DNA from: Candidatus Babeliales bacterium
GTDB taxonomy: Bacteria; Babelota; Babeliae; Babelales; Vermiphilaceae
DNA length: 64,000 nucleotides
Direction: 5' to 3'
Assembly (NCBI GenBank): GCA_963743635.1
Contig: CAVUQO010000003.1
Location: 576,001-640,000 of the forward strand
Shown: positions 1 through 64,000 of the stretch, in pieces
Position numbering within the stretch: the first letter of the stretch is position 1
Layout: each line of letters starts with the position of its first letter
Made by a program: the position numbers and the translations under genes
Notes under the pieces: model-generated
The model's database searches: none
What the model saw: only the letters and a program-made list of their open reading frames with translations
What the model was told of the DNA's origin: nothing

Positions 1-2079
1 CATCTTTTGGCGTTGCGCCTTCGGGAATATGAAAATGAATATCTTTATTGGAGTAAAAGGAACGAGATAATCCAAGTTCTGTTGCACGTGCACGAATGTA
101 ACTCAATGCCGCTTGCGCAGATTCTTGCATCACTTCGCCTAATTGTCCGGTCAGAGTTACTGATCCTTTACCAGGAATAACACTGGTTTCTATTTCAAGC
201 ACATCGCCGCCAAGCTCAGTCCATGCAAGACCAGTTGCAATACCAGTCTTGTTTTTCAGGTTTGAAAGACTTGTCTTTTTATATTTTGGATGGCCAAGCC
301 ATTCTTTAATGAGATCGGCGAGTTACGGTTACTGAGTTTGTTTTCGGATTCTTTAAGGAGAATCTGAATAGCTTTACGCATTAACTTGGTTAATACCCGT
401 TCTAATTGCCGAACGCCTGCTTCCTTGGTGTATTCCGAAACAACAATTTTCAGAATATTTTCAGGGATTTTGCATTGTTGAGCAGTGAGTCCATATTCTT
501 TCAATCCCTTTGGAATAAGGAATTTTTTAGCAATATCAATCTTTTCATCTTCGGTATAACCAGACAGAGTAATGATTTCCATACGATCAAATAATGGGTA
601 AGGAATTCCCTCAATCATATTTGCTGTTGCAATGAACATTACGTTTGAAAGATCATATTCAAGATCTAAAAAGTGATCAACGAAATTTTTGTTTTGTTCC
701 GGATCAAGCACTTCAAGTAATGCTGATGCAGGATCTCCATGCATATCGCGAGACATTTTATCGATTTCATCGAGTAAAATAACTGGATTAACTGTCTTTG
801 CTTTTTTCATCGCTTGAATGATTTTACCTGGCAATGCACCAATGTAGGTACGGCGATGGCCACGAATTTCAGCTTCATCTTTGATACCACCGAGCGAAAT
901 GCGAATAAATTCACGATTAGAACTATCTGCGATTGATTGCGCAAGCGATGTTTTACCAACGCCCGGCGGCCCCACTAAACAAATGATCGGAGATCGTTGC
1001 AGCGATTTTGAAAATTTTTTGGCAGCAACGAATTCAATAATACGCTCTTTTGCCTTTTGCAATCCTGCGTGATTCTTATTTAGGATCTTTTCAGCTTGAG
1101 TCAAACTAATTGTGTCTTTGCTTGTCTTGTGCCAAGGAAGAGAAATAATCCAATCAATATAGTGCCGGCTGACAACCGCTTCAGATGATAATGATGGCAT
1201 TTGCTCAAGGCGTTTTAATTCTTTTTCAACGCGATCAAAGGCTTCTTTTGATAACTGCAGTGATTTCATTTTGCTGCGAATTTGTGCGATTTCGAGCGAT
1301 TGATCTTCGCGCCCAAGTTCTTTTTGAATCGCTTTGATTTGTTCGGTTAAATAATATTCGCGTTGGCTTTTTTCAACTTGATTTTGAATGCGGCCACGAA
1401 TACGTTGTTCCGTTTCCAAAATATCAATTTCTTTGGTCAAGAATTGTGAAATATGAAGAATGCGATTTTTTAAATCAGGTATTTCAAGCAACTGTTGGCG
1501 TTCATCAAAAGAGAGATTGATGTGTACTGCAATCGTATCAGTGATGTAATCAATATCTTGTGCTGTTTTAACGGATGCAACGAGATCAGTAGGAGCCTCT
1601 TTGAGCTTTGCATACGCGACGTACAGTGTTTTAAGCTGGCGCCATAATGCTTGTAGCTCAGTTGAATCTTCGAGGCTGGTAGTGGGAAGATCTTCGATCT
1701 CGACACCGATAAAGGAGTTCATTTCTTGGGATTTTACGACGCGAGCGCGGCACAGGCCTTCAGCCAAAATCTTGAGGGCGCCATTGGGCATCCGCATAAC
1801 CTGCAAAATAGTTGAGCGGGTTCCGTATCTATATACATCATCAATGCCAGGATTTTCAACGGACTGATCCTTTTGTGCGGTAATAAAGATCGCCTTCTCA
1901 TTTTTAAGGGCAAACTCTACTGCCTGAATAGATGAAGAACGGCCAACAATGATCGGTATAATGCTTTTGGGCAGTATGACGACATTTTTCAATGGAAGCA
2001 GGGCTAGGAATTCTCCTTGTTCCTGTATGCTGTCTTGCAACGTCGCTTCGTGCAGAGCGTTATTTTCATTTTCAATCAT
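1..2079 (-). CDS. lon: Lon protease (runs off the window start; frameshift near 300)
   Basis: LON N-domain, Walker A GPPGVGKT and [13 protein letters not shown]; the protease domain ([31 protein letters not shown]) continues in another frame to position 1. Confidence 0.97.
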
Positions 2080-2532
2080 AGAGAGACGTCCTATAAGAAC
2101 CTAAAAAAACTGTAGTTTTCAACACTAGGGCAAAGAGTCAGGCTCATTACCTTAGTATGTTAATATACCTGTTGAAGGAGTAGGGTGCAATAAACCTATA
2201 GCTATAACTTCTTTTAGTATACCATAAATCATCAGTTTGAAAAACTTTTCATTGAGGCAGTTTTTATAGCTATTGAGGCTATTGCTACCCCTATAGAAGG
2301 GCGATAGAAGGCGGCCCCCAAAGGTTTTTTAGGGGAAACAGCTGATAAGAGGCTCTGGGTAGGCCAAAATAAGAAGTTTTCAAAAAAGATCGGTTTCTTT
2401 TTACAAACAGCTATCCTTCTGGTAATATGAAACCCATAGTTCAATAGTCTTTTTTGGGATAATCTTTCATGTATTGTAATGTAACATACACAGATATAGA
2501 TACCTTAAAAAAGGACTGGTGGGGGTTCCATA

Positions 2533-3888
2533 ATGCTTAAGCGATTTGCGAGTGAGTGGTTTGGTGATTTTGATCGCCAAGAGCTGAAGAAATTTATTTT
2601 TCTTGGGGTCATTTTTGGCCTGGTAATCGGTATTTATTGGATTCTCAAGCCAGTTAAAGACGCGGTTTTTATGTCTATGGTAGGTGCCAAGAAAATTGGT
2701 CACGCCAAGATTTTTTCTCTGATCGCATTGTTTCCCGCTGTAATGATTTTGGGCAAACTGATCGATATGTTCCCTCGGCATCGTATTTTGTATGTTTTGG
2801 GCATTATCTATTCCTTACTGGCGCTCATTTTCGGGCTTTTGTTGGCTCATCCGACTATAGGCCTCGCTAACACCATGGTTCATTCAAGTCGAGTGCTTGG
2901 TTGGCTTTGGTATGTGTTTGTCGAAAGCTATGGATCTATTATGGTGGCCTCATTCTGGGCGTTTGCTATTGATATTACCCAACCTGAATCTGCAAAGCGT
3001 GGTTTTCCGCTTGTGGTATTGGTGGGGCAATTTTGCAGCCTCGTGAGTCCTTTATATCTGACGCCGCTTGTGAGCCCGGATCGATGGGGATCAAGTGCCT
3101 ACGTGGTTATGCTTTCTGCCGCTCTTATTTTGATGATTGTGGTATTGGTTGCACTCTTTATTCGCGTAACGCCAAAAGAGCAAATGATTGGCTATCATCA
3201 GGTAAAGGAGTCATCGCGTGAAAAGCCAGACTTCTTGAATGGTCTTAAGCTCCTTCTTTCTCGTCCCTATCTGATGGGCATCTTTACGATTATCGCAATT
3301 TATGAGATCGTTCTCACAATTTTAGATTTCCATTTCAAAAATTTTGTTGAGCTGACGGTGTTTGATACGTCGTCACGCGTCCTTTATTTAAATGATTATG
3401 CATTTTGGGTAAATATTATTGCTTGTGCATCTCTGGTGCTTGGACTCAGTAATATCCAGCGTCGTTTAGGCGTGAGTGTTTCTTTGGCATTGATGCCGTG
3501 TATTGTTGCGGTAGCGGTGTGCAGCTTTTTTATGTATCCAGAAATTAAAGTTTTATTTTGGATCATGGTTGGTGCGAAAGCTATGCATTATGCCCTCAAT
3601 GGTCCATCAATTAAGCAGTTATATGTGCCAACAAGCACTGATGTTAAATATAAATCACAAGCGTGGATCGAAACGTTTGGTTCGCGTGTATCAAGAGGCG
3701 TTGGTTCGAGTATCAATATGCTGCTTGAGCCGTTTACCAATTGGTTTGGGCTTAGTGCAGGCCTGATGTTTCATATTGCAACAAGTTCAATGCTTTCCCT
3801 CGGCATGTTGATCGTATGGTTCGGCGTTGCATTGTATCTTGGTAAGGAGTATGGAAAGGCCGTAGAAGAAGATCGCGTAGTGTGTTAG
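2533..3888 (+). CDS. ATP/ADP translocase (NTT/TLC family)
   Basis: About 12 TM segments; motifs LKPVKDAVF, FWAFA and LYVPTSTDVKYKSQAWIETFGSR typical of nucleotide transporters. Confidence 0.9.
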   Translation: MLKRFASEWFGDFDRQELKKFIFLGVIFGLVIGIYWILKPVKDAVFMSMVGAKKIGHAKIFSLIALFPAVMILGKLIDMFPRHRILYVLGIIYSLLALIFGLLLAHPTIGLANTMVHSSRVLGWLWYVFVESYGSIMVASFWAFAIDITQPESAKRGFPLVVLVGQFCSLVSPLYLTPLVSPDRWGSSAYVVMLSAALILMIVVLVALFIRVTPKEQMIGYHQVKESSREKPDFLNGLKLLLSRPYLMGIFTIIAIYEIVLTILDFHFKNFVELTVFDTSSRVLYLNDYAFWVNIIACASLVLGLSNIQRRLGVSVSLALMPCIVAVAVCSFFMYPEIKVLFWIMVGAKAMHYALNGPSIKQLYVPTSTDVKYKSQAWIETFGSRVSRGVGSSINMLLEPFTNWFGLSAGLMFHIATSSMLSLGMLIVWFGVALYLGKEYGKAVEEDRVVC

Positions 3889-3938
3889 TGCGTAATTTAC
3901 AATAAAACAAACCCTTAGTGGCTATGAAAGGTAAATGG

Positions 3939-5399
3939 ATGAGTTCTGAATCCATGCAACAAGAAAAAGTGGTAGTGACCTATAGTAAAGAGCAAGAGCT
4001 TTATTATGAACGTTTGAAGTTGTTATTTTTGTGGATAGCATTTTTCTTTATTGTTGGTTCGTATACAGTCGCAAAAGAATTAAAAGATTCGGTTTTTGTA
4101 TTTATTGTGGGACGTGCTTATATAGGCTACGCGAAAATGGCAACATTGTTTGTCTTTATTCCCGCCATTTTGCTCTATTCAAAGCTCGTTGATAAAATGC
4201 GTCGTTACTATTTGCTCTGTGCATATAGTGCCTTTTATGCGCTCAGTGGCCTCATGTTCGTCTATTTTCTCGGAGATGCTGCGATTGGTATTCCCAATGC
4301 CATCACGAGCCCGTATCGTATTGTGGGTTGGTTATTTTACTTTTTTGTTGAAGGGTATTCGCCCTTTGTAGTCAGTGTCTATTGGTCCTTTTTGAACTCA
4401 GTGAGCAGTCCTGAAACCGCCAAAAGTTATGGATTTCTGGTTTCTGGATCAAAAGTGGGTGGTATGGTCGCCTCTGCAGCTGCATGGTATTTTTTGATGC
4501 CAGTGTCTGCTACAGGTCAACTGATGTATTCAGATACGGTTAATCATCAAATTTTGCTGTTCATTGCATCTATGCTGCTTCTCTGTGTGCCCATTGTTAT
4601 TTTGATAATGATGAAAAAGATCCCGGGACGATTCCTGCATGGGTATGAAGCGGTATACCAGATTGAAAAAGAAAAAGTTAAGCACGGCGAATCAGAAACT
4701 GGTATGTTTGCGGGGCTTAAAATGCTCGTTAAGTACCCATATGTGTTGGGTATTTTCTGTATGGTATTCTTCTATGAGGTGGTGACCACCGTGTTGAGCG
4801 TGATGCGTATTTGCATTGCTCAAGATTCAACCAGTTCCATGTCCGGCGCCACGGGTGCTTTATTTGAAGGTATTTTTTGGGTTCACGCGGTTGGATTTGT
4901 TATCTCATTGATTGGGACGAGTGCATTGGTCAGATGGTTGGGTGAAAAACGGTGTTTGATGCTCATACCAATTTCCAGCGGATTGTTGCTTGCCTATTTC
5001 ATGCTGAGTTATATCGATATGTTTGCCTTTTGTACTAATGCACGGGCTGTGATGATTGGATATATTGGCCTCAAGGCTATTAACTATGCTTTTAGCTCTC
5101 CGGTCAGAGAAAGCCTTTATATACCGACAGTTAAAGAAATTAAGTTTAAATCAAAATCATGGATTGATGCCTTTGGTAGTAAATTGGGCAAATTCAATGG
5201 TGCAACGTTCAATACGTTCTCTATTTGGATGGGTCAAGCCTCATTTGTTGCAGTCCATGCCGCATTCTTTGGGCTTATAACCCTCCTTTGGTTGCTGACT
5301 GCATACCTGTTGGGCCGTCGCTTTGAACAGGCAGTGAGCAATAATGAGGTTATTGGGGTGGATAAGGATCCCTCTGAGGGAGACCAGGCCGCTGAGTAA
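3939..5399 (+). CDS. ATP/ADP translocase (NTT/TLC family), tandem paralog
   Basis: Multi-TM; KELKDSVF and LYIPTVKEIKFKSKSWIDAFGSK. Start could be 3918 or 3924 instead. Confidence 0.9.
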   Translation: MSSESMQQEKVVVTYSKEQELYYERLKLLFLWIAFFFIVGSYTVAKELKDSVFVFIVGRAYIGYAKMATLFVFIPAILLYSKLVDKMRRYYLLCAYSAFYALSGLMFVYFLGDAAIGIPNAITSPYRIVGWLFYFFVEGYSPFVVSVYWSFLNSVSSPETAKSYGFLVSGSKVGGMVASAAAWYFLMPVSATGQLMYSDTVNHQILLFIASMLLLCVPIVILIMMKKIPGRFLHGYEAVYQIEKEKVKHGESETGMFAGLKMLVKYPYVLGIFCMVFFYEVVTTVLSVMRICIAQDSTSSMSGATGALFEGIFWVHAVGFVISLIGTSALVRWLGEKRCLMLIPISSGLLLAYFMLSYIDMFAFCTNARAVMIGYIGLKAINYAFSSPVRESLYIPTVKEIKFKSKSWIDAFGSKLGKFNGATFNTFSIWMGQASFVAVHAAFFGLITLLWLLTAYLLGRRFEQAVSNNEVIGVDKDPSEGDQAAE

Positions 5400-5534
5400 T
5401 TGATTGCTTTTTTGCGTACTTTTGATACAATTTTGATCAAGTTTATCTATATATATGCGCTTTTATAACAGAGGTGGCTTCTGACTGAGTCAGGCCATAA
5501 AAGCCATAAGGAAATAACCTCTTAAGGAAAAACA

Positions 5535-6497
5535 ATGGCAGATTCTAAAGAATTCTTTAAAGAATTAGTTGCGGTCGGGATACATTTCGGGCATGAAAAA
5601 CGCCGATGGTGTCCTAAAATGGCTCCTTATATCTGGGGCAGTAAAAACAACATTCATTTAATTGATGTGTCAAAAACAGCTTATCAGCTTGAAAAGTCAG
5701 CAAAGTTTCTTGAAGGCATTGCGCGCGAAGGCAAAACCATTCTATGGGTTGGTACCAAGAAGGCTGCTCAAGGCGTTATTCGTGAAATGTCAGCTAAGCT
5801 TAACATGCCATGCGTACACCATCGTTGGATTGGTGGTACGTTAAGTAACTTCTCGCAAGTAAAAAAATCAGTGACTAAAATGCTTCATTTTGAAGATGTA
5901 GTCGAAAAAGCGGAAAAATACCCGCATTATACTAAAAAAGAAATCAATACCATTCATAAGAGTGCAGAACGTTTACGTAAGAACGTTGGTGGCATCCGTA
6001 CATTGACATGGCCTGTTGGCGCGATCGTTATTATCGATGCTGGCAGAGAAAAAGCTACATTGCGTGAAGCAGTGAGTGTTGGTGTTCCGGTAGTAGCATT
6101 GGTTGATACCAACTGCGATCCATCAGGTATCGATTACGTAATTCCTGGTAACGATGATGCTCCACGCGCTATTCGCTATATCGTAGAGTATCTTGGACAA
6201 GCAGCTGAAAAAGGACAACTAGAAGCTCAAGCTGCTGCCAAGGAAAAGAAAGAACGCGAAGCATTAGAAAAACAAAAAGAAGCTGAAGAGCGCGCGGCTA
6301 AAAAAGCTGCAACAGCAAAAACCGAAGTAAAAACTGAGGCTAAGCCTGTTGAAAAAGCTTCTACAGAAGAAAAAGAAACAAAGCCAGCTTTTGAAAAGAA
6401 GACAGCTCCAAGATCACCTGATAACAAGCCACGTACCGGTACAGCGTTTAAAAAGCCTGTAGCAAAAAAACCAGCTCCTGCTCCAAAAAAGAAGTAG
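5535..6497 (+). CDS. rpsB: 30S ribosomal protein S2 with a Lys/Ala/Glu-rich C-terminal tail
   Basis: GIHFGH, RWIGGTLSNF and VDTNCDP...PGNDD. Confidence 0.98.
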   Translation: MADSKEFFKELVAVGIHFGHEKRRWCPKMAPYIWGSKNNIHLIDVSKTAYQLEKSAKFLEGIAREGKTILWVGTKKAAQGVIREMSAKLNMPCVHHRWIGGTLSNFSQVKKSVTKMLHFEDVVEKAEKYPHYTKKEINTIHKSAERLRKNVGGIRTLTWPVGAIVIIDAGREKATLREAVSVGVPVVALVDTNCDPSGIDYVIPGNDDAPRAIRYIVEYLGQAAEKGQLEAQAAAKEKKEREALEKQKEAEERAAKKAATAKTEVKTEAKPVEKASTEEKETKPAFEKKTAPRSPDNKPRTGTAFKKPVAKKPAPAPKKK

Positions 6498-6525
6498 TTG
6501 GCGTACTTGTTATTAGATAGATTCA

Positions 6526-6614
6526 GGAGAGGTGTCTGAGTGGTCGAAAGAGCACGATTGGAAATCGTGTATGTCTCGAAAGGGGCATCGAGGGTTCGAA
6601 TCCCTCTCTCTCCA
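6526..6614 (+). tRNA. tRNA-Ser(GGA); CCA not encoded
   Basis: GGAGAGG acceptor stem, anticodon arm CACGA-TTGGAAA-TCGTG, long variable arm, GGTTCGAATCC T-arm. Confidence 0.95.
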
Positions 6615-6772
6615 GTCTACGCTCATCCGGGCCTTCAGGCTCGGCAAGCTTCGTCTGGCTTCGCCACCTTTTTAAAGGATGTTAGCTTTAAGAGCAAAAA
6701 ATGATAAAGCGGAGACTGTCCGACTGCGTGCGACGTAGCTGAAAGCGTAGACGTAAGAAGGCGAAGACGGGA
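6612..6772. repeat. Palindromic repeat family A, beginning at the tRNA-Ser 3' end
   Basis: CCAGTCTACGCT...GCTTCGTCTGG followed by an inverted partner ending GCGAAGACGGG. Confidence 0.7.
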
Positions 6773-6846
6773 TTCCGTATAAAAAACCCAGTGTTTTGAG
6801 AGTTAACATTCTTAGAAATTCTGGAACAAAGTTAGATAAAAAATTT

Positions 6847-6932
6847 GGGGAAGTGTGTAAAGGATATTTGCTTAATCTGTCAGGCCTGAAAGGGAGCAGC
6901 AGGAGTAAATTAATTCTTGTACAGGCTTCCCC
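6847..6932 (+). ncRNA. ffs: SRP RNA (4.5S)
   Basis: Terminal stem GGGGAAG...CTTCCCC enclosing the domain IV motif TCAGGCCTGAAAGGGAGCAGC; canonical position between tRNA-Ser and dnaX. Confidence 0.88.
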
Positions 6933-6976
6933 TTTATTCTATCTCGCAAAATGATATTATTTTAAACAGCTTGAGC

Positions 6977-7048
6977 AAAGCGAGTAGAATAACCCGACGT
7001 AGCAAAACACTTCCTGAGGTAAAACTTCGAAGTATTAGCGTAGCCTGG
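6977..7048 (+). repeat. Repeat family A copy (about 72 bp)
   Basis: Near-identical to the reverse complement of 61237-61308; similar to 63682-63745. Confidence 0.9.
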
Positions 7049-7096
7049 GTAGTTTCGAATTCATTATTCACCATAAGTTCGTCGGTTGTATACATC

Positions 7097-8887
7097 ATGA
7101 GTAGCGTAAATCTCAATCTAGCACGTAAATGGCGATCAAAATCGTTCGACCGCATTGTTGGTCAGGATTTGCTGATTCGCATGCTCAAAAACAGTTTGTT
7201 TTTGGGACAATATTTTCCGGTTTATTTATTTGCCGGGCAACGTGGATGTGGTAAAACTACAACCGCGCGTGTTTTTGCGGCCGCAGTAAATTGTGAGCGA
7301 TTAGCAGATTTTAAAAAACAACCAAAAGAGTTTACCGTTCCGTGTTTGACGTGTGCATCATGTCAGGCAATGGCGGCAGGTAAACATCCCGATTTCATTG
7401 AAATCGATGCAGCATCTCATACAGGCGTTGATAATATTCGCCAAATCATAGATGCGGCATCATTATTGCCACTTATGGGGCAGAAAAAAATTTATTTGAT
7501 CGATGAAGCGCATATGCTCAGCAAAGCAGCATTTAATGCGTTACTCAAAATTCTTGAAGAGCCGCCAATGTCGGTGCTCTTTATTTTGGCAACTACCGAT
7601 GCACAAAAAATTATTGAAACGGTTCGATCTCGTTGTTTTCAGCTGTTTTTCAAGCCGATTGAAACAGCTTCATTGTTCAATCATTTAGTGCACGTCTGCG
7701 AAACAGAAAATATAAAATTTGCAGAAGATGGACTCTATACCATTATTCGTGAATCGGAAGGTTCTGCGCGTGATGCATTAAATCTTTTAGAGCAGGTTCG
7801 TTTTTCAAGTGCTGTAGTTTCAAAACAGAATGTACTTGCGGTTCTTGGGCATATTGATGATGGTCAGATTGTAAAGTTGCTTGAAATTTTACTCTGTAAA
7901 TCGCCGCAGGAATTCATACAATATTTGCATGATATTTCGTTTGAATCGATCACAGCAGAATTTGTCTGGAACCGTTTGATTGATGTAGTCCGTGCAGCAT
8001 TGTGGACCAAGTATGGTGTGCAAGCAGCGCAATTTAGTGAGCATCAATCAGCGCTTAAACGTTTGATTAAAAATTGCACTGGACAGCAGCTTAATATGCT
8101 ATTGCATCTCTTGTACGATAACGAAGCATTATTCCTGAAAACTAAATCAAAGCATGCATGCATGGAAATGATTCTGCTGCAAATGCTGTATAAGAAAAAT
8201 AGCAATAATGATGATTCAGGCCGTTCATCGCTCTTACAATCATCAGTTGCAGCTGAAGAGGTTGCTCTTGATGATGAAGAATATGAAGATGAAGATGAGC
8301 AAGAAGATGATGAAGAGCAAGAAGAAGTGCAGCAAGTAAGCGGTGTGATGCAGCGAGCGCCAAACGCTGCGCTCAACATTCCCGGGCTTGCAGCATGGAA
8401 TACGTTTGTGAATGCGGTGATGCAAAGCGGCGATCCGTTATTGGGTTCGGTTGTAAAACAAGCGCGCTTTATGCAGTATGATGAACAGACGCGTAAACTT
8501 GACGTTGTATTTGCAAAAGATTTTCTCTTCTTTAAAGATTTGCTCGATGATACAGAAAAAGCCTGGTTACCACTTGTTACAACAATCATTTTTGGCGCCG
8601 GTAAAGTTTGAGCCGCGCTTTGATGGCACGATATCAGAACGTACGGTGACTGCGCAACCAAAATCAACAATTCCAATGCCTGAAATGGTACGGAAAGCTC
8701 CAGCTCAGGCGACTCAATCATCGCAACAACGTCCGGCACATATAAACCAAAATCAGCGTCGCATGCAGCGGCAGCACCACATGTGAAAGCAACGGTTGTT
8801 GATGTTTCAAATGCATCAGAATGGCCGACTGCAACTTTGTTACTAGAATATTTTCCCGGCGTAATTACTGAAATGCGTGATAATTAA
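7097..8887 (+). CDS. dnaX: DNA polymerase III gamma/tau (two apparent frameshifts, near 8580 and 8770)
   Basis: LARKWR, GQRGCGKTT, EIDAASHTGVD, DEAHMLS and SRC; the C-terminus EWPTATLLLEYFPGVITE ends at 8887. Confidence 0.95.
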
Positions 8888-8888
8888 T

Positions 8889-10219
8889 ATGAAATTAGCT
8901 ACGAAAAATCTTCCGAGTGTTGTTATTGTAGGTCGTACCAATGTTGGTAAGTCTACCTTATTTAATCGTATGTCATGCAGACGTTAAGAGTTTGACGCAT
9001 GATCGTTGCGGGTGTTACCCGTGATTTTTTGCATGATACGGTTTGTTGGAAAAATGTAAGTTTTGAGTTAGCTGATACTGGCGGTATTTCACTCAGCCCG
9101 ACCAAAGATATTATTTTAGAGCAAGTGCGTCAGCAGGCATTACAGCTTATTGATGGTGCGGATTTGGTATTACTGGTCTGTGATGGTACGGTTGGTGTCA
9201 TGCCCGAAGATCGCGACTTGGCCAAAATGTTACATAAATTGGGCAAACAAGTTATTCTCGTCATCAATAAAGGTGATTGTAAAATTACCGAATCATATAT
9301 GCATGAATTTACTAAGCTCGGACACAAGTTGATTATGACCGTGTCGGCACAGCATGGTACCGGGTGTGATGATTTGGAAGACGAAATCATAGCATTGCTG
9401 CCTAAACATAAAAAAATTAAAGAAGAGCCTGTAGCCTTTAATATTGTGCTGCTTGGAAAACCAAACGTCGGTAAATCATCATTGATTAACGAACTTTTAA
9501 AACAAGATCGCATGATTGTAAATGATCAGCCAGGAACTACGCGAGAAGCAGTTTCTGAACGTATTACTTTTCATAAAGCCGATATTCAAATTACCGATAC
9601 TCCAGGACTTCGCCGTAAACGAGGCGTCACTGAACCGCTTGAACAGATGATGACCAAAAGTTCATTACGGGCGGTTGATGATGCAGATATTATTTTGCTG
9701 CTCGTTGACGTGTCTCAAGGAGAAATCAGCGATCAAGAATTGAAATTAGCCTTTTATGTACTTGAAAAACATAAGGCGCTCATCATGCTCTTTAATAAGT
9801 ATGATCTTCTTGAAGAAGATGACTATGCATTGCAACGGCTTGAATCAAGTCTTGAAAAATATCCTCAACTAACCAAACGCGCGATCAGACTCAATATTTC
9901 ATGCAAATCTGGCAAGAATATCGGTAAGATTATGACAGCGGTGCAAGAGGTCTGGGAGCGGCATTCGCAAACGCTTCCAAACGAAGAAATTTCCGCGCTG
10001 CTGACTGAAGCAATATCAGCAAAGCCATTATATCATAAAACTAATCCTCTTATTGTCTACAAGGCAAAACAGGTGGCTAAGGCACCCATCACCATCGTGA
10101 TGATCGTGAATCAACCGCAATGGTTTGAGGATTCACAACTCGCCTTTTTTGAGAATGTCATGCGTAAAAAATATGACCTGCGTGGCGTTCCGGTGCGGAT
10201 TTTAACCCGCAAAAAATAG
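8889..10219 (+). CDS. der: Ribosome biogenesis GTPase Der (frameshifted near 8975-9000)
   Basis: First G1 motif GRTNVGKS from ATG 8889; DTGG, second G1 GKPNVGKS, DTPG and a KH-like C-terminus. Confidence 0.96.
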
Positions 10220-10300
10220 CTTTCTTTTTTCAGAGCCATCCTTTTGGTGTAGACTCCTTGAATGTGTATTACGTAACAGGTATAGCTATTAAGGAGCAGT

Positions 10301-10645
10301 ATGGAAACTAAAGTTACCTTTCGCCGTATGGAGCATTCTGACGTTGTGGAAGATTATGCTGGGCGTCAGTTGCAAAAAGTGTATGAATTCTTATCCAATG
10401 AGCGGGATCCGGTCTATATAAATATTACTTTTGAACCATCACATGTACATGCGCATCATAGGGTTGAGTTGCAGGTTAAATCACCGCACTATGATCTGAT
10501 GGCTCACCGTGAAGGGCCTGAATTTTATGATCTTATCGATCAAGTAGTCGATATTATGTACCACAATCTTCATGAAGAAAAGCGCAAGGAACTCGACGAA
10601 CGCAAAATGCGTGGCCGTCATGAGGAATTCAAAAAACAACGATAA
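10301..10645 (+). CDS. hpf: Ribosome hibernation factor HPF/RaiA family
   Basis: TFRRMEHSDVVEDYA..L.KV pattern, EFYDLIDQVVD; AGGAG RBS. Confidence 0.8.
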   Translation: METKVTFRRMEHSDVVEDYAGRQLQKVYEFLSNERDPVYINITFEPSHVHAHHRVELQVKSPHYDLMAHREGPEFYDLIDQVVDIMYHNLHEEKRKELDERKMRGRHEEFKKQR

Positions 10646-10670
10646 ATAACCATTCTGTTTCCAGATAACA

Positions 10671-10709
10671 AAACGAAGGGCGAGAGATAATACCTCTCGC
10701 CCTTTTTCA
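10671..10709 (+). terminator. Rho-independent terminator, duplicated at 13385
   Basis: AAGGGCGAGAG-ataatac-CTCTCGCCCTT followed by a T tract. Confidence 0.85.
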
Positions 10710-10977
10710 TGTCTCACGCTTTCTACTAGCCCCCGAGAAAAAGCGCTTTCATTTGCAGGTTTGGACAGGTTCAAAAAGGCCTTGGTTGGCCCTCACTTGC
10801 ATTTATTTCAGTTATGGCTCTATTGGTGGCTTTTTCGCCTATAATTATTCCGAGAACCCCCTAAAAATAGCTGTTTTGCCCCCCGTGCACGAGGGCCGGG
10901 GCTGTTGTTATATATTTTCAATCTGATAATATAATAGATAAGAAACAGAATTTTATAGATAATTGGAGGTTAGTACC

Positions 10978-13362
10978 ATGAAACGTACTTATTGTAATAT
11001 CATAGCTATTATAGCTCTATTTGCGGGAACGCAGGTACAGGCAATGGCTGAAAAATCATCAGTGACATCAAGCGATGTAAGAGCGTTGAATAAGATTATA
11101 GAAAAAATTAATAGCGCATCAGCGCCTGTAGAGTCAGAAACAAACCGATCACGGTCGATTGATGCCGCAGTACAAACTGACGCGATCTCAACAAAAACAG
11201 AAATAGGCGAGCCAATACAGAGTGCCACGACTGATGTAAAATCATCAGGGCGGATATTTAAGAATTGGCCTACTCAGTCACGTTCAAGCATTTCATATGC
11301 GAACGCATTGGCAGATATGAGCGATAGCGCTCCTATCGTAAGGCATACTGCAACTTCAAGAAATAGTGATCAAGGTTTAGCTTTTATAGCACACGACAAT
11401 CAGTTAATGGCGATTGGTAAGAATATAGTGCCTATCACTCCAGATCGAGCACCACAAAGCTTTTTAGCAGCAGATAAACCAGAATCATCACTGTTGAATT
11501 TTATGAGTTGGATTACTCGAAAAAAAGAAGTAGTTGAGGTGAGCGTTGCATCCGAGCAAGCAGATCCTGTGCGTGAAGAACAATCATTTGCTTCAAATCC
11601 TTGGACATCATCTTTTGCGATAGGAACTGCATTTGCGGCCGGGTATTTTTTGAGAGAGCCTAAAGTGGATCCCGTTATAAGTCTTTATTTAGGGTCTTTC
11701 TTATTTTTACCGATGAAAACTTTATGGGATGATTATAGAAGTATTAGCAAAAGAGATGGATTTAACAATATTATTGGTGAGGTGCCGGCAGACATTAAAA
11801 GCCTTACTCATATCATCCAGAAAAAATTTGAAGGCAATCCACTTGGCGCAAGTTGCCCTAAAGGTATTTTGTTGGTTGGCCCTCCAGGAACGGGTAAAAC
11901 ATCGCTCATAAGAGCTCTCGCTGAAGAAGTACAGTGTGGATTTATTCCAATAACGGGAGCCGATTTCAATGGTATGTTTGTAGGGAGTGGTGCACTTAAA
12001 GTAAGAGAACTTTTCTTGAGAGCATGGATTCAAGCTTTAATTTGCGGTAAAGCAATTATTTTTATCGATGAAATTGATGGAGTTGGTAAACGTACTGGTA
12101 GTGAAATGCAGTCTCTTTTGGGTACTATGTCTACATTGCTGACACAGATGGATGGCATTGATCAAGATCAAAATAAGTCGGTCATTGTAATTGCTGCAAC
12201 CAATAATTTGGAAAATATTGATCCTGCATTGCTTAGACCAGGGCGTTTTGACAAGATCATTCATGTTGCTCTGCCTAACATTGAAACGCGTAAGCTTCTT
12301 TTTGAACATTATATAAAAACTAAACCACATGATGGTCAGAATATGGATGTACAAAAAATTGCTGAGGCAACACGTAATTACAGTCCTGCTGATATTAAAG
12401 AGCTTACCAATAAAGCGGCCCTGTTGGCCTTGCAAGAGGATCATTCTGCAATAGGCTACACGCATATAAAGAAAGCAATTAGAATAGGTTTGCAAGAAAA
12501 ATTACTCAAAGGTGAAACGAGTGTTCGCCAGCAGATAGATGGACTTGATGTACTATTTGACGACCAAGGTACTACTAAAGGATTTAACCAAATTATTGGT
12601 GGTGTACCTAATGATATTAAAGATATGGCAACCATGATGAAGGGTGATGCTGCTCAATATAAAAAGTTTGGTGTTCCAGTGCCTAAGGGTATTTTGTTAT
12701 ATGGTCCTCCAGGAACGGGGAAAACCCTCCTTGCAAAGGCCGTAGCTGAAGAGATTGGGTGTGAATTTATAGAAACAACCGCTTCAAGCTTTATGACGGA
12801 ATTCATAGGGAGTGGTCCAAAGCGTATTGCTGATATTTTTACACAAGCACGACAAAGGGCAAATGGCGGTAAAGCAATTATATTCATCGATGAGCTTGAT
12901 GCGATTGGATCTCGTCAAAGCGGTATGCAAACCCATCAAGAGGCAAGAAATACTCTGAATGCATTGCTTACGCAAATGGATGGTTTCTTAAAAGATGATT
13001 CAATCATTGTGATTGGTGCAACCAATGATCCGAGTGTGTTAGATGAAGCATTAATGCGTGCAGGAAGATTTGATAAAAAGATTGCAATTGGACTACCCGA
13101 TGCCGCAAAGCGTAAGTTGCTTTTACAACATTATAGTAAGAATCGTCCGGTTAGTGCAGATGTATCATTTGATTCTATAGTACAAGAGCTTGATGGCTGT
13201 AACGCTGCTGATATCAAAGAGTTTATAAATACGGCAGCAACCATTGCTGTGCGTAATAACGCCGAACATATTAATCAAGATGCATTGGACCAGGCAGTTG
13301 AAGAATTCAAGAGACAGAGAAACTCTGGAAATAGGGATTCCCACAGTCACATGTATACATAA
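10978..13362 (+). CDS. Signal-peptide-bearing double AAA+ ATPase (Cdc48/FtsH-like AAA modules)
   Basis: Sec-type N-terminus; two AAA modules ([38 protein letters not shown]); no HExxH protease domain. Confidence 0.9.
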   Translation: MKRTYCNIIAIIALFAGTQVQAMAEKSSVTSSDVRALNKIIEKINSASAPVESETNRSRSIDAAVQTDAISTKTEIGEPIQSATTDVKSSGRIFKNWPTQSRSSISYANALADMSDSAPIVRHTATSRNSDQGLAFIAHDNQLMAIGKNIVPITPDRAPQSFLAADKPESSLLNFMSWITRKKEVVEVSVASEQADPVREEQSFASNPWTSSFAIGTAFAAGYFLREPKVDPVISLYLGSFLFLPMKTLWDDYRSISKRDGFNNIIGEVPADIKSLTHIIQKKFEGNPLGASCPKGILLVGPPGTGKTSLIRALAEEVQCGFIPITGADFNGMFVGSGALKVRELFLRAWIQALICGKAIIFIDEIDGVGKRTGSEMQSLLGTMSTLLTQMDGIDQDQNKSVIVIAATNNLENIDPALLRPGRFDKIIHVALPNIETRKLLFEHYIKTKPHDGQNMDVQKIAEATRNYSPADIKELTNKAALLALQEDHSAIGYTHIKKAIRIGLQEKLLKGETSVRQQIDGLDVLFDDQGTTKGFNQIIGGVPNDIKDMATMMKGDAAQYKKFGVPVPKGILLYGPPGTGKTLLAKAVAEEIGCEFIETTASSFMTEFIGSGPKRIADIFTQARQRANGGKAIIFIDELDAIGSRQSGMQTHQEARNTLNALLTQMDGFLKDDSIIVIGATNDPSVLDEALMRAGRFDKKIAIGLPDAAKRKLLLQHYSKNRPVSADVSFDSIVQELDGCNAADIKEFINTAATIAVRNNAEHINQDALDQAVEEFKRQRNSGNRDSHSHMYT

Positions 13363-13384
13363 ATAATAGTACAAGATCAAAAAC

Positions 13385-13425
13385 AAACGAAGGGCGAGAG
13401 ATAATACCTCTCGCCCTTCGTTTTA
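13385..13425. terminator. Bidirectional terminator sharing 34 identical bp with 10671-10704
   Basis: AAACGAAGGGCGAGAG...CTCTCGCCCTTCGTTT between convergent genes. Confidence 0.88.
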
Positions 13426-13440
13426 TTTTAACGATTTTTA

Positions 13441-15181
13441 CTACCGTAGTAAGCAGGCTTCTAAATCTTCGATGAATGATTTTTCATCGATATCATACAG
13501 TTCTGCGCCCCATCGTTTAACGACGCAGCAGGTTTTTGGATCGACCACGAGAATGGTTGGAAATCCGATCACGTTATATTCTTTATTGCAGCAAACCGGA
13601 TGGTTTTCTTCTGAGCCGTCAACTTTGAGTGGAACGCATTTTGCAAGCGTTTCGAGTACGGCTTCCTCTTTAAAGAGGGTGGCATCGAGTGCATGGCAAA
13701 TGGAGCAGTGTGGCGCCCCGACGTTTATAAATAAATGCTTGTTTTCTTCCTTTGCACGTGTGAGTGCCGTTTCATAATGCTTTTCCCATACGGAACTTTC
13801 TTCGCTAATCGGCGTTGTTACCGATTGATATGCCTTAAAGAAAAGGTGTACTGAGAATGCCAACAGCGCAATGCCCAAGAGATTCTTCGCCATGCGTATG
13901 TTAGGCGAGAAGGTATTTCGCGCAGAATACAGATAATATATGCCACTGCCCGTTACCAAGATAACAATCAGCCAAGAAATGAGCGCGGCCGGTAATAATG
14001 GCTTGAGGAAATAAAGGCAGGTTGCAAGAAGTAGTAAGCCAAAAAAGTGTTTGACCTCAACCATCCACATGCCTGCTTGCGGCAGCAATGAGAGTGAACT
14101 CGAGAAGGTGCCGATCAGTAGCAATGGAATGCTGAGTCCGATACCAAATGAAAAGAGCAAACTGAATCCAAGATACGGATTGCCAACGTGCGCTACATAA
14201 CTTAAGAGCGTCAATAATCCTGGTGATAAGCATGGTGAAGCAACCGTACCGCTTGCAGCGCCAAAAAGAAACGCTGAAAGAAATGAGCCGCCTTTCATGG
14301 AACCAAGATAACCGCCTGATAATGATTTTGGGGTACGCATTTGAAGTACGTCAAACATACAGAGCGCAAGATATAATAAGAGCAACACAATACCAATGAT
14401 CACGAATGGACTATTCATGAGCGCGCCACACTTTTTTGCCTGCAAAAGCGACAGAAAATCCAAGGCTTGCAAACGTGGTTGAAATACCAATGGTGTATGA
14501 AAGTGCTATGAAAAAATTATATATAAATGATTGTTTCGCTTGCCCTTGTAAAATGCCAACGGTAATAGGAATCATCGGGTAAATGCAGGGGGTCAAACTC
14601 ATAAGAAGGCCAAGCACGAGGACTAAGAGTAAACGCAGTGCTAAAGAATCGGTTGTTTCCACGAGGTTAGAAAGGCGTTCGGAGAATGAAAGTGTTTTTT
14701 CTTTTGGCACGGCGGTAGTTTCTACTGAGGTTGGAATATCGGCCTTTGCAAGGGTTTGTGTTTCTGGTGCTGGTGTATCAAATAGTGGTGCAGCGAGTGG
14801 AAACACATCTTCGCACATCTTTTTGTTCTCAGAGGTATAGTATGCGCAATGCAAGTATGCTTCTGAGGGAAATGATCCGCTTTTACTTTTTGCGCGCGCC
14901 GTTATTGAGAAATTTTTCGTAAATACCTGTTTGTTTTCTTTAAATGATTCATCGTATTTCGTGGTGGGCTCATAATTGGGATGCCATGAGACCAGCTCTA
15001 TATCGGGGTGATCGATCGAGAGCTTCAGAGAATCGCCGTAGATAGTGGCATTCGGGTTTAGGGCAAAATCGAGTGTTATCTCACACGTATGATCTTCAGT
15101 GTAGTTGACTGAATAGGTTGGTGTGGCATTGAGATGCATCATGAAAGAGATGGCATATAAAAAAGCGCAATAGTTCTTCAT
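13441..15181 (-). CDS. dsbD: Thiol:disulfide interchange protein DsbD (frameshift near 14440)
   Basis: Signal peptide, SLTPCIYPMIPI, ASPCLSP, LPQAGMWM and C-terminal thioredoxin CSIC; split across two ORFs. Confidence 0.9.
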
Positions 15182-15281
15182 AATTCCTTTACGTGAGGTA
15201 ATAATGGTGAAAATAAAAGAGGTATTAGTATAGCGAACAATTTGAAATAAGTAAGTAAGATACGTGGTTTATGTCAGTAGC

Positions 15282-16232
15282 TTATAACGTTGTATTCAAA
15301 ATTTTAATATTACCATTCTTTGTGTGCACGGTAATAGTCGCTTCGCCAGTACCAAGTGTACCTTCGACTTCTTGTTTGAAACGAGACCATGCATTCGGAT
15401 CAAGTTGCGTAGTCAGCGGTTTAACCGTGAGATAGTGAGCGCAGGTTAATGTTCCTTTTTGAGTATGTGCTTGGAGTTCGGCGTTTGTAGATTCGGGAAT
15501 GCGGAGTATGATGTTGCCACTGCTTGTATTGAGCGATACTTTGCCTGTAGTAGGCACCTGTAAACATTCAATATCGAGCTTACCTTTTTCAGCCTGCGCG
15601 ATGATGCCCTTTTTGGCGTTATGAATGGTAATATTGCCATGCTGTGCAAATGCTTTGACGGTACTATGCGCTTGATGAATCACAATCGAGCCGAGGTTTT
15701 CCGTTTGTGCATAAATACTGCTTTGCGCATTATCGATTTCTATATTGCCGCTTTTGCATGTTTTGGCAATAATCTGACCATTCACTTCTCTGACGATAAT
15801 ATTGCCATCATCAGAAATCAGTTCAAGACGAACATTTTCCGGTACTACGAGCACATAATCCATCGATGCCTTATTATTTTTTGAGGTGCATACGGTTTCT
15901 ATCTTGATGCATGTTTTATCAGATTTTGAATCATCAATAGTTAGGGAATCCAAATATTCCTGCTTTGATGATTTTTTTGTGGCGGTATAGAGGAATGTTT
16001 TTTTCTTCCACTCACTTTTGACGGTGATAGTTCCGCGCAAATTTTTGACGCAGATGGTTTTTCTTCCATTAAGTGGATATTCTTTTTGTATAATCTCCTC
16101 ATGTACGTTGCCCTTAAAGAGACTGTCGAACTTTTGCGAGATTTTTGATTTTGCAGAGCTGATCTGAGGTGCTATCATACATAACACAGCTAAATACCTT
16201 AATGATGTGCGAGAATAAATCATACGTGTCAC
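15282..16232 (-). CDS. Exported beta-strand repeat protein (DUF4097/adhesin-like)
   Basis: Signal peptide and repeated x-T-x-x-G-x-I units (SDDGNI, TSSGNI, TKNGNI). Confidence 0.75.
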   Translation of the reverse strand: MTRMIYSRTSLRYLAVLCMIAPQISSAKSKISQKFDSLFKGNVHEEIIQKEYPLNGRKTICVKNLRGTITVKSEWKKKTFLYTATKKSSKQEYLDSLTIDDSKSDKTCIKIETVCTSKNNKASMDYVLVVPENVRLELISDDGNIIVREVNGQIIAKTCKSGNIEIDNAQSSIYAQTENLGSIVIHQAHSTVKAFAQHGNITIHNAKKGIIAQAEKGKLDIECLQVPTTGKVSLNTSSGNIILRIPESTNAELQAHTQKGTLTCAHYLTVKPLTTQLDPNAWSRFKQEVEGTLGTGEATITVHTKNGNIKILNTTL

Positions 16233-16261
16233 CTTTTAAAAATAGAAATAGGGATAATCAG

Positions 16262-17697
16262 ATGAAGTCTACACCAATTATATCCAATCTTCAAAATGGT
16301 ATTGATCATATACTCACAAAATTCCCTGTGATACGGGAAATTGTGCACGCGATTGACGTTCGGCATGGCCGTGCGCTGTTGGTAGGCGGTGCAGTGCGTG
16401 ATATTTTTTTGGAGCGTGAATGTAAAGATATTGATATCGAAGTGCATGGTATTGCGCTTGAAATATTGGAAGAAATTTTAAAAAAGCATGGACCGGTAAG
16501 CATGGTCGGTAAATCATTTGGCGTACTGCGATTGCATTCGCTTGATGTTGATTGGTCATTACCGCGTACTGATAGTGTTGGCAGAAAGCCGGTGGTAGCG
16601 ATCGATCCTAATATGTCTTTCAAGCAGGCATTTGAGCGTAGGGATTTAACCGTGAATGCGATGGGCATCGATATAAAAACGAAAGAATTAATCGATCCCT
16701 TTGGCGGACAATCGGATCTTGAGAAAAAGATATTGCGTGCACCAAATCCAGATACTTTCGTCGAAGATCCGCTTGCGCTTTTATCGCGTGATGCAAATGA
16801 TCGCCCGATTCACACTCTATCCGGATGATATGTTGCAAGCGCTTTGTAGGAGCATGTCCGTTGCTGATGTATCGCGCGAACGCATAGAGCTTGAATTTGA
16901 AAAAATGTTACTTCAATCTGAGTTTCCTTCTCGCGGCATTCGTTGGTTGAAAGAGATCGGCCGTTTGGCTGAAGTATTGCCCGAATTGGCAGCAACGGTT
17001 GGCGTTGAACAGGATCCGCGCTGGCATCCTGAAGGAGATGTGTTTGAGCATTCCATGCAGGCAGCTTGATGCAGCGGCGGCAATTGCGCGCACCTATGAT
17101 GATCGGCATAAGGCTCTCGTTCTTTTATATACGGCACTGTGTCATGATCTGGGCAAAGCTACTACTACTCAAAAAACGCCCAATGGCGTCACCAGTTATA
17201 ATCATGAAGTAGAAGGCGTAGAAATTGCGCGCAGTATGCTCAAACGCATTACTGAAAATCATGATATAACGGCAGCAGTGCTGAAATTGATACGCCATCA
17301 TATGACGCCCGTTGTATTTGTAAAGGAGGGTGCAAAGCCAGCCGCGTATAAACGGCTTGCAAATAAATTAGCCCCAGAAGGCACCATTGCATTACTGGCA
17401 GACCTTGCATACGCGGACATGCGCGGGCGCAATCCATTTGAGCAACGTCCTTTACCTCCTGGGATTTCCGAAATACCTCCTTTAAATACTGAGATTCCTG
17501 AACTTGTAATTTTCCTTGAACGCGCACAAGAAGCATGCGTGCGTGATAAGCAGGAAGAGCCAATTTTAAAAGGGCGCGACCTGCTTGATGTGATCTCTCC
17601 AGGTAAGAAAATGGGCGAATTGCTCGATCGTGCCTATGAGATACAGATTGAGGAAGGTATAACGGATAAAGATGTCCTTAAGAAACGCGTTTTGTAG
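16262..17697 (+). CDS. cca: tRNA nucleotidyltransferase with HD domain (two frameshifts)
   Basis: VGGAVRD, DIDIE, RRDLTVNA, EDP.R, WHPEGDVFEH and CHDLGK spread over three ORFs. Confidence 0.93.
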
Positions 17698-17783
17698 TAA
17701 TTATCTCATGTATTTTATTCAATACTTATGATACAATAACCCGATCAAATATTATATCTCACCAAGCAGTGTTAAGGGTTTAT

Positions 17784-20700
17784 ATGAATTATAAGATGTA
17801 CGTGAAAACAATAGTCGGATCTTTTCTGATAACGATGCATGTCATGCATGCGGGACTTGGGGATTCAAATCAGGATATGTTGATGGTAAGAAATCCTCAG
17901 GGGGAATTGGTTGACATATCCCAGGATCCTCATGCGATCGCTTGTCTTTCTGCGAGTTTGATACAAGATGTCCGCGCAAAAAAGGCATTGCTGGCAACAG
18001 TCATCGATGAAAAAAGTGGCGCACCCAAAGATTCTCCGGTACGCCGTGTTGCGCTCAATAATTATGGTGCAATAGAACTGGCTGAAAATAATGTGGATGG
18101 GGCGATACCCTATTTTCAGGAAGCAGCTCAAATGGGTTGTTTAAATGCACAAGAAAATCTTAAACGGATACATCAGTGGAAAGTATCGCAGGGGTTATTG
18201 CCAGTCCTAACGATTGACTCGCAACCATCTTCTGCGGATGCTGCGGTGCCCACCATTATGGTTCACAATGATGCACAAAATGCGGACAGTGAGATCAGAC
18301 AAATGATCGATAGGGCAACAAAAAGAACATTGGCAGCAGTTGTCAGGCCGAAGATAGCAGTGGCGCCAGTTGCAACAAGTCCGTATGTTATGCAGAATGC
18401 TGTTCCAACGGTAGAAATTACGGTGCCAGCAGCAATCACAACTCCAATTTTGCAAGATCAAAAAGCAATTGATGAAACGTCGACTATTAAAACAGTAGAT
18501 TATACAAAGTTTTCCGATAAGCATCTTCGCGATGCTCAAAAGAAGAATGCACAAAAATTGAGATCTACGACCAATGATGCTGAGTTGCGCACTGAGCGTT
18601 CGCTCATTTATACGGCATTGCTTGCAAAGGCAAAAGATACTAGTCAGCGTGTCCCTCTTTTGAAAGAGATGGTGGACTATGGCGATATTGATGCTCATTA
18701 TACGCTTGCTCGCCATTATGGACATAATACTGGTGATACATCGCGTGTACAGAAAAGATGGGAATTATTGAAAACTGCAGCAGACAATAATCATGCAGGT
18801 GCATGTTATGAATTTATAGCCGAAGGTTTTGCATCAAATGATCAAGCTAAAAAGGCAACTGCCGCGACTTATGCCGATCGTTTATTCAAAGATGCGATGC
18901 GTATGGCTCAGATCAAGTTGGATGACGCGCAAAAAGGGACCCTGTATCTCATGTGGGCTCGCTACGCATTGGAAGGACAGGGGGCAAAAAAGGCCGATGA
19001 AAAAGCGGCATGTGAATTATATAAGAAGGCATCTGAATGTGGCAATCATATTGATGCTTACGAGTTTGCGAAGTTGTGCTTTAAATATAACGATTTAGCG
19101 CAAGCGCGAAGGCAGTTTGGGCTTGTACAAGGAAAATATTTGTCACAGGCACTTTGGGCCTCCATGATGTTAGACTTTGCGTCAGGCAAACAAAATGATA
19201 AAAACATCCTCATTCAAGAAATAATGAAACCGTTTCGCGGGGAAGCTTTTTATGGTTCTGGATTAACTGATGCTGATATGGCAGCGTGCGTTGCTCATCC
19301 ATCAGTACTTAAACAGTGGCAAAAATATGCAGATAATGGTGATGCGCGAGCGTGTTTTGTACTTGGTTTGTGTGCAGAAAAAGGATGGGGTAAGACGGAT
19401 GACCAGCCAGATACGCTCTTAGCATATAATTATTATGTGGGCGCAATTGAATCACTATCGATTGATTCAGAGTTAAAAAACGATTGTATTTTTGGTTTGC
19501 GTCGGTTGAGCAGCGATGGTTGTGTGGAAGCAAGCGGGTATATTGAAAAACATTGTTCTACTCAAGAAGAGATCGCCAAGAGAGAATTGGCAGTAGCAGC
19601 AGCTCAAGAAGTAAGAGATTTGTATGCTGCATTGCAGAGCGAGGATGCAGCAGATCTTATGAGTCGTGCTATGCAATGTTCTCCAGCGGCGCTTACAATC
19701 GTTGGAAAAGATCTCAAAAGTGATGATCGCGCACAAGTAGTGCAAATAGCATATTGGGAATACGCAGTTATTATAGTGCACTAGAAAAGTATAGAGCTCC
19801 CCGAGCAATGCAGCAGGGCAAGCAGAAAAAGGTGATTGCTGAGATTAGAGCGGATGCTAAAAATGCGATTTTTTATTTGGAACAAGCGCAAAATTTGGGC
19901 GAATATGGGGTCGAAGGACATTTGAATAAAGTTCGGTATATATACGGCCTGTTGAGTGATGATCGGCACGAAAAAGAATCGTATATTTTAAAAGCGGCAC
20001 AAGGGGGTGACGTGCGGGCGTGCTATATAGCCCATTGTATATGCCCACTGGATCAGGATGTACGAGAAGCATATTTAAAAAAGGCGGTTGATGCTCAGAT
20101 ACCTGGTGCAGAGCTTCTTTCTGTGCAACTCGCGTTGAAGCAAAACGCACCCGATTTGCAGCATATACGTACGATTATTTTACGTATAAAATCAAACCTT
20201 GAGCAAAATTCCCAGTTTTTAGATCAGGATGAAAAGTCAATATTTTACGAGCTCAGTGCCCGGTTGTGTCTGCGGGAAGGCGATAAAGAAGGTTATATTG
20301 TCGGATTGCGTAAAGCATTTGAATTAAAGTGCCCCTATGTAGCAGTTGATCTTGCGAGCGCATGCATAGCGAACAAAAAGTATGCCGAGGCGCGAGAAGT
20401 CTTAAATAAAGTGCCAGCACATGAGCGCGATTATAGATGTCCTGTCATCGAAAGTGCCATGAACTGTGTCGATAATTATAATCAAAAAGCGGTAAGAGAT
20501 AAATTTATTGGGGACTATAACTGCTATTTAAAGCATATGACATTCCAACCTCGGCATGAGCATCTTGTCGATTTTAATAAAGCTTTAGCAGCTATACATG
20601 CCACATGTGCACCACTCAGTAGCAACGATGAGAAATCAAAGCAGATAGAAGCATTAATATGCTATCAAGAGAAAGGAAGAACCAAAGAAGCATATGCTCT

Positions 20701-21988
20701 TGCTTGTGCGAGCGGTCAGTATAGTGTAGAAACAGATATATTGTTTTATGGATGTGAGGGCGTGCCGGCAGATCAGCAGCAAGCATTAGAAAAGCTTATC
20801 CTTGCCATACAGTACGATCCGTGTCAAGCATGTAATGCGGCAGCTCGTGAAAGTTTAAGAAAGAAGTTTGAGGAGAATTTGCGTGATGCAAAGGAGGGTA
20901 AGATACAAGCGTTCAAGCCTACGCCGAAAGCAGCATCAATATTAGAAAAGCTATATGTACTGCTTGATAGTATGAGACCATCGGGTAATCAGGAAGATCA
21001 AAGGATGTTGTCATTGATTCCGCCGTATATGTGTGAGCATTTTTATGCAGCTCAGTCTTCTCAAAAATACCCTGCGAAAATGTTAAATGCGTGGCTTGCA
21101 ATGCTTAAAAGAGATTCAGTCTCAAAAATAAAAAATGAACAAGTGCTCTACTATGAAGCACTCAACGCATTACATGGCAAAAAAAGTGTTTCAGAAATAG
21201 TGAGCTTATTGGAAAAGGCAGCTCAAGCGGGTGAGTCGCGTGCGCAGGTGGACTTGCTGATGATGTATTCAGGGGCCAGAACATTGCATTCAGGGGAAAA
21301 AGTAAAATTAGACTTGGATAAAGCCACGTATTGGGCCAAGCAAATTGCTTCGAATAATGCAGCATCGGATGATGCTAAAGTTGCCATGCATATGTTTATG
21401 GGGCATATGGAAGTGGCTCAGATGCATGAGGCAAGGTGTTCCAATAAGCAACAAGAAAAAAATGATGCATATAAAGCAGCATTGAATCATTATCAAGAGG
21501 CGCTCAAGAAAAATCACTTTTTAGCTATAGCATGTTCCATTAAAACGCATGGTGATGCTGGTTGCAAGGATAAGGCTCTTGAAGTCTACAGACAGTCCCA
21601 TGGTAATGCCATGATCTGGAATAATTGCGTTCATGCATATCCGATTGCGAAAGATGTAGTCAGCATCAATAGTGGGGCTGCAAAGGATGCATGCGTCAGG
21701 CTTTATCACGCATTGAATGTTGAGATACAATCGGGCGAAGATCTGGAGTTACTGGCAGAGACTCTCAAAGATATTCAGCAGTTTTATCAAGGACTATTTG
21801 CAATCATCCGCAATAATCCAGTGCTGTATGGCTTTAATAGCCTGGAAGATGTGATTGCAATTCAGATGCTGACGAGTAATGCAGTGAGCAGAAAAATTGA
21901 TAAAGTTAAGCTCGCACAGATGCAGGCAAAAATGAAAAACCAGCCAGAAGGTTTAAAAAATATGTTTAAAGAAGCCTTCAAGCAATAA
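17784..21988 (+). CDS. Large secreted Sel1/TPR-like repeat protein, about 1400 aa (probable frameshift near 19760)
   Basis: Signal peptide; repeated Sel1-like units (FQEAAQMG, YKKASECG, ADNGDARACFVLG, KAAQGGD, EKAAQAGE); the two ORFs overlap by about 30 bp. Confidence 0.75.
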
Positions 21989-22109
21989 AAACTAACGAGG
22001 CGCTATGGTTGTGGCGGCTAGAGCGTAAGTATTAATATAATTGTTTTCAAAAACATATGGCTTTTGCTACACTGTAGGCATTCTATAATCTATTGTATTA
22101 AAAAAAGGA

Positions 22110-22866
22110 ATGTATATGACATCGGGCATTATGGGCAATTCAATATGGCAGTTGGTTCGCGAATCTGATGCAATGACATGGTTTGTGTTGTTGACCTTAT
22201 TAGTACTTTCTATCATATGTTGGACGGTATTTTTATATAAGTTTTTGGTATTTCGTGTCAAACGGAGGCAGTTAGCCCGTATCACACACAAAATTCGTGA
22301 ACTCAAGAGCACTGAAAACATTATGGCATTATCGTCATCACTGAATGCTGATTTGCCGAGTTATTTTTTGTCGCAGAACGTTTCGTACATAAAATCGTTA
22401 CTTGCAGCGCATGGTAATGGTCAGACGCTTACCACTGATCAATGGGATCTCGTTTCAAATAACATGGATCGTATCCTTGATGATATGATTGGTAATGAAG
22501 AATCATATCTTCCGGTGCTTTCAACAAGCGCTGCAATTTCTCCATTACTTGGCTTGTTTGGTACGGTGTGGGGTTTGATTCACTCATTTATTAGCATCAG
22601 TCAACGTGGATCAGCTGATATCGTGACCGTTGCTCCTGGTATTGCAGAAGCGCTTATTACTACACTTGTTTGGTCTTTTGGTTGCAATTCCAGCGATGAT
22701 GATGTTTAACTATCTTGCAGCTCAAGTGCGTTCGATAGAACATGCATTGGTGCGGCTTGCGGATCAATTTGGTCGTATTGTTCAGCATCACATGGTGCGC
22801 GATGAGGCGCAAGTTTCAAGTGCATATAGTAAGCCATTTGTTGACACGTCTCACCGATCACTGTAG
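22110..22866 (+). CDS. tolQ: TolQ/ExbB proton channel (frameshift near 22665)
   Basis: SPLLGLFGTVWG and VAPGIAEALITT..GLLVAIPA. Confidence 0.92.
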
Positions 22867-22905
22867 TTGTGTTATTCAACATATTAAGATGCGATAGGAG
22901 CTCTG

Positions 22906-23328
22906 ATGAGATCACAAAGAGGTCGACGAAAACGTCTTACCGCAATGAACGATGTGTCATTGACGCCGCTCATTGATACGGCGCTTACCTTACTTATTAT
23001 TTTTATGGTAGCAACGCCGATGATGCGCAATTCAATTCGAGTTACCCTTCCTCAAGGCCAAGCGCAAGAAGACAACTCAAAACAACAAGATTTTATCGTG
23101 CAAATTAGTGACACCAAAGAGCTCCAATTTAATGGAACTCCAGTGAAAGATCTTAATCAATTGATTGCGCAACTCAAAAAAACAATTGGTACTCAACAAG
23201 ATCGTGTTGTGCATGTGTATGGGGCAAAGAATGTTGACTATGGCTTTGTTATTGAGCTTGTTGACAGTTTAAAAAGTGTAGGGGGAATTCGACATGTGGC
23301 CTTGGCAACGCAACGGCGAGCAGCCTAG
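22906..23328 (+). CDS. tolR: TolR/ExbD
   Basis: LTPLIDTALTLLIIFMV; operon position. Confidence 0.9.
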   Translation: MRSQRGRRKRLTAMNDVSLTPLIDTALTLLIIFMVATPMMRNSIRVTLPQGQAQEDNSKQQDFIVQISDTKELQFNGTPVKDLNQLIAQLKKTIGTQQDRVVHVYGAKNVDYGFVIELVDSLKSVGGIRHVALATQRRAA

Positions 23329-24163
23329 TCGTACTTTAATTCGGCGACTACTCGCACTTTCCTCATTAGGACACGCCTGCCTTTTGGTGTTTATTTTCGT
23401 GTTATACCACGATGATGCCACGAGAGTATCACGCGATGTGATTGCCGTGCTCTTAGATACTGATGTTACCATCGTTAAAGTTCCCATGAGTAAAGTGATT
23501 AACAAAAAAGTGCCTGTTGTTGGTTCTGGAACAAAAGCAGCATCAACTGCAGGAGCGAAAGCGGTAAAAGCACCGGCGATTAAAGCCGCTCCACCCGCAA
23601 CGGCTGTTGTTTCAAAACCAGTCGCAAAAATTCCTGCTGCAAAAACGCAGGCAAAATCAAAACCAAAAGTAGTACCCAAAAAAGAAACTCCTAAGCCAAA
23701 AGTACCAGCTACCAAGGTCGAGCCAAAAAAGGTTGAGGTGAAAAAAACTGAGCCTAAACCTGAACCTAAACCTGAACCAAAAATCGAACCTAAAAAGGAA
23801 GAGATTAAAAAAGAAGCAATTGAAGAAGTCACTCCAATACAGGAAGACGTTAATGTACAGGAACAAGCATCAGATGGTGATAATGTGGTGCATGTCGGAT
23901 GGCAAGAATATGAAGCATTAGAAGTCCAGCGGCAAATTCAACAAGAAGCAGAACGATGTTGGAAAGCTCCATCAGGTATTGCAGCCGATGTTTCGTGCGA
24001 AATTATAGTGCGCGTTGGACATGATGGAACACTGCACAGCATCAACGTGGCTCAGCAATCAGGTATTTTGATGTATGATGTGCAAGCGCGTCAGGCAGTT
24101 GCGCAGATGGAATTTCCACGTGGCTCATGGGGCAAAGAAGTGGTCGTTTATTTTAAGCAATAG
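23294..24163 (+). CDS. tolA: TolA/TonB-like energy transducer
   Basis: N-terminal TM with SSLGH, Lys/Pro-rich linker (KPEP repeats), TonB_C-like end (QSG...YD). Confidence 0.8.
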   Translation: MWPWQRNGEQPSRTLIRRLLALSSLGHACLLVFIFVLYHDDATRVSRDVIAVLLDTDVTIVKVPMSKVINKKVPVVGSGTKAASTAGAKAVKAPAIKAAPPATAVVSKPVAKIPAAKTQAKSKPKVVPKKETPKPKVPATKVEPKKVEVKKTEPKPEPKPEPKIEPKKEEIKKEAIEEVTPIQEDVNVQEQASDGDNVVHVGWQEYEALEVQRQIQQEAERCWKAPSGIAADVSCEIIVRVGHDGTLHSINVAQQSGILMYDVQARQAVAQMEFPRGSWGKEVVVYFKQ

Positions 24164-24200
24164 TAATGTAATCTAATATTGAAATCACTGTATTCCCTGC

Positions 24201-24330
24201 ACCCTTCGAGACATTTTTCATTCGCTCTGCTTATGAAAAACCCTCAGGGCGAACGGGAATGGTTGTTATTTCCGTTCGCCCTGAGGATTCTAAGGCAAGT
24301 GAAACGCGCCGAAGAATGTCTCGAATGGGT
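24201..24330. repeat. Repeat family B, inverted pair (REP-like)
   Basis: ACCCTTCGAGACA...CCTCAGGGCGAACGG followed by the inverted CCGTTCGCCCTGAGG...TGTCTCGAATGGGT. Confidence 0.9.
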
Positions 24331-24353
24331 GACGGAACACTATAATACGAAAG

Positions 24354-25694
24354 ATGAAAATGAAAAAAGAGTTCCGTTACATCGCGAGCATCGCCTTGAT
24401 CAGCTGTGGTCTGGTGATAGGAGAACAGCAGTTTGAATCGCAAAAAGTGCAAGAAGAACCATTGCGTGTACATGTTGCGACCACGCAGTATGCACGCGTT
24501 GGTCTTAAGGTTGTTGCGGTTGGTGAGAGCAGTGACCAAGATTTTGTATCGTTGCTTGAAATACTAAAAAAAGATTTGATGTTTAGCGGCCAATTTAACG
24601 TGTCGATGAGCATAACTGATCATGTACCAAATAAATCATTCTTTGCTGCTGTTGGAAAAGATGGTTACCCATTAACGCTTATCTTAGAAAAAAAGAATGC
24701 CGATACAATCAATTGGCGCTTATACGATACCGCATTGGGACAAATGGTAAAGGGCCAATCGCATCCAAGAAAAGATAACATTGTGCGCGGTTGGGCGCAT
24801 AGCCTTGCCGATATGGTGTGGCCTGAATTAACTGGCAAGGAAGGGTTTTTTAGTACAAAAATTGCATATTGCAGGGCGGTACATTTGCCCCATAAAAAGA
24901 GTGATTGCCGCTACATCTGCGTTGCCGATTATGATGGCAGTTATGAGCAGCGATTGGTAACAACGCCCACCATTAACTTGGGGCCACGTTGGAATAGAGA
25001 TACTAAAAAGCCGTTGCTGTTTTATTCTGAATACACTAATAAAAACATTCGTTTAATGTCTGTTGATATGCAGGGGCGCCGCCGTATAGCATCCAATTTT
25101 GATGGAATCAATATGCTTCCTACTTTCTCTGGAGATGGTAAACGGGTGGTTTATTGTGCCTCTCGTGCGGATGGTAACTGTCATCTCTACCATTTTGAAA
25201 AAAATAATCTTAAACGATTGCTTTCTGCAGAAGGCAACCATGTATCTCCAACTATGGCGGAAGATGGTTCCCATATGTATTTCTGCTCAGACTATGAGAC
25301 GGGCAAGCCTGGCATCTATCGGTATGATTTTGATACTCAAAAGGTGAGCCCTATCACGCAGAAGGGGTCTGCAATGGCACCGAGTTATTCAACTGCAGCG
25401 CGTAAAGTGGTCTACTCAAAGTTCGTGAACAGCGTAGTTCAGTTGTTTTGCTACGACGAAGTGACCGGTAAGCATACCCAAATTACTACTGACGCAGGCA
25501 ACAAGGATGAGGCATCATGGTCTCCTTGCGGCAATTACTTGCTCTTTTCGGTGGATAAGGGCAGCAAGGGGCGCATTGCTCAACTCAATCTGTTGACCAA
25601 CGAGCTTCGCTATATCACCAATCAGTCGGATGATTGCACCTACCCAATCTGGTCAGATCGATATGATCAATTTCCGGTGCTGGCAATAGCCTAA
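24354..25694 (+). CDS. tolB: TolB
   Basis: Signal peptide, DLMFSGQF, GFFSTKIAY, ADYDG and PD40 propeller repeats. Confidence 0.9.
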   Translation: MKMKKEFRYIASIALISCGLVIGEQQFESQKVQEEPLRVHVATTQYARVGLKVVAVGESSDQDFVSLLEILKKDLMFSGQFNVSMSITDHVPNKSFFAAVGKDGYPLTLILEKKNADTINWRLYDTALGQMVKGQSHPRKDNIVRGWAHSLADMVWPELTGKEGFFSTKIAYCRAVHLPHKKSDCRYICVADYDGSYEQRLVTTPTINLGPRWNRDTKKPLLFYSEYTNKNIRLMSVDMQGRRRIASNFDGINMLPTFSGDGKRVVYCASRADGNCHLYHFEKNNLKRLLSAEGNHVSPTMAEDGSHMYFCSDYETGKPGIYRYDFDTQKVSPITQKGSAMAPSYSTAARKVVYSKFVNSVVQLFCYDEVTGKHTQITTDAGNKDEASWSPCGNYLLFSVDKGSKGRIAQLNLLTNELRYITNQSDDCTYPIWSDRYDQFPVLAIA

Positions 25695-25964
25695 AATTGG
25701 TTGCAATAGCCCCTAGAGCATAACCAGACGCCTCGGCGGAAGCTACGAAAAAAGGCCGAGCCTGCCATTTGTAGTTGCAAAACAACGGCAGTGGTAAAAA
25801 ACATAGCTGCAGCACGAGTATAATTCGACAGAATAACCTCTCTTTATTATACTTGTAGCTATGAGAGTCGCATTCTTGATACGTATGTACCAGGTATGCC
25901 TATTCATTTGAACAGACATACAATTAAGAAACACAGTTATAATCTTATTTATCTCAGGTAGTCT

Positions 25965-27785
25965 ATGAGAAACTTCAAATCAAAAAATCTTGTTATTGGC
26001 ATATTGGTCTTTCTAGCGGCATTTTTCGTGCTTTCCTGGTTAACCGATCTTGCCCAAAAAACAAAATCTTTTCCTTATTTGCCTACTTTTGTAAAAGCGC
26101 TTGAAAGTGGCGAAGTCAAAAGTGTACAAATCGTTGGTCAGGATGTTCTTGGTGAATTAAAAGACGGCACTTCATTCCACACCACGGTCGGTAATGATCC
26201 TGAATTATGGAAAAATTTACGCAGCACCAATGCGGAAGTGAACATTACCAACTTGGCGACGCAAGCATCAATGTGGTATTTCTTTATTTTTATCGTTATT
26301 GTCACCATTGCACTTTCTGCTTTGTGGTTTTTCGTCAAACAAATGCGTGGCGGTGGTTCTGGCTCAGGAAGCGGCGGCGGCCCGAATATTTTCTCTATGG
26401 GGAAAAGCAAGGCGCGCATGTACATGCCTTCTGAAATAAAGGTAAACTTCGATTCAGTTGCGGGTGCAACCGAAGCAAAGGAAGAACTCAAAGATGTGGT
26501 GGACTTCTTAAAAAATCCGGAAAAATTCAAACGTCTTGGTGCAAAAATCCCTCGTGGTGTCTTGCTTGTTGGTGAACCAGGTAATGGTAAAACATTGCTT
26601 GCAAAAGCGGTAGCCGGAGAAGCAAACTGTCCATTCTTAAGTATCAGTGGTTCAGACTTTATCGAAGTATTCGTGGGTGTTGGTGCATCTCGAGTACGCG
26701 ACCTTTTCGCGCAAGCACGTAAAAATTCTCCAAGCATTATCTTCATAGATGAAATCGATGCGGTTGGCCGCGCACGAGGCAGTGGCCTTGGTGGTGGTCA
26801 TGATGAACGAGAACAAACATTAAATCAGCTTCTGACTGAAATGGATGGTTTTCAGACAGAAGAAGGTGCTGTTATTGTAATGGCTGCAACCAATAGACCA
26901 GACGTTCTTGATAAAGCGCTCTTGCGCCCAGGACGTTTTGATCGTCGCGTTGAAGTGCCATACCCTGACTACAATAGTCGTCTAAAAATTTTGGAACTCC
27001 ATGCAAAAGCGGTGAAAGTTGATCCCGAAGTTAATATGGAAAAAATTGCGCGTGGTACTCCCGGATTTACTGGCGCGGATCTTGCTAACCTGATCAACGA
27101 AGCGGCAATTAATGCATCTAAAAAAGATCAAAATTCTGTGTTGATTGTAGACTTTGAAGAAGCACGTGACAAAATTATCCTTGGTAAAGAATTAAAAACC
27201 GTGGTGCTTTCTCCTGATGAGCGCAAGATAACTGCGTATCATGAAGCAGGTCACGCATTAGTTCGTCTTATGATGCCGAATGATACCGATCCCTTACACA
27301 AAATTACCATTCTGCCACGGGGCAGGGCGTTGGGCGTAACCCATTTCCTACCGGAAAAAGAAAAATATATGAGCAGTGAAGATGAAATGATTGCAACGAT
27401 CATGGCAGCGCATGGCGGTCGAGCAGCAGAAGAGTTGATCTTCAATAAGAAGATGACTGGTGCATCGAGCGATTTCCAGCGTGCAACTGAAGTGGCGCGT
27501 CATATGGTCTGCAATTATGGTATGAGCGATGAAATTGGACCTGTCGTCTATGGTCAGGGCAATCAGGATTTCTCATATTCCCAAAAAACTGCTGAAAAAA
27601 TTGATAACGCAGTACGAGATTTGTTGCTCAAATCATATCATGATGCAAAGCAGCTTTTGATCGACAACAAAGAAAAACTCGTTCTTCTTGCAGAAAAGCT
27701 TCTTGAAAAAGAAACCTTATATGCAAGTGAAGTTTATGAGTTGCTCGGAATCAAGCCTCGCGCTGAATTGAAATTTGGCGAGTAG
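25965..27785 (+). CDS. ftsH: ATP-dependent zinc metalloprotease FtsH
   Basis: Two TMs, [23 protein letters not shown] and HEAGH. Confidence 0.98.
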
Positions 27786-27802
27786 ATCGGAAAGGAAAGC
27801 GC

Positions 27803-28609
27803 ATGATACCAGCGGGAGTAGGACCTGAACGGCTAGAAGTAATCGTAAAAGAAGCTGGGCGCATCGTTCTTTCCTATTTTGATAAAGCGCTTACCTTTAC
27901 GGAAAAAGATAGAGCAGGGTTTGTGACGGAAGCTGACATAGCCAGTGAACAGTTCCTTATTAAGGAATTGGGATTATTGCTGCCGGAAGCTTCCTTCTTT
28001 GCAGAGGAATCAGGAAAATCCCAGGCTTCGCGTGAAGCTACGCCGGGCACGGCGGGGTCAGGCGCATATTGTTGGGTAATCGATCCATTGGATGGAACCA
28101 CCAATTTTGCTCATCATGTCCCCTATTTTTGCATCTCTGTGGCACTGACCTATCATGATAAGCCGATATTAGGTATCATTTATCAGCCGATTCTCGAAGA
28201 ATTTTTTTATGCCGAAAAGGGTCGGGGTTCCTACCTGAACGGGGTAAAAATAAGCGTAGCTCGGGAGAACGAACTTGCCAAAAGCATGGTGGCGGTCGGG
28301 TTTCCCTATGCAAAAAATAAGCAGTTTATGGAACTCATTGCAGGTCTTCAGCGTATTTTGCCCCAAACATCCTCATTGAGGTGCTATGGAGCGGTTGCCT
28401 TAGATTTAGCTTACGTAGCAGCCGGACGCCTGGACGGAGCCTTTTTTGAGGGGCTTGGCTGGTGGGATGTTGCCGCAGGAATAGTACTTATTGAAGAAGC
28501 TGGGGGTCGGGTGACCGATTTTCAGGGGCAGGACGTAGGTCCCTCATATGAGTCTCTTGTGGCTGCTAATCGAGAAATGCACGAAAAAATGCTTCCTTTA
28601 CTGAAATAA
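27803..28609 (+). CDS. suhB: Inositol monophosphatase family protein
   Basis: WVIDPLDGTTNF and WDVAAG..LIEEAGG. Confidence 0.93.
   Translation: MIPAGVGPERLEVIVKEAGRIVLSYFDKALTFTEKDRAGFVTEADIASEQFLIKELGLLLPEASFFAEESGKSQASREATPGTAGSGAYCWVIDPLDGTTNFAHHVPYFCISVALTYHDKPILGIIYQPILEEFFYAEKGRGSYLNGVKISVARENELAKSMVAVGFPYAKNKQFMELIAGLQRILPQTSSLRCYGAVALDLAYVAAGRLDGAFFEGLGWWDVAAGIVLIEEAGGRVTDFQGQDVGPSYESLVAANREMHEKMLPLLK
28020..28053 (+). repeat. Family A repeat inserted in-frame in suhB
   Basis: CCCAGGCTTCGC-GTGAA-GCTACGCCGGG matches the family A termini and encodes SQASREATPGTA. Confidence 0.7.
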
Positions 28610-28703
28610 TAAGTCCAGATTTGAAAAAAATACGATTTATAGTACACTAAAGGACTATAGAGTCACGAAAAATAGTCGATTTGTTGAAAAGGATATATGA
28701 ACA

Positions 28704-28907
28704 ATGGCAAGAATATGCTATGTGTGTGGAAAACGTCCACAGGTGGCCAATCTAGTGAGTCACGCAAAAAATAGAGTTAAGCGCTGGGTCTACCCGAATG
28801 TGCATAAGATGCGTTTCACTATTGTTGGCGCGCCTAAAGTTAAGGTAATCAATTCTTGTGTATGCACAAAGTGTGTTAAAGCCAGAAAAGTTCAAAAAGT
28901 TCTATAA
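28704..28907 (+). CDS. rpmB: 50S ribosomal protein L28
   Basis: MARICYVCGK...VSHA...KRWVYPN. Confidence 0.95.
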   Translation: MARICYVCGKRPQVANLVSHAKNRVKRWVYPNVHKMRFTIVGAPKVKVINSCVCTKCVKARKVQKVL

Positions 28908-28931
28908 CCAGTAGGAAGGTCTTAATAGCCC

Positions 28932-29210
28932 ATGGCAAATTTAAAATCATCAAAAAAACGCGCGAAACAAATGGCTGGTCGCCACCACAAAAACCTAGCT
29001 CGTAAAACAGCTATCAAAACTGCAATGAATAAAGTAATGGCAGCAATCGAACGTGGTGAAGACGCAGCAACAACCAAGACTCTTTTGCGTGATGCAGAAG
29101 CTAAATTGGCTCGTGCGAAGAACAAGAACGTAATGCATCAAAACACTGTTGCTCGCAAGATCAGCTTGATTGCAAAACGTGTTGCAGCAGCAGAACGCAG
29201 CAGCAAGTAA
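28932..29210 (+). CDS. rpsT: 30S ribosomal protein S20
   Basis: MANLKSSKKR...HQNTVARKIS. Confidence 0.96.
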   Translation: MANLKSSKKRAKQMAGRHHKNLARKTAIKTAMNKVMAAIERGEDAATTKTLLRDAEAKLARAKNKNVMHQNTVARKISLIAKRVAAAERSSK

Positions 29211-29245
29211 ATCTATCTCTGAATAGATACAAAAATTAAAAGCGA

Positions 29246-29298
29246 ACCCTTCGACCACGCTCAGGACTAAAGGCCTGTGATGAGATTGAGGGTGACTG
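29246..29298 (+). repeat. Short family B repeat flanked by a 15-bp direct repeat
   Basis: CCCTTCGACCACGCTCAGGAC lies between two copies of AAAATTAAAAGCGAA (29232-29246 and 29299-29313). Confidence 0.75.
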
Positions 29299-29304
29299 AA
29301 AATT

Positions 29305-29338
29305 AAAAGCGAAGCTTTAAACGGCTTCGCTTTTTTTT
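29305..29338 (+). terminator. Terminator of rpmB-rpsT
   Basis: AAAAGCGAAGC...GCTTCGCTTTTTTTT. Confidence 0.85.
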
Positions 29339-29501
29339 ATGCCCTCTTTCAGTCTATGGAATTGAGTGTCTCAAGCTAGGATTCTCTGTTCCAGCACGTT
29401 TGCAGGGGGGCTTTTGAGATGTGGATTTCCTTATGGTATAGTTGTTATATGCCCCTAATAGGGTAAATTCATAATCAATATTCTTAAGTACGGGGGTTAC
29501 T

Positions 29502-29987
29502 ATGAAACAAAGATCAATATTTCAGGGTATGATTCTGATGATATTCGTCATTGGCGCGCATAAGACTATGGCAGAAGTAATGCAAAAACCGCATGAAAAA
29601 TTACCATATGAAATTCAAATGAAGATGCGTGCGGAATGTTTGCGTGAACTAGCGCAATCTTTGGAGCAATGTGCTCAAGAAGACGCAGATGCGATTTATA
29701 ATGGTAAGGATTTTGATAGTACAGCTTGGATTGGTCGTCCTTCATCTCTTGAACTACTCGTGATTCCCGAGGTTGTAGGGCTACAGAATCAATGGTATTT
29801 AGAACATATTAAAACAGTATATATCAATCGTTATAATATATTGACGGCTGGAAAATTGCTGTTGCCTAATATAGCGTCTTTTTCATACCGAGATTCATTG
29901 GTACGAGAATTCAATACCTATGCGTTACAAGAAGCAGTTTCTGCAGAAAGATGGATAAAAGACTGGAGTGCACGTAACAGCAACTAA
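29502..29987 (+). CDS. Hypothetical secreted protein
   Basis: GGGGG RBS, signal-peptide-like N-terminus and its own terminator. Confidence 0.75.
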   Translation: MKQRSIFQGMILMIFVIGAHKTMAEVMQKPHEKLPYEIQMKMRAECLRELAQSLEQCAQEDADAIYNGKDFDSTAWIGRPSSLELLVIPEVVGLQNQWYLEHIKTVYINRYNILTAGKLLLPNIASFSYRDSLVREFNTYALQEAVSAERWIKDWSARNSN

Positions 29988-30011
29988 AATCTATCTACCA
30001 TGTAGATAATG

Positions 30012-30041
30012 AAAAAGCGGAGTTTTTAGGCTCCGCTTTTT
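30012..30041. terminator. Bidirectional terminator
   Basis: AAAAAGCGGAG...CTCCGCTTTTT between convergent genes. Confidence 0.85.
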
Positions 30042-30074
30042 ACTTGGTCTGGGTACTGCCCATTAAATGTCGGA

Positions 30075-30692
30075 TTATAGGTCTTTTTTAAACTTTGCAA
30101 ATTGTTTGAGCTTCTTAGCTTCTTCTCTGCCATAGCCTGCAGATTCAATCTGGCTTTTCATAGGATTTAAATAACCCTTAATTTTGGTGCAGCCGGTGAT
30201 TTCAAAAACATCAGCATCACCGCTATTAATGCGTATCGCCTTGCCCACTTGCTTATTATCATTCCATGCCATCACTGTTATTGCCGGTTCTCCAACCATG
30301 AGAATATACTTACAGTCACCAGGCTTGATTTCGGTATCCATCATGCCTGTTCCTGAGAGCGTGATCTTGCAATCAGTGCTATTGAGAATTCTGCGACCTG
30401 CTGCATATTGGCCTTCTCGAGCGAATGCCCTTACATTTCTCTTTAATTTTTTGAATAAGCTCGCTTCTTCAGGCTGAGCGTTTTCTTTGTTTGCTCCCTG
30501 TTGCCCCCCTTGCGCAGCTTGTCGGGATTTTTGTTGGGTTGGAGTCATGCCAGCGTCTGCTTCTGCTTGCTCCCGTAATCTTCGGGCATTTTCAGCAAAA
30601 CTTTGTGCTTCTTGATTCAGCTTATCCAATTTTGATTGTGCCTGTATCCCGCCTGTAACCAGTGCGACAATGAGTATAATGCTTTTTTTCAT
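30075..30692 (-). CDS. Hypothetical secreted protein
   Basis: MKKSIILIVALVTGGIQA signal peptide and a Gln-rich linker. Confidence 0.8.
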   Translation of the reverse strand: MKKSIILIVALVTGGIQAQSKLDKLNQEAQSFAENARRLREQAEADAGMTPTQQKSRQAAQGGQQGANKENAQPEEASLFKKLKRNVRAFAREGQYAAGRRILNSTDCKITLSGTGMMDTEIKPGDCKYILMVGEPAITVMAWNDNKQVGKAIRINSGDADVFEITGCTKIKGYLNPMKSQIESAGYGREEAKKLKQFAKFKKDL

Positions 30693-30958
30693 AATGAATC
30701 CCTTCTATAAAAGCATTGATATATCTAACAAGGTGCACTGTAGCAATAATGGTATTCGGGAAGCAATGAAATGTTAAGGATTCTCCTAAAAAATTAGAGG
30801 CTCTTAAAGAGAGTGTTCCTGAAGACTTAAGAGAAGAAGTAGAAAAAGAGTTAGAAAGACTTATCAAAATCAATCCACCATTGGCACAATAATAATTACC
30901 CCGCACTGGGCAGGCGCTTAATCGCTATGGCGTGATAACTATAGTGTAAGTCATGTTT

Positions 30959-32686
30959 TTAGGCAGCACTATCCATGCGCTTTTTATACTCAACGAAGAA
31001 GTTCTTTGCCACACCGGTCGGCACGCTTGAGGAACCGACGTTTTCAAGAATGATCACGATCGTCAGTGGTGTGTGGTGTTTGTAGTGGAAATGGCTCACA
31101 AACCAGCCATGTTCAAGATATTGCGTGCCAAGATCACGTTTTGCAAGATCGCTGTTTTGGGCGGTACTTGTTTTTGCATAGACCTGAATGTCTTTGACGC
31201 GACTTCTGCGACCCGTACCCACCGTTACTACTTTTTGCATTGAGCTGCGTAAAAATTCGAGTGTTTCGAGTCTGATATTGAGTGGTCTTTTTTCAATCGG
31301 CTCATCAGCAAGGATGCGGGGTTTAACGAGGTAGCGGGTGAAGATACTGCCAATCATGCAGGCAACTTGAATCGGCGTTACCAATAAAAAGCTTTGTCCA
31401 ATTGACGCTGACAGTGTTTCTCCAGGCCACCAACGTTCTCCTTTTGCACTTCGTTTCCAGGCGCGTGAAGGAACGAGGCCATCTTTTTCAGGGAATAAAG
31501 AATCTGTTTTTTGCCCCAGTCCAAAACGGTTGGCATAATTTGCTAATACGTCGATATCAATTTTTTTTGCGGTTTCATAAAAGATAATATTGCACGATTG
31601 CTCAAGAGCTTCTCCCGCGGTGAGCCTACCGTGTCCGTGTTTGTTATGGCACCAATATTTTCTGCCCGCAAACGTATAATTACCGCTGCAATAAACGGTT
31701 GAATCAGGGCGTACAAGACCCGTTTCGAGTGCTGCACTCATTGCAATCAATTTAAAAATTGATCCTGGCGGATAATGAGCGCTGAATGCTCGATTTAAAA
31801 AGGGCTGTTTGGCATCTTGCAGGATCTGCCATTCCTCAGGCAAAATGGGTTTTAAGAACATGTTAGGATCAAAACTTGGTTGCGAGGAGAGGGCCAAAAT
31901 TGCCCCATCTGCAGGGTTCATGACAATGAAGGCGCCTGCATAGATCTTGGGAAATACTTCTTCTACAATCGATTGTAGAGTCATATCAATGGTTGTTCTG
32001 ATCTCGCTGCCAATATTGGGATGTTCTATGGTTGTTTCGCTCAATGATTTGCCAAATGAATTGATTATTTTGAGTGTTGATCCATCTTGCCCTTTGAGCA
32101 ATTCATCACATACTTTTTCAATACCCATGCGCCCTTCATGGTTGGTATGCATACCGCTCAAATATCCAAGAATGTGGCTCGCAAAAGAACGGTGGGGATA
32201 GAGTCGTTCAAAATCGGTATCAATAATGATATTGGGATGTTCGGGAATCAGTTCTTGGAGTTTACTGAGCTGTTCGATTGAAAGATCGCGAGATAGTAAT
32301 AATTTTTTATAGCGCCGTTCTGCTTGCTGCAGCTCTGTTTTGCGTGTTTCATCTTGCGAGAAATCGATGCCGAGAATATGTTCAATATCCTCGATGATAG
32401 CGTTTTGTTCGCTATTGAATGAGCGATTGCCTGAACCTTTCCAATAGAGAGAAACCACGGGACGATTCGTAACGAGCAGCATGCCATTACGATCTACAAT
32501 ATTGCCGCGTGGTGATGCTATTTTTTCCGTCCGAATGAAATTACGTTGGCCCTGTTTTACAAAATTTTCGCTCAAACGTATCTGTAATACAAAAAGACGT
32601 ATAGCGATCATGCAAAATATGGCGCAGGTTGCCCAAAAAAGGTGCTGTATTTTGTATGCGGAAGGGGATATAGGCGCTTGATTCAT
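30959..32686 (-). CDS. mrdA: Penicillin-binding protein 2
   Basis: SPRGNIVDRNG, YPPGSIFK (SxxK), SCN and KTS. Confidence 0.93.
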   Translation of the reverse strand: MNQAPISPSAYKIQHLFWATCAIFCMIAIRLFVLQIRLSENFVKQGQRNFIRTEKIASPRGNIVDRNGMLLVTNRPVVSLYWKGSGNRSFNSEQNAIIEDIEHILGIDFSQDETRKTELQQAERRYKKLLLSRDLSIEQLSKLQELIPEHPNIIIDTDFERLYPHRSFASHILGYLSGMHTNHEGRMGIEKVCDELLKGQDGSTLKIINSFGKSLSETTIEHPNIGSEIRTTIDMTLQSIVEEVFPKIYAGAFIVMNPADGAILALSSQPSFDPNMFLKPILPEEWQILQDAKQPFLNRAFSAHYPPGSIFKLIAMSAALETGLVRPDSTVYCSGNYTFAGRKYWCHNKHGHGRLTAGEALEQSCNIIFYETAKKIDIDVLANYANRFGLGQKTDSLFPEKDGLVPSRAWKRSAKGERWWPGETLSASIGQSFLLVTPIQVACMIGSIFTRYLVKPRILADEPIEKRPLNIRLETLEFLRSSMQKVVTVGTGRRSRVKDIQVYAKTSTAQNSDLAKRDLGTQYLEHGWFVSHFHYKHHTPLTIVIILENVGSSSVPTGVAKNFFVEYKKRMDSAA

Positions 32687-33609
32687 GATTCCTTACGGTT
32701 TTTAATCATAGTGTGAATCGGATGTTTCGAATCGCAAATGCGTGAAAGATCATCAAGAGATACGTGCGTATATTTTTCGGTACTACTTAATGTTTTGTGC
32801 CCGAGTAATTCTTGTACTACGCGCAAATCAACGCCTTGATTGAGCATATGCGTTGCAAATGAGTGACGAATTTTATGGGGTGTTATCGGGCGATCTATTT
32901 TCAAAAATTGCCGAAACATTTCGATAATGCGCTGAATAGAGCGGCTGGTGAGCGCGGTACCACGATTATTGAGGAATAGTTTTTCGCTTGCATCATGCAC
33001 ATGTGGCCGTTCAGCAGCAAGATATTGCCTGATTTTATTTCTCGCTTTATCGCCAAAGAGCACGATGCGTTCTTTGGACCCTTTACCCGATATGCGCACG
33101 GTTTTATTTTCCATATCAATATCGCCGATACGTATAGAAACGAGCTCTGAGCAGCGCATGCCGGTCGCATAGAGCAATTCAAAGATAGTTTTATCGCGGA
33201 TGGGGCGCTTGGTGGGCAGTTGTTCGTCTTGAGTGTTATCAAGTAGATGGAATATTTCATCTACGCTTAAGTAGACGGGTAATTTTTTATCAAGGCGAGG
33301 GCGCGTGAGTTTGAGTTTGAGATCAATGCCGTACGTTTTTAAAAACTTTTCAAACGATTTAAAGCAGGAGAATTTGCGTGCGATTGAACTTTTATCAATC
33401 TTTTTGTAAAACAAACTCACCAAATAGCGCTCAATGACTTGCCGCAATCCATTGTTTTCAACCTTCAAACGCTCCTGATCTTCCCAAAAAAGGAGAAACT
33501 GTTTTAAGTCACTTTCGTAGGCACGCAATGTGTTGCCCGATAGATTACGCTCAACCTCAAGATGCGTGATGAACTCCGTAACTTTATCCTTAAACTCTTT
33601 TCGTTTCAT
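32683..33609 (-). CDS. xerC: Tyrosine recombinase XerC/XerD
   Basis: LLYATGMRCSE, GKGSKER, HKIRHSFATH and LLGH...TEKYT. Assignment to xerC versus xerD is uncertain. Confidence 0.88.
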   Translation of the reverse strand: MKRKEFKDKVTEFITHLEVERNLSGNTLRAYESDLKQFLLFWEDQERLKVENNGLRQVIERYLVSLFYKKIDKSSIARKFSCFKSFEKFLKTYGIDLKLKLTRPRLDKKLPVYLSVDEIFHLLDNTQDEQLPTKRPIRDKTIFELLYATGMRCSELVSIRIGDIDMENKTVRISGKGSKERIVLFGDKARNKIRQYLAAERPHVHDASEKLFLNNRGTALTSRSIQRIIEMFRQFLKIDRPITPHKIRHSFATHMLNQGVDLRVVQELLGHKTLSSTEKYTHVSLDDLSRICDSKHPIHTMIKNRKES

Positions 33610-33900
33610 GAACCACCTAACACTGCTTTTTTTAGATTTTTTTGTAACTCCGTCTCTAAATGTAAAGTTGTTCAGGGTAATTGGCAATAATTAGGTTGAA
33701 ATAGGTGTAAGAAAGAGATGGTGAGTACCTTGGTGGTTGGCATGACGCGGGTGCAACTTTTATAGTCCTTCGAACTTCAGGTAATCAACATCTCTTAAGA
33801 GGCCTTGATTATACCGCGTTCGATCATGTCTACAATATCTTGATTGACTGCGGGATCATGCTTTAAATCAAGAAGTTATTTTTGAATTTGGTACATTTGT

Positions 33901-34152
33901 TTATTCATCATGTCCTAAATGTTCTATATATAAGGGAACATTAGGCATAATGCTATTTTTAAAACAAGCTATATGACACAAAAAAAATTGCTCGAACTGT
34001 CGATCTCTTGATTTATTATAATTGACCATAATATTTAAACTACATGGATCTGACTGAGATGAGTCAATTCCTTTCCCACAGAAACAACATTGCGTTTCAA
34101 ATTCATTTACGTTAATTCCATTGAATAAAAGGTGCTCATACGGATTCTTCAT
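33901..34152 (-). CDS. Small Cys-rich protein, putative immunity protein
   Basis: CCFCG...CHIAC; ATGA-coupled to the upstream gene in the toxin locus. Confidence 0.6.
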   Translation of the reverse strand: MKNPYEHLLFNGINVNEFETQCCFCGKGIDSSQSDPCSLNIMVNYNKSRDRQFEQFFLCHIACFKNSIMPNVPLYIEHLGHDE

Positions 34153-34550
34153 GATTTTGTTTCAAGGGAGTAAATGGCAATGTTCTCACACAACCCAAGG
34201 GTAATTTTTATGTACGTATCAAGATCGAGTTGTGGTTCACTGGCATCGATGCCTTGTTTTAAACAATATGGCTCAAGAGGGTAGATATGCACGAGATCAC
34301 GAGCGATTTCGATTTTTACGAAAGCCTGCGGGGTTTGCGCATAGATCGTGATAGGGAAATTAGTTTTTGCTATCTCTATTAATTGTTCTATTGATCTCTC
34401 CGTATGCGTTTCATGTTTATGAATGTCTTGAAAGTAAATATGTAGGTTGCGTTTTCCATTCCAGAAAAGTAAAGCAATATTCTCATTGGGGGTTGAAAAA
34501 TCTTGTATGAGTGGTGCTGTGTGTGCAGTTATATATGAAATTTTATTCAT
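34149..34550 (-). CDS. Putative immunity protein, paralog of 34571-34993
   Basis: C-terminus LDLDTYIKITLGLCENIAIYSLET resembles IDFARYIRLLLWLCKDFTILGLQT. Confidence 0.6.
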   Translation of the reverse strand: MNKISYITAHTAPLIQDFSTPNENIALLFWNGKRNLHIYFQDIHKHETHTERSIEQLIEIAKTNFPITIYAQTPQAFVKIEIARDLVHIYPLEPYCLKQGIDASEPQLDLDTYIKITLGLCENIAIYSLETKS

Positions 34551-34570
34551 GATTGACCTTTGATTTGTAT

Positions 34571-34993
34571 CTATTCAGTAGTGGTTTGTAATCCAAGGAT
34601 TGTGAAATCTTTGCATAACCATAAGAGAAGTCTTATATATCTCGCAAAGTCGATGGTGCCAGCTTCGATGTCTATTTCTTGTTTCCACGGGAATCCAAAA
34701 TAGAATATGCTAATCCTTATACATTTATCACTTGGATCGATACGCATTAAAAAATCAGTATTTTCAAATTTTACCAGAAGATACGCATCGCTTGTATCAC
34801 ATAGATTTGTATCCGTGAATTTTAAGATCAATGCAGTTGCTTCCTGGGAGCTAAATGCACAGGGATAATAGTCATCGATAGATTGATTGTAATAAATAAA
34901 GCCTAAATTTGAGCCATGTTGAATGATATGCGCAATATTCTTAGAATTGTGCGGGGCATCCAATATAGCTGAAATGGAATGAGATATACTCAT
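34571..34993 (-). CDS. Putative cognate immunity protein
   Basis: ATGA overlap with the toxin stop codon; GAAGG RBS. Confidence 0.65.
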   Translation of the reverse strand: MSISHSISAILDAPHNSKNIAHIIQHGSNLGFIYYNQSIDDYYPCAFSSQEATALILKFTDTNLCDTSDAYLLVKFENTDFLMRIDPSDKCIRISIFYFGFPWKQEIDIEAGTIDFARYIRLLLWLCKDFTILGLQTTTE

Positions 34994-37080
34994 ATTGTTC
35001 CTTCGTGAAATATGATATTTTTTTCTATGAACCACGTTTTCCAGTTTTCTGGTATCGGCCCTTTAGAGTATACCGCATAAGACTTTTTGAGGTGATCCGC
35101 AATTAATTTTTGTTGTTGCAATTTTGATCGGATGTCAGTCACATTAACTTGCTCCCAATTCCAATTCTTGCATTCTATCAATTTGCTTTGAGTGCTAATA
35201 TCAAAATCTCTAGAAGCTTTGCCATTACCTAAGTATTCACCAAATTTGCTAACTTTTTCTCCCTTTGCTTCTAGCTGTGCCGCAACTTCTAATTCGTACA
35301 AAGCTCCTCGAGCAGTGCCCAAGTTTCCGGAAGTTGCATTTTTTTGTCCAGTTTTTACGAGGATAGCAAGTGGATGTTTGGACGGGTCGGCGGCGTCAAT
35401 ACTTTTCAGAAGAGATTCGGCTTCTTTGATTTTAGTTAGATCGCCGAGAGCTGGATCGAGCTCATGCCACGCGATGGGTTCATGCATAGTTTTCAATGTA
35501 GTGGATACTTTGCGTGCGCCGGCAACACCAGCATTCTCTTGCGCTGAAAGCATAACCGTTTCTGCAGCTTCGCCTGCTACAAGAACCTCAAAACCTTCGG
35601 CCGAGGCGAGCAACTTGGGTGCGGTTGCAAGGCCTTGTTCAATTTTTTTGGTAAATTCAACGACTTTGGCTTGAGCTTTTGCGTAGAACTTGCCGGAAAC
35701 GTCTAAACATTTTGCGGTAAGATAGGCTTCGGTACCAAATGCGATTGTACCTCTGACTATCTCTGGGCCAGAGATGCTTTGATATTTTTCGTAAATTTCA
35801 CGGTAGATTGCTTTAATGGGTTTCTCGTAGGCATATATTTTGTCTTGCCCTGCAATTGGATCAAGCAGATACGTTCCTGTAATATCGCATACTTCATACA
35901 GTACTTTACCAAGATGATATATAACGGCTTCTGTGGCGTGTCCGATATTGAGGACAATATCTATTGGGTGTGATAATGTGCGGACGGTATTTACAACTCC
36001 GTCCCCTACACCTTGCACAACCGCCCAGCCGTAATCATTAAGCGCAGAAACAAGATTCGATATTGCCATTGCTTGTTTTACATGTCCGGCGTTGTTGTAT
36101 GCCATTCCAACGTGAGCGAATTCGACGGCCGATTCGGCAATATGGCGAACTCCGGAAATGTGGCCGTGTCGTTCATTGAGAAGGGATGCCCTATTCACGT
36201 TTGTTACGAATTCGTCGTGAATATGTTGCTGTAAGGCATTACCATGACATTGTTTGAAATTGTCGGCGTCCAGATCAAGAGCTTGTAGTAATGGGTTTGC
36301 AACGGAAAGAACGGTGTATTTTTGCGTTCTAGAAGCAAAATTTTCATCTATGGTCTTTTCTATTACATAGGCGCGGTTCATTATAGCTTTTTCGTTCGGC
36401 GATTGAGCTTTTTCAATTGACCGAGCTGTATCAACAATAGCAGTAAGATCTTTCTTTTGTGCTTGAATGGTAGCAGTGACTTGCTGTGCGATTGCTTCAC
36501 GTTGCTTTGCTATTGCGGCTTGTTGTACGCGGACTCGTTCCTGATGCCTCATTGCTAGAACTTGTTTTGATTGTTCAGCTTCTTTGGAAATAAAATCTTT
36601 GACGCTGGAGCGACGCGCTATAAAGACATTATCAAGGTTCTTAGCGAGTGTTTTATCTTGCATGATTTGGTTATTAAGCCCCACCATGGCTTCATGATAA
36701 CCTTCGAGTGTTGCTATGTACGCGCGAAAAGATGGGAATTGATAGAGGTTAAATTGGCAAAAAAGATCATTACGGTCTACTTGATGCAATAAATGTACGC
36801 TTTGACCGGCCATATTGCTGAAAAAGTTATCCCATTGGCTAGTGGTGAAGCTCGAATGTTTTTGTATGGTATGGGCACGGAGTGATGAAAAAACAGTACG
36901 AACGAAGGTGAAGACTTGAGGTGCGCAATATGTCTGAGTGGTCGTCACCGGTCTAACGCAGACGGAAACAAAAACTCCGTCATCAGAGCCTTTTTTATTG
37001 GAAGAAAATTCAACACCAGAAAATAGTGGACATGGGAGTAATGCTACGCTGAGGATGAATGTTTTGATTTGTGGACGCAT
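34990..37080 (-). CDS. Secreted polymorphic toxin with a C-terminal PD-(D/E)xK nuclease-like domain
   Basis: Signal peptide, helical stalk, pre-toxin-like GVGDGVVNTVRTLSHP segment, C-terminal YELEVA...DFDI...LIECK. Confidence 0.7.
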   Translation of the reverse strand: MRPQIKTFILSVALLPCPLFSGVEFSSNKKGSDDGVFVSVCVRPVTTTQTYCAPQVFTFVRTVFSSLRAHTIQKHSSFTTSQWDNFFSNMAGQSVHLLHQVDRNDLFCQFNLYQFPSFRAYIATLEGYHEAMVGLNNQIMQDKTLAKNLDNVFIARRSSVKDFISKEAEQSKQVLAMRHQERVRVQQAAIAKQREAIAQQVTATIQAQKKDLTAIVDTARSIEKAQSPNEKAIMNRAYVIEKTIDENFASRTQKYTVLSVANPLLQALDLDADNFKQCHGNALQQHIHDEFVTNVNRASLLNERHGHISGVRHIAESAVEFAHVGMAYNNAGHVKQAMAISNLVSALNDYGWAVVQGVGDGVVNTVRTLSHPIDIVLNIGHATEAVIYHLGKVLYEVCDITGTYLLDPIAGQDKIYAYEKPIKAIYREIYEKYQSISGPEIVRGTIAFGTEAYLTAKCLDVSGKFYAKAQAKVVEFTKKIEQGLATAPKLLASAEGFEVLVAGEAAETVMLSAQENAGVAGARKVSTTLKTMHEPIAWHELDPALGDLTKIKEAESLLKSIDAADPSKHPLAILVKTGQKNATSGNLGTARGALYELEVAAQLEAKGEKVSKFGEYLGNGKASRDFDISTQSKLIECKNWNWEQVNVTDIRSKLQQQKLIADHLKKSYAVYSKGPIPENWKTWFIEKNIIFHEGTI

Positions 37081-37139
37081 GGTATTGCTAAGCATGATGG
37101 CGGATCCTGCAAATGGTTATATGCTATGAGTATGCTGAC

Positions 37140-38381
37140 TTAAGTAGAGGTAATTTTACTGATTATATTCATGATAATCCAGATACCATTTATCCTATTC
37201 CACGTAAGATTTTCAGTATCTCTGTTTAGAGCTCGTTGTTTTTCTTGCTCTTCTTTGGTTGCAGTTCGCTGGAGTGCGACCTCTTTTTTTATTTTTTCCA
37301 ATTCTTTCATGAAATGTGTTTGGGCAATTGGTTCGCTATTACATACTGCATTTCTATGCGCATGTTTGCAAAGATTCGAAATATTCCGAACGCTAAAATT
37401 TTTTGTTTCTCTGATGAGTGTTTCGATGTCTTCTTTGGAGCAATATTCATCGAGTTTTTGTTGCGTATATTTTTCTGAAAAATGATCGAGCAGTTCTGTA
37501 CGGTGTTGGGCATCAGGATTTTTCATATGGATGCAAAGATCGACTCTGTTCCTGAGTTCCACCGGAACTCTATTGAGATGGTTGGTAGCAAAAATGAAAA
37601 ATACGCATGGATTATTTTTATTTTTATCAATGTGGCGCCACAGTGCTTTGTAGGCAGCATCATACTCAGTACGAGCAGTTGAATTTTCATTGCAGGAAAA
37701 GGCATCTATTTCATCGATAAAAATAATAACTCGTTTTTTGTATGCTTTTCCCTCTGCGATAGCATTTTCAATGCTTTCATTAATAATCGCTTTACTGCCG
37801 CCGATAAAGCCATCCAGAACATCTGCGCCGTAAATTTCCACAAAGTGGCTATCGGTGTTTTTCGCGATTGCTTGTGCAAGTGCCGTCTTGCCTACTCCGG
37901 TAGGACCTTCCAATAAAAGTACATTATCGATTTCTTTTTCATGACGAAAGATAAGTCCTAGGCTGATTTCCTTGTTATCTTCTTTGAGTTGCTCAATGAT
38001 TGGGCGTATTTCTGGTGGGCAGGCACCGATCATGCCCGGTATTTCGTAGCGAGGTTCATCTGAATCGTAATTGGGCGTATAGTCTATTTTTTTGAGTTGT
38101 TTTTGGTACCAATAGTATCCAGCACCCAACGCAACAATCCCCCCTGCAGCGAGATGAGAAAAATAGGGAGAGCCAGTTGCAGCGTTGATGTTAGTGGTAA
38201 TTGCTGCATAAGCGTTTGAAAATATATTGCTACTATTCGCGGATTGTGCATTTTGTAGAGTACTTGCTCCAGAAGCAAAAGGGAGTGGTATATGTGCTGA
38301 TGAGTATGCAAGATTTGAAAGGCTAAGAAATAGTATAAATGTTTTTAGGGTTCGAGTGTGAATGTGCATGATAATGTGCAT
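37140..38381 (-). CDS. Signal-peptide-bearing AAA+ ATPase with an internal TM segment
   Basis: GPTGVGKT, IFIDEID, FATN and LRNR; TM LAAGGIVALGAGYYW. Confidence 0.88.
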   Translation of the reverse strand: MHIIMHIHTRTLKTFILFLSLSNLAYSSAHIPLPFASGASTLQNAQSANSSNIFSNAYAAITTNINAATGSPYFSHLAAGGIVALGAGYYWYQKQLKKIDYTPNYDSDEPRYEIPGMIGACPPEIRPIIEQLKEDNKEISLGLIFRHEKEIDNVLLLEGPTGVGKTALAQAIAKNTDSHFVEIYGADVLDGFIGGSKAIINESIENAIAEGKAYKKRVIIFIDEIDAFSCNENSTARTEYDAAYKALWRHIDKNKNNPCVFFIFATNHLNRVPVELRNRVDLCIHMKNPDAQHRTELLDHFSEKYTQQKLDEYCSKEDIETLIRETKNFSVRNISNLCKHAHRNAVCNSEPIAQTHFMKELEKIKKEVALQRTATKEEQEKQRALNRDTENLTWNRINGIWIIMNIISKITST

Positions 38382-38455
38382 GATTTGGTACCTGAATGAA
38401 AGACACACTCTATTGAGCATGTCTTTCCAGTTTGTATAATATATTTCTTGGGAGA

Positions 38456-39592
38456 TTAAGAGTACTGGCGTAAAAGGCGCTCAGTGCTTTCTTCATTAAA
38501 CGCAGCTCTTTGTATGTTATATGAGGCTTGCTGTAATTTGAGTATTTCTTGCTGTATTGCGTCCTGTTCGTTCTCTCTTTTTAAGGTTCGTTGCTTTTCG
38601 AGTTCAGCTTCAGTTGGAGTATGTTGTAGCGCAACTTTTGCCTTCATTGCCTGTAAGGCGTACAGGAGATGATTTTCGGTAATTGGTGTGTTTTCACGTG
38701 CTGCATAATCACGACTGGAAAAACAGAGGTCTTCAATATCACGAATACTGAAATGTTCCGTTTGTTCTACTACCGTTTGTATGCACGTATCGGTACAGTA
38801 TTCTGCAAGTTTTTTCTGTGCGAGTTCCTTTGAAAAACAATCTAGTAATTCCCGGCGTTGTTGAGCATCAGGATTTTTCATCGAAACAATCTTACGGCCT
38901 ATTCTGTTTTTGAATGGAAGGGGTAAGCGATCCAAGCGATTGGTTGCAAAGATAAAAAGAACTTCTGGTTTGTACTGATTGTCATCTATATAGCACCACA
39001 AGGCTGCCATCGCAGCATCGTATTCAGTATGAGCGGCTGATGTTTCATTATTTGCAAGTTTGTCTATTTCATCAAATAAAATGACTACTCGCTTGTTAAG
39101 CGCTTTGCCTTCGGCCATTGCTTTGTCAATTTCTGCCATAAGGGCTTCTGTGGTTCCTCCAAGGTAGCGATTCAGAAGCTTAGGTGTGTTAATTTTAAAG
39201 AAATGGCTGTCTGATTCTTTGGCTATTGCTTCGGCAAGTCTTGTTTTGCCGATTCCAGTCGGTCCTTCGAACAGGAGCAGATTTTTATCTTCGCTTTTTT
39301 CAGAAGGTTTTGGTCCAAAACTAATTTTGTTAGCTTCTCGCATGAGACGTTTGATGGTGTCGCATGCGTCAGTTGGACATGTTCCGGCCATGCCGGACAC
39401 ATAACAAGGAGGAATTTTCGGAGTGTAAGGATTCTCAACTGGTGGTGTTGGAGCTGCTGGCGGTGTTACTGGAGCAGTAGGCGGAGGCGGTGATGGGTAA
39501 AGCCAATATGCTTGCACTGAAATGTGTGAAATGGCAACAAGTAGAATAAAAATTTTGCGCGCGTAAGAATATGTGCATCTGGTGTTATGCAT
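38456..39592 (-). CDS. Signal-peptide-bearing AAA+ ATPase with a Pro-rich N-terminus (paralog of 37140)
   Basis: GPTGIGKT, ILFDEID; shares TEYDAA..ALW..ID and MKNPDAQ.R with its neighbour. Confidence 0.88.
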   Translation of the reverse strand: MHNTRCTYSYARKIFILLVAISHISVQAYWLYPSPPPPTAPVTPPAAPTPPVENPYTPKIPPCYVSGMAGTCPTDACDTIKRLMREANKISFGPKPSEKSEDKNLLLFEGPTGIGKTRLAEAIAKESDSHFFKINTPKLLNRYLGGTTEALMAEIDKAMAEGKALNKRVVILFDEIDKLANNETSAAHTEYDAAMAALWCYIDDNQYKPEVLFIFATNRLDRLPLPFKNRIGRKIVSMKNPDAQQRRELLDCFSKELAQKKLAEYCTDTCIQTVVEQTEHFSIRDIEDLCFSSRDYAARENTPITENHLLYALQAMKAKVALQHTPTEAELEKQRTLKRENEQDAIQQEILKLQQASYNIQRAAFNEESTERLLRQYS

Positions 39593-39717
39593 CGGTGTCC
39601 CCTAAGAACAAGTATGAAAATGTATAGTAATTTCTGATTTGTAACTATACCTAAATTCGTATAGAAGTTCAACCGGATTTTTACATTTGCATGCAACTAA
39701 TCGCGAGCGTGTGGAGC

Positions 39718-42462
39718 TCACTGGAAGTTATATTCCTTGCAGCGGCGGTTGACGGAAGAGCGGTTGACGCCGAGAAATGCGGCGATTTGATTTTGGTTTT
39801 TGAATTTGTTCCAGAGTATCGTCATCGTCTTATGATCGCGCAGCGCATGTTTGCCCATGCGGGCTGCTTGGATGAGTGTTGGATCGCTCACCGTATATGC
39901 TGGATCAAATTGAGTTTCTTGGTAGATATGATTCTTTTTTGATTTATCGATGAGTAGTTGTTGAATACGTTTTTTCAATGCAGTTAAACTTACTGGACGT
40001 TGATGCGCAAGTTTGTTTTTTTCGCTCGGCGTGAGCTCAAAGAGCGTTTTGAAATCGTTGACCGTGAGTGCTTGCTGTGTAAAGCCATCAGCGAGTGCGT
40101 GCAGTTCGTCTTCAGGCAGTGTCAGCAAAGATGGCATGGAGAGAGTTGTTCTTTTTAATTCGTTAAACAGTGCTTTGGAGAAGATACCTTCTTGTACGAG
40201 CGCTTGTAAATTATGATTCGTCGAACAAATGACGCGCACATTACTCGCGGCGTGCGTATCACTTTTGAAGGTGCGATAGAATCCTGTTTTAAGAAACTCT
40301 GCCAAATATTCCTGCGTTTCAAGATTCATGAAATGCACATTTTCGATAAAGAGGGTGCCCGTAGTACTCAGTTTTTCAAGAAGCGGTTGCACACCATTTT
40401 CTATGCCGAGCATAGGATTTATACCGAATAATTTGATAGCAAGATCAAAATTGGTATTTGGGTAGTGCAATTTTATGACGTGCAGCTGTTCGCGCAGATT
40501 AATGTGATGCAATATTTCTACCGTTGCGAGAAGGTCATCTTCCGGCATATCGAGTAAAATTGCTTTTTTGGTGAGCGCAACTTGCAACAGTTCGATTTTA
40601 AAATTCAGGAGTATTTCACCAGATCCTGGAATGAGCTGATTGATGAGCCTTCCCGATTCGGTAGTTTCTAAATAGAGTAAATAATCCCACGTGGTAGGAT
40701 CTTGGAGTAAATCAATTTGTTTGGAAATAATATCGGATATATCGGGCCGGCAGATGGTGATGATAACATTATTATGCTCAAGATTGGGAACTGCGGAGAT
40801 GACGAGCTTGTTATCCGTTTGATCCTGCGTGAGTGCCGTTTGCGGCGCCTTATATTCCTCCACTTGGTGTGCGATGTGCCGTAGCGTTTTGGTGAGTGGG
40901 TGACCTTCTTGTTGGTTGAGGTTGATGTTGATCAAATCTTTAGCGATTTTGTTGCCGTAAATAAAACGGCGATTCTTATAAAACAGAATACCAATCTCTT
41001 TTTGCTTTGAATTACGCAGGAATGAACGCATGCTTTCTTTATATTGATTAATTTCTTGGTGTTTTGCATAGAGCTCTTCCTTGAGGAGCTTTTCTTGCTG
41101 AATGAGCCCATCAACACTGCGGTTTTGCAGTAGATTAATACTTTTTCCTAAGTAACTCGCAAAGACAAGCATTTCGTCGTGCTCAACATTGCCATAAAAT
41201 TCATGCTCACGCGCATGCCGTTCGACGATTATATAGGCGATAATTTTATTGTGTTCAAAGATGGGAATGAAGATATCCGCATTAATTGATTCAAGAAAGT
41301 TAAGGATGATCGTACGCGTCGGTTTTTGCTCGTAAAAATTACTGAAGGCTATTTCATCATGGATAAGTACTTTCATGCGGTTAATATAATCGCAGACCGC
41401 TTCATCATGCGTAGTCATGAACTGCTCTACAAACGCCTCGAGTTTTGAAGTTTCTCCGGATATTGTTGATTGCGCGACGTGGTTGAGGTTGCGAATCGAA
41501 AGTGCTGTTTTATTGCGAGGTATGTCAAAGGCGTTCTTGAAAAAATGCTGCGTCACTTGTCCGAGTTCATTGAGGGTTGTTGCCTGACTGAGCTGCTCAA
41601 GTACCTCTTTGAAATCATCGATGAAATCAAAATGGCGCGTTGACTGAACGTGATTTTTAAAATTAAGAAAGCGTAATCCTATTACATTTTTTATGCCGTA
41701 ATAAATGGCATACGTTATTAGGATTGTGGAAACGCTGACGATGGCATACAAATTTCCTTGCAGAAGGCCCCTAAAATTAAACTGACATGCTTGGAGTGTT
41801 TCGGTGATGGTATATGGTAATACCAGATATAAGGTGAAGATGCGGAGTTGTTTTTGCAGGATTTTGGGCACTTGTGATTTGCGTATGGTGCGTACTGCGG
41901 AAATAAGGATAGGCAGGGTGATGCATACCAGCAGATATATTGCGACGATGCGCATCATAAATGCTTCAAGGGGCAGGTTAGGATCAAGCATGGGAAGGCG
42001 AAAGGCTTCTCCACGCTCAGCTTTCGATATTCCGTTGGCAAAAAAAATGGCGAGCATCAAAAAATAGGCGCCGAATGCAGCACTGATGAGCGAGAATGTT
42101 TTATGAATTCTATTGAGCCGAAATGTTTTGGTTGAAAGACTCTCAATTAATAAGGCGAGTGATTGATATTGCAGTATGAGAAATGTCCATGATATTCGTA
42201 CGAAAAAGGTATATACCCCATATGGCATATCGGGAAAAGCGAGCTGACGCGCAAATTTTACGATCCATGCGAGATCACCAAACATTGAGCCGATGAGAGT
42301 GCAGAGCAAGAAGAGCCATGGTTTATTGAGCGGAGTGGTACGCAAACCTTGAGGTATAATTAATTTGAGCAAATAGGTTTTGACGGCAAAAGAAATTAAA
42401 GTTGCGGTCATGATGAATCCAGGACTCGCTAAGATACGATAGATTTCTTCGATGAATATCAT
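39718..42462 (-). CDS. Membrane-bound one-component regulator 1 (multi-TM, GAF-like, degenerate sigma54-activator AAA+, Fis-type HTH)
   Basis: About 7 N-terminal TMs; GAF-like ADIFIPI...IIAYIIV; GTLFIENVHFM...NVRVICSTN...LFNEL; C-terminal [20 protein letters not shown]. Confidence 0.85.
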   Translation of the reverse strand: MIFIEEIYRILASPGFIMTATLISFAVKTYLLKLIIPQGLRTTPLNKPWLFLLCTLIGSMFGDLAWIVKFARQLAFPDMPYGVYTFFVRISWTFLILQYQSLALLIESLSTKTFRLNRIHKTFSLISAAFGAYFLMLAIFFANGISKAERGEAFRLPMLDPNLPLEAFMMRIVAIYLLVCITLPILISAVRTIRKSQVPKILQKQLRIFTLYLVLPYTITETLQACQFNFRGLLQGNLYAIVSVSTILITYAIYYGIKNVIGLRFLNFKNHVQSTRHFDFIDDFKEVLEQLSQATTLNELGQVTQHFFKNAFDIPRNKTALSIRNLNHVAQSTISGETSKLEAFVEQFMTTHDEAVCDYINRMKVLIHDEIAFSNFYEQKPTRTIILNFLESINADIFIPIFEHNKIIAYIIVERHAREHEFYGNVEHDEMLVFASYLGKSINLLQNRSVDGLIQQEKLLKEELYAKHQEINQYKESMRSFLRNSKQKEIGILFYKNRRFIYGNKIAKDLININLNQQEGHPLTKTLRHIAHQVEEYKAPQTALTQDQTDNKLVISAVPNLEHNNVIITICRPDISDIISKQIDLLQDPTTWDYLLYLETTESGRLINQLIPGSGEILLNFKIELLQVALTKKAILLDMPEDDLLATVEILHHINLREQLHVIKLHYPNTNFDLAIKLFGINPMLGIENGVQPLLEKLSTTGTLFIENVHFMNLETQEYLAEFLKTGFYRTFKSDTHAASNVRVICSTNHNLQALVQEGIFSKALFNELKRTTLSMPSLLTLPEDELHALADGFTQQALTVNDFKTLFELTPSEKNKLAHQRPVSLTALKKRIQQLLIDKSKKNHIYQETQFDPAYTVSDPTLIQAARMGKHALRDHKTMTILWNKFKNQNQIAAFLGVNRSSVNRRCKEYNFQ

Positions 42463-42467
42463 TTTTA

Positions 42468-42496
42468 TTGATCTTGTGTTATGGTCCCGTTATACT
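42468..42496 (+). promoter_or_regulatory. sigma70-type promoter for peptide gene 1
   Basis: TTGATC (42468-73), 17-bp spacer, TATACT (42491-96); same position relative to the regulator ATG as at 47441. Confidence 0.7.
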
Positions 42497-42639
42497 ACTA
42501 CGCAAATTGTATAGAAGTATTAACACTAAAAACGCAATATGTTAAGCATTAACTATTTTTGGGTATTACTTTCTAGTGTTGGAAAAATTGTATTGGTGAT
42601 GTATTCAATGTTTTGGTTATAACCTTAGGGGATATTATT

Positions 42640-42762
42640 ATGATAAATCGTAAAAAATTATTGAGACTTGGATATGTGATTGTGTTCTTTAATGTGGGAT
42701 GTGCATTCGCAGCATGGCCGCCACCACCAGATGATGCTCCTCAGATGAATATCCAAAAGTAA
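42640..42762 (+). CDS. 40-aa secreted peptide precursor MINRKKLLRLGYVIVFFNVGCAFAAWPPPPDDAPQMNIQK
   Basis: AGGGG RBS, basic n-region, hydrophobic h-region, AFA cleavage motif, terminator 19 bp downstream. Confidence 0.78.
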   Translation: MINRKKLLRLGYVIVFFNVGCAFAAWPPPPDDAPQMNIQK

Positions 42763-42780
42763 CAAAACATAAAAAATAAA

Positions 42781-42820
42781 AAAACTGCACTGTAGATTTG
42801 AGTCTACGGTGCAGTTTTTT
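42781..42820. terminator. Bidirectional terminator, homologous to 44619-44662
   Basis: AAAACTGCACTGTAGA...TCTACGGTGCAGTTTT. Confidence 0.88.
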
Positions 42821-42829
42821 AATAGCTTT

Positions 42830-42874
42830 ACCCATTCGATACCTCGCTTCGCTTGGTCCTCAGGGCGAACGGGG
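42830..42874 (+). repeat. Repeat family B copy
   Basis: ACCCATTCGA...CCTCAGGGCGAACGGG. Confidence 0.8.
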
Positions 42875-42915
42875 AATAAATATCTTTTTTGCGCTGTTTC
42901 TTAGATGAGTCCACC

Positions 42916-44262
42916 TCAACTCACCACCACCGGCACCAAGGCACTTTCTCCACCGAGCGAGCTCACGGCACTCACAAAGAGGTTGTTGCCACTATCGCCA
43001 GCGGGTACGAATGCATTAAACGTGAGTGGTGATGTTGCAAGCACGTTCCCCACCAGCGTGGTGCCGTTATAAATATTGTATGACGTTACGTCAGGCGTTA
43101 CGCTCGCAGTCCAGGTGATGGTCAGCATGCGCGCCGTTTGCAACAGGAATACATTATTTTTGCGCACGCCAACAACATTCGTTGGTGCGGCAACTCCCGC
43201 CGAGGGGATCACTTGGCCAGTTACCGCTAGTGCATACGCACCTCCACTGACTGCGATCGGCGTTCCTGCTAATGGTGAGCCCACCGTAATTGGCGTAACG
43301 GTATTATTACTATTATTACCAGTTGCGACGTATACCGTTCTACCATCAAGAGAAATTGCAATATTTTCTAAATTCTTAGATATATTAGACACCCCCATAA
43401 TGGTACTGGTTACACTCGGCGTCAGCAAGGTAAGATCAATAACACTCACCGTTCCATCACCCAGATTGGTTACATACGCATAATGATTATCAGGGGTTAT
43501 GGCAATGCCATAAGGAGAAGTACCAACCGAAATAGGATAGCCCGCAGGCGCAGGCGAAAGATCAAACGGTTGTACTTCATTTTTGCCAGCGAAAACGACA
43601 TACGCAGTATCAGTAGCCGTATCAATCGCAACACCAAATGGAAATGAAGTATCAGGATTGGATTGATAGTATGTCTGATTCAATGTTAAAAGATCAACTT
43701 TGTAAAATCCGTATGCATACTGGCTCAGGGATATTTGAATAAGAAGCGTTATATAGGCAACATGATTACTAATGACCAAGCCGCCAATCTCCTCTTCTTG
43801 CCCCACCAATGGATTAGTAAGAACAGTAACAGATCCCAGAATAGGCGCTGATGGATCTGCGATATTCACTGGCACAAGAATTGCTGCATTTCCCAGATCT
43901 AATCCTGCTATATATGCGGTTGTTCCATCAATGGCTATAGCTTCGGGGATAAGGGGAATACCACTTAAATCCGTAGTACTCACAATGTTATTGGTGGCAA
44001 TATCAATTGCTAGTAACGTGTTATGATTATTATCAATCATGTATGCGGTTTTATTATCCGTTGATATCGCGACCCCGACAAGATTCGCACTATTGGGCAC
44101 TGCGAACGGCGAGCCGGCAATGGGAGCGCCCGTTGCTTGATCAATTACCGAGAATGATGAACTTGTGCCATTGGCCACATACACAAACGGTGCGGCATCG
44201 ACTGCTTGCCAAGAAATGAGTAGTGATATGCTGAGTACAATAAGAGATTTTTGTACGTTCAT
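42916..44262 (-). CDS. Secreted YVTN/YncE-type beta-propeller with an FN3-like C-terminus
   Basis: Signal peptide, FVYVAN, PYGIAITPDNHYAYVTN..DGTVSVID and ITWTAS...SYNIY. Confidence 0.85.
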   Translation of the reverse strand: MNVQKSLIVLSISLLISWQAVDAAPFVYVANGTSSSFSVIDQATGAPIAGSPFAVPNSANLVGVAISTDNKTAYMIDNNHNTLLAIDIATNNIVSTTDLSGIPLIPEAIAIDGTTAYIAGLDLGNAAILVPVNIADPSAPILGSVTVLTNPLVGQEEEIGGLVISNHVAYITLLIQISLSQYAYGFYKVDLLTLNQTYYQSNPDTSFPFGVAIDTATDTAYVVFAGKNEVQPFDLSPAPAGYPISVGTSPYGIAITPDNHYAYVTNLGDGTVSVIDLTLLTPSVTSTIMGVSNISKNLENIAISLDGRTVYVATGNNSNNTVTPITVGSPLAGTPIAVSGGAYALAVTGQVIPSAGVAAPTNVVGVRKNNVFLLQTARMLTITWTASVTPDVTSYNIYNGTTLVGNVLATSPLTFNAFVPAGDSGNNLFVSAVSSLGGESALVPVVVS

Positions 44263-44394
44263 TTTTTTCCTTTTTTTGTTAGGGGTTATCTTCAAAATAT
44301 ATTTACCATTAAACGTACTGAGAATATACAATATTCGTTCCTCGTGCCGGATTCAATTATTACTAACCATTGCTTAGATGCGATCGCCCTCATT

Positions 44395-44551
44395 CCCCGT
44401 TAGCCCTAGTCCTGAGCTTATCGAAGGGTCGAATCGGTACAGAGTAAGATGATTTACACTATCTAAACCATGCAACGTTTATGTATCCCCGTACCCATTC
44501 GAGACATTTTTCATTTCGCTTTGCTTATGAAAAACCCTCAGGGCGAACGGG
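44395..44551. repeat. Repeat family B inverted pair
   Basis: 44493-44551 is nearly identical to 24201-24257; a degenerate inverted copy lies at 44395-44438. Confidence 0.85.
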
Positions 44552-44618
44552 TTAAAGTAACTTTTTATTATTTTAAATTATAATTGCTGCAGCGCTTGTT
44601 TAACAAATTACGATGTTC

Positions 44619-44662
44619 AAAGAAAATGCACCGTAGATTCAATACCTACGGTGCATTTTCTT
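44619..44662 (-). terminator. Terminator of regulator 2
   Basis: AAGAAAATGCACCGTAG...CTACGGTGCATTTTCTT. Confidence 0.85.
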
Positions 44663-44715
44663 TATAGCTTTAGCGTACCAGAAATACAAGCTATATATTA
44701 TTTGTATGGCCTCGA

Positions 44716-47435
44716 TTATTCCAAATTATATTCTTTGCAGCGGCGATTCACCGATGAGCGATTAACGCCCAGGAATGTTGCAATCTTACTTTGATTTTCA
44801 AATTTGCGCCAGAGCATGGTGAATATTTTGCGATCTTTGAGCGCCTGTTTGCCAAGGCGCGAAGCTTCAATAAGATCAGGATCGGAAACTTCATACGCAG
44901 GATCAAATTCAGTTTCATTATAAATATTGTTCTTCTTGGATTTTGCAACGAGTAAGTGCTGTACCTTATTTTTCAGTTCATGCAAACTGGTCGGACGGCT
45001 ATGGATGAGTTTAATTTTTCACGATCGGTGAATTCAAGGAAATTCTTCAAATCGTCCGTTTTGATTGCTTGTTCGGTCAATCCATCAGCCAAGCTGGGCA
45101 ATTCATTTTCAGGCAAGGTAACGAGCGATGGCATTGCTAGAGAGGTGCGAGATAACTCATTAAAGAGGGTCGCAGAGAACTTTTGTTCACGCACGAGCGT
45201 TTGTAAATCTTGATTGGTTGAGCAGATAATGCGTACCGTAGTTGGAATGCGTTGCTCGCTTTTCACGCGGCGATAGAAGCCATACCGAATCAATTCAGCC
45301 AAATATTCTTGGCTTTCAGAATCAAGGAAATGAATGTTCTGAATAAAGAGGGTAGCCATTATCGGCGAGTGTTCCAAGATAGGTTTTTGTTCTTGCGGAT
45401 GGCCAAAAAGAGTGGATTGATGCCAAAGAGTTTGATCGCAATTTCGCATCGTAGTGCAAGGGCCGCTCAATTTGAGCATGTGCAAGCGTATCGCGCAGAC
45501 TGATATGGTGAATGATTTCAACGGTTGGCATCAAGATCTTCATCATTCATTTCAAGCAAAATAGCTTTTTTACTGAGCGCGGTTTTTAGAAGTTCGATTT
45601 TAAAGTTTAAAAGCGTTTCACCAGTCCCAGGAATAAGCTGATTAATAAGTTGTCCTGATTTGGTAGTCTCAAGATAGAGCAAATAATCCCATTGCGTTGG
45701 ATCTTTTAAATGATCGATCTGTTTTTTCAAAATGTCTGAAATTTCAGGATGGTATACGGTGATGATGATATTATTTTGTTCGAGATTGGGTACGCCTGAA
45801 AATACGATCTTATTGCCCGCTACGTCATAGGTAATACAACTTTGGGGCGATTTATACTCTTCAACCTGGCGCGCAATATGGCGGGCAGCTTTGGTCAGTG
45901 CATGGCCTTCTTGGGTATTGATGTTAATTTTAATGAGATCTTTTGCGGCCTTATTGCCAAAAATGAACCGGCGATTTTTATAAAAGAGAATACCGATCTC
46001 TTTTTGTGGTGAATTGCGCAGGAATGAACGAATACTTTCTTTATACTGATTCACTTCTTGATGCTTGCGATACAGCTCTTCTTTGAGCTCTTTTTCGTGA
46101 TGCATGAGTGATTCAAGGTTGCGATGCTGCATAAGGTTGATGATGTTCGCCAGATAGCTGCCAAATACAAGCATTTCGTCGCGCTCAACGTTACTATAAA
46201 ACTGTTCAGGCCGCGCGCCACGATCGACGACTAAGTAACCAACCAAACGTTGTTTTTGATAAATAGGAAGGAAGATATCAGCATTAATTGTTTCAAGAAA
46301 TTGCAGCATCAGGTTACTGATATCGCTTTTTTCATAGAAGTTACTAAAAGCAATCTCATCATGAATGAGAATTCCTTCATTTTTAAGTACTGTTTCAAAG
46401 CGTTGACTATGGGTGCTCGATAAAGTTTTCCACCAATGTTGCAGTAGTATTCACGTAAAACGGATGCCCTTCATTCATTTCAGATTTTTCAATATGCCGT
46501 ACGAATAGCATCGTTTTATTGAGGGGCACATTAAACGCCTCTTTAAAATAGGTCTGTGTAATATGGCGCAAGCTTTGTTCATTCGTCGCATGACTCAATG
46601 ATTCAAGCACCTGCTTAAAGCCGTCGACAAAATGAAACTGACGCGGAATTTCTACATGCCGCTTTAAATTCAAGAACCTGAGGGACATCATACGCCGCGA
46701 ACAGTAATAGATGGCATAGGTCAGAATGATGGTTGATATACTAACCGCTGCATAACTATTGGTAATCCAGGTAGGATGAAAAACGAGCGGATATACTTGA
46801 ATTAGATCGGTGATCCAAAAAGGGATAATAAATACTTGGGTAATAATGCGTGCTTGTGTTGAAAGAATGCGTGGTGAATTATTAGAACGCAGTTTGCGAA
46901 ATACCAGAAAAAGACTGAAGGGAATAAGAAAAATAGAGAGAAAAAATGATTGATATTTACGCACTTCAAATTCTATTGGTGGCCGTGCGGCTGAATTGAG
47001 ACAATTAATATCGTAAAAAGCAAGACCAACTACAAACATGAAGAAACAACTACTCAATAAAATAGAGAGTTTTTGGCGAATGTTAAATTCGTTTTTTTGT
47101 TCAGTTAAATTCTCTATAAAGATCGATAGGGATTGATAGAGAATTCCTGTAAAAGCCCATGCTAAACGAATGATGAACAGCTTTGCGGAATATGGTATTG
47201 CAGGAAATATGAGCTGCCGTGTCAATTCAATTATCCACGCAAAATCACTGATTGCAGCGCTGCCTAGGATAATTAACAATAAGTACCATGGCTTTTTATT
47301 AGTAGGCGAAATATTTTTTTGTAGCACCAGCGTGGCAAAGATGCCAATTTTTAATAAAAATGAGCATGAGGTAATAGCCAGTAATAAATACTGATTACCG
47401 ATGGTGCATTCGAGAAAATCGAGAAAATGTGTCAT
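44716..47435 (-). CDS. Membrane-bound one-component regulator 2, paralog of 39718-42462 (several frameshifts)
   Basis: The ORF pieces align in order with regulator 1 ([51 protein letters not shown]); could also be a true pseudogene. Confidence 0.85.
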
Positions 47436-47440
47436 CTTTA

Positions 47441-47469
47441 TTGATCTTATAAAAGGTTGTCGTTATAAT
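47441..47469 (+). promoter_or_regulatory. sigma70-type promoter for peptide gene 2
   Basis: TTGATC (47441-46), 17-bp spacer, TATAAT (47464-69). Confidence 0.75.
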
Positions 47470-47523
47470 ATAGTTCATACTGTAAATTAATTTAGTTTTA
47501 AAACCCCCACACAGGAGAACTGT

Positions 47524-47628
47524 ATGTCTAAGTTAATCACATTGATTAGCAAGATAAGCAGAGCACATGTTGCTTTAGTTTTATCGGTTGTTGCCTATTT
47601 GCTAGGTGATTATCCACCAGGCGATTAA
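47524..47628 (+). CDS. 34-aa peptide precursor MSKLITLISKISRAHVALVLSVVAYLLGDYPPGD
   Basis: AGGAG RBS 6 nt upstream, hydrophobic core, DYPPGD tail; syntenic with peptide 1. Confidence 0.75.
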   Translation: MSKLITLISKISRAHVALVLSVVAYLLGDYPPGD

Positions 47629-47710
47629 TCTAACCTCAATCTACCATAAAAAGCGGCGTTTGTCTTATAACAATGCCGAATAAGAGAGTTTTTATGATGA
47701 AGAATTCTAT

Positions 47711-48388
47711 GTGAAACAGTCGATAGCTCAAAAGCGTCAGAAAGCTGTTGCCATTGTAACAATGTTACGAAAAGCGACGGCGAATATGGAAAAACCGGCT
47801 GTTTCACATGTGGTCCAGGCCTATGGACGCGATCCATACCTCATCCTTATCAGCTGTTTGCTGAGTCTTCGGGCCAAAGATACGGTATCCCTACCGATAG
47901 CCCTCAAGCTGTTCAAGTTGGCAAAAACGCCCCAAGAAATCGTTAAAATCCCCCGTCACGAGCTTGAAAAGCTATTTTTCTCCATTGGCTATTATCGCCA
48001 AAAGGCCAAAGCGGTCCATGAAGTGAGTCAAGAACTCATTGAGCGATTCGATGGCAAAGTTCCCAAAACACAAAAAGAATTACTCTCTCTGAAGGGAGTC
48101 GGCATCAAAACGGCCAATCTTGTTTTGGGTGAGGCATTTGGTATTCCTGCCATTTGCGTGGATATCCATGTCCATCGCATCTCAAATCGCCTCGGGTTAG
48201 TGGAAACTAAGACTGCCGAGGAAACCGAGGTAGCGCTCCAAGAGATCCTACCCAAAGAATATTGGATTGAATTTAATTATCTTTTGGTGACCTGGGGGCA
48301 GAATATCTGCGTTCCCGTTTCCCCGTTTTGCTCACGCTGCGTGCTGAGCGATATTTGTCCGAAAAAGGGCGTCATCCGGCGGCGTTAA
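47711..48388 (+). CDS. nth: Endonuclease III
   Basis: HhH motif LKGVGIKTA, VDIHVHRISNR and C-x6-C-x2-C-x5-C. Confidence 0.96.
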   Translation: MKQSIAQKRQKAVAIVTMLRKATANMEKPAVSHVVQAYGRDPYLILISCLLSLRAKDTVSLPIALKLFKLAKTPQEIVKIPRHELEKLFFSIGYYRQKAKAVHEVSQELIERFDGKVPKTQKELLSLKGVGIKTANLVLGEAFGIPAICVDIHVHRISNRLGLVETKTAEETEVALQEILPKEYWIEFNYLLVTWGQNICVPVSPFCSRCVLSDICPKKGVIRRR

Positions 48389-48930
48389 CTTGGTTTAACG
48401 ATCGCTTTTAAATATTTTTGTATACACTCCACTAAATGCTCACGACTATGGGTCTGCGTGATTGTTGATGCACGTTGCAGTGTCATGGTGTAGTTGAAGG
48501 CGATATCGTCTTCCGTATTCGTTGTGTGGACTGATATTGCTTGGAGCCCGCGCAAAGTATGCCATCCGAGGCATAGATCGCCGAGCCCTTGAGCAAGTAA
48601 TCGTGCGTGTCTATTTGCATCTGAGGGAAATGTATTCTCAATCGTTGTGTCTGAAGGTTCCATAGGATAGCCGGTATTTTTGAGTGCGAGGATCGCTGCA
48701 TGCGCAATGATTGTATGGTCAGTAGTTGATGGTAATGCATATTGGGTTTGTCTACCGCCACGTGCGACCGCCACAAAATGTTGTGCGAGTGCATTGGTTT
48801 GCGGATTGTGTCCGTGCTCAGTGAGTCTTGTTTCTATTTCGTTAAATGTGGGTGTTGATGTTCCGGGCATAGCGAGTACGCGCGATGCGTATAGTAATAG
48901 TACCGATAGCGTACGAAAGTGGTAATTCAT
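48385..48930 (-). CDS. Hypothetical secreted protein
   Basis: AGGGGG RBS; signal peptide ending VLA-M. Confidence 0.7.
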   Translation of the reverse strand: MNYHFRTLSVLLLYASRVLAMPGTSTPTFNEIETRLTEHGHNPQTNALAQHFVAVARGGRQTQYALPSTTDHTIIAHAAILALKNTGYPMEPSDTTIENTFPSDANRHARLLAQGLGDLCLGWHTLRGLQAISVHTTNTEDDIAFNYTMTLQRASTITQTHSREHLVECIQKYLKAIVKPS

Positions 48931-49076
48931 CAGTGTCCCCCCTGATATGAAATATACATATAGGATCAACGTACATGATTGCTGAGAGCGGTGTAAAGGG
49001 TAGAAGCAATTCGGTGGGTTTTAAACCCGTTGTGTTGCGCAGAACTTAATGCGGAATCCCTGAGTTGCACAGATTT

Positions 49077-49583
49077 TTAATTCTGCACATTTTCGTAAAT
49101 GGTAATAAAAATTTCATCGTGAGTCACTTTAACATCGGCGTTCCATTTTTTTGGTTGTTCCGCACTCGTAACGCCATCACCCAATACGGGTGCAGATGTG
49201 GGTGGAGATGCGCTCTGTTGCGATGTCTGAAGAAGTAATTCGCGATATCGTTGATATGCGCTGAGAAGTTCATTGGTCCGATTCGCAGTCTGACCTGTCG
49301 GAACAATAAGATATAGTTCTGCGGCTACGCTGAGTTTGTCCTCCTCGCGGCAGAGTCTATCGAACAATCTGAGATAGGGATTATTGAGAGTTAGGCTGAG
49401 CGATTCGGGTAATCTTGGGTAATTACAGTCCTCGAAGTGATGCAAAATACGAGATACGCTTTCATCATAGTTCGGCACGTCTTGATTTACACTGGTGTTT
49501 TGCGTGGTCATGGATTGGTTATTCATGGCATGCGTTACCTGCATACTGACGCTCAATAGCAGTGCGAATAAGATTATGTGCAT
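49077..49583 (-). CDS. Hypothetical secreted protein
   Basis: AGGA RBS; signal peptide ending THA-M. Confidence 0.7.
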   Translation of the reverse strand: MHIILFALLLSVSMQVTHAMNNQSMTTQNTSVNQDVPNYDESVSRILHHFEDCNYPRLPESLSLTLNNPYLRLFDRLCREEDKLSVAAELYLIVPTGQTANRTNELLSAYQRYRELLLQTSQQSASPPTSAPVLGDGVTSAEQPKKWNADVKVTHDEIFITIYENVQN

Positions 49584-49605
49584 AGTATCCTATACATCAA
49601 AAATG

Positions 49606-51315
49606 TTAGAACGTATTCAATTCCTGTGCGCGAGCAATGATGTCCGCAATTGTTAAGCCAAATTCTTGTTTTCCATCACGGTGACGTAAGGTCACGGTAT
49701 TTTTTTCGACTTCCTTATTACCAAGTACAAGCATCCATGGAATTTTATCAAGCTGTGCAGTTTTAATTTTCCCTGAGATTGGATCCGAGGTTTCATCCAT
49801 TTCTGCGCGAATCGATGCATCATTGAGTTGCTGCATAATGCTATCCGCATAGGGACGCTGTTCATCAGTGATTGTCATGACTCTGACTTGCACCGGCGAA
49901 AGCCAGAAGGGGAAGTTGCCTTTATAGTGTTCAGTCATAATGCCTAAGAAACGTTCAAAGGTGCCATATACTGCGCGATGGATGACCACTGGATGTTCTT
50001 TTTGGCCATTTGAGTTCACGTAAGTCAGATCAAAATTTTGAGGCAAGAAGAAATCAAGTTGTACCGTGCTGCATTGCCATGTTCTGCCCATTGCATCTTC
50101 GATATGAAATTCGATCTTTGGTCCGTAGAATGCGCCTTCACCTTCTTGAATGAGGTAGCTGACACCAGCAGCTTCGAGCGCATCTTTTAATGCTTGCTCA
50201 GCTTTATGCCAGAATTCATCATTGCCTAATGACTTTTCAGGGCGCGTTGAGAGTCTGATGCTAATTTTCTCAAAGCCGAATTTATGCATTACTTCGTGCA
50301 CCATATTAATGGTGGTCAGCACTTCCTGTTTGATTTGATCGATCGTGCAATAAATGTGTCCATCATCTTGGGTAAATGCACGTACGCGAAAGAGGCCATG
50401 TAAGGCGCCTGAAATTTCATACCGATGGTCGAGAGCAAATTCTGAAAGGCGCAGAGGAAGTTCGCGATATGAGCGCGGGCGTTCGCGATAGAGTAATGCC
50501 GATCCCGGGCAGTTCATCGGACGAATCGCATAGGTTTCTTCATCCTTATGGCAGAAGAACATATTTTCTTTATAGTGCGCATAATGGCCCGATTGTTTCC
50601 AGAGTTCTTCGCTTAACATAACGGGCGTTGAGATCTCTTTGTATCCCGCTTTTCCAATGATTTTGCGCATATAGGCGGCCATCACATTGAGAATTACTTT
50701 TCCTTTTGGGTGAAAGAATGGAAAGCCGATTCCTTCATCATGAAATGAGAAAAGATCCATTTGTTTGCCGATTTTGCGATGATCATATTTGAGTGCTTCT
50801 TCGCGAAGTGCGAGATAATCATTGAGTTCTTTCTCAGTGAAGAATACGACGCCGCTAATACGCTGCAAGGCTTGATCATTGCGATCGGCACGCCAGTAGG
50901 AGCCGGAAATGCCAAGTAGTTTAAAATGTTTCAGTTGGCCAGTTGTTGCAACGTGACCACCTTTGCATAAATCATGAAAGTTGCCTTGGGTTGCTAGACC
51001 AGTAGTTTCGCCCGGAATGCTATCAATCAGTTCAAGTTTAAAACGATTGCCTTTATAGAGTTCTCGTGCTTTTTCTTTGGAAATTTGTGCGTGTTCAATG
51101 GGAAGATTGCGATTGGCGATTTCAAGCATGCGAGCTTCAATTGCGGGAAGATCACTTTCTTTTAAATTGGTAGGTGGTAAGAAATCATAGAAGAACCCTT
51201 CCTTGGTGGCAGGACCAATCGTGAGTATCGTCGTGGGAAAAAGCTCTATTAATGCATGTGCAAGCAGGTGAGCTGCTGAGTGACGTAACTGATTGATGTC
51301 CTGTTCTGCCATCAT
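49606..51315 (-). CDS. thrS: Threonyl-tRNA synthetase (short form without TGS domain)
   Basis: RHSAAHLLA, DHRKIG, PMNCP, FTQDDGH and GAFYGPK. Confidence 0.98.
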   Translation of the reverse strand: MMAEQDINQLRHSAAHLLAHALIELFPTTILTIGPATKEGFFYDFLPPTNLKESDLPAIEARMLEIANRNLPIEHAQISKEKARELYKGNRFKLELIDSIPGETTGLATQGNFHDLCKGGHVATTGQLKHFKLLGISGSYWRADRNDQALQRISGVVFFTEKELNDYLALREEALKYDHRKIGKQMDLFSFHDEGIGFPFFHPKGKVILNVMAAYMRKIIGKAGYKEISTPVMLSEELWKQSGHYAHYKENMFFCHKDEETYAIRPMNCPGSALLYRERPRSYRELPLRLSEFALDHRYEISGALHGLFRVRAFTQDDGHIYCTIDQIKQEVLTTINMVHEVMHKFGFEKISIRLSTRPEKSLGNDEFWHKAEQALKDALEAAGVSYLIQEGEGAFYGPKIEFHIEDAMGRTWQCSTVQLDFFLPQNFDLTYVNSNGQKEHPVVIHRAVYGTFERFLGIMTEHYKGNFPFWLSPVQVRVMTITDEQRPYADSIMQQLNDASIRAEMDETSDPISGKIKTAQLDKIPWMLVLGNKEVEKNTVTLRHRDGKQEFGLTIADIIARAQELNTF

Positions 51316-51356
51316 GATTCCTTTAGGTTAGGATTTTCGAAATTATTTTAATATAC

Positions 51357-51503
51357 CCAGGCTTGCGTTTACGCTTTCAGCTACGGTCGCACAGGCCTTT
51401 AGTCCTGAGCACTGCGGAGCTTAGCGAAGGGTCCGTCGGGTTAGTTTATTCTCTTTCGTTTATACCTAAAGTCGAAGAGATTCTCGAACGAGAATAAACT
51501 AAA
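51357..51503. repeat. Composite family A and B repeat plus a long hairpin upstream of thrS
   Basis: CCCAGGCTT...CGTCGGG enclosing TAGTCCTGAGC..CGAAGGGT, then TTAGTTTATTCTC...GAGAATAAACTAA. Confidence 0.65.
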
Positions 51504-51622
51504 AAACAGTATACCAGCGGGATTATAAAAATACAGATATCGAGTTCTTTGCTTTAATGAGATTCGATATGTTAGGCTGCCGATGTGGTTGTATTGAAGC
51601 ACCTTTTAACACGGTGGATCCT

Positions 51623-53044
51623 ATGGCAGAAAAGATATATTTGTTGGATACCAACGTTCTAATTCACGATCCGGAGGCGATCTTTAAATTTTCCGGTTCG
51701 GTAGTGGGCATCCCTTCGATGGTGCTTGAGGAACTGGACACATTCAAGCGGGAAGGAACTGATCGCGCACGAAGCGCTCGGGAGGCGATTCGCCATCTTG
51801 ATGCTTTACGGAATCGAGGCTCCTTAAAAGATGGAGTCGAATTAGACAACGGCAGCACAGTCAAAGTGATGTTTTTAAAAGAGGGCAACCGTCAAACGTT
51901 GCCCTTTAAAATGCCTATAGAGGATAATCACATTTTGCTGTTAGCCTGCACGCTGAAGGATGAGTATGATGTCAGATTCATTACCAAAGATTTTAATGCG
52001 CGGGTGAAGGCGGATGCGCTTGGTCTTGCAGCAGAGGATTATTTAAAAGGTCGTATTACTAAAGATGAATTTTACCATGGATGGAGACGCATCCAAGTGC
52101 CGGCAGTATCATTAAAAAAGGGTATACCGCCAGAACTTGAAACCTATGGTCTCGAGCAACCATTCGAAGTGAATGAGTTTGTGTTGGTGGAGAGTCAACA
52201 CAATCCGCACAATTTCGGTGTGTTTCGTCATATTGGGCACAACAAATTCAAACATGTTGAAGAGCCGCAATTACGCTGGCCGCTTAAATCACGTAATCCG
52301 CAACAATTAATGGCGCTCGATTTGCTGCTCGATGATTCGATTCAGTTGGTCAGTTTATTCGGGCCAGCCGGAACGGGTAAAACATTCCTCGCGCTTTTAG
52401 CGGGAACCCATAAAGTATTGGTTGAAGATCAATATGAAAAAGTGCTTGTTGCAAGGCCAGTGGTTCCGCTTGGAAGAGATATCGGGTACATTCCAGGGGA
52501 TGTGCATGAGAAACTCTATAACTGGATGTTACCGGTTTACGATAACATGGATTTCATTTTTCATGCGAATGCCATGCAAGAGCACGTTGATGAGGTGAGT
52601 GGTGGTGAAGCCGAATATGAAAAACAACGTAAGGGCAAACATAATGGGAAGCATCAACACGGCAAACATCAACATCGAAAAAAAGATCGCGGGGAAAAGG
52701 GAGGTTTGCAATCACTCGATGATCTTATTCATCGTGGGAAGGTAAGTCTTGAAGCAATCACCTACATGCGTGGGCGTTCAATACCGTATCAATACATTTT
52801 CATAGACGAGGTCCAAAATTTGACGCTGCACGAAGTTAAGACGTTGGTCAGTCGTGTGGGTGAGGGCAGTAAGATTGTGCTCGCAGGGGACCCGTATCAG
52901 ATCGATGCGCCCTATCTTGATTTTGCGTCGAACGGTCTCGTGGTAGCTGCCGAGAAGATGAAAGGTCAGAAGGTTTTCGGATCAGTGTATCTTGAAACGA
53001 GCGAACGTAGCGTGTTGAGTCAATTAACAAGTGATTTACTGTAA
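51623..53044 (+). CDS. PhoH-family protein with an N-terminal PIN domain
   Basis: LLDTNVLIHD, GPAGTGKT, YMRGRS, DEVQN and GDPYQID. Confidence 0.93.
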   Translation: MAEKIYLLDTNVLIHDPEAIFKFSGSVVGIPSMVLEELDTFKREGTDRARSAREAIRHLDALRNRGSLKDGVELDNGSTVKVMFLKEGNRQTLPFKMPIEDNHILLLACTLKDEYDVRFITKDFNARVKADALGLAAEDYLKGRITKDEFYHGWRRIQVPAVSLKKGIPPELETYGLEQPFEVNEFVLVESQHNPHNFGVFRHIGHNKFKHVEEPQLRWPLKSRNPQQLMALDLLLDDSIQLVSLFGPAGTGKTFLALLAGTHKVLVEDQYEKVLVARPVVPLGRDIGYIPGDVHEKLYNWMLPVYDNMDFIFHANAMQEHVDEVSGGEAEYEKQRKGKHNGKHQHGKHQHRKKDRGEKGGLQSLDDLIHRGKVSLEAITYMRGRSIPYQYIFIDEVQNLTLHEVKTLVSRVGEGSKIVLAGDPYQIDAPYLDFASNGLVVAAEKMKGQKVFGSVYLETSERSVLSQLTSDLL

Positions 53045-53064
53045 CGTAATAGTTTAAGTATTAA

Positions 53065-53101
53065 AAAACGGGAGCGGATATTTTAGTATCCACTCCCGTT
53101 T
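53065..53101. terminator. Bidirectional terminator
   Basis: AAACGGGAGCGGATA...TATCCACTCCCGTTT. Confidence 0.8.
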
Positions 53102-53128
53102 GCTTTTAACTGTGTGATTAATATCGTT

Positions 53129-53980
53129 CTATAATACGGGTGCTGCCGCAGCTCGTACTTCGTTTGCTTCGGGAGAGTCTTGCCCCTTGTACAGTTGTAT
53201 GCGACGATTACCAGCGCCGGTTTCAAGGTAATATACTCCATAGACTCTGGTGCCATACAGTACAAATATGCGTGCAATTTCCTTATTCATGTTATTGACG
53301 TATTTTTGGGCAAAACCATAATATTCCGTATTTTTATCCTTGCGCTGAGCAAGCGCTTTTTTGTTTTCGTCAATCATTTTTAGGACTAATAGACGAAATT
53401 CTTGAAATTTCTTTTTTTTATAGTTATCGTCTTTACCGCTATCTATATCAAAATCCTTAATTTCTATACCATTATTTCTCAGGCGAGCAATAATCTGCGT
53501 CGCATATTCTTCGCTGGGCAATGCGCCTGCTTTATCATCTAGAAATTCTACTGCCGTTGCCCCATTGGATACATTGTTCGCAATATACCTTTTTAATGGA
53601 TCATACTCTGTATTTTTGAGAGTTAACCATTCAGTATCAGGTCCATTAGGATTATTAAAGGCCATTTTGCCCAACAGATAGTTTTGGTCTTGTGCGAGTG
53701 TGATGAACTGCATTTCAGGTCTTTTCTGATTGATATATATTTGGTATTGAGGAATACGTGCAGATGATGATGAAACTGCGACTGCAGGAGTAGAAATCAT
53801 ACTTGCCTGAAGTGCTTGTTGTAATTCTCGCTCTTCCTGTTCTTGTCTGGCTCTTTCTTGTGCTGTCTGTTCTAAACTGAGCCTCATTGCTTCTCTAAGC
53901 TCAGCATCTTCTTCCATCGCCAATATCGATTGGCAACCCATTAACAAGGCTGCTATAGCCATGTGTTTTAAAATCTTCAT
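53129..53980 (-). CDS. Secreted protein with two ubiquitin-interacting-motif (UIM)-like helices
   Basis: Signal peptide followed by EEDAELREAMRLSLEQ and EERELQQALQASM. Confidence 0.8.
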   Translation of the reverse strand: MKILKHMAIAALLMGCQSILAMEEDAELREAMRLSLEQTAQERARQEQEERELQQALQASMISTPAVAVSSSSARIPQYQIYINQKRPEMQFITLAQDQNYLLGKMAFNNPNGPDTEWLTLKNTEYDPLKRYIANNVSNGATAVEFLDDKAGALPSEEYATQIIARLRNNGIEIKDFDIDSGKDDNYKKKKFQEFRLLVLKMIDENKKALAQRKDKNTEYYGFAQKYVNNMNKEIARIFVLYGTRVYGVYYLETGAGNRRIQLYKGQDSPEANEVRAAAAPVL

Positions 53981-54118
53981 ATTTTACTCCTTCATTCAAG
54001 ATTAATCATACCATACTCTTTAATCTTAAAGTAAAAAATGAGCTAAAAGCAATGGTTTGGTTTGTTTTTTGATAATTGCAGGAGATAGCAGGTTTTGGAT
54101 GGGGGGGTTACCAGCAGG

Positions 54119-54160
54119 ACCCTTCGATACGGTCGTACCGACCTACTCAGGATGAGTGGA
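54119..54160 (+). repeat. Repeat family B copy
   Basis: ACCCTTCGATACG...ACTCAGGATGAGTGG. Confidence 0.65.
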
Positions 54161-54332
54161 AGAAACTACCAACAAGAGAGGATGCGCTTGGCACTTGCGA
54201 TAATGGCGGGAATGAGGTTTTTTTCTTTGAGTTGATTGAGGGTGTACTGAGTACAGCCGACTTCATACTTGCAGGATGCGGGGCCCAGGAGGGGGCGTAG
54301 CCCGAGGATGAGGAAGCGTAAGATGGCTTTGA

Positions 54333-54665
54333 TCATAGTTTAGCGAATGCCGTAGCAAAGATTGTCTTAAGTTCGTCGAAGGGCGTGTCGATGCCTTCTT
54401 TTTTGATGATCGCGATACAGTCAACACCGCGTTCATAGTATTTTTCTTCAAAAAAAAGCGCCTTAATGCGTCGGCGAATTTTGTTCCGTTTGGAAGCTTT
54501 GCCGATGCGTCGAGGCGTTATTACGAGGATCCTGCCGTGTTCCTGAGCTTTGGGAGCTACGATGATATCAGCGGTAGGAGTTTTAAGGACGCGTTTGCCA
54601 CGTTTGAGAATCGTTCTGACCTCGGTGGGTGCAAAACAAGACAAGGTGCGTGCTACGCGTCCCAT
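54333..54665 (-). CDS. rnpA: Ribonuclease P protein component
   Basis: GKASKRNKIRRRIK (RNR motif); downstream of rpmH. Confidence 0.92.
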   Translation of the reverse strand: MGRVARTLSCFAPTEVRTILKRGKRVLKTPTADIIVAPKAQEHGRILVITPRRIGKASKRNKIRRRIKALFFEEKYYERGVDCIAIIKKEGIDTPFDELKTIFATAFAKL

Positions 54666-54676
54666 TAATTTGTCAC

Positions 54677-54823
54677 TTACTTAGAGCTGACGGTAAGGTT
54701 CTTGCGACCTTTAGCTCGGCGACGATTGATGATTGCGCGGCCATCATGGGATGCCATTCTTTTGAGGAATCCATGCTTACGAGCGCGCTTTTTGTTACTT
54801 TTTCTAAAACAGGTAACTGACAT
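54677..54823 (-). CDS. rpmH: 50S ribosomal protein L34 (not in the ORF track)
   Basis: [48 protein letters not shown]. Confidence 0.96.
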
Positions 54824-54948
54824 GAGTATCCTTTAGAATTGCGAGAAATATCTTGTATTTATCCCTTAGTATAGGTGAAAATAAGGTTTTTTCAACATCT
54901 ACTTTTTTATCCCTAAGAGGGATTACTGGCTTATCTTTCCTGGCAGAC

Positions 54949-55878
54949 TCATTTACTGGCACACAGATACCGTTCCGCATCAAAGGCTGCCATGCAGCCG
55001 GTTCCGGCTGACGTGATTGCCTGGCGATAGGTATAATCAGCGACGTCTCCGGCGGCAAACACCCCCTCAACCGAAGTGCGGGTTCCCTTTTTCAGGACAA
55101 TGTAGCCATGGCTATCGAGCTCCAGTTGGCCTAAAAACGGCTTGGTATTAGGAGAAAGGCCGACGGCGATAAATATACCATCCGCGGCAACTTCTTCCTT
55201 TGTGCCCGTTTTTTGATTGATTATCGTGGCACTGGTAACGTGAGAACCGTTGCCCTTGATTTCCGATAGGCTACTTTCGTAGATGATCTTGATGTCAGGA
55301 TTGCTGACTACCCGTTCTTGCATTGTATAGGAGGCGGTCAGCTTATCCAGGATATGCACGACGGTGATGTCTTTCGTAAATTTGGTCATGAAGGAGGCGT
55401 CTTCCATGGCGGTATCGCCACCGCCTACAATCAGAACCTTTTTATCTTTGTAGAATGCGCCATCGCAGGCTGCACAGGTGGTTACCCCTTTGCCCCAGTA
55501 TTCATCTTCTCCAGGAATTTGAAGTCGGCGGGGAGTAGAGCCGGTGGTGATGATGACGCTATGAGCCTTGAGTTCAGTATTTTTGTTGGTCCAGATGGTA
55601 AACGGTTTCTTGGAGAAATCGACTTTGGTAACTTCCTCGGAGCTGATAGTGCAATCAAAGCTTTTGAGTTGATTGCGCATATTCATCATAAGTTCGGGAC
55701 CCAGAATGCTTTTTTCGCCAGGCCAGTTTTCAACGTAGGACGTTCCCATCAGTTGACCGCCCGGTTTTTTCCCCTCAAGCATGAGCGGCTTAAGATTAGC
55801 ACGCGCGGTGTAAATGCCGGCGGTTAGGCCAGCGGGGCCGGAGCCAATAATAATAACGTTGTGCACTAAATCAGTCAT
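54949..55878 (-). CDS. trxB: Thioredoxin reductase
   Basis: GSGPAG, CAACDG, GGGDTA and GDVAD..YRQA. Confidence 0.97.
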   Translation of the reverse strand: MTDLVHNVIIIGSGPAGLTAGIYTARANLKPLMLEGKKPGGQLMGTSYVENWPGEKSILGPELMMNMRNQLKSFDCTISSEEVTKVDFSKKPFTIWTNKNTELKAHSVIITTGSTPRRLQIPGEDEYWGKGVTTCAACDGAFYKDKKVLIVGGGDTAMEDASFMTKFTKDITVVHILDKLTASYTMQERVVSNPDIKIIYESSLSEIKGNGSHVTSATIINQKTGTKEEVAADGIFIAVGLSPNTKPFLGQLELDSHGYIVLKKGTRTSVEGVFAAGDVADYTYRQAITSAGTGCMAAFDAERYLCASK

Positions 55879-55887
55879 GAGACTCCT

Positions 55888-57198
55888 TTATTGACGCGTC
55901 AGATGGTAAATGATGTGGTTAAGCGCTTTTTCACGCAAGCAGGATAACTTGATCGTCTCGTGTGAAATTGGCCGCTCTTGCCCATCGATTCTCGATGCGG
56001 GCACATCAAAATAAACAAACTCTTTGGTACGGGGACGTTGCGCGAGGGTTAAATAACTTTTGATATCGTGTTGCGATGCTTGCATATTATCTTGAATAGC
56101 GAGTTGGCCAAGCAATATCATTTCTTTAATTTGCTTCTCTGCTAATTCACGCACGCGATCTTTAAAGTCTTTTTGCACGCGATAGACCTGGTAATCGGGA
56201 TTATCTTGTAAAGCATCAAGTATATGTTTGGTGTGTCTTAAGATAAGATGATTAGGAATTATAAAGCGGTGTTTTGAAAGTAACAGTTTTAATGATTCTT
56301 CTGCCATTGAACGCCGTTGTGAAAGATCGTTACGGTATGAAAAAACTTCTATAAGTTTATGGGATAGTTCTTTGTTTGTTTTTAACTTAAAGTATTTCTT
56401 GAATGCTTCAAAGCAGAAATATGCGTAAGGAACCGTATCAAGAACCGTTATGCGGAAATGATAGTTAGTTGCGATCGTGTTACTGAAATAATCTTGGAGG
56501 CCTTTATTTTGTGTAATAAACACATCGCCAACTCTTTTCATAACAAAAAGTTCTTGCATGGCAACATCAGCTTCTTCGTTCCCGATTTTTATCCACAACG
56601 TTTCAGTGAAATCACCGAGTAATGGAGTGCCTGCTGCATCAACTAAGCAGATCGTAAAATTAACCCAGTCGCCAATTTGAATTGGTGCAGATTCATATTT
56701 TTTGTGTAATTCCCGTTCTTCCTTTATAAAGCCTTCAACTTGACGATCAAGATCTTTATATTTTTTACGCTTTGGAGCTTTGAATGGATAATAGCGCCAT
56801 TCTTGAACCACGACATCAGGAAAAAGTGTAAGTTCAAAAGTAAAGCGAGCATCCTCCTCAATCTTAAGGAGAATCGTTTGCAGGCGAGGTTCGCCGATAA
56901 CGAGCAATTTATGCTGTTGGATTTCGCGATGCAGATAATTAAGCACGGCGTAGCGAAAGAGGAACTCTTTGATATGATCAATGAGTGTTGAAGTAAAGTT
57001 TTTTTCGATATACGAAATTGGCACTTTCCCTTTGGGAAATCCAGGAGCTTCAACATTGCTTTGTTGAGCCTGCGCGGCCAAATGATAGAGGGTTATTATA
57101 TGTTGACGGGGCACTACAACAGTTGCATAGCAAAATCTCGGATGTTCATATTCAAGTTCAAGACGTAAGTTGGATGGGATATCGCCTTCATGAACCAC
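55888..57198 (-). CDS. tig: Trigger factor (divergent)
   Basis: APGFPKGKVP ribosome-binding motif; follows tRNA-Leu; GTG start after AAGGAG. Confidence 0.8.
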   Translation of the reverse strand: MVHEGDIPSNLRLELEYEHPRFCYATVVVPRQHIITLYHLAAQAQQSNVEAPGFPKGKVPISYIEKNFTSTLIDHIKEFLFRYAVLNYLHREIQQHKLLVIGEPRLQTILLKIEEDARFTFELTLFPDVVVQEWRYYPFKAPKRKKYKDLDRQVEGFIKEERELHKKYESAPIQIGDWVNFTICLVDAAGTPLLGDFTETLWIKIGNEEADVAMQELFVMKRVGDVFITQNKGLQDYFSNTIATNYHFRITVLDTVPYAYFCFEAFKKYFKLKTNKELSHKLIEVFSYRNDLSQRRSMAEESLKLLLSKHRFIIPNHLILRHTKHILDALQDNPDYQVYRVQKDFKDRVRELAEKQIKEMILLGQLAIQDNMQASQHDIKSYLTLAQRPRTKEFVYFDVPASRIDGQERPISHETIKLSCLREKALNHIIYHLTRQ

Positions 57199-57214
57199 AT
57201 GATCTCCTTTTATT

Positions 57215-57299
57215 TGGTGCAAGAGAAGGGACTCGAACCCCCACTCCTTTCGGAACTGGATCCTAAGTCCAGCGCGTCTACCAGTTTCGCCACTCTTGC
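57215..57299 (-). tRNA. tRNA-Leu(TAG); CCA encoded
   Basis: GCAAGAG acceptor stem, anticodon arm CTGGA-CTTAGGA-TCCAG, long variable arm. Confidence 0.96.
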
Positions 57300-57478
57300 A
57301 CACATTTTTATATCTCTCTCTCAAATACTTTCAATAATTCTGTATTGAGTCAAGTTGCTTGCAACCTTTGGTGCCGTTTATGTCAATATTCGTTTCCGCT
57401 GGATAAGCGGAGTGAATTGTTTTCCGCGTTGTATATGGTCCGTCTACGCTATTGCTTCGAAATTTTTAATTCGAAGAC

Positions 57479-57551
57479 TGGGCTGCCTTGGAGTCGAACC
57501 AAGGACCTGCAGATTAAGAGTCTGTTGCTCTACCAGCTGAGCTAGCAGCCC
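57479..57551 (-). tRNA. tRNA-Lys(CTT); CCA not encoded
   Basis: GGGCTGC acceptor stem, anticodon loop CTCTTAA, GGTTCGACTCC T-arm. Confidence 0.95.
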
Positions 57552-57613
57552 GTAAACATCCTTTTTAATATTGGGATAGTGTACCAGAGTCTGATATAAA
57601 ATAAAGATATTTA

Positions 57614-58202
57614 TTAAAATTCTCTGATTTCTTTGGCTTTTTTCTCACCTTTATCATCTGCTTGTTTGCAGTAACGGCCAGTTACGTCTTCGAGAATGTC
57701 AGAAAGGCGACTAAAGAAGTTTTCAGAAATCTCTTTATCTTTTTTCGCATCGCGAATGAGATTATTAAAATCTTTGCGAACATTACGCATCGCGATTTTG
57801 CATTCTTCAACTTTTTTATTCAAAATTTTGACTAAATCTTCGCGGCGAGCAGTGCTCATTTCAGGCAATGTTAAGCGAATAATTTGACCATCATTTGCCG
57901 GGCTCAAGTCCAAGATCTGAATTGCTAATTGCTTTTTCGATTTCTCCAATAACGCCAGCATCCCATGGTTGAATGGTCAAAAGGCGTGCATCAGGAGCTG
58001 CGCATGCCGCTATGTTTTTAAGGGGCAGTGGTGCGCCGCCGTAAACAGATACGGGAAGATTTTCGATGAGCGATGGGTGTGCGCGGCCAGTGCGGACTTT
58101 GATGAGTTCCGCTTCAAGATGTTTAATGGATTTCGCCATTTCATCTTCCATTGCTTTTTGGAACGTTTTCGTATCGTTTTCGACAAGAGTTATTTGAATC
58201 AT
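57614..58202 (-). CDS. frr: Ribosome recycling factor (frameshift near 57900)
   Basis: VRTGRAHP, IQPWD and P..DG..IRL.LP...RR..L. Confidence 0.95.
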
Positions 58203-58908
58203 AGAGTATCCTTTGTTTCAATTATGCTACCAATATCTGGTGATTGTGCCACTTCGAGTAATGCATTGTTTTTAAAGAGTGTAAAAACTCGAATAGGTAT
58301 TTTATATTCTTTTGCGAGTGCAAGTGCCGTTATATCCATGATGCCGAGCTTGCGATCGACTGCATTCTTGATGCGTGATCCGTTTGATGATCGTGGCATT
58401 CGTATGAGTATGCGGATCTGCCGTATAAATGCCATCAATATTGGTGGCTTTCCATACTTCATGGGCCTGTATTTGCAGCGCGCGCATAATCGCATTGGTG
58501 TCGGTGGTGAAAAATGGATTGCCCGTACCGCCCGCAAAAATGAGTATCTCATCGGCATTAAAGCCATCATCAATTGCGGATTGATTAATCGGTTGGGCTA
58601 CGGCATCACATGCAAGTGCGGTAAGAAGCCGCGCACGTATTCCCGCTTGGACCATAAGATCCTTGAGGATTACGCCATTCATGAGGGTTGCAAGCATGCC
58701 TACGGTGTGACCCGCAGTAGGCCGCAATCCAAACGCATTGCCTTGCTGATGACCACGAAAGAAATTGCCGCCGCCAATAACAATACCGAACTGATGTGTT
58801 TCGCGTAAGCTATTCAGATTATCGAGCACATCGCTTAATGACTTGTGCATGTTGTGGATCGAGTAACGTACCCGTTAACTTGAGCAGAATCCTTTTTTTG
58901 CCGTTCAT
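58199..58908 (-). CDS. pyrH: Uridylate kinase (two frameshifts)
   Basis: RILLKLTG start, GGGNFFRG, GTGNPFFTTD and IMDITA. Confidence 0.95.
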
Positions 58909-58929
58909 ATGGCCCTCACCAGTACCGTG

Positions 58930-59526
58930 TTAAGCACCAATTTCAAAACGAACGAAACGTTTAATCTTGATGTTTTCACCAAGCTTTGCGATCAAGTTTT
59001 CAATCACTTGTTCGATAGTAAATTGATCGTTTTTTACAAATGTTTGCTTCATCAAGCAAATATCTGCATAAAGCTTGCTTACTTTACCATCAATAATTTG
59101 GTTTAGTATCTTTTCTGGTTTTCCGGAACTTTCCATTTGCGCAGCCATGATACTTCGTTCGTGTTCAAGGAACTTAGGATCGACGTCTTCTGGGTTCAAA
59201 TAGAGTGGCTTTGATGCGGCAATGTGCAAGCAAATATCATTTGCGGCTTGTACGAAATCCGCAGTGCTTGATACGAAATCAGTTTCGCAGTCGAGTTCAA
59301 GTAAAACGCCAATGCGGCTGCCTGGATGGATGTACGCATGGATGATGCCTTCAGTAGTAGCATTGCCACTACGTTTTTCGGCTACAGCAGCGCCTTTTTT
59401 GCGGAGGAATTCGATTGCTTTATCGATGTTGCCTTCGTTTGCGTCGAGGGCTTTTTTGCAGTCAAGCATACCCATGCCGGTCATATTACGCAGTTGCTGA
59501 ATAAGGTTCAAATCATTTTTTGCCAT
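58930..59526 (-). CDS. tsf: Elongation factor Ts (short form)
   Basis: LRNMTGMGMLDCKKAL and ELDCETDFV. Confidence 0.97.
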   Translation of the reverse strand: MAKNDLNLIQQLRNMTGMGMLDCKKALDANEGNIDKAIEFLRKKGAAVAEKRSGNATTEGIIHAYIHPGSRIGVLLELDCETDFVSSTADFVQAANDICLHIAASKPLYLNPEDVDPKFLEHERSIMAAQMESSGKPEKILNQIIDGKVSKLYADICLMKQTFVKNDQFTIEQVIENLIAKLGENIKIKRFVRFEIGA

Positions 59527-59562
59527 AAGTGTTCCTGGGAAAAAGCTGTTAAAAGAGAAAAG

Positions 59563-59675
59563 TTCATACCATAAGTGTGCCAAAAATCGTTGTTTTGGCA
59601 ATAGTGGGTTCCAGGATGTGGGTCAACAGGTGTAGGAAAAAAGCCGCTTGAGCTTCAGGGGCGCAAACGGCTTTT
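59563..59675 (-). repeat. Terminator plus promoter block, duplicated at 60221-60347
   Basis: Both copies share AAATCGTTGTTTTG.CAATAGTGGGTTCCAGGATG.GGGTCA and AAAAGCCGCTTGAGCTT.AGGGGCGCAAACGGCTTTT. Confidence 0.9.
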
Positions 59676-59694
59676 GAAATCTATACGAGGATAG

Positions 59695-60174
59695 TTATTT
59701 GGTAGATTCGGCAGATCCTGTAACAGATGCTTTAACATTGTTCCAGATTGGCTTCAGATCTTTTTCAATAATATCCGTAGGTCGCATATTGTCGACAATC
59801 ACAGGGGCAATATATGCAGCCGTTTTAAGCGCCACTAGGCCTGCTAATGTAACCATCAGACCGCCACCAAAACGCTTTATCGGTTCACGACCACTCAGTG
59901 AACAGGCCCCACCACCTACCCACGATGTCATAGCCCATGTAAATGCTCTATCGGTATGCGCCGTTTTTTCCTCATATGTCTTTTGCGGTTTATCCATTTC
60001 CGTTACGTGGTGATTCACAAGTATTCCACAGCCAAGACCAGTCGCGATGCCAGCCGCATGTGCTGGGGTGATTTTAGAAGCAAATGTTTTTATTGCTGCA
60101 GCTGGATTTGCTTGAAGTTGTAAAGTTCCAACAGTCAGCGCAAGCGCTATAGATTTAATCATTCGTGTATTCAT
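59695..60174 (-). CDS. Hypothetical secreted/membrane protein
   Basis: AAAGG RBS, signal peptide and Gly/Ala-rich hydrophobic helices. Confidence 0.8.
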   Translation of the reverse strand: MNTRMIKSIALALTVGTLQLQANPAAAIKTFASKITPAHAAGIATGLGCGILVNHHVTEMDKPQKTYEEKTAHTDRAFTWAMTSWVGGGACSLSGREPIKRFGGGLMVTLAGLVALKTAAYIAPVIVDNMRPTDIIEKDLKPIWNNVKASVTGSAESTK

Positions 60175-60220
60175 GATGTCCTTTCAGTTTTTTGGTTAGT
60201 GTGATCGTATAGCATAGATT

Positions 60221-60347
60221 TTCATAGCAGAAGTATGTCAGAAATCGTTGTTTTGACAATAGTGGGTTCCAGGATGCGGGTCAGCAATAGTTGGGAAAAA
60301 GGGACATTAAAAAAGCCGCTTGAGCTTTAGGGGCGCAAACGGCTTTT
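60221..60347 (-). repeat. Second copy of the terminator plus promoter block
   Basis: Matches 59563-59675. Confidence 0.9.
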
Positions 60348-60368
60348 TAAGATTTCGGCGACGGCGGA

Positions 60369-61088
60369 TTATTTATTGCCAATAAGCATCTTGCGATCGA
60401 TTGTTGCATCCTGAGCCATCTGATGATATTTGGCCTTCATAGAGGCAGGGATCATAGAAAATTTAGATCCAATCTTTGCCCAAAGTACCTTTCGTTCAGT
60501 CGCTTCTCTCTCTGCTTGCGTGGGTTCTGTGGGCGTATCTTTGGGAGATTCGCAGGCTATTACGTTGCTCTGAGTTGTTGCTTCAAACAAACCCTGTCTA
60601 AGTGCAGGTTTTATATTTTTATTCCATGCATTGTTGAACGCAGGCTTGAGTTCATTGTCCCATGCCTGTGCAGCAGGGATAGAGAGATAGTTATAGCCAA
60701 TGAGGACTGCTGGGAAGAGCAATATGGTGCGTCCGCCAATGCGTAAGGTTTGCATAAAGAGATCGGTAGCGCGCGATACGAAATGAATTGTTGAGTTTGT
60801 TGAAGGGGGGATTGAAGCTTTAAGGGCATCGTTGTGAAGAGTTCCGTAGAGACCCATCGTTTTAAGCGCTGCAGCACCACCAAAAAGGAGAGCGCCTTGT
60901 TCAGCGGCAATAGCGTATTCTTTGTGTTTGACACTGTTCGTAATGTCATTAACGCCAGCTTGGGCGATCGCAGCACCACCAGCTATCGCGAGGCCTTTAG
61001 CCACGGGTAGGGTAGGAAGCGCGCTGATGCTCAGCGTAAAACAGCCAAAAGTGGCCAATAAAGTCATGATAAATTGTTTGATATTCAT
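60369..61088 (-). CDS. Hypothetical secreted/membrane protein
   Basis: Signal peptide and Gly/Ala-rich helices; LKPAFNN resembles LKPIWNN of the neighbouring gene. Confidence 0.8.
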   Translation of the reverse strand: MNIKQFIMTLLATFGCFTLSISALPTLPVAKGLAIAGGAAIAQAGVNDITNSVKHKEYAIAAEQGALLFGGAAALKTMGLYGTLHNDALKASIPPSTNSTIHFVSRATDLFMQTLRIGGRTILLFPAVLIGYNYLSIPAAQAWDNELKPAFNNAWNKNIKPALRQGLFEATTQSNVIACESPKDTPTEPTQAEREATERKVLWAKIGSKFSMIPASMKAKYHQMAQDATIDRKMLIGNK

Positions 61089-61236
61089 AATTGTGTCCCT
61101 AAAATATAAGTTTTTAAAACATAGTTATTACTATAAATCTTATCATATAAGGATTTTTTGGGCAAAAGGTGGGGCGATTTAGGCTCTGGGAGCGGGTGGG
61201 GGGGTAGCATGTGGATGAAAGATAGGTATTGGAATA

Positions 61237-61349
61237 CCAGTCTACGCTAATACTCCGAAGTTTTACCTCAGGAAGTGTTTTGCTTCGTCGGGTTCTTCTA
61301 TTCGCTTTCATCGCAAGTTAAAACATATGGATGAAAGCGAATAGAAGAA
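61237..61349 (-). repeat. Family A copy overlapping a perfect 20-bp inverted repeat
   Basis: 61237-61308 matches 6977-7048; TTCTTCTATTCGCTTTCATC (61293-61312) pairs with GATGAAAGCGAATAGAAGAA (61330-61349). Confidence 0.88.
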
Positions 61350-61403
61350 AAAAAGGGCCTTGGTTTAATGCCAAGGCCCCTTGAGATATCTTGATGAAAT
61401 GTC

Positions 61404-61856
61404 TTAGTACTCGTCGATCTCTTCTTCAGAGTGGTGTGCATGGCCACAATCACAGCTGTGGGAATGTTTGATTCTTCTGAAGCGAGTGAATTTATTTAAT
61501 TTTTCAGGTGTTACCATCGGTTCAACCGATATGTCTCCCTTTTCAATATCTTCAGGTTTTGCATTTAACATTTTCATTGAAATTGCAACATTTTTAGCCG
61601 CTTCATCCTTCGACTGGGAATGTTCGTATATAGATCGAATGCAATCTTTCGTATTATGATCTCTGCGTTTACAGAGAATTAGAATAAAACGGTCTACATC
61701 GTTGCGTCTTTTTTGTGACTCCTGCAGAACTACCTGAGTCGGCACTCCGCGTTTTTCGGCTTCGGGTGCTGCCATTAGTTCTCGCCAAGCATCGAGTATG
61801 TTCGCATGCGCAGGCAATGCGGTAATGGTCAGGAATAATAGTAGATATTGTTTCAT
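61404..61856 (-). CDS. Hypothetical secreted protein with a His/Cys-rich tail
   Basis: Signal peptide ending AHA; C-terminus HSHSCDCGHAHH. Confidence 0.78.
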   Translation of the reverse strand: MKQYLLLFLTITALPAHANILDAWRELMAAPEAEKRGVPTQVVLQESQKRRNDVDRFILILCKRRDHNTKDCIRSIYEHSQSKDEAAKNVAISMKMLNAKPEDIEKGDISVEPMVTPEKLNKFTRFRRIKHSHSCDCGHAHHSEEEIDEY

Positions 61857-61954
61857 GATGTCCCTTAATAGTTATTGGATTTATACTACACATTATAATA
61901 ATCGACAAAGCTATTGCTGTAAATGCGTTTATCGTTTATTGTTGATTATTTTGT

Positions 61955-63611
61955 TTACATTTTCTCAGGTTTGCTGATGCCTAGTAGGTCAAACGTGGTT
62001 GCAAAGGTGTCTCGCAGGAGCATGATCAAAAGCAGGCGTGAGCGGCTTTGCGGGATGTTCTCCAGATCAATCACACGATTATGGGTGTAATATTTATGGA
62101 ATAACGGTTGCAAGCTCGATGCTATAGTTTGCCAGCAAATGCGTCTGCATATTGGTGCTGATATTATTAAGTAAATTCTTGAGTGACACGATCTTTTTAA
62201 TGAGCAATGCTTCATTGATGCCGATGTGGCTCGTATCTGCATCAGTGATGTTTGCAAATGCTGCTACTTCTTGCGCTTTTTCAAGAATGCTGTGCGTTCT
62301 GACGTATGCATATTGTATGTAATAAACCGGATTTTCGTCAGTCTTTTTCATCGCAAGATCAAGATCGAATTCAAGCTGTGCATCGGCTTTTCGGTTGAGA
62401 TAGAAAAAGCGAGAAACATCTTTGCCGACCGTTTCAATAACGTCTTTGAGTGTGACGATATTTGATGCACGTTTTGACATACGCATTTGCTCGCCCTGAA
62501 CCTTCATCTTAACGAGCTGATAGAGAATGACGTTCAGTCGCGGATTGGAGGGCAGTTCGAGTGCTTGCAGAATCGTTTGTAAGCGGACTGCATAGCTATG
62601 ATGATCGTGTCCTAAAATGATGACCAAGCGATCAAAGCCGCGCTCTACTTTATTCTTAAGATAGGCGATATCGGCGGCAGCATAGGTCAGTTCACCGGAT
62701 GACTTTTTTACCACACGATCTTTATCATCACCAAATTCGGTTGATTTGAACCAGGTCGCATCATCTTTTTCGTAGAGATATCCCTTTTGCTCAAGAAGCT
62801 CGAGTGCGCTTGCAATGGCGCCATTGGCATGCAGATGCCGTTCAGAGAACCAGACATCAAATTCAATGCCATACTCTTTGAGGGTTTCTTGGATCATGGC
62901 AAGAATTTTATCCTTCGCGTATTCAGCGAAAAATTCGTCAGGCTTATCAAGAAAATCGGTGCCATGCTCGGTAACACAGTCGCGTGCAATATCGACCAAA
63001 TAGGAGCCATGGTATCCTTCTTCTGGCATAGCTACGTCATGACCAGTTGCTTGTAGATAGCGCGTCTTGAAAGATATGCCTAATTTTTTGATTTGAGAGC
63101 CCGCATCATTGATGTAGAACTCTTTAGTAGCCTTATGGCCGATAAATTTTAATACATTCGCAAGAACGTCCCCGATAATGCCGCCGCGGCCATTGCCCAG
63201 GTGAAGGGGACCAGTTGGGTTAGCGCTGACAAATTCTAGGGAATAGTTATGTTTGCGTTCACTTGGATTGAGTTTGAAAAAGGTCTCTTTTGCAATGAAA
63301 AGATCGATGCAAAGATCGTGCAAAGCTTGGCGTGTGAGGGTAAAGTTTAAAAAGCCCGGCCCTGCAGGTTCGATGGCACTGATATAGCTGTGTTTGAAGT
63401 TAGACGCAATGCTCTGAGCGACTTCGCGCGGATTGCGTTGCAGCTGTTTTGCCAGGATCAGTGCAGCATTGCTGTTTAAATCCCCGAAATTTTGTTTGCC
63501 TTCATCGATATTGAGGCTGAAATCGCAGGATGCGAGCAGCTGCGGATCTACGTTGAAGGTGGTTTCTAAATAACTAGTAAACGCCTGCTGAATGGTTTCT
63601 ATTACGTTCAT
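61955..63611 (-). CDS. argS: Arginyl-tRNA synthetase (frameshift near 62100)
   Basis: SANPTGPLHLGNGR (HIGH-like), MSKR, NPVYYIQYAYVR and C-terminal LLGISKPEKM. Confidence 0.97.
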
Positions 63612-63681
63612 GCGGACCTTTGGTAATGGTTGTTCTCTTTCACAAAAGGCCATACTCATTAACACATGGGTATAGGTGAAG

Positions 63682-63745
63682 AGAATAACCCGACGAAGCA
63701 AAATACTTCGTGGAGTTAACACTTCGAAGTAAAAGCGAAGCCTGG
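63682..63745 (+). repeat. Repeat family A copy
   Basis: AGAATAACCCGACGAAGCAAAATACTTCG...CTTCGAAGT..AGCGAAGCCTGG. Confidence 0.85.
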
Positions 63746-63894
63746 GGTTTCTTGGTTCATAAAATGCTTCATTATGGTACTATAAACCGTACTATTTGTC
63801 ATCTTTTGGTTTAGGGCCTTGGATGTGGAGGATTAGGATAAATTGTGCTATACTATCCATAGATTAAATCCCTAACCTTCCTTTAAGATGACCT

Positions 63895-64000
63895 ATGAAT
63901 ATAGCAGTACTCCTTTCGGGTGGCGTTGATAGCTCTGTTGCATTGCGTTTATTGCATGAACAGGGGCATTCCGTAACCGCCTTTTATCTGAAGATCTGGC
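63895..64000 (+). CDS. mnmA: tRNA 2-thiouridylase MnmA (5' part)
   Basis: [20 protein letters not shown]...TAFYLKIW. Confidence 0.9.

Follow-up and report, generated by a model that had tools for sequence, protein, structure and literature searches.

The window analysed here is a stretch of 64,000 nucleotides from a Candidatus Babeliales bacterium, whose phylum is Dependentiae (TM6/Babeliales). Two paralogous regulator genes lie on its minus strand, each standing head-to-head with a small open reading frame (ORF) on the plus strand; the coordinates of the features are collected in Table 1. Dependentiae are amoeba-infecting bacteria, and the phylum of the organism confirmed the diderm, host-dependent setting proposed in a preliminary description of this DNA.

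Table 1. Features of the two regulator loci, with positions counted from the first nucleotide of the window.
Feature	Position	Strand	Basis
Gene 1, regulator, B paralogue, intact, 914 aa	39718..42462	-	ORF; groups with B-type regulators on both trees
Gene 1 C-terminal three-helix DNA-binding region (predicted), residues 877-910	39733..39834	-	AF2, HTH hits below cut-off
Gene 1 AAA+ core, residues ~635-800, without Walker A, Walker B and GAFTGA loop	40063..40560	-	Profile alignment with 3dzd_A, alignment A1, Foldseek
Gene 1 TM helices, seven predicted, residues 14-266	41665..42423	-	AF2
Sigma70-type promoter, small-ORF transcript of the gene 1 side: TTGATC, 17 nt, TATACT	42468..42496	+	Sequence
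27-aa hydrophobic ORF at 76 nt, the usual family distance	42539..42622	+	No Shine-Dalgarno site, no Pro-Pro end
Small ORF1, 40 aa, MINRKKLLRLGYVIVFFNVGCAFAAWPPPPDDAPQMNIQK	42640..42762	+	ORF, Shine-Dalgarno site, putative downstream terminator
Hairpin between A-run and T-run, 3' of ORF1	42779..42820		-26.6 kcal/mol, z -7.8
Gene 2, regulator, A paralogue, frameshifted into four ORFs	44716..47435	-	ORFs, tblastn
Sigma70-type promoter of ORF2: TTGATC, 17 nt, TATAAT	47441..47469	+	Sequence
Small ORF2, 34 aa, canonical A type, MSKLITLISKISRAHVALVLSVVAYLLGDYPPGD	47524..47628	+	ORF, AGGAG Shine-Dalgarno site
nth (endonuclease III), co-directional with ORF2, 82 nt downstream	47711..48388	+	Conserved neighbourhood

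Gene 1 encodes a protein that begins with a seven-helix transmembrane (TM) bundle and continues through a middle region of alpha/beta type and an AAA+ domain of degenerate sigma54-activator type to a C-terminal helix-turn-helix (HTH), as deduced from the ORF, Pfam and AF2. The AF2 model (pLDDT 78.7) placed seven long helices at residues 14-41, 47-74, 81-109, 118-140, 165-195, 200-229 and 235-266, in agreement with the about seven TM segments originally proposed, and several polar or aromatic residues inside these helices are conserved in the family alignment A1 (D63, W66, R89, W92 and Q98-Y99-Q100). The TM domains of 75 members were scanned against Pfam and none matched a family; the HisKA_7TM model (PF16927) returned 0/75 matches at E<=1, the likeness to this family (score 0.90) being a language-model lead. 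Among the best 150 of 308 representatives the domain was confined to one protein architecture, 89 of these 150 hits being at least 850 residues long, and neither another Pfam output domain nor a kinase domain was found on the 35 mid-length hits. Pfam likewise detected no HisKA or HATPase domain in gene 1, so that the claim of a kinase-free regulator was borne out.

In a fold comparison with the PDB, the TM domain came closest to class A GPCRs, many being peptide receptors, with the ETB receptor, the neurotensin receptor and a viral chemokine receptor among those matched. These matches were weak (best E 6.3e-4, TM-score 0.52) and marginal as a group, only two reaching E<=1e-3 with TM-scores of 0.4-0.54 and identities of 10-17%, and the abundance of GPCRs in the PDB limits the weight of the likeness. 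The fold alone is shared, namely an up-down bundle of seven helices whose N-terminus lies outside, whereas the regulator has neither GPCR sequence motifs nor a G-protein partner. The modelled similarity may reflect nothing beyond generic 7TM topology.

The AAA+ region was recognized by the Pfam model Sigma54_activat (PF00158) at residues 698-774 of gene 1 (E 3.1e-11), the match covering profile positions 91-167 only, which correspond to the C-terminal half. A profile of the region matched NtrC-family and PspF structures (E 1.9e-18 to 1e-15), aligning to the NtrC-family chain 3dzd_A over 226 positions, and Foldseek retrieved PspF, FlrC and NtrX (E ~1e-8; target-normalised TM-scores ~0.63-0.69 for PspF and FlrC). 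The sigma54-activator-like fold of the preliminary description was thus recovered, whereas the ATPase and sigma54-contact motifs were all missing. In the profile alignment the Walker A segment GESGTGKE of 3dzd_A stands opposite the family's lpeeDl and the Walker B segment LFLDEV opposite lfikni, both motifs being absent from 20/20 rows of A1; the GAFTGA loop is replaced by in.Pifgvee in the family profile and by GINPMLGIENG in gene 1, and the Arg-finger region is similarly replaced across the family. Judging from these motifs, the AAA+ domain can no longer bind or hydrolyse ATP or contact sigma54. NCBIfam models of named EBPs (PrdR, DhaR, NtrX, PspF, TyrR and others) scored far below their cut-offs for 23/23 families, the best reaching 56.5 bits against 795, and no sigma54-family match occurred among the 38 window ORFs scanned. 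The regulator therefore resembles the EBPs (NtrC, PspF and TyrR group) in its AAA+ fold and C-terminal HTH, but differs from them by its N-terminal 7TM domain and the lost ATPase and sigma54 motifs; moreover, EBPs work at -24/-12 promoters, whereas the conserved promoter adjoining the regulator is of the sigma70 type.

The remaining cytoplasmic assignments of the preliminary description, namely a GAF-like domain, a coiled coil and a Fis-type HTH, found no curated support. Pfam returned nothing for residues 1-640 of gene 1 even at E<=10, and two middle-region profiles searched against PDB sequences gave no hit below E 0.1. The middle region is alpha/beta in the AF2 model and resembled GAF/PAS clusters at 0.87-0.90 in the Atlas language-model feature search, which serves as a lead only. 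At the C-terminus, the HTH_8 (E 0.014) and HTH_24 hits were weak and under cut-off; the NCBIfam EBP alignments extend to this end of the protein, and the HTH region is the most conserved block of A1.

Of the two paralogous genes of about 910 residues described previously, gene 1 proved intact, while gene 2 is split into four ORFs (46407-47435, 45518-46309, 44973-45521 and 44716-44985), with at least three frame changes detected by tblastn and further ones by eye. Its N-terminal piece of 342 residues is intact and carries the TM domain, which was modelled by AF2 with seven helices as well (pLDDT 88.1, pTM 0.81). Gene 2 falls in one clade with the regulators of loci L001, L058, L028 and L041 (SH-aLRT 96). 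The identity between genes 1 and 2 was 36.5% in the TM region against 58.6%, 47.1% and 67.3% in the later segments, confirming that the sensor regions have diverged and the cytoplasmic halves are similar.

Both small ORFs are preceded by Shine-Dalgarno-like sites 6-7 nt ahead of the ATG (AGGGG for ORF1, AGGAG for ORF2), as expected from the ribosome-binding sites proposed earlier. Each of the two promoters has a -35 element beginning 6 nt from the ATG of the neighbouring regulator. ORF2 starts 88 nt from its regulator. ORF1 is atypical, with a start at 177 nt from gene 1 (family median 83 nt), 12 residues after the first Pro-Pro and, by eye, an Ala-x-Ala-type site ahead of its Pro-rich tail; no homologue of it was found in the protein collection. 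The 27-residue ORF lying between gene 1 and ORF1 may be what is left of the family's normal peptide gene, its status being uncertain. Downstream, the hairpin separates the convergent ORF1 and a beta-propeller gene; 0/200 shuffled sequences folded as well, and from its flanking runs it looks like a two-way intrinsic terminator.

The association of the two genes was then analysed in a homologue set of 53 related loci plus the window (54 sources), containing 79 full-length regulators. A divergent ORF of about 31 residues accompanies 75/79 regulators under relaxed criteria with hand checks, the other 4/79 lacking such an ORF on the same criteria, a point against the reading preferred below. When a Pro-Pro near the end was strictly required, the ORF was found beside 67/79 regulators, in comparison with 4/79 on the mirror strand and 18/397 for other ORFs; in 50 shuffles an average of 1.6 of the 79 qualified, and never more than 4. 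The proposal that a divergent, Pro-Pro-tailed ORF recurs beside homologous regulators was therefore upheld. The start-to-start spacing had a median of 83 nt and lay within 56-115 nt in 69/73 cases, some of these figures being approximate because regulator starts were called automatically and at least one (L021_7035) was set too far upstream. A promoter matching TTGnnn, 16-18 nt, TAnnnT occurred between regulator and small ORF for 65/79 regulators (other strand 6/79; shuffles, mean 4.45; other ORFs 29/418), with its -35 element 3-8 nt from the regulator start codon across the family.

The encoded micro-peptides follow a common plan: the N-terminus is basic, a single hydrophobic helix comes next, and the chain closes with (acidic or Arg)-(aromatic or Gly)-Pro-Pro-x-x. 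Exactly two residues follow the Pro-Pro in 42/69 peptides and one to three in 60/69, Gly being the residue most often found after it (16/69). The Pro-Pro codons vary (CCA, CCT, CCG and CCC), the pooled pN/pS was 0.53 over 17 hand-chosen neighbour pairs, and the closest pair differed by five synonymous changes against one non-synonymous change. As judged from these codon comparisons, selection acts on the protein sequence of the peptide, and coding-type conservation of the small ORFs was thus substantiated. A 15-residue window with hydropathy >=1.6 was present in 67/75 peptides, which by this threshold resemble single-TM-helix micro-proteins such as MgrB; the other 8/75, which all belong to the B side, are not hydrophobic enough to span the membrane, which weighs against a membrane peptide. 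The signal-peptide-like body of the preliminary description therefore holds for most members but is not universal. Net charge was higher in the N-terminal than in the C-terminal part in 54/75 peptides, and in 32/34 of the acidic class.

The two copies in the window belong to two old paralogue lineages, A and B, which form tandem pairs in 25/54 sources. Since the copies are ancient paralogues and not alleles within a population, and one of them is broken, the two pherotypes previously suggested are unsupported. The Arg-type tail is concentrated in the B clade, requiring 8 changes on the tree, a label count inflated by shared ancestry, where each of 500 shuffles needed at least 10; peptide type thus tracks the receptor paralogue. 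Peptide distance and TM-domain distance, with cytoplasmic-domain distance controlled, gave a partial r of 0.30 (0/999 permutations), and the reverse partial correlation was weaker (0.12, 22/999), both partial Mantel tests being inflated by shared ancestry. The anticipated co-variation of peptide and TM domain was therefore observed, in two parts that are both fast-evolving.

These results bear on the reading that the micro-protein is a genuine small membrane protein unrelated to the regulator, which might, for instance, belong to or stabilise another membrane complex; its place beside the regulator would then reflect no more than gene order frozen in small, syntenic genomes and a bidirectional promoter used by both genes. 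Gene order is indeed strongly conserved, the regulator being accompanied by thrS, nth, an xerC/D-type recombinase and PBP2 (56 neighbour proteins at 10 loci). However, every duplicated regulator copy keeps its own peptide gene with the same spacing, also outside the nth neighbourhood, and the type of the peptide follows the paralogue, its divergence being tied to the TM domain more than to the cytoplasmic part. In addition, the pairs of L036/L039/L045/L055 and the pair of L052 each cluster apart from the main A/B split, and on the trees regulator and peptide seem to have been duplicated as a unit more than once. An unrelated membrane protein is accordingly considered very improbable. From the pairing, constraint, type and co-variation results, the regulator and the micro-peptide therefore form a conserved, phylum-wide two-gene module of Dependentiae, of which we found no published description.

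A different role would be that of a cis-acting leader, in which the Pro-Pro codons, two codons ahead of the stop, make ribosomes pause and the product itself is unimportant; such a pause could act on termination or read-through into the downstream gene (nth at most A-type loci), on antisense transcription entering the regulator next to it, or on the use of the overlapping divergent promoter. The short, fixed distance of Pro-Pro from the stop and the frequency of Gly after it would suit such a leader, and a co-directional gene, mostly nth, lies 6-240 nt downstream (median ~67 nt) of 51/73 small ORFs, with a hairpin of z<=-2 directly downstream in 20/73. Arrest peptides encoded by small ORFs for secretory or membrane products, with RAPP-like or LPPP motifs at the C-terminus, are on record (PMC12992588, PMC10987492), and the RAPP-type and other C-terminal proline arrest peptides (ApdA, ApdP, uA_LPPP) share with the small ORFs a hydrophobic localisation-type segment and a proline motif near the stop. 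In the first report, the arrest core is R-(A/G, partly S/D)-P-(P/G), with AAPP and AGPP as arrest-defective controls (PMC12992588). On this description, the small ORFs differ in being much shorter (~31 residues) and in lacking the R-(A/G)-P-P core in 75/75 peptides, the wider R-(A/G/S/D)-P-(P/G) form being found in 0/75, while in the Arg-type tails the position that calls for Ala or Gly is taken by a bulky aromatic residue. Moreover, 21/73 small ORFs have a convergent neighbour and no downstream co-directional gene, with peptide features unchanged. The constant partner is the regulator and not a downstream gene. Hydrophobicity and the basic N-terminus, which are conserved while the peptide sequence varies, would be superfluous for a stalling leader, and sensing the force of membrane insertion would presumably be impossible because a 31-residue chain is still in the ribosome tunnel when Pro-Pro is decoded. 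We regard a leader function as improbable.

Rgg/SHP and other RRNPP cassettes of Bacillota consist of a one-component regulator and an adjoining short propeptide gene, often divergent and autoregulated, and in the RRNPP systems the peptide is re-imported and bound in the cytoplasm by a soluble TPR receptor. In the version of the preliminary description, the peptide would be exported, processed and accumulated outside the cell or in the host vacuole, where the 7TM domain would sense it externally in a kinase-free form of quorum sensing, possibly to count cells. The layout agrees with this idea, as it mirrors that of Rgg/SHP, with a short hydrophobic propeptide gene divergent from the regulator (75/79) and a conserved peptide C-terminus. 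The constant distance of Pro-Pro from the free C-terminus would suit a pocket reading the peptide end, and the Ala-x-Ala-type site of ORF1, the weak fold matches to peptide GPCRs and the co-variation of peptide and TM domain point in the same direction. However, the receptor has a 7TM membrane domain and a dead AAA+ domain, Pfam found no TPR or Rgg match in gene 1, and the host phylum is diderm and host-dependent, with an x-Pro-Pro-x-x signature. No exporter, processing protease or importer was linked among the 56 neighbour proteins of the 10 loci, most peptides lack a signal-peptidase-like site and have only 5-7 residues beyond the hydrophobic helix, and 8/75 are not hydrophobic. Crossing of the outer membrane lacks an explanation, and the module is core and phylum-wide, occurring in one or two copies with fixed synteny and not as a variable pherotype locus. 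In addition, quorum-sensing mechanisms are given as absent, by annotation, in a genome paper on a member of the group (PMC6561590). Quorum sensing by a released peptide is thus rather unlikely.

The reading that we prefer, with a probability of about one half, is that the 7TM one-component regulator reads its own membrane micro-peptide and responds through the HTH. On the sequence features described above, the pair looks like a new peptide-sensing switch. The regulator would be an integral-membrane transcription factor with seven TM helices and only short outside loops, followed by a GAF/PAS-like middle region, the ATPase-dead AAA+ domain and the HTH. The micro-protein of about 31 residues would insert into the inner membrane with an N-in/C-out topology, and the cognate 7TM bundle would bind and read its helix and short Pro-Pro tail, either inside the membrane or at the outer face; the peptide might be a resident partner of the regulator or be released locally. 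Occupancy would be relayed through the cytoplasmic domains to the HTH, and the regulator would probably control the peptide gene and its own gene, because the two promoters overlap, in a feedback loop. The arrangement in the window weighs against peptide sensing, as the intact regulator stands beside the atypical peptide and the canonical peptide beside the broken regulator.

Two known systems offer partial parallels to a membrane regulator reading its own micro-peptide. MgrB is a single-helix micro-protein acting on PhoQ, and sensors of this kind are histidine kinases whose small gene is usually unlinked. The Dependentiae pair is similar in combining a single-helix micro-protein with a membrane sensor and a probable feedback, but here the sensor itself is the transcription factor and the genes are tightly linked and duplicated as a unit. 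In ToxR and CadC the DNA-binding domain is N-terminal, a single TM helix spans the membrane and the sensor domain lies in the periplasm. Like them, the regulator is a transcription factor embedded in the inner membrane that works without a kinase, whereas its domains come in the opposite order, the membrane is crossed by seven helices and hardly any of the protein is exposed outside.

The two small ORFs that the preliminary description had placed head-to-head with the membrane regulators were both recovered at their positions, ORF1 opposite gene 1 and ORF2 opposite gene 2, and each was preceded by a Shine-Dalgarno-like element as had been proposed. Their promoters combine a TTGATC element and a 17-nt spacer with TATACT (ORF1) or TATAAT (ORF2), and in both cases the -35 element starts 6 nt from the regulator start codon. 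A very stable hairpin with A- and T-runs on its flanks lies 3' of ORF1; it was overlooked by the terminator scan and confirmed by RNA folding. The gap between ORF2 and nth holds just a modest hairpin, and the two genes may share one transcript starting at the peptide promoter. A further hydrophobic ORF of 27 aa is located 76 nt from gene 1, the usual distance in the family, with neither a Shine-Dalgarno element nor a Pro-Pro end, and the Pro-rich ORF1 begins 18 nt further on; this ORF may be a decayed duplicate or may have been left behind when the peptide gene was rearranged. Within the family, ORF1 is atypical.

Features discussed in the text (positions refer to the window unless a related locus is named)
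Feature	Position	Strand	Description
Gene 1, intact B paralogue	39718-42462	-	single intact ORF, 914 aa
Gene 2, broken A paralogue	44716-47435	-	four ORF pieces of 342, 263, 182 and 89 aa
ORF1	42640-42762	+	product MINRKKLLRLGYVIVFFNVGCAFAAWPPPPDDAPQMNIQK
ORF2	47524-47628	+	product MSKLITLISKISRAHVALVLSVVAYLLGDYPPGD
27-aa ORF	42539-42622	+	hydrophobic
ORF2-nth gap	47629-47710	+	hairpin, -15.3 kcal/mol, z -2.1
Beta-propeller gene	42916-44331	-	471 aa, secreted-looking, YVTN-type repeat
Tandem AAA ATPase genes	37140-39592	-	paralogous, 426 and 378 aa
DsbD-like gene	13441-15181	-	appears as two ORFs
CCA-adding or poly(A)-polymerase-like gene	16169-17697	+	appears as two ORFs
TLC-type ATP/ADP translocase genes	2533-5399	+	two adjoining genes
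Second, downstream regulator copy, locus L001	9075-11782	+	split, ORFs of 520 and 382 aa
Peptide ORF, locus L058	5721-5906	-	62 aa

Gene 2 had been described as one gene of about 910 aa, but it is not intact. Its homology, traced by tblastn with gene 1 and the closest class-A relative as queries, jumps frame three times, and reading of the junctions revealed further frame shifts near 45450 and 45405. With several breaks within 2.7 kb and an unbroken paralogue alongside, gene 2 looks like a pseudogene; the majority of the large genes elsewhere in the window are unbroken, and since the DsbD-like and CCA-enzyme-like genes also appear split, frame breaks are not unique to regulator A and decay is not fully separable from assembly error. 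The second regulator copy of the related locus L001 is likewise split, and loss of one paralogue may be recurrent. The beta-propeller gene of the window, whose product has weak lactonase-like matches, is an insertion between regulator A and small ORF B, the spacing between the two regulators being only 105-423 nt in most relatives.

To evaluate the pairing as a family property, regulators were sampled when full-length (>850 aa), carrying the C-terminal signature and at least 400 nt of upstream sequence, and the broken copy of the window was added. The resulting sample comprised 79 regulators from 53 loci and the window, 15 of the 68 loci having no qualifying copy. A strict test, requiring a divergent ORF no longer than 70 aa that starts within 200 nt and has Pro-Pro in its last nine residues, was positive for 67/79 regulators. 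Applied to the opposite strand of the same DNA, the test was positive in 4/79 cases; 50 shuffles gave 1.6 of 79 on average and never more than 4, and the regions preceding other ORFs of these loci (150 aa or longer) gave 18/397. Relaxed criteria, admitting Pro-Gly or Pro-Thr variants and longer tails, raised the count to 73/79, and hand inspection added L021_7035, whose regulator start had been called too far upstream, and L036_5001, with a more distant small ORF, giving 75/79. By test and hand check the small ORF was absent in L042_8754, L045_8832, L052_2377 and L055_8184. The expectation that homologous regulators would be accompanied by a small ORF was thus borne out.

The small ORFs have a median length of 31 aa, nearly all start with ATG behind a GGAG-like element, and their start is separated from that of the regulator by a median of 83 nt (56-115 nt in 69/73). 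Exactly two residues follow Pro-Pro in 42/69, and the preceding position is most commonly Trp, Phe, Gly or Tyr. A hydrophobic segment of membrane-spanning grade occurs in 67/75 peptides, and in 54/75 the net charge is higher at the N-terminal side than at the C-terminal one. An alignment of 68 peptides showed a mean identity of 16%, with only Met1 and the two prolines near-invariant. The proline codons CCA, CCT, CCG and CCC are used freely, so that the constraint acts on the amino acids. Coding-type conservation, also anticipated, was found as a pooled pN/pS of 0.53 over 17 neighbour pairs hand-picked from the tree, in which synonymous sites are almost saturated; the most similar pair is separated by five synonymous substitutions and a single non-synonymous one. 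In the protein collection no homologue was found with ORF1 as sole query, and the peptide alignment that begins with ORF1 gave 289 candidates, none at E<=0.01; the regulators of close relatives of the window genome are 75-82% identical. The family shows that conserved micro-ORFs can be detected by geometry and a two-residue motif where sequence searches fail. The peptide of L058 carries a Gly-Gly-Pro-Pro-Gly element twice and several Cys, and looks like the product of an internal duplication of the tail.

The promoter arrangement was likewise conserved. A sigma70-type promoter directed towards the small ORF was detected in 65/79 upstream regions. Control counts were 6/79 for the opposite strand, 4.45 on average for shuffled sequence and 29/418 for the regions preceding other ORFs. 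Of the 65 promoters, 58 have a 17-nt spacer, and 46 have their -35 element at 3-8 nt from the regulator ATG. A generic promoter scan of the window region returned 17 sites against 17.4 expected, which is not significant alone, and the promoters carry weight only because they are conserved across loci. While the small ORFs have strong GGAG-type sites, no Shine-Dalgarno-like element precedes the regulators, as at 42463-42475 and 47436-47448 in the window, and the sequence before the regulator ATG is the reverse of the -35 box of the peptide promoter. The conserved ATTATACT gives TATAAT when read on the strand of the regulator, and the divergent promoters may therefore share a -10 region and compete for it.

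Gene order was examined in 56 neighbour proteins from 10 loci. The genes thrS and nth and small ORF A stand on one strand, followed by regulator A on the other, and often by small ORF B and regulator B, then by genes for a recombinase (XerC/D type) and a transpeptidase (PBP2 type). In 25/54 sources a pair of regulators shared one strand. The gene that follows the small ORF is co-directional, mostly nth, in 51/73 cases (median gap about 67 nt) and convergent in 21/73. The position of nth, together with the fixed distance of Pro-Pro from the stop codon, would suit a small ORF acting in cis as a leader on which ribosomes stall at Pro-Pro. Such a leader would have no downstream gene to regulate in a fifth to a third of the cases and would leave the conserved hydrophobicity without explanation, and the documented R-(A/G)-P-P core occurs in 0/75 peptides; we regard it as improbable. 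A SecM-type arrest peptide that senses force was also considered and rejected, as a 31-residue chain would still be within the ribosome tunnel when Pro-Pro is decoded. Directly downstream of gene 1, the two tandem AAA ATPases have hydrophobic, Pro-rich N-termini, and similar AAA genes are also found near the regulator in L001 and L061.

The regulator itself was analyzed by profile searches and structure prediction. In gene 1, Pfam recognised only the C-terminal half of the sigma54-activator domain, and all scores against the NCBIfam families of enhancer-binding proteins (EBPs, the NtrC and PspF group) were far under the cut-off. The proposed sigma54-activator-like AAA+ domain held as regards the fold, the family profile aligning across the entire AAA+ domain of NtrC-type structures, but not as regards its motifs: Walker A, Walker B, the GAFTGA loop and the Arg-finger region are replaced in all rows of a 20-sequence alignment. 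The domain cannot therefore be a working sigma54 activator, and is best seen, on these alignments, as a structural or signal-relay module. The AlphaFold2 model built on the family alignment predicted seven long helices at residues 14-266, in agreement with the roughly seven transmembrane (TM) segments expected, followed by an alpha/beta region (280-446), a long helix of low confidence (450-484), another alpha/beta region (491-585), the AAA+ domain and, at the end, a unit of three helices. The middle regions had no match in Pfam or in a PDB sequence profile search, and the GAF and PAS labels derive solely from a language-model look-alike search.

The regulator is core and phylum-wide, and its membrane domain matches no Pfam family (0/75 members). 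Modelled alone, the TM domain of gene 2 was predicted with confidence (pLDDT 88.1, pTM 0.81). It has short loops outside the membrane, and in the alignment a number of intrahelical positions, polar or aromatic, are invariant or nearly so. Conserved polar residues lie in the outer halves of TM2, TM3 and TM5. Its best PDB fold matches were class A GPCRs, many of them peptide receptors, with just two at E<=1e-3 and TM-scores of about 0.5, and the modelled GPCR likeness is treated as a lead. A search of 1.84 billion representatives found the domain in 308 proteins. Among the best 150, 89 have at least 850 aa, and the 35 of intermediate length showed no other output domain and the same AAA+ match in six.

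Taken together, the sequence and model data point to a putative module, to which we assign a probability of about one half, in which the 7TM bundle of each regulator reads its own micro-protein and the regulator controls the overlapping promoter pair through its HTH. The hydrophobic segment and the N-terminal positive bias predict insertion with the N-terminus inside, which would leave a Pro-Pro end of five to seven residues at the outer face. The bundle would read the micro-protein within the membrane or after local release, and the regulator would act without ATP hydrolysis or sigma54. The stronger claim of the preliminary description, that the peptide is a diffusible quorum signal, appears doubtful: no exporter, protease or other processing gene was linked to the locus among the 56 neighbour proteins, and such a signal fits oddly with a core, syntenic, phylum-wide locus. 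It is also conceivable, if unlikely, that a GPCR-like seven-helix receptor fused to a transcription factor reads the linked Pro-Pro-tailed micro-peptide as a master switch of the Dependentiae developmental cycle. If true, this would define a new class of bacterial peptide receptor, the switch would sense confinement or cell number in the host and time the cycle, and the two old paralogue/peptide pairs would represent two separate channels.

The specificity of the pairs was addressed by phylogenetic analysis. FastTree and a quick IQ-TREE run were concordant on the paralogue grouping, gene 1 clustering with the downstream B copies of tandem pairs and gene 2 with the A copies, such as those of L001, L058, L028 and L041. 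Asp or Glu tails (34/75) dominate on the A side, while Arg or Lys just before aromatic-Pro-Pro (15/75) is concentrated on the B side and can be explained by eight changes on the tree, a number that no label shuffle out of 500 undercut or equalled, the lowest being 10. Shared ancestry alone yields such clustering, which thus indicates that each paralogue line kept its own peptide type and not co-evolution as such. Somewhat more telling is the partial Mantel correlation between peptide and TM domain, which upheld the suggested co-variation (r 0.30 controlling for cytoplasmic distance, 0/999 permutations), although the test is liberal for related sequences; the reverse partial correlation was 0.12 (22/999), and sequence pairs differed on average by 0.68 over the TM region and by 0.47 over the remainder. 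By eye, in one subclade, no consistent charge swap in the TM domain matched acidic versus Arg tails. We consider it very unlikely that the peptide gene and the regulator are merely linked with no functional coupling. With 75 natural receptor-peptide pairs spread over two old paralogue lines, a clean comparative set is available for specificity studies. Four tandem pairs (second copies of L036, L039, L045 and L055) and L052 cluster apart from the main A/B split. The peptide ORF of the second copy is much more distant in L036 and L039 and absent in L045 and L055, and the first copy of L052 is also without one, which suggests separate duplications with different fates.

Dependentiae are a widespread phylum of protist parasites, almost entirely uncultured, whose tiny genomes encode very few recognisable regulators. 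Scoring of 7999 candidates gave 527 homologues of gene 1 at E<=0.001; the 120 listed have 51-100% identity and 820-921 aa, and where named are almost always assigned to Candidatus Dependentiae or Babeliales. When one genome per species was scanned, 147 stretches with regulator relatives were obtained, the best 80 of which gave the 68 loci, labelled as Dependentiae, Babeliales, TM6 or unclassified bins. GC content and the intracellular lifestyle had at first suggested a listed pathogen as the organism, a reading rejected because homologues and loci point to Dependentiae. Sections of a genome analysis of one Dependentiae member report only a handful of regulators and state that quorum-sensing mechanisms are absent (PMC6561590). 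In titles and abstracts of the literature on Dependentiae regulators, sigma-54 and peptide quorum sensing, no description of the regulator/micro-ORF module was found, supplementary files being outside the search, nor was anything similar found among the papers listed for enhancer-binding protein, GAFTGA and transmembrane terms. The known bacterial modes of reading peptides would be extended by an EBP-like receptor that is membrane-integral, kinase-free and ATPase-dead, and the module would be a leading candidate for state sensing inside the host by Dependentiae. Two TLC-type ATP/ADP translocase genes are likewise present in the window, in keeping with an energy parasite.

Follow-up and report, generated by a model that had tools for sequence, protein, structure and literature searches.

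To our knowledge, the peptide signals known from bacteria have two kinds of receptor, histidine kinases and the cytoplasmic proteins of the RRNPP group. In the systems of the first kind (AgrBDCA, ComCDE and ComQXPA) the kinase acts on a response regulator, and those of the second kind (Rap-Phr, PlcR-PapR, NprR-NprX and Rgg-SHP) use cytoplasmic HTH-TPR receptors. ToxR and CadC are one-component regulators that cross the membrane once, with the winged helix at the N-terminus and the sensor in the periplasm, and TyrR is an atypical sigma-54-independent enhancer-binding protein. Structure searches have also uncovered GPCR-like 7TM sensors on histidine kinases and diguanylate cyclases of prokaryotes (PMC13581589).

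The window analyzed here is a stretch of 64,000 nt from a Candidatus Babeliales bacterium (contig CAVUQO010000003.1); the Babelota parasitize protists and live strictly inside their cells. The window contains two receptor-regulator genes, each head-to-head with a tiny peptide gene. Receptor A (39718..42462, minus strand) is an intact ORF of 914 aa with a sensor of the long-ECL2 class, and its AlphaFold model shows, from the N-terminus on, seven TM helices, a GAF-like domain, a coiled-coil helix, a PAS-like domain, an AAA+ domain of bEBP type (dead by its motifs) and an HTH. The original prediction had named the seven TM helices, the GAF-like domain, the long helix, the AAA+ fold and the HTH, all of which appear in the model, and had overlooked the PAS-like domain. 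On the minus strand the 7TM sensor (aa 14-265, from the AF2 helices) occupies 41668..42423, the GAF-like domain (aa ~280-446) 41125..41625, the coiled-coil helix (aa 450-484) together with the PAS-like domain (aa ~490-571) 40750..41115, the AAA+ domain (aa ~600-845; partial match to Pfam PF00158, bEBP fold by Foldseek/VIA) 39928..40665 and the C-terminal HTH 39733..39882. The latter is the best-conserved segment of the family and carries the motif GVNRSSVxRR. The labels GAF and PAS rest on the order and topology of AF2 secondary structure and on Atlas features, not on a fold match; the Atlas feature matches of the GAF-like region are GAF/HisKA_7TM clusters.

Receptor B (44716..47435, minus strand; short-ECL2 sensor class) had been described as a second gene of ~910 aa; in the window, however, it is split over four ORFs (47435-46407, 46309-45518, 45521-44973 and 44985-44716) by three frameshifts in the assembly. 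The intact form of B is P0153 with 904 aa, which is 100% identical across the 7TM part, and the 256-aa 7TM sensor itself is unbroken in the window (46668..47435, minus strand; pLDDT 93, pTM 0.90). Short-read contigs from two studies have indels within the break regions of B, 8 of the 10 listed B indels being common to both, and the frameshifts are probably assembly errors. Relative to these contigs the B half of the window carries 88 substitutions, from which it follows that the B allele of the window is not identical to theirs, and B may be a true pseudogene in the strain of the window; the pieces of the A half that were listed for run X1 showed no substitution. As predicted, the sensors have diverged and the cytoplasmic halves are alike: A and intact B are 34% identical in the 7TM sensor, compared with 49% in the GAF-like domain, 72% in the coiled coil/PAS part, 60% in the AAA+ domain and 70% in the HTH.

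The sensor of A gave GPCR-like matches with Z 14.8-16.7 over residues 5-270, and 49 of the best 50 VIA matches to the sensor of B were GPCRs or GPCR-like. Comparison of the 7TM domain with GPCR structures yielded Z 15.5-17.3 and an rmsd of 3.6-5.2 Å over 214-248 residues at 3-11% identity (Foldseek E 4e-4). The models describe the sensor as a GPCR-like N-out bundle, a fold likeness which shows neither function nor ancestry, and the N-out/C-in topology agrees with the positive-inside rule. Conserved polar and aromatic residues in the outer half are D63, W66, R89, W92, E166, E/D221 and Y239 (numbering of A). A profile of the sensor, searched against 1.84 billion proteins, matched 396, which form a closed family; no other architecture containing this sensor was seen in 23 matches, and the best 150 of the 396 profile matches fit the lengths of the family.

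At the output end, the AAA+ domain matches NtrX, PspF and DmpR with Z 18-21 at 17-22% identity (Foldseek/VIA), NtrX being the best Foldseek match. In an alignment of 89 sequences, LLxMPExD is found in the Walker A region, LFGINP stands in place of GAFTGA, Walker B is TLFI[QKE]N (with N in 86/89) and the R-finger region is LFNELKK. Judged by these motifs the domain is catalytically dead. The predicted sigma54-activator-like module is therefore right as regards the bEBP fold and the C-terminal HTH, but its catalytic and sigma-54 motifs are lost. RpoN (PF04552) scored above the cut-off in none of the 261 genomes, with 2 weak matches below it, and was detected in 4 control genomes. The database label of the receptors, ‘sigma 54-interacting transcriptional regulator’, is misleading. 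The regulator is also kinase-free, as had been proposed: Pfam and NCBIfam detected no kinase domain in A, and neither a kinase nor a response regulator was found in genome G000 (85% complete), nor did we find a REC domain in receptor A or a TPR domain in the receptor.

REC domains are present in just 3 of 79 genomes of the family of the source genome. The receptor is absent from families f18 (0/35), f19 (0/12), f16 (0/2) and f13 (0/1), in which an NtrX-like response regulator with a REC domain occurs in 32/35, 11/12, 2/2 and 1/1 genomes, respectively; this regulator is a possible source of the output half of the receptor. A collapsed two-component system was considered as origin of the receptor and rejected: at 20 of 20 retrieved loci the surroundings of the NtrX-like gene are tpi-secG-mlaEF-(moxR) and include neither a kinase gene nor a 7TM gene.

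Both small ORFs were found where they had been predicted, each with an RBS and a hydrophobic body and opposed to its receptor gene. Peptide gene A (42640..42762, plus strand, 40 aa; RBS AGGGG at 42627-42631) encodes a basic N-terminus, a hydrophobic core, a WPPPP core and a DDAP tail, with a signal-peptidase-like site A-F-A (judged by eye); its relatives at L159, L161 and L163 have F/Y-PP and a similar DAP/TAP tail. Peptide gene B (47524..47628, plus strand, 34 aa; RBS AGGAG at 47513-47517) has a hydrophobic body and the end D-Y-P-P-G-D, which is typical of the family. The Pro-Pro part of the predicted Pro-Pro/Asp tail is general in the family, whereas Asp is not. No family of Pfam or NCBIfam covers the two peptides of the window, and a peptide profile search of G000 found no additional peptide genes, with peptide A itself undetected. 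Conserved sigma-70-type promoters precede both genes on the plus strand, TTGATC-N17-TATACT for A (42468..42496, adjoining the receptor start codon) and TTGATC-N17-TATAAT for B (47441..47469). A matching pattern occurs at 64 of 86 and 20 of 28 homologous loci, whereas shuffled sequence gives 5.7 and 2.2. Near the peptide promoter nothing stands out except the -35 and -10 boxes; position frequencies revealed no operator motif there, palindromic dyads in the intergenic DNA of G000 gave nothing assignable as an operator, and no autoregulation motif was found. A terminator-like hairpin with A and T tracts at its flanks lies 3′ of peptide A (42779..42820, plus strand; -26.6 kcal/mol).

Between the two cassettes lies a gene for a beta-propeller protein with a signal-like N-terminus (42916..44331, minus strand), with dispersed repeats on either side; it is no conserved neighbour of receptor loci. 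The gene at 47711..48388 (plus strand), whose product we take to be endonuclease III-like (nth-like), is by contrast a conserved syntenic neighbour, which places the locus in the core genome. Across 68 loci we counted endonuclease III-like genes 37 times, mrdA-like 32, xerC-like 29 and thrS-like 20 times, and no AgrB/C39 transporter-type processing or export gene was among these conserved neighbours. Likewise, AgrB (PF04647) and a C39 peptidase (PF03412) were not found in G000 (85% complete), which encodes two signal peptidases and an M50 protease.

The combination of receptor and peptide is real and widespread in Ca. Babelota (Dependentiae/TM6). Receptor homologues were found in 185 of 261 genomes (about 70% of the genomes of the phylum), and 73 of 86 non-redundant receptors keep a divergent ORF with RBS and Pro-Pro tail, as the original prediction had expected of homologues. 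The controls gave 2/86 on the other strand, 0.58/86 in shuffles and 18/844 for host genes, and an additional pairing control 1/72. Strict pairing was observed at 14 of 29 loci of distant families and 15 of 27 metagenome loci, most of the misses being ORFs of greater length that have a signal peptide and a Pro-rich tail. If the rule is relaxed, 6 of the 86 receptors are still without a peptide, four of them diverged second copies, and duplicated receptors usually each retain their own peptide. The small ORFs show the expected coding-type conservation (across 12 close pairs, pN is 0.35 and pS 0.62), each of the four Pro codons is in use and length changes are solely multiples of 3. When ORFs of 25-140 aa were scanned without bias for a repeated xPPx 4-mer, 7 came up, and every one is a divergent peptide gene with 2-5 copies of the core behind the signal sequence; such repeats point to a released peptide. 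The idea of two pherotypes had to be given up, as A and B represent old paralogous sensor classes which occur side by side in many genomes of the source family, although pherotype-like changes are seen among close relatives.

Covariation of the peptide with the TM domain, a further element of the original prediction, was observed: the similarity of peptide cores follows 7TM identity with rho 0.28 (partial 0.30, by a permutation test that ignores phylogeny), compared with 0.04 for the cytoplasmic half, and drops at a sharp edge near residue 260. The hydrophobic body likewise tracks the 7TM domain (partial 0.23). Peptides of long-ECL2 sensors have R/K at -2 in 13/19 and an aromatic residue at -1 in 17/19 cases, versus 2/54 and 12/54 for short-ECL2 sensors; by parsimony R/K at -2 needs 7 changes on the 7TM tree instead of 9, which is a small gain. 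Receptor A combines a long-ECL2 sensor with a cytoplasmic half nearest to short-ECL2 receptors, and peptide A goes with the sensor. The covariation is nevertheless modest and may stem from physical linkage, since the receptor gene has its 5′ end directly at the peptide gene and recombination carries both. A column in the E149 region (ECL2) came out on top of a scan for charge swaps between sensor and peptide and was rejected as a contact because cytoplasmic columns gave effects of equal size. Co-folding of the 7TM domain of B with the peptide B precursor (with alignments) scored 0.11 against a mark of 0.32, which neither supports nor opposes binding.

We consider it reasonably probable, from sequence and predicted structure, that the locus encodes a kinase-free one-component receptor-regulator which senses its own exported peptide and which is core to most Babeliales families. 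The conserved sigma-70-type promoter would drive transcription of the small gene, and the precursor would be exported by Sec and cleaved by signal peptidase I or an intramembrane protease to a short x-P-P-x-x peptide, with several copies arising from some precursors. Once free in the periplasm and in the host compartment, it would bind in the outward pocket of its own GPCR-fold 7TM sensor. The signal would then pass through the GAF-like, coiled-coil and PAS-like linker to the ATPase-dead AAA+ scaffold and the conserved HTH, which would turn sigma-70 genes on or off. The likely read-out would be confinement or kin density, for example when a free particle turns into a replicating body, or when growth gives way to division and exit. 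Action between cells would need passage of the peptide through the outer membrane of the diderm envelope. Export also sits poorly with certain peptides that have no hydrophobic core and with long-ECL2 peptides, most of which have no small residue where cleavage would be expected.

The small protein might instead remain a single helix of the inner membrane whose Pro-Pro tail binds the 7TM domain of the same cell and sets or damps its activity, much as MgrB and SafA are small modulators of histidine kinases; the actual stimulus would then be another one, e.g. pH, a molecule of the host or cleavage of the tether by a protease. We regard this main rival as unlikely, although it needs no crossing of the outer membrane and accounts just as well for the pairing and for the covariation with the sensor. 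It also agrees with a median peptide length of 29 aa, with a hydrophobic helix that stops 2-4 residues before Pro-Pro and with poor signal-peptidase sites in the long-ECL2 class, where a small residue occupies the expected cleavage position in 3/19 peptides versus 28/43. Release fits better with the 2-5 repeated cores after the signal sequence in seven precursors and with the distant families, in which a classical signal peptide is followed by a long variable spacer and then the Pro motif. The rapid divergence of cores, as between L043 and L044 with receptors that are 80% identical, is likewise typical of self/non-self signals.

In another account the peptide is exported to act on the host or on co-infecting bacteria, or is part of the envelope, the receptor just controls the peptide gene and the covariation is due to linkage. 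The gene linkage is real, and divergent pairs of regulator and target genes are common. Babelota moreover secrete many proteins, and the part of the C. destructans genome paper used here gives a signal peptide on 44% of CDS (PMC6561590). The shared region without an operator-like motif nevertheless makes this account quite improbable, as does the peptide class, which tracks sensor loop length across old paralogues and in receptor A follows the sensor and not the cytoplasmic half. We find it very improbable that the ORFs are RAPP-type ribosome-arrest leaders, in which a signal sequence and a C-terminal Pro-Pro stall serve cis control of a downstream gene or secretion monitoring. The ends R-[W/F/Y]-P-P and x-P-G do resemble RAPP-like motifs as given in the parts of the literature used (PMC10951233, PMC7897499, PMC10987492), and for 43 of 54 short-ECL2 peptides the downstream gene lies on the same strand. 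However, the next gene is convergent in 18/19 cases of the most RAPP-like (long-ECL2) class, 9/19 of which have a terminator-like hairpin, and elsewhere the downstream gene is nth-like and no protein-localisation gene. The distance from signal to motif would in addition be too short for force release, and repeated cores and the strict receptor link go unexplained. That the ORFs are untranslated by-products of a conserved promoter region deserves hardly any credence given the RBS, the hydrophobicity, the protein-level conservation of Pro-Pro with free third positions, pN below pS and in-frame length changes.

If the self-sensing reading is true, a GPCR-like surface receptor reads a peptide without phosphorylation or peptide uptake, which points to an undescribed means by which protist-dwelling parasites might perceive each other or the compartment of the host. 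Such a peptide would be a candidate ligand for the class of prokaryotic 7TM sensors outlined in the portion of the study used here (PMC13581589). In the part of the C. destructans genome paper that we draw on, quorum-sensing mechanisms are given as absent and a free inactive particle changes into a replicating body (PMC6561590). A core-locus receptor in families mostly without response regulators is a candidate controller of this change, and more than 100 natural sensor-peptide pairs are potential orthogonal single-gene peptide sensors. Only tentatively do we suggest a third class of peptide signalling, in which a GPCR-fold receptor would act directly on DNA in response to multi-copy, hormone-like Pro-Pro peptides and might be the main switch of a two-component-poor obligate intracellular order, timing particle, replication body and lysis via kin inside the protist. 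We found no description of the receptor-peptide pair in the literature searched, which was largely open access; supplementary annotation tables of genome papers may bear on novelty.

Compared with Agr, Com and ComQXPA, the Babelota locus shares the linkage of a polytopic receptor in the membrane with a small gene for the precursor, and surface sensing of the signal, and as in Agr/Com sensor and peptide form a contiguous variable block next to a conserved output half. It differs in that no kinase, response regulator, AgrB or C39 transporter was found, in the divergent genes and seven-helix GPCR-like sensor fused straight to a DNA-binding output, and in its diderm, obligate intracellular host. 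With RRNPP systems it has in common the one-component logic, a tiny adjacent pro-peptide gene with hydrophobic leader (divergent in Rgg-SHP) and, presumably, export and trimming to a short C-terminal peptide. In contrast to these, the receptor is integral to the membrane, has no TPR and has a predicted outward pocket, so that re-import of the peptide would not be needed.

HisKA_7TM (PF16927) sensors have a seven-helix N-out bundle that may be similar, followed by a GAF domain. PF16927 matched none of the 89 7TM sensors at E<=0.05, and the clusters nearest to the sensor by Atlas features, with scores of 0.92-0.94, have PF16927 on 10-29% of members. The Babelota output is, however, a transcription-factor module, and a self-encoded peptide ligand goes unmentioned for such sensors in the part of the study used here (PMC13581589). 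An AAA+ domain without GAFTGA and a C-terminal HTH also characterize atypical sigma-54-independent bEBPs such as Brucella NtrX and Vibrio VpsR, and the NtrX-like response regulator of other Babeliales families has the same altered Walker B; unlike the atypical bEBPs, the receptor has lost Walker A too, is membrane-anchored and takes its input through a 7TM-GAF-PAS module instead of a receiver domain. Finally, the receptor resembles ToxR and CadC in that a single chain unites the sensor, the membrane anchor and the DNA-binding domain, and differs from them in its seven helices, its C-terminal HTH and its dedicated peptide gene.

Both small open reading frames of the original prediction were observed, each with a ribosome-binding site and divergent from its receptor gene: peptide gene A lies at 42640-42762 (+), head-to-head with receptor A, and peptide gene B at 47524-47628 (+), head-to-head with receptor B. 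For the pairing across genomes we used 98 loci (best-scoring matches), of which 96 hold full-length receptors, 94 remained without near-duplicates and 86 have at least 450 nt of upstream sequence. We defined a strict rule (divergent ORF of 15-70 aa, ribosome-binding site, Pro-Pro within the last 16 residues) and found such an ORF upstream of 73 of the 86 receptors compared to 2/86 on the same strand, 1/72 downstream and 0.58/86 in shuffles, in support of the predicted consistent presence of a divergent Pro-Pro ORF. Among the genes of the genome carrying the window 18 of 844 showed such an ORF, two of the 18 being the true peptide genes, and the nine found on the downstream reverse strand (9/72) probably represent peptides that belong to tandem copies. 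The strict rule recovered 14 of 29 receptors in distant families (one duplicates the first set) and 15 of 27 in metagenomes, where the misses are mostly ORFs of greater length that have a signal peptide and end in a Pro-rich tail. Under a relaxed rule, composed after inspection of the strict-rule misses, the counts were 80/86 and 23/28 (shuffles 1.4 and 0.35; genome control 30/844); four of the six first-set misses that were left are diverged second receptor copies. At four loci (L038:5800, L040:5762, L073:4274, L080:5275) we observed diverged second receptors for which a peptide gene was not found, possibly orphan or eavesdropping receptors.

The median peptide has 29 aa and starts 88 nt from the receptor; 66 of 73 are hydrophobic, 40 of 73 end two residues past Pro-Pro, and all four Pro codons are in use. 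In 12 close pairs of peptide genes pN (0.35) was lower than pS (0.62) and length changes were multiples of three; the coding-type conservation on which the prediction had been staked was thus seen, and judged by sequence the peptide gene is real. A sigma-70-type promoter (TTG-N17-TATACT) was found at 64/86 and 20/28 loci compared to 5.7 and 2.2 in shuffles, its median distance to the receptor start being 6.5 nt. Within the window (42462-42500 and 47435-47475) just 5-7 nt separate the start codon of the receptor from the -35 box of the peptide promoter, hence the receptor promoter must overlap that of the peptide. The -10 region can often be read as a -10 box in either direction (ATTATA at 55/114 loci, a count without control), and the receptor genes have no obvious ribosome-binding site. 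Five loci (L048, L065, L090, L109 and L126) carry two tandem peptide genes, identical or slightly diverged, upstream of one receptor.

Receptor A (39718-42462, minus strand) is an intact ORF of 914 aa, as predicted, while receptor B (44716-47435, minus strand), likewise expected to have about 910 aa, is split by three frameshifts into four pieces in the assembly (1.45 Mb, 85% complete). These frameshifts are probably assembly errors, since indels occur at the breaks in the short-read contigs of two studies (8 of 10 listed indels common to both), an intact 904-aa protein (P0153) has a 7TM part identical to that of B, and several housekeeping genes in the window are split as well; receptor B may nevertheless be a genuine pseudogene in this strain. 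The split or truncated genes (256-2079, 13441-15181, 16169-17697 and 58199-58850), which we take to be Lon-, DsbD-, CCA-enzyme- and PyrH-like, show that indels are frequent in this assembly. In the B half 88 substitutions separate the short-read contigs from the window, and of those listed the first 18 share one codon phase; in the A half there are none in the listed pieces of run X1, a short-read set that is possibly the source sample and hence no independent witness. The window therefore carries a B allele different from that of the contigs. In the 3' part of receptor B (44716-45532, minus strand) we noted many same-phase codon differences from the contigs of the two studies together with a protein-identical sensor, a sign of between-strain recombination in the cytoplasmic half.

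The surroundings show several further features. Two similar strong hairpins, at 42779-42820 after peptide A and at about 44625-44662 after receptor B, flank a beta-propeller gene and may be one two-way terminator duplicated upon insertion of that gene. A dispersed REP-like repeat (about 42857-42876 and 44477-44552) matches many unrelated contigs, and its 15-nt core has 24 copies in the genome. Directly downstream of receptor A two AAA ATPase genes stand in tandem, both with a signal-like N-terminus (37140-39592, minus strand), possibly secreted proteins or targets; they are not among the conserved neighbours of receptor loci. They are followed by a 701-aa protein with a signal-like start and no Pfam match (34990-37095, minus strand), whose C-terminal part we would guess by eye to be a restriction-endonuclease-fold toxin domain, and by two small genes (34149-35035) that might be immunity-like.

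The AlphaFold model of receptor A is confident (mean pLDDT 86, 89-sequence alignment) and comprises seven TM helices (aa 14-265), an alpha/beta domain of GAF-like order (aa 280-446), a long helix (aa 450-484), a PAS-like domain (aa 490-571), an AAA+ domain and a C-terminal HTH, the most conserved block of the family; the GAF and PAS labels are based on topology and Atlas features rather than a fold search. The predicted likeness of the AAA+ domain to sigma-54 activators holds for the fold, which matches NtrX, PspF, DmpR and VpsR, but does not extend to the motifs: 89/89 receptor sequences have other residues in place of Walker A, GAFTGA, the acidic pair of Walker B and the arginine fingers, and RpoN was above its cut-off in 0/261 genomes of the phylum. 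From its sequence the AAA+ part appears to be a scaffold, not a sigma-54 motor. For the 7TM domain of B, modelled alone (pLDDT 93), the 50 best VIA rows included 49 GPCRs or GPCR-like chains (Z 15.5-17.3, where helical bundles can reach 13-14 by chance; 3-11% identity), and Foldseek gave GPCR-like matches too; such a fold by itself says nothing on function. Basic residues in odd loops indicate an N-out/C-in topology, and the outer half holds conserved D63, W66, R89, W92, E166, E/D221 and Y239, which would fit a ligand pocket. Pfam matched 0/89 7TM sequences, and a sensor profile search retrieved 396 proteins from 1.84 billion representatives (365 at E<=1e-10).

Similarity of the Pro-Pro flanks correlated with 7TM identity (rho 0.28; 0.30 controlling for the cytoplasmic half) compared to rho 0.04 for the cytoplasmic half (73 pairs), with permutations that ignore phylogeny; the predicted covariation with the TM domain was thus observed, although peptide gene and sensor region are adjacent on the DNA and linkage alone could yield it. 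The sliding-window correlation falls at about residue 260, the hydrophobic peptide body likewise tracks the sensor, and the parsimony gain is small (7 vs 9 changes). Sensors fall into two classes by the length of extracellular loop 2 (ECL2). Peptides of long-ECL2 sensors (A type) have R/K two residues before Pro-Pro in 13/19 and an aromatic residue directly before it in 17/19, compared to 2/54 and 12/54 for short-ECL2 sensors (B type). In many tandem loci of this bacterium's family the nth-adjacent copy is short-ECL2 and the second long-ECL2; given this recurrent order, A and B are parallel channels of old standing and do not represent allelic pherotypes. Among close relatives a pherotype-like change does occur: B orthologues at 83-84% identity have peptides ending in VLPPGD and DGPPGN. 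The sensor of receptor A is nearest to W-PP receptors and its cytoplasmic half to short-ECL2 receptors (72%), which points to module shuffling.

Of the 261 genomes of the phylum, 185 have receptor homologues, among them 79/79 of this family. The core locus is flanked by genes that are presumably mrdA/xerC-like (29-32/68 loci) and nth/thrS-like (20-37/68), hence the system is inherited vertically. The receptor is absent from families f18, f19, f16 and f13, most of whose genomes have, at a different locus, an orphan NtrX-like response regulator; receiver domains are mostly absent from receptor-bearing families (3/79 in this one). This REC-AAA-HTH gene follows mlaE/mlaF-like genes, with a kinase nearby in 0/20 loci (L139-L158), and across families it occurs almost exactly where the receptor does not, a pattern running along families and thus only few independent events. 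The altered Walker B is also present in the NtrX-like regulator, which aligns to the receptor C-terminal half (probability 98%, 19% identity), and the present genome keeps an mlaE/mlaF-like locus without it. This suggests, without proving it, that the output half derived from such a regulator. Families f4, f6 and f15 gave no receptor match, with REC domains in 0/3, 0/7 and 1/6 genomes.

An unbiased scan of short ORFs at receptor loci for repeated xPPx 4-mers found seven, all divergent peptide genes (7/7), in which a signal sequence precedes 2-5 Pro-Pro cores; such multi-copy precursors would be expected for a short excised peptide acting by concentration. A small residue at the would-be signal-peptidase position, leaving a 6-7-mer, was present in 28/43 short-ECL2 but only 3/19 long-ECL2 peptides, and the latter may undergo intramembrane-protease cleavage or tethering. 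The genome encodes an M50 protease as well as two signal peptidases; a search of its assembly, 85% complete, revealed neither AgrB nor C39 nor receiver domains. We favour, with some reserve, an exported and trimmed peptide sensed by its own 7TM receptor, altering DNA binding at sigma-70 promoters. The peptide would be exported, trimmed, build up in the periplasm and host compartment and dock in the outer pocket of its own sensor; the signal would pass via the GAF-like, coiled-coil and PAS-like linker to the dead-AAA+/HTH module, which would then alter its DNA binding.

That the small protein instead acts as a tethered modulator is rather unlikely; the 3/19 long-ECL2 count and the multi-core precursors bear on it from opposite sides. 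We consider it quite improbable that the peptide is an exported product merely regulated by the receptor. An arrest leader of the RAPP type is still harder to credit, since in the class closest to RAPP the next gene is convergent in 18/19 cases, and non-coding ORFs, set against the pN and pS values, can hardly be believed. For the self-sensing peptide one might guess at control of a switch between free particle, replication body and lysis, by analogy with what is described of the C. destructans life cycle. Its genome paper describes a diderm and reports quorum-sensing mechanisms as absent (PMC6561590).

Agr/Com systems sense peptides at the cell surface, and Rgg-SHP is a divergent one-component pair. 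The present system resembles the former in its proposed surface sensing by a receptor and the latter in layout, but the defining tests of Agr/Com and of the Rgg-SHP family were negative, as were those of bEBPs and of HisKA_7TM. By language-model features the sensor is nearest to HisKA_7TM-like clusters. Prokaryotic kinases and cyclases with GPCR-like 7TM domains are known, a peptide ligand not being named in the accessible part of that source (PMC13581589), and an intracellular lifestyle is described for Babelota (PMC12172432). No description of the receptor-peptide pair was found in the open literature searched. Taken together, the receptor-peptide system, whose mechanism we infer, is real and lies outside all known families tested.

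Follow-up and report, generated by a model that had tools for sequence, protein, structure and literature searches.

The window, a stretch of 64,000 nucleotides from a Candidatus Babeliales bacterium, contains on its forward strand a putative micropeptide gene, pep1 (42640..42762), whose 40 codons (42640..42759) are closed by a TAA stop at 42760-42762. This length is under the 60-aa cutoff that had been applied to open reading frames. The gene is in no gene caller's list, and its exact sequence is absent from a collection of 15 billion proteins, so that it is unannotated. An AGGGG sequence (42627-42631) lies 8 nt ahead of the ATG. The predicted peptide starts with a basic N-end (Arg4, Lys5, Lys6, Arg9), followed by a stretch without charge from Leu10 to Trp26; Leu10-Gly20 makes up the h-region, which extends to Trp26, and the best 15-residue window has a mean Kyte-Doolittle value of 1.99. 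Ala22-Phe23-Ala24 then precedes a 16-residue tail (residues 25-40), in which Trp26 is followed by four Pro and by 10 further residues. These elements, from the short ORF and its AGGGG to the hydrophobic stretch and the Ala-Phe-Ala, had been described in a sequence-only reading of this DNA, and all of them are in the sequence. A stretch of 10 kb holds 132 ORFs of at least 25 aa, and a 40-codon ORF taken alone is no more than chance would give.

Immediately 5' of the ATG lies a conserved block (42616..42639, +) that contains the Shine-Dalgarno AGGGG and a TATAAC-like element; its positions 42616-42630 are invariant in a five-way DNA alignment of pep1 and its orthologous loci. On the other side, pep1 ends at a two-way intrinsic terminator (42779..42826) made of an A-run, a hairpin with a 13-bp G+C core and a T-run. 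The hairpin (42779-42820) has a predicted energy of -26.6 kcal/mol and a z score of -9.15, and none of 200 shuffled sequences did as well. Its G+C core (42785-42814) is followed by six T, and the A-run on its 5' side is what makes the terminator two-way. The hairpin starts 16 to 22 nt after the stop codon, depending on how the A-run is counted, which bears out the terminator announced earlier shortly after the stop. A simple consensus scan returned no terminator-like site, this hairpin included. On the far side of it, a gene for a secreted beta-propeller-like protein (42916..44331, -) converges on pep1; the terminator probably serves both genes, and no gene on the same transcript follows pep1.

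The divergent neighbour of pep1 is a gene of 914 codons, regulator 1 (39718..42462, -). A consensus scan placed a candidate pep1 promoter (TTGATC, 17 nt, TATACT; 42468..42496, +) next to the regulator 1 start codon; from it, pep1 would have a leader some 135 nt long. Neither of the two hexamers varies across 5/5 orthologs, and the same promoter layout flanks a second regulator gene described below. The same kind of scan placed a candidate regulator 1 promoter at 42516..42545 (-), overlapping the pep1 leader. From these predicted promoters, the two transcription units would start face to face. In the five-way alignment, 42463-42550 is the best conserved intergenic DNA, and it is better conserved than the pep1 ORF itself. 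A regulon search with the 12-nt conserved promoter word retrieved only its own site.

Regulator 1 has an N-terminal helix plus seven transmembrane (7TM) segments (residues 14-266) at one end and a helix-turn-helix at its C-terminus; between them lie a middle region and a degenerate AAA+ domain of the sigma-54-activator type. Pfam matches it solely over the C-terminal half of Sigma54_activat, with no match in the middle region (residues about 290-650) and none to a TPR family. The best PDB matches are LuxO, NtrC1 and PspF, the alignments covering the second half of the domain. Its Walker B reads Glu-Asn, and the P-loop and GAFTGA are both absent from the consensus of 55 homologs. The Sigma54_DBD was not found in the window's own genome (0/1; 85% complete), and the sigma-54 DNA-binding domain was found in 0/41 genomes of the family, 0/32 if only high-quality ones are counted. 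An AF2 model of residues 1-330, built with 71 sequences, had a pLDDT of 90 and showed a short N-helix and seven transmembrane helices. When this model was searched against structural representatives, all 50 top rows were of the GPCR fold, with Z scores of 14.1-16.3, only modestly above the chance level for helical bundles, over 217-251 aligned residues. These alignments cover residues about 8-267, with an rmsd of 3.7-5.4 and a sequence identity of 5-12%. Foldseek returned only weak GPCR matches, none at E <= 0.001. By language-model likeness, regulator 1 was close to Atlas clusters with HisKA_7TM (PF16927; 0.90 and 0.87); the HisKA_7TM profile itself gave no Pfam match to regulator 1 at E <= 5, and none genome-wide at E <= 10. 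We concluded that regulator 1, as modelled, joins a receptor-like 7TM domain to a relative of the sigma-54 activators that is ATPase-dead and sigma-54-independent.

Homologs of regulator 1 were found in 52 of 61 related genomes, including 36/36 of the same family, and the named ones belong to Candidatus Dependentiae/Babeliales. The regulator is kept in 66/66 sampled genomes of its family, and the 7TM domain is present in 151 of the 201 genomes of a phylum sample. The window itself carries a paralog, regulator 2 (44716..47435, -), whose reading frame lies in four segments and is interrupted by two in-frame stops, and which is either a pseudogene or a site of assembly errors. Divergent from it lies pep2 (47524..47628, +), a second micro-ORF of 34 codons, which ends with Asp-Tyr-Pro-Pro and two more residues and which public collections hold as an unnamed 34-aa protein. 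Despite the broken regulator 2 of this genome, pep2 has remained intact. The endonuclease III gene nth (47711..48388, +; Pfam HhH-GPD) starts 82 nt downstream of pep2.

Whether pep1 is a gene was settled by comparison and not by ORF length. In the four closest orthologous loci, where the regulators are 75-81% identical to regulator 1, an ORF of 35-40 codons was found each time at the same place and on the same strand (4/4), which answers the call of the sequence-only reading for an equivalent ORF. The block with the ribosome site and the ATG is invariant across pep1 and these four loci, and a terminator hairpin follows the ORF in 3 of the 4. Nine residues are invariant in pep1 and its orthologs: Met1, Lys5, Val13, Ala22, Pro29, Pro30, Ala33, Pro34 and Lys40. 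Differences between these ORFs were distributed as 110/128/179 over codon positions 1/2/3, the third varying most. Among the differing codon pairs, 188 were non-synonymous and 62 synonymous, as for a fast-evolving peptide. A genome-wide scan (1.45 Mb) retained 2563 ORFs of 18-61 aa with a Shine-Dalgarno motif and an ATG; a hydrophobic core together with a C-terminal Pro-Pro motif gave 8 matches among them, from 7 distinct ORFs, two of which are precisely those beside regulator 1 and regulator 2. A third, on contig 2, is located inside a longer ORF beside ATP-synthase-like genes and was taken as due to chance. On this comparative evidence, pep1 is a real small gene.

Other interpretations of the locus were tried and discarded. 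A conserved stretch 700-990 nt upstream in the relatives, initially taken as an RNA gene, proved to be nth read in the wrong frame. Six related loci had no Rfam match at the gathering score, and around pep1 Rfam gave only hairpin matches far below threshold. A lipoprotein reading, with Cys21 following Val-Gly, was rejected, this Cys being kept in no ortholog. The combination of a Trp, four Pro and an acidic run resembles eukaryotic proline-rich ligands; a reading of pep1 as a host mimic was set aside on account of orthologs with only two Pro.

Micro-ORFs of this kind accompany the regulator well beyond the close relatives of pep1. A divergent ORF ending with Pro-Pro, 0-4 residues and a stop was found within 450 nt of the regulator in 29 of 39 genome loci, and on the regulator strand of the same loci in 9, while shuffled sequences gave 4.4 +/- 2.1 (maximum 11). 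When metagenome loci were added, a divergent Pro-Pro micro-ORF lay beside 87 of 116 homologous regulator genes; the regulator strand gave 33/116, and shuffles gave 12.2 +/- 2.9 (maximum 21). The regulator-strand count in this larger set thus also exceeds that of the shuffles, a point against the partner reading set out below. A Shine-Dalgarno motif precedes 81 of 92 micro-ORFs, as compared to 81 of 639 (13%) neighbouring control ATGs. A TTGAnn-N16-18-TAnAnT motif near the regulator start was present in 62/116 family upstream regions and in 3/116 shuffled ones. Terminators follow 19/92 micro-ORFs (6/92 after shuffling), and with so few the terminator was rejected as a family trait.

The stops of 77 micro-ORFs cluster 140-260 nt from the regulator start, and we call these members canonical. 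They encode 20-61 residues, in most cases 25-36. The distance from the first Pro to the C-end is 4 residues in 47 of them, 3 in 14, 5 in 11 and 6 in 5. Phe, Tyr, Trp or Gly usually precedes Pro-Pro, the position ahead of that is taken by Asp/Glu in 31 and by Arg in 9, and the residue following Pro-Pro varies (Gly 18, Phe 10, Val 9, Thr 7, others). A membrane-like hydrophobic window is found in 66 of the 77, the other 11 being amphipathic instead. By these standards pep1 is atypical: its stop is 300 nt from the regulator 1 start (281-288 nt in the four orthologs), and 10 residues follow its Pro-Pro (9-11 in the orthologs), beyond the canonical 0-4. Together with its four orthologs it forms a long-tailed subfamily with an aromatic residue, Pro-Pro, any residue, Asp/Thr, Ala-Pro, and 5-7 residues ending in Lys. 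Regulator 1 nests inside the family tree. From these sequence comparisons, pep1 belongs, as a long-tailed and divergent member, to a family of peptides of 20-40 residues that spans the Dependentiae. Their common layout is a short N-end with basic residues, a helix that is hydrophobic or amphipathic, and a hydrophobic or aromatic residue with Pro-Pro near the C-end; their genes lie back-to-back with those of the 7TM regulators.

The peptides were sorted into classes, 16 being called basic, with Arg/Lys two residues before Pro-Pro, and 42 of 92 acid, pep2 among the latter. These classes were compared with a quick ML tree of 114 regulator N-domains, in which the basal split has a weak support of 39 and relatives share labels. 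In this tree, the 31-row group with regulator 1 takes in 15 of the 16 basic peptides, and the 83-row group with regulator 2 takes in 41 of the 42 acid ones. About 22 of the 114 regulator copies have no micro-ORF detectable by the criteria used. The gene found downstream also differs: nth follows in 37/42 acid-class loci, on the same strand and mostly 55-100 nt after the ORF, versus 1/16 basic-class loci. The micro-ORF thus persists in two different downstream contexts, and the constant neighbour is therefore the regulator. The tree indicates that the micro-ORF survived an old tandem duplication with each regulator copy, the peptide classes following the two paralog clades. Since relatives share labels, the agreement between classes and clades amounts to co-inheritance, not co-evolution.

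Signs of charge complementarity between peptide and receptor were looked for in the periplasmic loops of the 7TM domain. Suggestive columns were Arg82, Glu147, Glu149 and a 4-residue insertion at 151-154; these columns were picked post hoc, and tests on independent pairs were not significant. The best column pairs were the basic class with Glu149 (4.4 pairs the same way and 0 opposite, of 8; median p 0.125) and the basic class with position 151 (3.7 the same way, 0 opposite; median p 0.125). No other partner gene that could serve as sensor is apparent for the regulator.

Charges on either side of the hydrophobic stretch were used to predict topology. For pep1 they are +4 on the N-side and -1 on the C-side, and fit an N-in/C-out orientation, as do the flank charges of all 42 acid-class members. 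The bias of the basic class is opposite, the N-side charge being below that of the C-side in 10/16. One topology of the Pro-Pro motif common to the whole family is, from these predictions, not evident.

We favour a reading of the peptide as the cognate partner of the regulator next to it, entering or crossing the membrane and meeting the 7TM domain there, and give it a probability of about one half. In this mechanism, the helix would take pep1 into or across the inner membrane, and the Trp-Pro-Pro-Pro-Pro-acidic tail would be presented to the 7TM receptor-like domain of regulator 1. Occupancy of this domain would alter the output of the DNA-binding end of the regulator, the probable target being the highly conserved promoter region that the divergent genes share, and action at that place would close a feedback loop. 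We infer that pep1 is translated in the cell, is inserted into the membrane or exported, binds physically and acts through those promoters; it may act whole or after cleavage.

The sequence-only reading had proposed that signal peptidase I would release a 16-residue Pro-rich peptide as the candidate ligand of regulator 1. In this model, pep1 would be a Sec-type pre-peptide cut after Ala24, and a Phr-like processing would make the ligand diffusible. It shares the partner idea with the reading that we favour and differs in the processing step. Two parts of that proposal stood, namely the real gene and its strong link to regulator 1 (divergent pairing, co-duplication), while release of the 16-residue peptide was not established. 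The anatomy of pep1, with its basic N-end, hydrophobic stretch and Ala-Phe-Ala, speaks for the cut, and the genome encodes two signal peptidase I enzymes. In a register where Trp26 was aligned by eye with the Phe/Tyr of the orthologs, the residue at -1 is small in 5/5 (Ala in four, Ser in one), that at -3 is allowed in 4/5, and the would-be mature peptides all have 15-16 residues. The hydrophobic cores of three orthologs, about 12 residues, are nearer to signal-peptide than to membrane-span length. Against this, the Ala-x-Ala site itself is not conserved among the orthologs, one of which has only about 8 hydrophobic residues. Residues Ala25 and Trp26, which follow the site in pep1, carry no positive charge, but two orthologs have Arg at +1 and the tails of four are net +2 to +3, which disfavours Sec export. 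Family-wide, the -3/-1 rule is satisfied in 35/92 members, somewhat above composition expectation (no formal control), but in only 2/16 members of the basic class, the one with the regulators nearest to regulator 1. The cut would leave 5-8 residues in most family members, and 11 of the 77 canonical ones have no hydrophobic window to begin with. Signal peptidase cleavage is thus possible for the pep1 subfamily and, judging from these alignments, not a family trait; as an account of the system we hold it to be rather unlikely. An importer that could bring a peptide back into the cell was also sought: SBP_bac_5, the Opp-type binding protein for re-import, was not found in the window's genome (85% complete). 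An M50 protease is encoded there, but such proteases are ubiquitous.

In the remaining explanations the peptide is not a partner of the regulator. What matters may be that the micro-ORF is translated or transcribed, and not its product: it would be either an EF-P-sensitive leader that pauses at Pro-Pro or a divergent unit whose activity interferes with the overlapping promoter of the regulator, and in acid-class loci it would set nth expression. In its favour are the presence of EF-P in the genome, the constant spacing of Pro-Pro, 1-4 codons from the stop in most members, and the overlap of the opposed candidate promoters; the frequent nth downstream of acid-class ORFs would also suit a leader, as would the small share of micro-ORFs with a terminator (19/92). 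Yet in pep1 and three of its four orthologs the ORF ends at a strong terminator, and no gene lies downstream. Moreover, strong Pro-Pro stalling depends on the following residue, which is not conserved here, and pausing would give no account of the conserved basic N-end, of the hydrophobic helix or of an acid/basic residue that goes with the clades. We consider this explanation improbable. A genuine small membrane protein with a job unrelated to the regulator, whose adjacency would simply be inherited gene order in small, slowly rearranging genomes, is quite improbable too. Small hydrophobic proteins are common, the order regulator, micro-ORF, nth is conserved, and pep2 has stayed intact beside a broken regulator 2, all of which it would accommodate. 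It fits poorly with a micro-ORF kept beside each regulator copy after an old duplication, in differing downstream contexts, and with a compact, highly conserved promoter region common to both genes. Finally, the abundance of short ORFs, the absence of pep1 from gene lists and the excess of non-synonymous changes could be put down to a chance ORF lying in conserved promoter and terminator DNA. This is already largely refuted and very hard to believe: start, stop, length, Shine-Dalgarno and the Pro-Pro, Ala-Pro and Lys positions are kept in 4/4 orthologs even though conservation at the DNA level is lower in the ORF than in the promoter, and the family pairing, the Shine-Dalgarno counts and the genome-wide statistics all run contrary to it.

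Under the partner reading that we favour, several known systems invite comparison. In gene layout and precursor anatomy, the closest are the SHP/Rgg (and ComS/ComR) modules of the RRNPP type in streptococci, although the receptor type found here fails that family's definition. There too, a very small ORF is divergent from the regulator, the precursor has a basic N-end, a hydrophobic body and the active part at its C-end, and targets can lie downstream of the peptide gene. According to the accessible text of one report, the active peptide of SHP groups I and II begins with a conserved Asp or Glu (PMC13361665). This leading acid residue matches the acid class described here (42/92), and pep1 itself has none. 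The SHP/Rgg receptor is a cytoplasmic TPR protein, whereas the one here spans the membrane with 7TM helices and carries a dead AAA+ core; a search for an Opp-type importer gave none, the motif is aromatic-Pro-Pro, and the phylum and envelope type are different. The Phr peptides acting on Rap in Bacillus are made as precursors of about 40 residues with a Sec signal, the active part being a short C-end peptide and the gene adjoining that of its target. Precursor size, C-end placement and adjacency are alike, but the signal-peptidase site is not conserved here and the receptor type differs.

A membrane-bound mode of action would recall MgrB, which, in the accessible parts of two papers, is a small single-helix membrane protein that tunes the sensor PhoQ in a feedback loop (PMC2789325, PMC8404706). 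Like pep1, it has a single hydrophobic helix and a few dozen residues, and it acts where pep1 is proposed to act, at the membrane or periplasmic part of a sensor. MgrB is not encoded beside phoQ and lacks a Pro-Pro end, and its sensor is a histidine kinase instead of a one-component 7TM regulator. On the side of the regulator, TyrR and others are atypical, sigma-54-independent relatives of the enhancer-binding proteins. Regulator 1 likewise combines an NtrC-family AAA+ scaffold, lacking the sigma-54 contact loop, with a helix-turn-helix at the C-terminus; it differs from the TyrR type in that Walker A and Walker B are also lost, a 7TM domain is fused at the N-terminus, and no sigma-54 gene was found in the 41 genomes searched. 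The hallmarks of enhancer-binding proteins (P-loop, Walker B Asp-Glu, GAFTGA and a genomic sigma-54) were accordingly not found for it. Its N-domain has the helix arrangement of GPCR-fold 7TM receptors, which is a likeness of fold and not shown kinship. As to polyproline arrest or leader peptides, the downstream gene on the same transcript that they act on is absent for pep1, while nth occupies that place for most acid-class members.

We found no paper on this peptide-regulator system in a limited literature set, searched for Dependentiae/Babeliales regulators, peptides, sigma-54 and HisKA_7TM. In its accessible text, the Chromulinavorax genome paper reports quorum sensing as absent and names no more than three regulators (PMC6561590). 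For this window, pep1 is one more, atypically long-tailed, member of the family; what is new here is that the acid/basic split runs along the paralog clades, that nth follows mainly the acid class, that pep1 stands in a long-tailed subfamily, and that the cleavage idea was put to a test. Standard annotation mislabels the regulator as 'sigma-54 interacting' and misses the peptide gene.

Tentatively, and as a possibility we would not call probable, the pair may form a one-component peptide-signalling device of the Dependentiae that would resemble none so far described, in which a GPCR-fold 7TM receptor, joined directly to a DNA-binding module with a dead sigma-54-activator scaffold, would respond to an aromatic-Pro-Pro micropeptide that the cell encodes itself. 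The acid and basic classes, both ancient, would then be comparable to pherotypes, and in an obligate intracellular parasite the autocrine signal could report confinement in a host vacuole or population size, and so time a developmental switch. If true, this would be a rare case of bacterial peptide signalling through a 7TM receptor. The Dependentiae have very small genomes with few recognisable regulators, and a widely kept regulator that has a tiny peptide gene to itself makes a strong candidate for a main environmental or developmental switch of these parasites.

Regulator 2, the paralog of regulator 1, is broken: its gene (44716-47435, − strand) contains two in-frame stops and at least three frameshifts, which divide it into four segments in different frames. 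Its divergent micropeptide gene, pep2 (47524-47628, + strand), is intact, as is the endonuclease III gene nth that follows pep2 (47711-48388, + strand). Either regulator 2 is a recent pseudogene, or the assembly has errors here. Between pep1 and regulator 2 lies a gene for a 471-aa protein (42916-44331, − strand) with a signal-like N-terminal segment and weak matches to beta-propellers (lactonase/SGL-like). In relatives, nothing separates the tandem pair of regulators, so from gene order this intervening gene looks like an insertion.

On the other side, directly downstream of regulator 1 and on the same strand (−), two tandem genes (37140-38420 and 38456-39592) encode AAA-family ATPases, both carrying a hydrophobic segment at the N-terminus and a Pro-rich linker. 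These could be targets, or mere neighbours. A 701-aa ORF (34990-37095, − strand), for which no Pfam match was found at E <= 1e-5, adjoins a gene for a XerC/D-type integrase (32683-33687) and one for a penicillin-binding protein (30959-32686).

A search for the sigma-54 DNA-binding domain across 41 genomes from the window's family found none, despite the public label of the regulators in these same genomes, 'sigma 54-interacting'. At one locus, L097, a single regulator (at 1524) has two tandem micro-ORFs of the aromatic-Pro-Pro family upstream, of 36 and 37 residues, which are a duplicated peptide gene. Pro-Pro-plus-stop patterns on the regulator strand, too, were commoner than in shuffles, occurring in 9 of the 39 upstream regions from genome loci, and in 33 of 116 when metagenome loci were included.

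The best-conserved stretch of the locus, at about 90% among the five orthologs compared, is 42463-42550, between regulator 1 and pep1. It holds two candidate promoters, one for each gene, placed face to face and overlapping, an arrangement which suggests mutually exclusive transcription of pep1 and regulator 1, or a common operator.
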